A stretch of 29,547 bases of DNA from an uncultured Myxococcales bacterium. Lineage in GTDB: Bacteria; Myxococcota_A; Polyangia; Palsa-1104; JAEUJZ01. Made by a program: the position numbers and the translations under genes. The notes under the pieces are model-generated. The model ran no database searches. It saw only the letters and a program-made list of their open reading frames with translations, and was not told the origin of the DNA. The number at the start of each line of letters is the position of its first letter. The first letter of the stretch is position 1. The DNA is taken from contig CALFYE010000446.1 of assembly GCA_937952145.1 (NCBI GenBank), positions 1-29,547 on the forward strand, written 5' to 3'. Below are positions 1 to 29,547 of this stretch, piece by piece.

Positions 1-52
1 GCCCCAGCCTTACGGGGCCCTCGACGGGAGAGATAATATGTAAACACCTTCT
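1..52. repeat. 3' (tail) portion of the ~167-bp TIR-bounded structured repeat; identical to 6849-6899 and ending in the TIR TGTAAACACCTTCT
   Basis: Direct match of window positions 1-52 to 6849-6899 (gccccagccttacggggccctcgacgggagagataatatgtaaacaccttct). The window begins inside the element. Confidence 0.8.
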
Positions 53-116
53 TAGTGCCGCCCGAAAGCAGCTCGCGGCGGAGCGTCGAGACGGGCAGAA
101 GGCACGCGCGCAGCTC

Positions 117-581
117 ATGCCGCAGGCCCGACAGGGCAAGCAGCCCCTTCTCACCAGTCAGAGCGAGCTACAGCGCCAGCTTGAGCAAATCCTGCTGCGG
201 GCAGAGACGGCGGAACAGACGGTCAGGACGTTGCAGAGTGCGGCCAAGGAGCAGGAGCGTCGCTATCTGGATCGCATCGAGCAGCTACAGCGCAAACAGC
301 TTCCGGCGGCTGACGAGGCGCGCAAGCGGCGGTCCAGCAAGAAGGACGACAAGCAGCCCGCGGCCAAGAAGGGGCGCAAACGGCTGCCAGCGAAGCCAGG
401 GATCGTCGAGAGGGTTGGGATGGTCGTGGCCGGGACGGCGGCGGGCCTCGCTGCCGGGCTGGGGCTTGGAAAGATGCTGGGAGATGGCGGCAGGAAGCGT
501 TTGCCGCCGAAAGAAGTGGGGCCTGCCTTCGACATAATTCCCGTCGTGGAACGGAAGCGGCTGCCGCCCAAAAGAGACTAG
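117..581 (+). CDS. Hypothetical coiled-coil protein with three C-terminal (G/E)RKRLP(A/P)K repeats and a Gly/Ala-rich hydrophobic segment (VGMVVAGTAAGLAAGLGLG)
   Basis: 154-aa ORF. The first half is heptad-like and Q/E/R/L-rich. It carries repeats GRKRLPAKPG, GRKRLPPKEVG and ERKRLPPKRD. It starts 65 nt after the repeat element. Confidence 0.45.
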   Translation: MPQARQGKQPLLTSQSELQRQLEQILLRAETAEQTVRTLQSAAKEQERRYLDRIEQLQRKQLPAADEARKRRSSKKDDKQPAAKKGRKRLPAKPGIVERVGMVVAGTAAGLAAGLGLGKMLGDGGRKRLPPKEVGPAFDIIPVVERKRLPPKRD

Positions 582-1066
582 GCCAGTCGCACAGGCTCGG
601 GCGCAGCGTTGAAGCTGCTCATCGCATCAAGGAGTGATGCGCACGAACGGAAGCGCACACCGGGAACACCGACGGTGTACTCGATGAACTCCCAGGCCAG
701 GTGCCCGCGCGCCTCGCGAAGCGCGATCTCGCGCACGCAGCGCATCAGCACGGGCCGACTGTCGCCGTAGGTGACCGGCGAACCGTCGGCCCTCGCGACC
801 GGACAGTCGATCGTCTTGATGTGGACAGGGATCAGGCGTTTGCGTCGCTGATGCAGACGATAGAAGACCCCGACCCAGAACAGCATCTCGTGCTCGGTCG
901 TCGTCGAGCCAGGGATGGTCGGCGACGGCTCGGCGATGAGTGCTGGCCTGAACCCATGGTGGCGCGGTCGCCTGGGCACGGGCTTTTGCCTGGGGTGGCG
1001 GGGATTTGCGGCTGACGAAGGACGCACTACTGGCACCGTGGCTCCGGTGCGCCCGGGTGCTGACAC
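578..1066 (-). CDS. Hypothetical protein. Only the C-terminal ~100 aa (from MLFWVGVFYRLHQ..., i.e. 578-888) looks protein-like; the N-terminal Pro/Arg-rich part may be spurious
   Basis: ORF is convergent with 117-581, overlapping by 4 nt. The C-terminal half has varied composition (GHLAWEFIEYTVGV). No family recognised. Confidence 0.3.
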   Translation of the reverse strand: MSAPGRTGATVPVVRPSSAANPRHPRQKPVPRRPRHHGFRPALIAEPSPTIPGSTTTEHEMLFWVGVFYRLHQRRKRLIPVHIKTIDCPVARADGSPVTYGDSRPVLMRCVREIALREARGHLAWEFIEYTVGVPGVRFRSCASLLDAMSSFNAAPEPVRLA

Positions 1067-1242
1067 ACTCCGACGCGCTACGGGGTCGGCGGACCCTCAC
1101 ATCCGCCGGTCCCGGTCTGTGTCTGCCCGCAGGATGCGGGCCGTGGGGGCAATCGAGGCAGGCCGCCAGGGTTTGCTGGGGCTGATCTGGCGAGCGTGAC
1201 AGCGCAGGCAGAGACTTGCTACCGCGACCTGATTAGCTTGTC

Positions 1243-1256
1243 AAACATATGTTTGT
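1243..1256. promoter_or_regulatory. Perfect 14-bp palindrome CAAACATATGTTTG, ~60 nt upstream of the XRE-HTH gene, within TTGTCAAACATATGTTTGTTTTCA. Candidate autoregulatory operator overlapping a TTGTCA -35-like hexamer
   Basis: Reverse complement of CAAACAT is ATGTTTG. Location relative to the 1317 start codon. Confidence 0.35.
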
Positions 1257-1316
1257 TTTCATTCTGATTTCCTGGCCAACTGGCCTCATGTTGCGGGGAC
1301 GTGATACCGGGCCAAG

Positions 1317-1826
1317 ATGGTCCGCGGTCGCAAGAACCCCCTACACACCCAGCTCCCGAAGCGGCTGAAAGACGCTCGGAAGGAGGCGGGCCACACGCGG
1401 ATGGGGTTGTCGCTGCTGGCGGGACTTGGCAACAACGCCGTCAGCCGTATCGAGGACGAGGGCCGGATGCCTACGATCGACACTGTGGAGCAGCTTGCCC
1501 GCGCACTCGGAGTGCCCGCGAGCTGGCTGGCCTTCGGCATCCATGCAGCCCCGCCTGCAAAGAAGTCGTATGGGTGTCAGCATGTCGGTGCTCGTCTGCG
1601 GCAGACCCGTGGTGACCGCGCCTATTCCGTGCGCGCGCTCGGCGAGCTGGCGGGCGTAAGCGGGGCAGCGGTAAGCGCCATCGAAAACAAGCCCCACATG
1701 CCCAGCCTGGCAACGATCGAGAAGCTGGCGAAAGCCCTCGATGTTTCGCCGGCATGGCTGGCCTTCGGTGCGGAAACTGCGCCCCAGGCTCAGACGATAT
1801 CGAATCCTCTGCTTCTAGACCGTTGA
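1317..1826 (+). CDS. XRE-family transcriptional regulator with two tandem helix-turn-helix domains
   Basis: Two repeated HTH_XRE-like units: GLSLLAGLGNNAVSRIEDEGRMPTIDTVEQLARALGVPASWLAFG and SVRALGELAGVSGAAVSAIENKPHMPSLATIEKLAKALDVSPAWLAFG. Confidence 0.7.
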   Translation: MVRGRKNPLHTQLPKRLKDARKEAGHTRMGLSLLAGLGNNAVSRIEDEGRMPTIDTVEQLARALGVPASWLAFGIHAAPPAKKSYGCQHVGARLRQTRGDRAYSVRALGELAGVSGAAVSAIENKPHMPSLATIEKLAKALDVSPAWLAFGAETAPQAQTISNPLLLDR

Positions 1827-2188
1827 CGCGGCTTGCCGTCGGTGGGCTTGCCTTTCAGCCTGTCGGCAATCGCGTCGAGCCAGCTCTGGGGCTTGGCTCT
1901 CTTCGGTGCAGGCGAAGACTCAGGAATCGCTGCGGATTCCGATGTCTTGGGCTCTGCCTCTCGTTCCGATGTTGCAGGCGCAGCTTCCATAAAGGAAAAG
2001 GAAAGCTGCTCGACATTCCCAAACGGCGCGACTGGCTCGAAGACGCGAGGTCGCTCCTCGCTTGCTTGCCGCGCCGACTCCTTTTTCCTCTTTCGCTGCG
2101 CCTTCAGCTTGCAGCGCGTGGAGCAGTACAAGGCATCGTCTCGCACGATCTCAGGCATCGGACCCGCGCACAGCCGACACACGCGCAT
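1790..2188 (-). CDS. Small zinc-ribbon protein: N-terminal CxxC-(x14)-YCSxxCK motif, then a Lys/Arg-rich stretch and an acidic/Pro-rich tail
   Basis: MRVCRLCAGPMPEIVRDDALYCSTRCKLKAQRKRKK. Same motif as the protein at 5797. Convergent with the XRE gene, overlapping it by 37 nt. Confidence 0.5.
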   Translation of the reverse strand: MRVCRLCAGPMPEIVRDDALYCSTRCKLKAQRKRKKESARQASEERPRVFEPVAPFGNVEQLSFSFMEAAPATSEREAEPKTSESAAIPESSPAPKRAKPQSWLDAIADRLKGKPTDGKPRQRSRSRGFDIV

Positions 2189-2422
2189 GTTTTGATCATA
2201 CCGAGTCTTTGAACCTGGGAGTATCGCCGCACCAGAAAGCCGTATCGCGCGCGTTCGCGATGTACTCGATCACAGATACCCGCGCAGCTCGCCGCGCAAG
2301 TGAGACTGAACGATCCCTCTTGCATTCATGTGCGCAGCCGTCGCATGTTCCCGCGCACGATTTGGCCCCTCGAACACCGATCTGAGGCCAGATTACGACA
2401 ACGCCAGCGACGGAGGCTCCCG

Positions 2423-3556
2423 ATGAGACAAAAGGGAACAGTAAACCAGCAACCAACATTTTCATTGCAAGTAAACACCTTACAGCAGGACCGCCCCCTG
2501 CGTGTCATCGGGTACGTCCGAGTCAGCACCGACATGCAAGCGCAGGAAGGTGTCAGCCTGGACGCACAGCGAGAACGCATCCGCTGCTACTGCAAGGCAA
2601 GCGGGTTCAAGCTCGTACATCTCGCGCAGGATGAGACTTCCGCGAAGTCGCTGGATCGCCCAGGACTGACCGCCGCACTCAAGCTGCTTGAGGCCGGAAG
2701 AGCCGACGCGCTCCTCGTCGTGAAACTGGACCGCCTCACGCGATCCGTGATCGACCTCGGCACGCTGCTTAACGGCTACTTCCTCAAAGAGCAGCACTAC
2801 TTGCTCTTCGTCACCGAATCCCTCGACACCCGCAACGCGATGGGCCGCTTCGTCCTCTATATATTGGCGCTCATCGCGCAGTGGGAACGCGAGGCCATCG
2901 GCGAGCGGACCCGCGAGGCGATGCGCCACCTGAAAGCACAAGGCGTCTTCCTGGGTCGCGCTCCATACGGCTATCGCTTCGGAACTACTCGTGATGTGAA
3001 TGGGAGGGCGCGGCTGGAGCCACATGCAGAGGAGCAGACCATCATCACGCGCGTCATCGAGCTGCATAAAAAAGGAGTGCAGCAAAAGGAGATCGTTGCA
3101 GTGCTGCGTGAAGACGGAATGCCGTCGCCGCGCGATGCTGGTTGGAATCGGACGATGATCTTGCGTATCCTCAAGCGCGCAGGCGCGATGCCTGAACGAA
3201 TCCGCGAGTATAAGAAGCGTGAGCGGCGGAAGGTACAGCGCGACAAGAAGCTGGCCGAGGCCAGAGCGAAGGAACTACGAGCCGAGGGGCTGTCGTTGCG
3301 GGCGATTGGGGAGCGGTTGTTGAAGGAGGGGCTGTATCCGCCGCGAGGGGATAGATGGCATGCGGCGACGGTGGCGGAGTTGTTGAGTGTAAAGACTGCG
3401 AAGGAAGCTGCTCAACGGGCTCATGTACTTAGAGCCCAAGGGCTCAGCCTTCGAGAAGTTGGTCGGCGGCTCCTGTATGAAGGATATCTGCCTTCGACTG
3501 GTCAACAATGGAGTCCGGTTGCGGTCGCTACTCTCGCGAATATTGCATCCGACTAA
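2423..3556 (+). CDS. Serine recombinase: resolvase/invertase catalytic domain plus recombinase domain, with two tandem HTH-like C-terminal repeats and no obvious zinc ribbon
   Basis: VIGYVRVSTDMQ (catalytic Ser), DRLTRS, and recombinase-domain GRAPYGYRF. GGAGG RBS 7 nt upstream of ATG 2423. The longer ORF from 2300 begins with an Arg-rich non-protein-like leader. C-terminal repeats GLSLRAIGERLLKEGLYPPRGDRWHAATVAELL and GLSLREVGRRLLYEGYLPSTGQQWSPVAVATLA. Confidence 0.8.
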   Translation: MRQKGTVNQQPTFSLQVNTLQQDRPLRVIGYVRVSTDMQAQEGVSLDAQRERIRCYCKASGFKLVHLAQDETSAKSLDRPGLTAALKLLEAGRADALLVVKLDRLTRSVIDLGTLLNGYFLKEQHYLLFVTESLDTRNAMGRFVLYILALIAQWEREAIGERTREAMRHLKAQGVFLGRAPYGYRFGTTRDVNGRARLEPHAEEQTIITRVIELHKKGVQQKEIVAVLREDGMPSPRDAGWNRTMILRILKRAGAMPERIREYKKRERRKVQRDKKLAEARAKELRAEGLSLRAIGERLLKEGLYPPRGDRWHAATVAELLSVKTAKEAAQRAHVLRAQGLSLREVGRRLLYEGYLPSTGQQWSPVAVATLANIASD

Positions 3557-3584
3557 ATACTGGCGTGGTACTGCTGGCACAATG

Positions 3585-3625
3585 AGAGTAAAGTCCAATA
3601 CGTATTGGCATTTACTCTATTTTCT
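3585..3625 (+). terminator. Rho-independent terminator-like nested hairpin: AGAGTAAAG-[CCAATACGTATTGG]-ATTTACTCT followed by ATTTTCT
   Basis: 8-bp stem enclosing a perfect 14-bp palindrome, then a T-run. Lies between the convergent recombinase (+) and HNH-like (-) genes, so it may act in both directions. Confidence 0.55.
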
Positions 3626-3635
3626 GTCTGATCTA

Positions 3636-4580
3636 TCAGACCATGTTTTTCACCATGGGCACAGATTCAACATCGTACCTTAGCGGCTCGACCGTAACAT
3701 GGCGCGGTTCTGCGTGATAGTTGATGGCTGCTACGAATTTCTGAAACCTAATGAGCGGCCCCCAGGAAAACCCGAAGCGACCCAGTGCATAATGCATCAA
3801 TGATCCAACAAACATCGGCACTGGGAAATCGAGCTTACTATGTTCGTCTAAAATGGTTAAAAATGTAACTTCTACCTTCTGTTGAGGCAGTAGTTTTTCG
3901 ATTTCGACTCTATAATTGGGACAAGTGCGATTCATCCCGATCTGGGTGACTTGTGCATTTCCCGACATCGTTGCGACGAATTCTGTACGATCAGGCCGCA
4001 TGCTGACGGCAGCACCTGGTGGAGTTCGAACCCGAGGTCCATCGACGATTGACTCGGGAAACTGCATCTCAAACTCGATGCCGATGATCTCCCGGTTACA
4101 ACGATTTTGGATAACCAGCAAATGTTGGCGAAGCAACTCCATGTGTTTAGCGGTAATTGTAAATCCAGGTATATTTTGAATGGAAAGACCAGGGCTGGTT
4201 TCAATCATTATCGATAAAGGATCTGGGAGTATACCCTGATGCCTAATGGCCTCCTCGTGCAGCCGCTTCCATTCTCGGATTTTGTGGCAAGAATAGGCAT
4301 CAGTATCCTTGTCGATTAGATCCGCGCAAACACTACATAACCAAATCCCGTTCTCAATGTCGGATCGCTGATCCGGAGTTTGATTTTCATCATAACGTGG
4401 ACCTTTAGGAGAAGCTGCACAAATATGAGCAGCCTTTCCTGTGCGAACGGACTTAGTTACGTCGCTACTGGGACCTATGGTTAGGCTCCCGCAGTCTGGG
4501 TTGGCGCACAGATATGCAGCGCGTTCCGCAAGTGCTCTTACGATGGGCTGATTGAAATCGTCCCGATTATCCTTCGACAT
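3636..4580 (-). CDS. HNH-like (H-N-N variant) nuclease-domain protein with a ~200-aa uncharacterised C-terminal domain. Low-GC cargo gene
   Basis: N-terminus CANPDCG...GKAAHICAASPKGPRYDE...ENGIWLCSVCADLIDKD fits the CxxC...HI...N...CxxC HNH scaffold, with the last His replaced by Asp. Local GC ~45-48% against ~68% background. Confidence 0.6.
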   Translation of the reverse strand: MSKDNRDDFNQPIVRALAERAAYLCANPDCGSLTIGPSSDVTKSVRTGKAAHICAASPKGPRYDENQTPDQRSDIENGIWLCSVCADLIDKDTDAYSCHKIREWKRLHEEAIRHQGILPDPLSIMIETSPGLSIQNIPGFTITAKHMELLRQHLLVIQNRCNREIIGIEFEMQFPESIVDGPRVRTPPGAAVSMRPDRTEFVATMSGNAQVTQIGMNRTCPNYRVEIEKLLPQQKVEVTFLTILDEHSKLDFPVPMFVGSLMHYALGRFGFSWGPLIRFQKFVAAINYHAEPRHVTVEPLRYDVESVPMVKNMV

Positions 4581-4672
4581 GATATTTGACCCGTTCAGAA
4601 GTTATCGACAATCTTCGTTAAGCCGTCAGCTCAACGAGTCGCGAGCCTAGCAGAAATCACAGCGGCCACGGG

Positions 4673-4695
4673 AAGTTGAAACTTTTTGAAGTTTC
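4673..4695. promoter_or_regulatory. Cluster of short inverted repeats (AAGTT-ga-AACTT-tttg-AAGTT) in the divergent intergenic region between the HNH-like and Rpn-like genes. Candidate operator
   Basis: GAAGTTGAAACTTTTTGAAGTTTC. The arms are reverse complements of each other. Confidence 0.25.
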
Positions 4696-4755
4696 AGACG
4701 CTGTCCAACCTTGTTGGCTTGACGCATTGCATGTCTCGGGTACCGTCTTCCCTCC

Positions 4756-5622
4756 ATGCCCAAGCTCCACGACCTCCTCTGCAAGCATCTGCTGCGCGAG
4801 GCGCTTGACCCGATCAGCACTGTCGAGCTGGAGAAGCCGGTCGCGCCGCTTGATGAGCAGCGCATCGACGTGTACTGCGAGCTGCGGTCCGAGCTGCCGC
4901 CGCCGGATGCGCTGCCCCATCTGGGCCTGGTCCGTCGCATGGCTGAGGTCGAGCGACGATTTCTCATCGAGCCGTTCTCATCGACCCCATCGGTCGATAG
5001 CGTCGATGACAATCTTCGTAAGAAGTTCAACCTGCACCATGGGCTGAAGAAGGCGGCCAAGGGCTCTGCGTCGCCCAAGCCTGCACTGTGGGTGCTATCG
5101 CCTGGACGCCCCGAGGAAGTTCTGCATGGCTACGCAGGCACGGAGGCTGCCGGCTGGCCGAGTGGTTTCTATCGGTTCGCGCCAGAGCTTGCGACGTGGG
5201 TTGTCGTTCTGGCCGAGCTACCGAAGACGGCGGAGACGTTGCTCCTGCGACTGCTGGGGCCTGCGACGATGCAGCTTGAGGCGCTGCGCGAGCTGGATGC
5301 GATGCCGCTGTCCGAGGCGCAGCGGCAGCCGTGGATTGATATCCTGGCGGATGTGCGATACTTGTTTGACGAAGCGCCGGACCTCAGCCCCGAGGAGAAA
5401 ACGATCATGACTGAACTACGACAACGGTGGGAGCGAGAGAAGGCCGAGCTGCGGGCCGAGAGTAAGGCCGAGGCAATCCTTACCGTGCTGGCCACGCGTG
5501 GCTTCAAGGTGAGCGATGGCGTCCGGCAGCACGTGCTTGGCTGCAAGGACCCGAGCACCCTGGAGCGCTGGCTCGCTCGCGCCGTGACTGCTACGTCCGA
5601 CACCGAAGTAATCGCCGCCTAG
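4756..5622 (+). CDS. Rpn/YhgA-like PD-(D/E)xK putative nuclease ('putative transposase' family) with a DUF4351-like C-terminal domain
   Basis: N-terminal HDLLCKHLLREAL...RIDVYCELR resembles the Rpn-family D..FK.LF / D..E signature. C-terminal ILTVLATRGFKVSDGVRQHVLGCKDPSTLERWLARAVTATSDTEV resembles the DUF4351 consensus (…LEqLe.W...…sLeEv). Assignment from memory of family consensus, not from a search. Confidence 0.45.
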   Translation: MPKLHDLLCKHLLREALDPISTVELEKPVAPLDEQRIDVYCELRSELPPPDALPHLGLVRRMAEVERRFLIEPFSSTPSVDSVDDNLRKKFNLHHGLKKAAKGSASPKPALWVLSPGRPEEVLHGYAGTEAAGWPSGFYRFAPELATWVVVLAELPKTAETLLLRLLGPATMQLEALRELDAMPLSEAQRQPWIDILADVRYLFDEAPDLSPEEKTIMTELRQRWEREKAELRAESKAEAILTVLATRGFKVSDGVRQHVLGCKDPSTLERWLARAVTATSDTEVIAA

Positions 5623-5796
5623 TCTCCCGCCACACTGAACTAGCAGTCGCTATGCAACCGCCCGAGTAGGCCTGCTGGCCATTGCGCGGTTGACGCTTTG
5701 CAAGATTGCGCCAGCGTTTCGCGCTGTTGACGGATTGTCGATCGCTCCCCCCGCACCGCCGGTACAATCAAGCCGTTGCATCAGGGGGAAACGGTC

Positions 5797-6255
5797 ATGG
5801 CGGTGCTCATGCCGCGCTGTTCTGCGTGTGTGCTGTGTGGAGATCCCATCGAAGGCAAGGGGCGGATCGACCGGATCTACTGCTCGGCCAGTTGTCGCAC
5901 GCTGGCGTGGCGGGCGCGGAGTGGGGATCGCTTTCGCGGGCGTCGCAAGAGCCTGCCGCCACAGCCTGGGAGCTACGTCGCGCGGCGTGCGCTGCCGTTG
6001 CTGGCGGTGCGCATGCGGGCCGAGCTGGATGCTGCCAAGCGGCGCATTGCAGAGCTGGAGAAGAAGCTAGGCGAGCGGCCCGGCAGCACGCGGGAGGGGT
6101 GGCAAAGGGGGCTGGCGTGGCGGTGGCAGCGGTCGCCGGTGCTGCCGCGATCGCGGCGGCGATTGAGCAGGAGCGGAGCCGCGTGCAGCAGACCGAGCGC
6201 GAGTGCGCCCGCGCGCAGGTGGCAGCCGAGCAGCAGAGACACCAGGCCGAGCTGA
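5797..6255 (+). CDS. Zinc-ribbon protein (CxxC-x14-YCSxxCR) followed by a short coiled coil. The last ~50 aa look like out-of-frame junk, so the ORF is probably frameshifted or fused to the downstream coiled-coil ORF near 6090-6100
   Basis: MAVLMPRCSACVLCGDPIEGKGRIDRIYCSASCRTLAWRAR, then RMRAELDAAKRRIAELEKKLGE. GGGGGA RBS 7 nt upstream of ATG 5797. Protein-like signal switches to frame 0 after ~6095. Confidence 0.45.
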   Translation: MAVLMPRCSACVLCGDPIEGKGRIDRIYCSASCRTLAWRARSGDRFRGRRKSLPPQPGSYVARRALPLLAVRMRAELDAAKRRIAELEKKLGERPGSTREGWQRGLAWRWQRSPVLPRSRRRLSRSGAACSRPSASAPARRWQPSSRDTRPS

Positions 6256-6890
6256 CGGCGGAGCGCGAGCAGGCCGCGCAGCGAGAAGCGGAGCTGCGAC
6301 AGCAGGTGGCCGCGCTCACGACTCGGGCGGAAGAGGCCAGCGCACGCGAACGAGCCGCAGCTTCGCGGGTCGCGATCCTGATTCACGATGCGGAGACTCT
6401 GCATCAGCGACTGGAGGACGAGGCAGACCGCATTTGGATTATGCACTTCGAGCTGGCCTCGCTGCGCGGGGCGGTGGTGGACGCGCGCGCACTGTGCAAT
6501 CGCAACTACGAAGCTTTTGTTGCGGAGTCGGCGCAGCGTCAGCACGTCGAGTTGCAGCTCGCTGAAGAGTCCAAGCAGCGCAAGCAGATCACGTCGCAGC
6601 TTAGAGCGCCTATCAAAACCTACTGCGGACCCCGGCCGCTGCGTCAGTCGTCGGTCACGGCCGGGAGGCCGCTCACTCCTCCCTCCTTGCTGCCGGGGTT
6701 CCTCGCTACGGTTTTGTTAGGCGCTCTTAGAAGGTGTTTACAAATTAAGCTGCGCATGGCCTCAACGCGATGTGCTGCACGGCTGGGGCCCCCGCGGACG
6801 CGGCCTCCTTTTTTCGCCGGGGCGTCGAAAAAAGGAGATCCGCTGCGGCCCCAGCCTTACGGGGCCCTCGACGGGAGAGATAATATGTAA
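6099..6890 (+). CDS. Coiled-coil protein with an N-terminal Ala/Val-rich hydrophobic segment. May be the frameshifted continuation of the 5797 gene. Its reading frame runs through the downstream repeat, and the stop TAA lies inside the repeat's terminal inverted repeat
   Basis: GVAVAAVAGAAAIAAAIEQERSRVQQTERECARAQVAAEQQRHQAELTAEREQAAQREAELRQQVAALTTRAEEASARERAAA... Last ~55 aa are a translation of the repeat element, so the true start and C-terminus are uncertain. Confidence 0.35.
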   Translation: MAKGAGVAVAAVAGAAAIAAAIEQERSRVQQTERECARAQVAAEQQRHQAELTAEREQAAQREAELRQQVAALTTRAEEASARERAAASRVAILIHDAETLHQRLEDEADRIWIMHFELASLRGAVVDARALCNRNYEAFVAESAQRQHVELQLAEESKQRKQITSQLRAPIKTYCGPRPLRQSSVTAGRPLTPPSLLPGFLATVLLGALRRCLQIKLRMASTRCAARLGPPRTRPPFFAGASKKGDPLRPQPYGALDGRDNM

Positions 6891-6899
6891 ACACCTTCT
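6733..6899. repeat. Complete ~167-bp structured repeat with perfect 10-bp terminal inverted repeats (GGTGTTTACA / TGTAAACACC). It has a variable 5' segment and a conserved GC-rich long imperfect hairpin core containing T6/A6 runs. MITE-like or structured intergenic repeat
   Basis: 5' part matches 29447-29547 and 3' part matches 1-52. Internal stems: GGCTGGGGCC/GGCCCCAGCC, CTCCTTTTTTCG/CGAAAAAAGGAG, GGCCCC/GGGGCC. Sits between convergent genes and may act as a bidirectional terminator. Confidence 0.8.
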
Positions 6900-8259
6900 A
6901 AGCCTCCTGCTTGCGTCGCTTGCGCCACAGCGTCGAGCTGTCGATGCCGAGGATGGTGGCGGCTTCGTCCTGGGTCTTGCAGCGCAGGAGGACGCGACGG
7001 ATGTGTTCGCGCTCTAGCTCTTCTAGCGTGCAGTCACCGCCCAGGCTGGGGCCGGCTTGACTGTGGCGCCCGATGCGCTCGGGCAGGCCCTCGGGCTCGA
7101 TGATCTGGGCCGGCCACAGGATGGTGGCGCGCTCGATGGCGTTGCGCAGCTCGCGAATATTGCCGGGCCAGGGGTATCCCAGCAGGGCCGACTCGGCGGC
7201 GCGTGATAGCTCCATCGGCGGGCGGCCGGTGCTGCGGCGGAAGAACGACAGGAAGTGGCGACACAGCGGCAGGATGTCTTCCGGGCGCTCGCGCAGCGGC
7301 GGAATCTGCACTTCGACGACGTTGAGGCGAAACAGCAGATCTTCGCGAAGCTGGCCGCGCCGCACGGCGTCTTCCAGGTCGCGATTGGTGGCGGTGACGA
7401 TGCGGACATCGGCGCGACGAGTGTGGTTTTCGCCGATGCGCTCGAATTCTTTCTCTTGCAGAAAGCGCAGCAGCTTGGCTTGCAGGGGCGGGGCGATTTC
7501 GCTGACCTCGTCGAGAAACAGGGTTCCGCCCTGCGCTGCTTCGACGCGTCCGGGCTGATCGCGCACCGCGCCAGTGAACGCGCCGCGGGCATGACCAAAC
7601 AGCTCGCTGGCCAAGAGATCACCCGACAGCGTGGGGCAGTTGACCATGACGAACGGCTGACCAGCGCGCGGGCTGCGACTGTGCAAAAGCCGCGCGAGGA
7701 CTCCCTTGCCGACGCCGCTCTCGCCGCGCAGCAGCACCGAGGCCTCCGAGCCCGCGGCCCGCCCGAGCATCTCGAAGATCGCGTGCATCTTCGGCGAAGC
7801 CGACTGCAGCTCGGTCTCGGGAACGGCGTCCTTGAGCTGATCTTCCAGATCGGCCATGCGGCGCTGCAGGGCCCGCCGCTCGACGATCTGATCGACGACG
7901 TGACGGATCTGCGCCGGCGAAAACGGCTTGGGCAGAAAGTCAGTGGCGCCGCGCTTTATGGCCTGCACTACGGCCTCGAACGTCCCGTAAGCGGTGATGA
8001 GGACGATGGCCAGCTCGGGGCTTTCTTTCAAGAGCTGCGGCAAAAGATCGAGACCACTGGTTTCTCCCAGACGCAGGTCGACAAAGGCCAGGTCATGAGG
8101 CTGGCGCTGCAACGCAGCGACGGCAGCGGCGCCACTTTGGACGGCGGTGACGCTGCAGCCCATGCCCTCCAGGCAGATCGACAGCGTGGTTAGGATGTTC
8201 TTTTCATCGTCGACAATCAGCGCGCGCAGCGGGCGCCGAGGCGGGCTGGCTTCGGTCAT
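6898..8259 (-). CDS. Sigma-54-dependent Fis-family response regulator (NtrC-type: REC + AAA+ sigma-54 activator + C-terminal HTH)
   Basis: REC domain (LIVDDE...DLAFVDLRL...KPF), Walker A GESGVGKG, GAFTGA motif (GHARGAFTGA), ATPase core, C-terminal Fis HTH (QDEAATILGIDSSTLWRKRRK). Stop codon overlaps the repeat end by 2 nt. Confidence 0.9.
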   Translation of the reverse strand: MTEASPPRRPLRALIVDDEKNILTTLSICLEGMGCSVTAVQSGAAAVAALQRQPHDLAFVDLRLGETSGLDLLPQLLKESPELAIVLITAYGTFEAVVQAIKRGATDFLPKPFSPAQIRHVVDQIVERRALQRRMADLEDQLKDAVPETELQSASPKMHAIFEMLGRAAGSEASVLLRGESGVGKGVLARLLHSRSPRAGQPFVMVNCPTLSGDLLASELFGHARGAFTGAVRDQPGRVEAAQGGTLFLDEVSEIAPPLQAKLLRFLQEKEFERIGENHTRRADVRIVTATNRDLEDAVRRGQLREDLLFRLNVVEVQIPPLRERPEDILPLCRHFLSFFRRSTGRPPMELSRAAESALLGYPWPGNIRELRNAIERATILWPAQIIEPEGLPERIGRHSQAGPSLGGDCTLEELEREHIRRVLLRCKTQDEAATILGIDSSTLWRKRRKQEA

Positions 8260-8357
8260 GGCGGGGCTCCAATAGCGGGCCGTGCGAGGCCGTGCGGGGC
8301 GATGCGGGCCGGCTCGACCTGTCGTCTAGCACAGGCAGTCAGCGGTCGGGGGCAGCA

Positions 8358-10001
<1,644 letters not shown>

Positions 10002-10118
10002 AGAGTCTCCGTGACAGCGAATCCCGGCCTGGCAGCGCGCAGCGATGCGAGCAAGCGACCCACGAACCCAGCGTGGGCGTGGCTGGCTGTGCGCCCAGCC
10101 GGGGCATTGCTGGCTAGC

Positions 10119-10220
10119 TTGGCAAGATCCGTACCGACGCTGGTTCCCTCGCAGTCGCTGGGCCCGCGGTTGCAGAGTGCAAGATGACGAGCCGGCGCAT
10201 TCGTGCAGCTTGCAAGGATC
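10119..10220. promoter_or_regulatory. Three GCAAGAT-like direct repeats (TTGGCAAGAT, GTGCAAGAT, CTTGCAAGGAT), partly palindromic (TTGCAgagTGCAA; CTTGCAAG), 40-140 bp upstream of the candidate sigma-54 promoter. Candidate enhancer (UAS) sites for the adjacent EBP
   Basis: Repeats at ~10121, ~10179 and ~10211. Position relative to the -24/-12 element. Confidence 0.25.
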
Positions 10221-10258
10221 GGCGGGGGCGCTCTCTCGGTGGGCTCGGCGGCAGGTGA

Positions 10259-10274
10259 TGGCACAGCACGTGCT
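10259..10274 (+). promoter_or_regulatory. Candidate sigma-54 (-24/-12) promoter TGGCACagcacgTGCT upstream of kdpF-kdpA
   Basis: Matches the consensus TGGCAC-N5-TTGC at GG (-24) and GC (-12) with correct 10-nt spacing, ~125 nt upstream of kdpF ATG. Consistent with the divergent NtrC-type EBP. Confidence 0.45.
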
Positions 10275-10400
10275 GCTTCCCTGGGCACCCGGAAGGAGTG
10301 CCCATGCACGATGCTGTCCTTGTCCTTATCACCCTTGGTTTCTTTGGCTCGGCCTGGGCCTACGCCCGCGGCTGCGAGCAGCTGTAGGCCGGGGTCTCGC

Positions 10401-10490
10401 ATGCACGCGGACTACTGGATTGGGGCAGTGCTGGCTGCCCTGCTCAGTCTCTATCTCCTGTACGCGCTCCTGCGTCCCGAGCGGTTCTAA
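10401..10490 (+). CDS. kdpF: KdpF, small hydrophobic subunit of the Kdp K+-transporting ATPase (29 aa)
   Basis: MHADYWIGAVLAALLSLYLLYALLRPERF resembles E. coli KdpF (…LLGYLVYALINAEAF). Sits immediately upstream of kdpA. Confidence 0.7.
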   Translation: MHADYWIGAVLAALLSLYLLYALLRPERF

Positions 10491-10499
10491 AGAACATCC

Positions 10500-12221
10500 A
10501 TGTCAGCCACCGGTCTTCTACAAATCGCGCTGTTCTGCCTGCTGATCCTGGGCTTGACCCGGCCGCTGGGGGGCTACCTGTTCACCGTGTTCGAAGCGAG
10601 CCAGCGACCCCGGCTGCCGCTGCTTCCATCCATCGAACGCTTGCTCTTTCGCCTCTGTGGCGTCGAGCCGCAGCGCGAACAGACCGCAGCGGAGTACACC
10701 GCTGCGCTGCTGCTGTTCAGCGCGATCGGGGTGCTGCTGACCTACCTGCTGCTGCGCACACAGCACCTGCTGCCGCTCAATCCGCAGCACTTCGGATCGG
10801 TGCCGCCGGCGCTTTCGTGGAACACCGCGGTGAGCTTCGCCAGCAACACCAACTGGCAGGCCTATGCCGGTGAATCGACGCTGAGCTATTTGACCCAGAT
10901 GGCCGGCCTGGCCTGGCACAACTTCACCTCCGCCGCGGCGGGTCTGGGTGTTGCGCTGGCCCTTTCGCGCGGCCTGACCCGCCGGCCTGGCCCGCTGGGG
11001 GCGCGCACGCTGGGAAATTTTTGGGCCGATGTACTGCGCGCGATCGTGTACGTACTGCTGCCGCTCTCGTGCGTGGCGTGCCTGCTGCTGGTGTCGCAGG
11101 GCGTGATCCAGAGCTTCGCCGACTATGTCTGGGTACCGACGCTAGAAGGCGGCCGGCAGCTCGTGCCGATGGGGCCGGTGGCGACGCAGGAAGCGATCAA
11201 GATGCTGGGCACAAACGGCGGCGGCTTCTTCAACGCCAACAGCGCCCACCCCTTTGAAAATCCGACGGCGATCAGCAACCTGCTGCAGCTTGTGCTGATC
11301 TTCGCGCTGCCCGCCGCGCTGACCTACACCTATGGCCGCATGGCCGGCGATACCCGACAGGGCTGGGTCCTGTTCGGTGCGATGGCCGTACTTTTTCTGC
11401 TGGGCGCCGTCGCCACGTACGCCGCCGAAGCCGCCGGCAATCCGGCGCTGCGTGGTCTTGCGATCGATGCCACGGCCGGGAATCTGGAAGGCAAAGAGCT
11501 GCGCTTCGGCGTCGCCGGATCCGCACTGTTTGCCACGGTGACCACGGCGGCTTCTTGCGGCGCGGTCAACGCCATGCACGACAGCTTCACGCCGCTTGGC
11601 GGGCTGGTCACGCTGCTCAATATTCAGCTCGGCGAGGTGATCTTCGGGGGGGTCGGCGCAGGCCTGTACGGCGTGCTGATCTTCGCGCTGCAGGCGGTGT
11701 TCATCGCTGGCCTGATGATCGGCCGAACCCCGGAGTATCTCGGCAAAAAGATCGAGGCGAAAGAGATGACGATGTCGATGCTCTACGTGCTGATTCCCCC
11801 GCTCTTGATCCTTGGCTTTTCTGGCTGGGCGGCGGTTTCTCCCGCGGGTCTATCGTCGCTGAGTGGGGGCGGTCCGCATGGCCTGTCCGAGATTCTTTAT
11901 GCCTACTCAAGCGGCACCGGTAACAACGGCTCGGCCTTCGCCGGACTAAACGCCAACACACCTTTTTGGAACGTGACCCTGGCCTTGGTGATGCTCGCGG
12001 GACGGTTCCTGATGATCGTGCCGGTCCTGGCCATCGGCGGATCGATGTTGAACAAGAAGGTCCTCCCGCCGGGGCCGGGTACCTTCCCCACCGGTTCGCT
12101 ACTGTTCGGTGGGCTGCTTTCCGGCGTCATCATTTTCTTGGGAGCGCTGACCTTCTTTCCCGCGCTAGCACTTGGGCCTCTCGTCGAGCACTTCGCGGCG
12201 GCACGCGGGAGGGGGTTCTGA
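10500..12221 (+). CDS. kdpA: Potassium-transporting ATPase subunit A (KdpA)
   Basis: 573-aa polytopic membrane protein with KdpA-typical N-terminus and selectivity-filter-like NGGGF motifs. Operon context with kdpB and kdpC. Confidence 0.9.
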
Positions 12222-14278
12222 TGTCGGCGAATCCCGTGGTCGAGCGCTCGCTGCTGGATGTCACGATCCTGGGGCCGGCTCTCGGGCAGAGCCTGACCAA
12301 GCTGGCCCCGCGTCACCTCGCAAAGAATCCCGTGATGTGCGTGGTCGCGGTCGGCGCTGTGCTGTGCGTGGGGCTGTGGCTGCGCGATCTGCTGCGGCCC
12401 GATCTGGCGTCGGCGCCGCGCTGGTTTTCCGGCGCGGTCTGCCTGTGGCTGTGGTTCACCGTGCTGTTTGCCAACTTCGCCGAAGCGGTGGCTGAAGGGC
12501 GTGGTCGGGCCCAGGCTGCGACACTGCGTCGGCTACGTCGGGAGACGCAGGCTCGCCGCTTGCGCGATGGCCGGGAAGAGCGCGTCGCCGCGTCGGCTCT
12601 GCTCAAGGGCGATGTCGTCATCGCCGAAGCCGGAGATCTGATTCCTGGGGACGGCGAGATCATCGAAGGGATCGCTTCGGTCGATGAGTCGGCGATCACC
12701 GGCGAGTCCGCTCCCGTCATTCGCGAGAGCGGAGGCGATCGCTCGGCAGTCACCGGAGGCACCAAGGTCCTCTCGGATCGCATCATCATCCGCATCAGCT
12801 CTGACCCCGGCCAGTCGTTCCTCGATCGCATGATCGCGCTCGTCGAAGGGGCGGCGCGCAAGAAGACGCCGAACGAAGTCGCCTTGCACATCCTATTGGT
12901 CGGCCTGACCCTGATCTTCCTCTTCGCCTGTGTCTCGCTGGTGCCGCTCGCCCAGTACTCGGGCCTGCGGCTGTCACCCACCGTTGTGGTGGCGCTTCTG
13001 GTTTGTCTGATTCCCACGACCATCGGCGGACTTTTGTCGGCGATTGGCATCGCGGGAATGGATCGCATGCTGCGCAAGAACGTCCTTTCCATGAGCGGTC
13101 GCGCGGTCGAGGCCGCGGGAGACATCGACGTGCTGCTGCTCGACAAGACCGGCACCATCACGCACGGCAACCGCATGGCGACTGAGCTCTTCCCCATGCC
13201 GGGGGTGCGCAGCGAGACGCTGGCCGAGGTCGCGCAGCTTGCCAGCTTGGCCGATGAGACGCCCGAAGGTCGGTCGATTGTCGCACTGACCCGCGAGCGC
13301 TACGGCCTAACGCAGCAGGTGAGCGGGGAACACGAGCTTGTGCCGTTTTCGGCGCATACACGCATGAGCGGCTGCAACCTCCCGCACGGCGCTACTCCAC
13401 GCATCCTTCGCAAGGGAGCCGTCGATGCCATTCGGCGGCATGTCGAGGCAGCAGGCGGCACTGTTCCGGCTGAGCTGGAGATGACCGCCGGTGGCATCGC
13501 CGATCGTGGAGGCACCCCGCTGGCGGTCAGCGAAGGCAATCAAGTGCTGGGCCTCGTTCACCTCAAGGACGTCGTCAAGAGCGGTATCAAAGAGCGCTTC
13601 GCGCGCTTTTCGGCCATGGGCATCCGCACCGTGATGATCACCGGCGATAACCTGCGCACCGCCGCCGCCATTGCTGCCGAAGCGGGCGTCGATGAGTACC
13701 TGGCTGAGGCGACCCCCGAGACCAAGCTGCAGCGGATCCGTAGCGAGCAGGCGCGCGGCAAGCTGGTGGCGATGACCGGCGATGGCACCAATGACGCGCC
13801 AGCGTTAGCGCAGGCCGATGTCGGGGTGGCGATGAACAGCGGCACGCAGGCCGCGAAGGAAGCCGGCAACATGGTCGATCTCGACAGCAACCCCACCAAG
13901 CTCTTGGAGGTCGTCGAGGTCGGCAAGCAGCTATTGATGACCCGCGGCTGCCTGACGACCTTTTCGATCGGCAACGATGTGTCGAAGTATTTCGCCATCT
14001 TGCCGGCCCTGTTCATTCCCGTCTTCCCCGAGGTCGCGCCGCTGAACATCATGCGCCTGGCCTCGCCACAGAGCGCCATCCTGTCAGCCGTGATCTTCAA
14101 CGCGATCATCATCATCTTGCTGATTCCGCTCGCGCTGCGCGGGGTGCGCTATCGGCCCCTGGGCGCGGCCGCGGTCCTGCGGCGGTCCCTTGTGGTCTAC
14201 GGTCTGGGCGGGCTGCTTGCGCCATTTATCGGCATCAAGCTCATCGACCTGCTCCTTGTGGCGCTGCACCTTACCTAG
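12221..14278 (+). CDS. kdpB: Potassium-transporting P-type ATPase subunit B (KdpB)
   Basis: ATGA start/stop overlap with kdpA. P-type ATPase motifs DKTGTIT and [20 protein letters not shown]. Confidence 0.9.
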
Positions 14279-14287
14279 GACGTCTTC

Positions 14288-14887
14288 ATGCCGACTGCGA
14301 TCGAAGGCTTGGGAACTGCTCTGCGCGTGACGTTAGTGACGCTGGTGCTCACTGGATTTCTTTATCCCCTCGCGATGACGCCGCTGGCGCAGCTCTTGTT
14401 TCCGGCACAGGCGCGCGGCAGCCTGGTCGCGGATGAGCGGGGACAGGACGTGGGCTCGGCCCTGCTGGGTCAGCGCTTTGTCCAACCGGCCTACTTCCAG
14501 GGGCGGCCATCGGCAGCCGGAGTCGATGGCTATGACGCGGGCGCATCGGGCGGCTCGAACCTAGGTCCGACAAGCCTGAGGCTGCGCCAGCGTGCTCAGG
14601 CCGAGCTTGCGCGTCTTCTGCGTCAAAATCCTGCTGCACCCAGCGCTGTTCCTGTCGAGCTGATCACGACTTCGGCAAGCGGGCTGGATCCGCACATCTC
14701 GCCCGCCGCGGCTCTTTGGCAGGTGCCGCGGGTGGCCCAGGCGCGCGGCGTTTCTGAGGCGCGAATCGCCAGGCTGGTGCACGACCGGGTGCAGGGGCGG
14801 CAGCTTGCGATCTTGGGCGAGCCGCGGCTCAACGTGCTCTTGCTCAACCTGGCCCTTGATCGCCAGTTTGGCCGTCCCGGAGGATGA
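14288..14887 (+). CDS. kdpC: Potassium-transporting ATPase subunit C (KdpC)
   Basis: 199 aa with an N-terminal TM helix and KdpC-like conserved regions. Directly follows kdpB. Confidence 0.85.
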   Translation: MPTAIEGLGTALRVTLVTLVLTGFLYPLAMTPLAQLLFPAQARGSLVADERGQDVGSALLGQRFVQPAYFQGRPSAAGVDGYDAGASGGSNLGPTSLRLRQRAQAELARLLRQNPAAPSAVPVELITTSASGLDPHISPAAALWQVPRVAQARGVSEARIARLVHDRVQGRQLAILGEPRLNVLLLNLALDRQFGRPGG

Positions 14888-16125
14888 AGCGAGGCATGGC
14901 AGAGGCTGATCCGATCTCACGGTCTTCGTCGCGTCTGCCCGGAGTTAGGTCCGCCCCTGACCATCCGCGCGAGCGCCGGGCGGCCGACTTCCTGGAGCTG
15001 GTCGAGCGCGCCAAGCGCGGGCGGTTGAAGGTGTTTCTCGGCTACGCCGCCGGCGTCGGCAAGACCTATCGCATGCTGGAGGAGGCGCAGGCTCTGCGTA
15101 GGCGGGGCGTCGATGTCGTCATCGGCCTTGTCGAGACGCACGGCCGGCCGGAGACCGCAGCCCTGGTGCCGGGCCTGCTGGCGATTGCCGGTCGCCGCTT
15201 TGACTACCGCGGCGTGACCCTGCACGAGCTGGATGTCGAGGCCATCCTGGCGCGGCGCCCTGAGGTCGTGGTTGTCGACGAGGTCGCGCACACCAATGTC
15301 CCGGGCAGCCTGCATCGCAAGCGCTACCAAGATGTGAACGCGCTCCTTGATGCCGGCATCAGTGTCCTTTGCGCCTTCAACATTCAGCACCTTGAGAGCC
15401 TCAACGAGCTGGTGGCGCGAGCCACCTTGGTGCAGGTCCGCGAGACAGTCCCCGACGCCTTCTTGCGACAAGCCGATCAGATCGTGACCATCGATCTGGA
15501 TATCGAAGATCTGTTGGAGCGGCTGCGCGCCGGCAAGATCTACACGCCGGACAAGATCGACTGGGCGCTGGGACATTTTTTTCAGTCGAGCAACCTGGCG
15601 ACCCTGCGCGAGCTTGCGCTGCGCGAAGTCGCCGAGAGCGTCGGTCGCCCCAAGGCTGCAGAGCGAGAGGAGCCGGCGCGTCGCGAGGGCTGGGGCGGCA
15701 AGCTCCTGGTCTGTCTGTCGAGCAATCCGCCACATGGCCGCACCTTGCTGCGCCGCGGCTCGCGCTTGGCGGGGCGACTGAACACCTCCTGGTATGTCGC
15801 CCATGTCGAGACCTCGGCCGAGGCACCGCTGCGCATCGACGCCGAAAGTCAGCGTCGGCTACTGGCCAATATCGATGTGGCGCGAGAGTTGGGTGCAGAC
15901 GTGGTACGCCTGCGCGGCGAGGATCCCGTGACCACCCTGCTTGCCTTTGCCGCGACCCACGGCGTTAGCGATATCGTGATCGGCCGGGGACCCAGCCCAT
16001 CCTTTCGGCGACTGTTCGCGCCCTCCTTTACCGCCCGCATGCTGGAGCACGCGAGTGCTTTTGATCTGCACATCGTCTCGTTTCCCAGCCCCGTGAAGGG
16101 AGCGGCGGAGGGAGGTCGGGAATGA
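14884..16125 (+). CDS. kdpD: KdpD N-terminal sensor domain + Usp domain protein. It has no transmembrane or histidine-kinase part, i.e. a 'split' KdpD
   Basis: RGRLKVFLGYAAGVGKTYRMLEEAQALRRRGVDVVIGLVETHGR...NIQHLESLNELV...VRETVPD aligns closely with the E. coli KdpD N-terminus. C-terminal Usp-like fold (LLVCLSSNPPHGRTLL...). ATGA overlap with kdpC. Alternative start at 14899. Confidence 0.85.
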   Translation: MKRGMAEADPISRSSSRLPGVRSAPDHPRERRAADFLELVERAKRGRLKVFLGYAAGVGKTYRMLEEAQALRRRGVDVVIGLVETHGRPETAALVPGLLAIAGRRFDYRGVTLHELDVEAILARRPEVVVVDEVAHTNVPGSLHRKRYQDVNALLDAGISVLCAFNIQHLESLNELVARATLVQVRETVPDAFLRQADQIVTIDLDIEDLLERLRAGKIYTPDKIDWALGHFFQSSNLATLRELALREVAESVGRPKAAEREEPARREGWGGKLLVCLSSNPPHGRTLLRRGSRLAGRLNTSWYVAHVETSAEAPLRIDAESQRRLLANIDVARELGADVVRLRGEDPVTTLLAFAATHGVSDIVIGRGPSPSFRRLFAPSFTARMLEHASAFDLHIVSFPSPVKGAAEGGRE

Positions 16126-17981
16126 CCCTGCGGCGCAAGCTCCTGCTCTCGCAGGTGCCGCTCTTGCTGGCCCTGCTGCTGCTGTCGATTCTGCATCGCT
16201 GGAGCGTGTCGTCCGTTGGTGGGGCAGCGCAGAATATCCTGCGCGAGAACTATCGCAGTGTGCTGTCGGCGCAGCGCATGGAGGATGCGCTTGAGCGCTT
16301 AGATTCAGCGGCGCTGTTCGTGCTGGGCGGTCAGCGCGATCGCGGTCTGCAGCAGCGGGATGAAAATCAGCAGCGCTTTGAGCGCGAGCTGCGCATCGCA
16401 GAGGGCAACATCACCGAGCCCGGCGAGCGCGAGGCGGTGTCGGCTCTGCGGCGACGCTGGCAAGACTATCAGCCGATCCTTTTGGACCTCTTTGCTGCGG
16501 ACGCGATTGAGGAAGCGAGGGCGCTGTACTTCGGGCGAGCCGAGCCCGCCTTTGTCGGCGTCAAGGCGGCGGCCGACGCCATCCTGACGCTGAATCAAGA
16601 TGCCATGGTGCACAAGAGCGACCACGCCCGCCGCGTTGCCGAGCAGGTCTCGCAGATCGCGACGCTGTCTTCGCTGGCGGCGATCTCGCTCGGCGTCCTC
16701 TTGTCGCTGCTGCTCACCGCGCGCTTGCTGCGGCCACTCTTCGATCTTCGCGATGCCGCGCGTAGGCTGGGGGCCGGCGAGCTAGGGGCGCGGGCGGCAG
16801 TGCGTGGACACGATGAGATCGCGCACTTGGCGAGCGACTTCAACGCCATGGCGCAGCAGATCCAGCGCTATCGCCAAAGCTCGCTCGGTGAGCTCTTGGC
16901 GGCGCAGCAAGCGGCGCAGTCAGCGATCGACAGCCTGGCCGATCCGGTCGTGGTCTTTGATGGCAGCGGCCGCGTCGCCAACCTCAATCGCGAGGCTGAG
17001 GCCCTGTGGCCGGTCTCGTCGGAGCGGGACGCCCGCGAGCTACCCCCTGGCATCGAGCCCGCCGTGGCCGAGGTGCTGTCGCGCCTGCGCGCCCACATCC
17101 TCCTGGGCAAGGGCACCTACGCGCCGAAGGACTTCAGCGAAGCCGTGCAGGTCGGGCGCGGCGAGTCCGAGCGCTGGCTGTTGCCGCGGGCCAGCCCCGT
17201 CTATGGCGCGGCCGGGGCAGTCGAGGGCGCGACGATCGTCCTGCAGGACATCACGCGACTGCGTCGCTTCGATGAGCTGAAGAATGATCTCGTGGCCACC
17301 GTGGCGCATGAGTTTCGGACGCCGCTGACTTCCCTGCGCATGGCCGTGCACCTGTGCTTAGAAGGCATCGCCGGACCGGTGACCGAAAAGCAGATCGAGC
17401 TCTTGCACGCCGCGCGTGAAGACTGCGAGCGACTGCAGGGCATGATCGAAGATCTGCTGGATCTGGCGCGCATCGCTTCGGGTCGCGTCGAGATGCGCAA
17501 GGTGCTGGTGTCGGTGCAAAACCTCATCGATGGCGTGGTCGCCGAGGGGCAGGCGAAGGCGCAAGAAAAAGGGGTGCTGCTGTGCGCCGAACACTCGCCG
17601 CTGTCGCCGCAGAAGATCTTCGCTGATCCCGAGCGACTGGGTCTGGTGTTCAGCAACCTGGTGAGCAACGCCATCCGCCACACGCCGGTCGGCGGCCGCG
17701 TCACCGTGCGCGCCCTGCCGGCCGGCGAGTCGGCGCGCTTCGAAGTCAGCGACACCGGCGAAGGCATCCCGCTTCCCTATCAGCGCGAGATCTTCCTGCG
17801 CTTCTTTCGCGTCCCCGGCAGTCCGGCAGGCGGCGCCGGCCTGGGCCTGTCGATCGCCAAAGAAATCGTCGAGGCGCACGGCGGGCGAATCAGCGTGCAC
17901 AGCCAGCCGGGGCAGGGCAGCACGTTCTGCGTGCAGGTGCCGCTACTCGACGGACACAAGGCCGAGCCGGGTCGCGCCTAG
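16122..17981 (+). CDS. Membrane sensor histidine kinase (2 TM, HAMP, PAS-like, HisKA, HATPase_c). Probable kinase partner of the split KdpD and the sigma-54 response regulator
   Basis: TM helices at the N-terminus and ~aa 185-205; HAMP (LRPLFDLRDAARRLGAGELG...); H-box VATVAHEFRTPLTSL; G-boxes DTGEGIP, GGAGLGLSIAKEIVEAHGG. ATGA overlap with the upstream gene. Confidence 0.85.
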   Translation: MTLRRKLLLSQVPLLLALLLLSILHRWSVSSVGGAAQNILRENYRSVLSAQRMEDALERLDSAALFVLGGQRDRGLQQRDENQQRFERELRIAEGNITEPGEREAVSALRRRWQDYQPILLDLFAADAIEEARALYFGRAEPAFVGVKAAADAILTLNQDAMVHKSDHARRVAEQVSQIATLSSLAAISLGVLLSLLLTARLLRPLFDLRDAARRLGAGELGARAAVRGHDEIAHLASDFNAMAQQIQRYRQSSLGELLAAQQAAQSAIDSLADPVVVFDGSGRVANLNREAEALWPVSSERDARELPPGIEPAVAEVLSRLRAHILLGKGTYAPKDFSEAVQVGRGESERWLLPRASPVYGAAGAVEGATIVLQDITRLRRFDELKNDLVATVAHEFRTPLTSLRMAVHLCLEGIAGPVTEKQIELLHAAREDCERLQGMIEDLLDLARIASGRVEMRKVLVSVQNLIDGVVAEGQAKAQEKGVLLCAEHSPLSPQKIFADPERLGLVFSNLVSNAIRHTPVGGRVTVRALPAGESARFEVSDTGEGIPLPYQREIFLRFFRVPGSPAGGAGLGLSIAKEIVEAHGGRISVHSQPGQGSTFCVQVPLLDGHKAEPGRA

Positions 17982-18012
17982 CCCCGTCGTTCCTCCGCAA
18001 TCGGTGGGCGCG

Positions 18013-18642
18013 TTAGCCCTTGGCCTTGGCCATCAGCGCATCATCGATCTCGCGGGCCCGCACCGCGGCCGGGCGACCGAAGAGGCGTCCGGCGTAGGCC
18101 TGGAAGGTCGGGCGTTTTTCGATGTTGCCGAACTGCATGCCCCAGCCGATCTGCGAGCCCAGGTAGACGTCGGCGGCCGAGAAGCGCTCGCCGAGCAGGT
18201 ACGGCCCGCGCGACAGCGCATACTCCAGAGCGGCCATGACGTCGGCTTCCGAGCCGAAGCCCACCATCGGGCGCTTCTCGGGCGGAACGGTGATGCCCAG
18301 CGACTTGATGCTCGACATGCTCTCGACCGGGCCGGCGCCGAAGAACAGCCAGCGATAGTAGGTCGCGCGCTCCTTGTCACCGGGCGGCGGAGCCAGACCG
18401 GCTTGCGGGAAGGCATCCGCGAGATAGGCACAGATGGCGGCAGCTTCGGTCACCACGGCGTCGCCGTGTCGCAGCGCCGGCACCTTGCCCATCGGGTTTA
18501 CTGCCAGATACTCCGGCCCCTTCATCGTCGTCCCGTAGTCCAAGAGCACCGTCTCATACGGCTGCCCAACCTCTTGCAGCATCCAGCGGACGATGCGGCC
18601 TCGCGACATGGGATGGGTGTAGAACGTCAGCTTGTCGGACAT
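18013..18642 (-). CDS. Glutathione S-transferase family protein
   Basis: MSDKLTFYTHPMSRGRIVRWMLQEVGQPYE... with thioredoxin-like N-domain and GST C-domain. Start set to MSDKL; the longer ORF to 18810 has an Arg/Ser-rich spurious leader. Confidence 0.8.
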   Translation of the reverse strand: MSDKLTFYTHPMSRGRIVRWMLQEVGQPYETVLLDYGTTMKGPEYLAVNPMGKVPALRHGDAVVTEAAAICAYLADAFPQAGLAPPPGDKERATYYRWLFFGAGPVESMSSIKSLGITVPPEKRPMVGFGSEADVMAALEYALSRGPYLLGERFSAADVYLGSQIGWGMQFGNIEKRPTFQAYAGRLFGRPAAVRAREIDDALMAKAKG

Positions 18643-18970
18643 GGGGCGACTCCAGTGAAAAAGGGTTGTGATCGACGCCAGCCGTGCAGCCTTCCCGAGC
18701 GATCTAGCCACGACACTCCACAGCCCACACCGCCAGCGCCGCCCCGACGGTAAAGGGGAACGCAGGGCAGAGCAAGAGAGCACAGCGGAATGGGCAGCCG
18801 AGTCGGTCACCTACCCCCCAAACGCCGCGGCGGACCGTGTCATCCCCAGGAATGCCTAGGCCGATAGGGGACAGTCAGAGGGCTGTCTCCGACCCAAAGG
18901 GTCTTGGCATGATAATCTGAATTAGCCAGTGCACGAATGGATAATAATCAAGATATGGGGAACAGAAGTC

Positions 18971-19261
18971 ATGAGGAAAATTGGCGAAATCTGTCTGATG
19001 TTTTCTTTGATTATGGGTTTATTGGGTTGCGGTCCACGAGAGATCATGGTCGACTTTAAATCCGGTATTCAGCGGCCCCGCATCGACGAGATTAATGGGG
19101 TGATTGGATCGTACGTCATCAAAGCCCCTCAGCTAAAGGCGAGTAATCTTTACCTAATTGGGCTCGCGGTAACCGTAAGCTGGGACTGCGCGCACGATTA
19201 TTACGAAAAGCATCCCGATGTGGCTGGGATTCTACCGGCTGATTCCTATTCTCTTTTTTAA
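18971..19261 (+). CDS. Small putative lipoprotein (96 aa) encoded in an AT-rich islet
   Basis: MRKIGEICLMFSLIMGLLGCGP: signal peptide with LLGC lipobox. GGGGA RBS. Region 18890-19270 is ~40-45% GC against ~68% flanks. Confidence 0.5.
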   Translation: MRKIGEICLMFSLIMGLLGCGPREIMVDFKSGIQRPRIDEINGVIGSYVIKAPQLKASNLYLIGLAVTVSWDCAHDYYEKHPDVAGILPADSYSLF

Positions 19262-28075: not shown

Positions 28076-29442
28076 TGACGAACCCCGTGTCCAGCCAGTC
28101 CAGCGACGGAAAAACCCACCTCAAAGTCCTCACGAATCTGTCCAGCCAAGAGGTCCGCGCGATGTCGCGTGAGTACCTGATGCCGGCAGTGTTCAACTAC
28201 TTCAGCGAGTCGCTGGTGCTGCGCCGCGGCTCGGGCTTGCACGTCGAAGACGCCGAGGGCAACAGCTATCTCGACTGCTTCGGCGGCATCTTGACGGTCG
28301 GCTTGGGTCACTGTCTGCCCGAGATCTCCGACGCGATTGCCGAGCAGGCGCGCACGCTGGGGCATACCTCGACGCTGTACCAGAACGAGTGGATCGTGCG
28401 CTTGGCGCAGGCGGTGGCGCAGAAGATGCCGGCCGGCAGCAACCTCAAGCAGTCGTTCTTCAGCAGCAGCGGCACGGAAGCGGACGAGATGGCGGTGATG
28501 CTGGCCAAGAACGTCACCGGTCGGCAGGAGATCATCGCGCTGCGTCACAGCTATTCCGGCCGCGGCATGTACGCGGTGTCGGCGATGGGACACGCCAACT
28601 GGCGCCCGATTCCACCGCAGATGCCGGGCATCAGCCTGATGCCGGCGCCGTACTGTTATCGCTGTCCCTTTGGCCTGTCGCCCAAGAGCTGCGATGTCCG
28701 CTGCGCAGATGACATCAAGGAAGTCTTGGCCACCACCACCACAGGGGCGCCGGCGGCGTTTATTGCCGAGCCAGTGCTGGGGGTCGGCGGCTTTGTCGTC
28801 CCGCCGCGTGAGTACTTTCAGAAGGTCGTGCCCGAGGTCAAAAAGGCGGGTGGTCTGTTCATCTGCGACGAAGTGCAGACCGGCTGGGGCCGCACCGGCA
28901 CCTACTGGAACGGCATCGAGCACTTCGGCGTGAAGCCCGACATCATGACCTTTGCCAAGGCCACGGCCTCGGGCTTGCCGATGGGTGTGACGGTGTCGAC
29001 GCCTGAGATCGCTGGGGCCTTCAAGGGCCTGACGCTCGCCACCTATGGCGGCAATCCCATCTCGTCGATTGCGGCGCTGACCACGATTCACATCATGGAG
29101 CGCGAAAACATCCCGGCGCGCAGCGAGCGGCTGGGCAAGCGACTGCGGGCTGGTCTGGATGCGCTCAAGGACAAGCACCCGCTGATCGGCGATGTTCGCG
29201 GCCTGGGCCTGATGCAGGGCGTGGAGCTCGTCGAGGATCGCGGCAGCAAGCAGCCGGCGAGCAAGCGCGCCAACCTGCTGCTCGATGTCATGAAGCGCCG
29301 CCGCGTGTTGATCGGCAAGGGCGGGCTTTACGGCAACACGCTGCGCATTGCTCCGCCGATGCTGGTGGAAGAGTCGCAGATCGATGAGCTCCTGCACCAC
29401 CTCGATGGGGCGCTTGGGGAAGTGGCGCAGGCTGCGATCTGA
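28076..29442 (+). CDS. Class-III PLP-dependent aminotransferase (omega-aminotransferase family)
   Basis: FICDEVQTGWGRTG, PLP-lysine region DIMTFAKATASGLPMG, and overall class-III architecture. Confidence 0.85.
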
Positions 29443-29446
29443 GGTG

Positions 29447-29547
29447 AGGGGGTGTTTACAAATTGGGCTGTGAATGCCCTTGACGCGAACGGGCTGCACG
29501 GCTGGGGCCCCCGCGGACGCGGCCTCCTTTTTTCGCCGGGGCGTCGA
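29447..29547. repeat. 5' (head) portion of the structured TIR repeat (GGTGTTTACAAATT...GCCGGGGCGTCGA). The window ends inside the element
   Basis: Conserved core matches 6777-6833 exactly. The 5' variable segment is ~70% identical to 6733-6776. Confidence 0.8.

Follow-up and report, generated by a model that had tools for sequence, protein, structure and literature searches.

A Kdp potassium-uptake locus from a myxobacterial genome with a stand-alone KdpD N-terminal protein, a separate histidine kinase and a predicted sigma-54 activator

The textbook control of the Kdp potassium pump is exerted by KdpD and KdpE on a sigma-70 promoter. The kdp locus at positions 6898 to 17981 of a 29,547-nucleotide stretch of DNA from an uncultured Myxococcales bacterium (the window) encodes a KdpD-like protein of only 413 residues and raises the question of what controls the pump genes. 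[quoted passage not shown] Compared loci are given by L numbers.

Pump genes and the start of the operon

All four pump genes of the preliminary description were found by their Pfam domains, on the plus strand: kdpF (10401..10490, 29 aa; PF09604, E = 1e-11), kdpA (10500..12221; PF03814, 771 bits), kdpB, the P-type ATPase (12221..14278), and kdpC (14288..14887; PF02669). In KdpB, DKTGT stands at 308 and TGES at 160-163, and the TGES serine is the counterpart of E. coli Ser162. The statement that all junctions show ATGA overlaps held for kdpC/kdpD-N and kdpD-N/histidine kinase only; kdpA and kdpB overlap by 1 nt (TGATG), and kdpB and kdpC are 9 nt apart.

kdpF had been taken as the first gene of the operon. 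That place belongs to a conserved, unannotated, hydrophobic ORF of 27 aa, MHDAVLVLITLGFFGSAWAYARGCEQL (10304..10387, plus strand), with the ribosome-binding site GGAAGGAG. The ORF stands ahead of kdpF in 18 loci, and it matched no Pfam or NCBIfam family.

In agreement with the claimed absence of KdpE, a domain search found no OmpR-type response regulator among the ORFs of the 29.5-kb window (no Trans_reg_C protein). The canonical KdpD/KdpE arrangement was rejected on this ground and on the 413-aa protein, which stops after its Usp domain and has no transmembrane segment. No riboswitch was found in the window. The main activator of kdp could be encoded elsewhere, as a canonical KdpE or as some other regulator that depends on sigma-70, with the sigma-54 system fine-tuning expression or serving a second stress; the visible portion of the genome is 29.5 kb, and in D. 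vulgaris the DNA ahead of kdp is bound by two other regulators, DVU0596 and DVU3305, as well (PMC3333781). However, the search for sigma-70-like promoters found none in 6700-18300, no full-length KdpD is present as a partner, and species whose KdpD forms lack kinase domains are mostly without KdpE (Silberberg 2024, PMC11018627). We therefore consider this explanation unlikely.

The KdpD N-terminal protein and the histidine kinase

Domain annotation of 14884-16125 and 16122-17981, which the preliminary description had suggested, found KdpD-N and Usp only in the first protein and a separate HAMP-PAS kinase in the second. The first (14884..16125, plus strand, 413 aa) is a soluble, stand-alone KdpD N-terminal domain (PF02702) followed by Usp; Pfam and hydropathy bore out that it has neither a kinase part nor a hydrophobic segment. 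The module is 41% identical to that of E. coli KdpD. It keeps the Walker A-like G53-x5-GKT61, the Walker B residues D132/E133 and R213 (E. coli G-x5-GKT, D109/E110 and R190), and Y62 replaces W39. The Usp motif is of the E. coli type (RxxxR-x8-W) and not of the S. aureus c-di-AMP type. Against NCBIfam KdpD_non_kinase (NF038185), the protein scored 354 bits versus a cutoff of 550, which places it outside the curated set with the same architecture.

The second protein (16122..17981, plus strand, 619 aa) is a membrane histidine kinase (4HB_MCP_1-HAMP-PAS-HisKA-HATPase_c), its start overlapping the kdpD-N stop by ATGA. The predicted order is TM1, a periplasmic 4-helix-bundle-like domain, TM2, HAMP, PAS, DHp (H396) and CA, with two hydrophobic segments at residues 5-32 and 176-206 by hydropathy, as described for a 2-TM HAMP-PAS kinase. 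Residues 384-607 align with E. coli KdpD 661-880 at 29% identity, which covers the DHp/CA core only. The term "split KdpD" is misleading here: KdpD-N/Usp and the kinase lie on separate ORFs, but the kinase does not supply the part of KdpD that is missing, and KdpD-N/Usp is not a kinase half. The split KdpD of Silberberg 2024, a KdpD/Usp chain plus a TM/GAF/DHpCA chain, was also rejected for this locus, where the kinase sensor is 2TM-4HB-HAMP-PAS and not 4TM-GAF.

Since the residues for serine-kinase action on KdpB Ser162 are all kept, KdpD-N may act mainly post-translationally, inhibiting the pump as a KdpB serine kinase, and most likely shuts the pump off upon K+ return. An added role could be to modulate the histidine kinase, which is encoded next to it and coupled to it in translation. 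A stricter version, in which KdpD-N is purely a post-translational brake and the HAMP-PAS kinase alone senses K+ or osmolarity, would fit the full conservation of the residues defined in E. coli, the TGES motif in KdpB, and the phosphorylation of KdpB by the isolated KdpD N-terminal domain and by the short Deinococcus KdpD/Usp (Silberberg 2024, PMC11018627). It would also fit L096, in which porin-kdpFABC occurs without KdpD-N, kinase or EBP nearby. On the other hand, the kinase directly follows KdpD-N in nearly all linked loci, here with the ATGA overlap, which suggests coupled stoichiometry. The same domain of E. coli KdpD modulates the kinase/phosphatase balance, and the brake and signalling roles are mutually compatible. 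We regard the brake-only role as possible but somewhat doubtful.

The sigma-54 activator, its candidate sites and the porin

The gene at 6898..8259 (minus strand) encodes a sigma-54 enhancer-binding response regulator of 453 aa (Response_reg, Sigma54_activat, AAA_lid_14 and HTH_8). Its receiver (PF00072, 88 bits) has the acidic pocket D17/D18 and the predicted phospho-acceptor D61; the AAA+ domain (PF00158, 212 bits) has the Walker A sequence GESGVGKG and GAFTGA at 226-231; and the C terminus is a Fis-type HTH (PF02954, 34 bits). A receiver, an AAA+ domain with GAFTGA and a C-terminal Fis-type HTH are the marks of the NtrC class, and the divergent NtrC-type regulator, co-directional with a porin gene, was found as first described. 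Among the named NCBIfam equivalogs, the EBP scored under every cutoff (best AtoC, 379 bits versus 714; NtrC, 371 versus 559). JGI calls many of its relatives "AlgB", an automatic name.

The comparison of kdp loci that the preliminary description had proposed found the EBP linkage, the -24/-12 element and the palindrome conserved. EBP relatives linked to kdp are 45-82% identical and adjoin kdpABC-KdpD_N-HK in four orders (divergent, convergent, upstream and collinear); the linkage extends to relatives of only about 45% identity and is kept in about 20 independent loci. In the metagenome scan, 24 loci were 9 kb or longer and had an EBP at least 45% identical, and 14 of these were kdp-linked. Of the EBP relatives whose flanks are long, about 40% have no kdp beside them (L012, L013, L018-L020, L024, L025, L031 and L034-L037), so the family may act on targets other than kdp or besides it, or these genomes may carry kdp at another place.

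Upstream of the operon, the predicted sigma-54 -24/-12 promoter element TGGCACAGCACGTGCT (10259..10274, plus strand), identified by sequence match, is the sole TGGCAC-N5-KTGCW match in the window (expected count, 0.08), with 29 nt between it and the first ORF. The element that had been noted ahead of kdpF is thus present, and 17 of 25 loci have its counterpart ahead of kdp, at 200-345 nt before the kdpA start codon, against a background rate of 0.015 per such upstream window. None of the three canonical KdpDE loci with full-length KdpD (E. coli, L003 and L004) has such an element upstream of kdp.

TTGCA-N3-TGCAA palindromes lie just upstream of the kdp -24/-12 element. The first candidate enhancer (UAS), TTGCAGAGTGCAA (10170..10182, no strand), is perfect; from its center it is 84 nt to the GG of the kdp element and 41 nt to that of the porin-side element. 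The second, GTGCAGCTTGCAA (10203..10215, no strand), has one mismatch and lies 33 bp from the first; pairing at 32-33 bp was also seen in L001, L011, L005, L014 and L031. Only 12 perfect TTGCA-N3-TGCAA palindromes, the first one here among them, occur in the 1.0 Mb of fetched loci, and 11 of the 12 have a kdpA, porin, EBP or histidine kinase gene less than 700 nt downstream. By this distribution, the candidate enhancer palindrome is specific to the kdp/EBP regulon. L040 carries TTTCA-AGT-TGAAA. The architecture is that of the D. vulgaris DVU3334 site, GTTACA-TTT-TGTAAC, and of the S. fumaroxidans site, TTTCA-TTT-TGAAA (PMC3333781).

It could be argued that the kinase and the EBP form an unrelated regulon, for instance an AlgB/KinB-like one as the automatic JGI/KEGG names suggest, that lies beside kdp by chance while another regulator drives the pump genes. 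That some EBP relatives are unlinked to kdp would agree with this. However, the linkage persists across four gene orders and to about 45% identity, it is specifically ahead of kdp that the -24/-12 element and the palindromes are conserved, no NCBIfam equivalog cutoff was reached, and binding by the D. vulgaris counterpart was shown experimentally (PMC3333781). Chance neighborhood is thus highly improbable. Because the linkage, the -24/-12 element and the regulon-specific palindrome are conserved, we hold with good confidence that kdp here is probably controlled by the sigma-54 EBP and the separate kinase as a potassium-starvation regulon, and not by KdpDE.

The porin gene (8358..10001, minus strand) precedes the EBP gene by 98 nt in the same direction and encodes a BBP2/OmpL-like outer-membrane porin of 547 aa (PF07642, 122 bits versus a cutoff of 26). 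The protein has a signal peptide, a helix at 57-76, a Thr/Pro-rich linker and, in the AF2 model, a barrel of about 16 strands, for which the best Foldseek matches were general trimeric porins, OprP and PhoE being among the matches. Relatives of the porin adjoin kdp in seven of the eight loci examined. Facing the porin-EBP operon is a candidate -24/-12 element of its own, CGGTACGGATCTTGCC (10121..10136, minus strand; 8/11 match), and the enhancer sites are held in common with the kdp operon. CGGTACGGATCTTGCC is weaker than the porin-side elements of relatives: stronger elements occupy the same position in L001 (TGGCACAACGCTTGCA), L014 and L031, with 41 nt from the proximal palindrome center to the GG, and in L011 a strong element and the palindrome are 52 nt apart. 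Strong porin-side promoters were found in L001, L011, L014, L031, L095, L096 and L097. The porin thus appears to be under the same EBP control as kdp, and so does the 27-aa peptide.

Proposed regulation and known systems

The steps proposed for this locus come from sequence and comparative genomics, with experimental support only in the D. vulgaris counterpart. The membrane kinase would sense low K+, osmotic stress or both, through its periplasmic 4-helix bundle, its PAS domain or both, and would phosphorylate the EBP receiver domain. The activated EBP would then assemble on the palindromes between the two divergent -24/-12 promoters and use ATP to open sigma-54 RNA polymerase complexes both ways. 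The rightward transcript would be sORF-kdpF-kdpA-kdpB-kdpC-kdpD_N-HK and the leftward transcript porin-EBP, so that a dedicated outer-membrane channel would be made alongside the inner-membrane pump. Since the kinase and EBP genes would be transcribed from EBP-driven promoters, sensor and activator would be positively autoregulated.

The locus shares with E. coli the pump genes, the KdpD-N and Usp module and two-component regulation. It lacks the fused 4TM-GAF-DHp-CA part of E. coli KdpD, of which the kinase shares the catalytic core only, and the EBP shares with KdpE the REC domain only (29% over 108 aa) and uses sigma-54 instead of sigma-70. The arrangement is therefore not the textbook one, as first stated, but the pairing was already published for D. 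vulgaris (PMC3333781). In D. vulgaris Hildenborough, kdpFABC is followed by a KdpD-sensor plus Usp protein, a separate "sensory box" kinase and a GAFTGA sigma-54 regulator; in DVU3334-3339.1, DVU3336 is the K+ sensor with Usp, DVU3335 the kinase and DVU3334 the sigma-54 regulator, for which in-vitro binding ahead of kdpF was shown (Rajeev 2011, PMC3333781), and Kazakov 2015 (PMC4641369) includes this system in the sigma-54 regulome. The likeness rests on the layout and on the kdpF-upstream palindrome of the 5-N3-5 type, here TTGCA-N3-TGCAA, with one base of the half-site different. The D. vulgaris genes form a single collinear operon with no porin reported, whereas here the EBP gene shares a divergent unit with the porin gene, and that unit has a candidate -24/-12 element of its own. 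The comparison also yielded collinear loci like that of D. vulgaris, with EBPs 46-50% identical.

In Deinococcus, Anabaena and Alicyclobacillus, short KdpD/Usp proteins are the serine kinases, and the two-component system is separate (PMC11018627). Like the protein here, these stand alone downstream of the pump genes and conserve the Walker A/B residues. They differ in that the kinase here is adjacent, the regulator is a sigma-54 EBP, which is absent from the PMC11018627 survey, the KdpD_non_kinase score is below the cutoff and the Usp motif is of the E. coli type. For the porin, PhoE of E. coli and OprP of Pseudomonas offer an analogy only, that of a channel co-regulated with high-affinity inner-membrane uptake; the porin fold is all they have in common (about 10% identity), and PhoB takes the place that sigma-54 and the EBP would have here.

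With its core design already published for D. vulgaris, the finding is in this part a consolidation and not a discovery. What could be new is, first, the co-regulation of a porin with the pump, which would give potassium a counterpart of PhoE/OprP, and, second, the conserved 27-aa ORF heading the operon, which no annotation library recognizes. The source labels of the compared loci include Polyangia, other "Deltaproteobacteria", Acidoferrales and Margulisiibacteriota, and the comparison suggests that soil and sediment bacteria widely use a sigma-54 activator and a HAMP-PAS kinase as an alternative transcriptional switch for kdp. A broader proposal, which we judge evenly balanced, is that the Kdp regulon of Polyangia-like Myxococcota comprises the pump, a BBP2 porin induced by K+ starvation and the 27-residue membrane peptide around a bidirectional sigma-54 enhancer, and that many "KdpE-less" short-KdpD bacteria use the kinase/EBP pair. 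If so, this BBP2 porin subfamily would be a dedicated K+-starvation channel, always behind a sigma-54 promoter, and the peptide might serve as a leader or as a fifth subunit of Kdp. The short-KdpD species without KdpE, treated in the PMC11018627 survey as only post-translationally controlled, would in many cases keep transcriptional control through the kinase/EBP pair.

The kdp locus and its gene content

The preliminary description, made from the raw sequence, had reported a kdp locus with a split KdpD and a sigma-54 enhancer-binding regulator. The kdp locus itself was confirmed, and domain scans matched the gene content. On the forward strand, kdpF (10401-10490; PF09604), kdpA (10500-12221), kdpB (12221-14278) and kdpC (14288-14887) are followed by the genes for a 413-aa protein, here called KdpD-N (14884-16125), and a 619-aa histidine kinase (16122-17981). 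KdpD-N was said to have neither a transmembrane nor a kinase part; the scans found a KdpD N-terminal domain and a Usp domain only, and a hydropathy scan found no membrane segment in the protein. The separate kinase with two transmembrane segments, HAMP and PAS was also borne out, as the domain scan gave 4HB_MCP_1, HAMP, PAS, HisKA and HATPase_c and the hydropathy scan placed membrane segments at residues 5-32 and 176-206. The ATGA overlaps described for all junctions are present at kdpC/kdpD-N and kdpD-N/kinase and at no other; kdpA and kdpB have one base in common, and the gap between kdpB and kdpC is 9 nt.

On the reverse strand, the regulator gene (6898-8259) encodes Response_reg, Sigma54_activat, AAA_lid_14 and HTH_8 domains, with a Walker A motif and GAFTGA at residues 226-231. 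The gene of a BBP2/OmpL-like porin (8358-10001; domain scan) lies 98 nt upstream in the same direction. These domains and strands agree with an NtrC-type enhancer-binding protein with a receiver domain, encoded divergently from kdp and co-directionally with the porin, as had been described. The receiver domain is all that the regulator has in common with KdpE, and the reported lack of an OmpR-type KdpE nearby held for the remaining ORFs of the window.

Several other features of the window were recorded. A 980-aa ORF (21340-24282, reverse strand) matches the shoulder domain of the eukaryotic major vault protein (PF11978, 76 bits) as well as vault repeats 3 and 4, and is a bacterial MVP-like protein. 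The genes of an XRE-type HTH protein (1317-1826) and a large serine recombinase (2300-3556) adjoin a low-GC stretch (3000-5000; 53% GC versus about 65%) that holds two ORFs without a family, and region 1317-5100 may be an integrated mobile element. Two forward-strand ORFs, at 5706-6890 (394 aa; convergent with the regulator gene) and 26068-27228 (386 aa), had no Pfam or NCBIfam match.

Linkage of the regulator to kdp

The pairing of kdp with a sigma-54 regulator had been presented as a remarkable departure from the textbook. It is a published kind of system, of which the core arrangement of this locus is a further example. Rajeev et al. 2011 (PMC3333781) used DNA-affinity purification to map the full set of D. 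vulgaris Hildenborough response regulators, and the site of DVU3334 in that organism is CGTTACATTTTGTAACG, at -149 of kdpF. The sigma-54 regulome of Kazakov et al. 2015 includes DVU3334 (GAFTGA) under 'Potassium uptake' (PMC4641369). For M. xanthus, the literature describes kdp as osmotically induced, with KdpDE control merely assumed; our search for papers on myxobacterial kdp regulation found nothing relevant.

The regulator has very many close relatives, with 65-82% identity across the full length. We surveyed their neighbourhoods in a genome collection, by contig look-ups and by a metagenome scan, and numbered the fetched loci with an L prefix. A scan of the genome collection with KdpD-N gave only 4 loci. 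Of these, a Polyangia MAG (L001), the locus nearest to the window, has synteny identical to it, and in a 'Deltaproteobacteria' MAG (L002) the regulator gene is convergent, downstream of the kinase gene. In the contig look-ups, the regulator gene was convergent with kdp in L005, a few genes from kdp in L007 and L008, upstream of kdp and co-directional in L009 and L010, and arranged as in the window in L011; no kdp was found within 10 kb of the regulator relative in L012 and L013. The metagenome scan returned 80 loci. Relatives down to about 45% identity still adjoin kdpABC-KdpD-N-kinase, many in the collinear order kdpABC-KdpD-N-kinase-regulator (L039, L040, L042, L047, L053 and L061), and the linkage is gone below about 44%. 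Of the 24 metagenome loci that span 9 kb or more and have a regulator identity of 45% or more, 14 were linked to kdp.

The comparison across related loci thus showed a linkage conserved to about 45% identity. Because it survives four gene orders, it is strong evidence for a functional tie between the regulator and kdp. Adjacency is not obligatory, since unlinked relatives occur. The unlinked relatives in L012 and L013 are 67% identical to the regulator, and in L013 (region 8898-11374) the gene overlaps the end of one of the Na+/Ca2+-exchanger family. Near kdp in L007, two sigma-54 response regulators stand in tandem (155-1570 and 1992-3365), 37% identical to each other's counterpart; the second alone is a relative of the kdp type.

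Promoters, palindromes and the genes that they may serve

The -24/-12 element proposed upstream of kdpF is present at 10259-10274 (TGGCACAGCACGTGCT) and is the sole match to TGGCAC-N5-KTGCW in 29.5 kb, where 0.08 would be expected. Across loci, we looked in the zone from 200 to 345 nt ahead of the kdpA start codon for GG-N10-GC with 9 or more of the 11 consensus positions. Such an element occurred in 17 of 25 loci, against a background of 0.015 per equal-sized window (same 2.0 million strand-bases). None was found in this zone of the other 8: three canonical loci with full-length KdpD (E. coli L094, L003 and L004); L095 and L096, where the porin gene heads the operon and bears the promoter; L097, where the element is nearer to kdpA; and L017 and L059.

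Upstream of the kdp promoter lie two copies of a candidate enhancer palindrome, TTGCA-N3-TGCAA, one perfect (palindrome 1, 10170-10182) and one with a single mismatch (palindrome 2, 10203-10215). They are spaced 33 bp, with centres 84 and 51 nt from the promoter GG. Since the motif was partly derived from the window, the window is no independent test of it; the other loci are. In 1.0 Mb of fetched loci the perfect palindrome has only 12 copies, 11 of them within the 700 nt that precede a gene for KdpA, the porin, the regulator or the kinase, and pairs at 32-33 bp recur in L001, L005, L011, L014 and L031. Like the DVU3334 site of D. vulgaris, the window palindrome has a 5-N3-5 architecture, and each half-site departs from its D. 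vulgaris counterpart by one base; the half-sites of S. fumaroxidans are carried by L040 (TTTCA-AGT-TGAAA). The regulator gene itself is closely preceded by a perfect site in L020 and L037.

Other candidate signals were set aside. A further -24/-12 match, TGGGCCCGCGGTTGCA at 10159-10174 (9/11), overlaps palindrome 1 and was taken to arise incidentally from the TTGCA half-site. No Rfam family reached threshold anywhere in the window, so that a riboswitch ahead of kdp, for c-di-AMP or another ligand, was rejected, and no sigma-70 promoter consensus was matched in 6700-18300.

A weak candidate -24/-12 element (CGGTACGGATCTTGCC, 10136 to 10121) also occurs in the window on the strand of the porin gene, with palindrome 1 centred 41 nt away. 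The elements at the equivalent position in relatives are strong: TGGCACAACGCTTGCA in L001, TGGCATGTCGGTTGCG in L011, TGGCATATTGCTTGCG in L014 and TGGCGTATCCCTTGCA in L031. With elements on both sides, the palindromes therefore sit between divergent predicted sigma-54 promoters.

The porin probably belongs to the kdp regulon. Its BBP2 subfamily was associated with kdp in 7 of the 8 loci that we looked at, with -24/-12 elements ahead of it. Three further relatives (59-73% identical), picked solely for the length of surrounding sequence, all adjoin kdp: in L095 and L096 the porin gene is the first of the kdp operon with a -24/-12 element ahead, and in L097 it is divergent from kdp. An AlphaFold model built with 32 homologues gave a barrel with roughly 16 strands (mean pLDDT 67) besides an N-terminal helix and a Thr/Pro-rich linker, and the best structural matches were general trimeric porins, including OprP, PhoE and DcaP. 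In each of the 32 homologues the barrel carries a net negative charge (-3 to -12), which would be compatible with a preference for cations without demonstrating one. In Bacteroidota, too, kdp loci combine a porin with a short KdpD and a sigma-54 regulator. Our search of open-access papers and preprints found no paper on a kdp-linked porin, an absence that is weak evidence.

Porin residues 82-99 (about 9700-9760, reverse strand) form an uninterrupted run of 18 threonines, after which comes a Pro/Thr/Ala-rich linker; the stretch, between the N-terminal helix (57-76) and the barrel, is predicted to be disordered in the model, and the N-terminal region differs in length among homologues. In L095 alone, a 100-aa Cys-rich, apparently secreted ORF (11463-11765) lies between the porin gene and the small ORF/kdpF.

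This small ORF (10304-10387 in the window, forward strand) opens the kdp operon immediately upstream of kdpF. It would encode a hydrophobic peptide of 27 aa behind a good ribosome-binding site, with the consensus M-x-D-[hydrophobic x11]-FF-x2-AWAY-x-R-x-C-x2-L, and matches no Pfam or NCBIfam family. An HMM built from six copies and run on the fetched loci (about 1 Mb) detected it in 18 independent kdp loci; every copy immediately precedes kdpF/kdpA, and no copy was found elsewhere. The HMM did not find it in the three canonical KdpDE loci (E. coli, L003 and L004) or in L096 and L097.

The histidine kinase and KdpD-N

The reading of the two proteins as a split KdpD did not hold, as the kinase does not represent the second half of KdpD. 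Its alignment with E. coli KdpD is confined to the DHp/CA core (384-607 versus 661-880, 29% identity), and other kinases matched better in a PDB search. Its sensor part, with two transmembrane segments, a periplasmic 4-helix-bundle-like domain, HAMP and PAS, has no counterpart in KdpD.

The KdpD N-terminal domain is an atypical serine kinase that phosphorylates KdpB Ser162 and inactivates the pump, and this activity persists in the domain on its own and in a naturally occurring short KdpD/Usp protein (Silberberg et al. 2024, PMC11018627). All serine-kinase residues defined there are conserved in KdpD-N: G30-x5-G36 K37 T38 of E. coli KdpD correspond to G53-x5-G59 K60 T61, D109/E110 to D132/E133 and R190 to R213; W39 is replaced by Y62. 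KdpB of the window has TGES at 160-163. From the conserved residues and the documented phosphorylation of KdpB, we infer that KdpD-N may chiefly be an off-switch of the Kdp pump. Its gene is constantly directly before the kinase gene, with overlapping stop and start codons, a position that leaves room for a signalling role as well. The motif of the Usp domain, RxxxR-x8-W, is of the E. coli type; the S. aureus-type c-di-AMP motif SxS-x20-FTAxY is absent from it.

With these amendments, control of kdp by sigma-54 and the enhancer-binding regulator is supported, as a mechanism that we infer throughout from sequence. The divergent porin-regulator unit, the predicted shared enhancer and the small ORF would make this locus a variant of the published system with some new, testable content.
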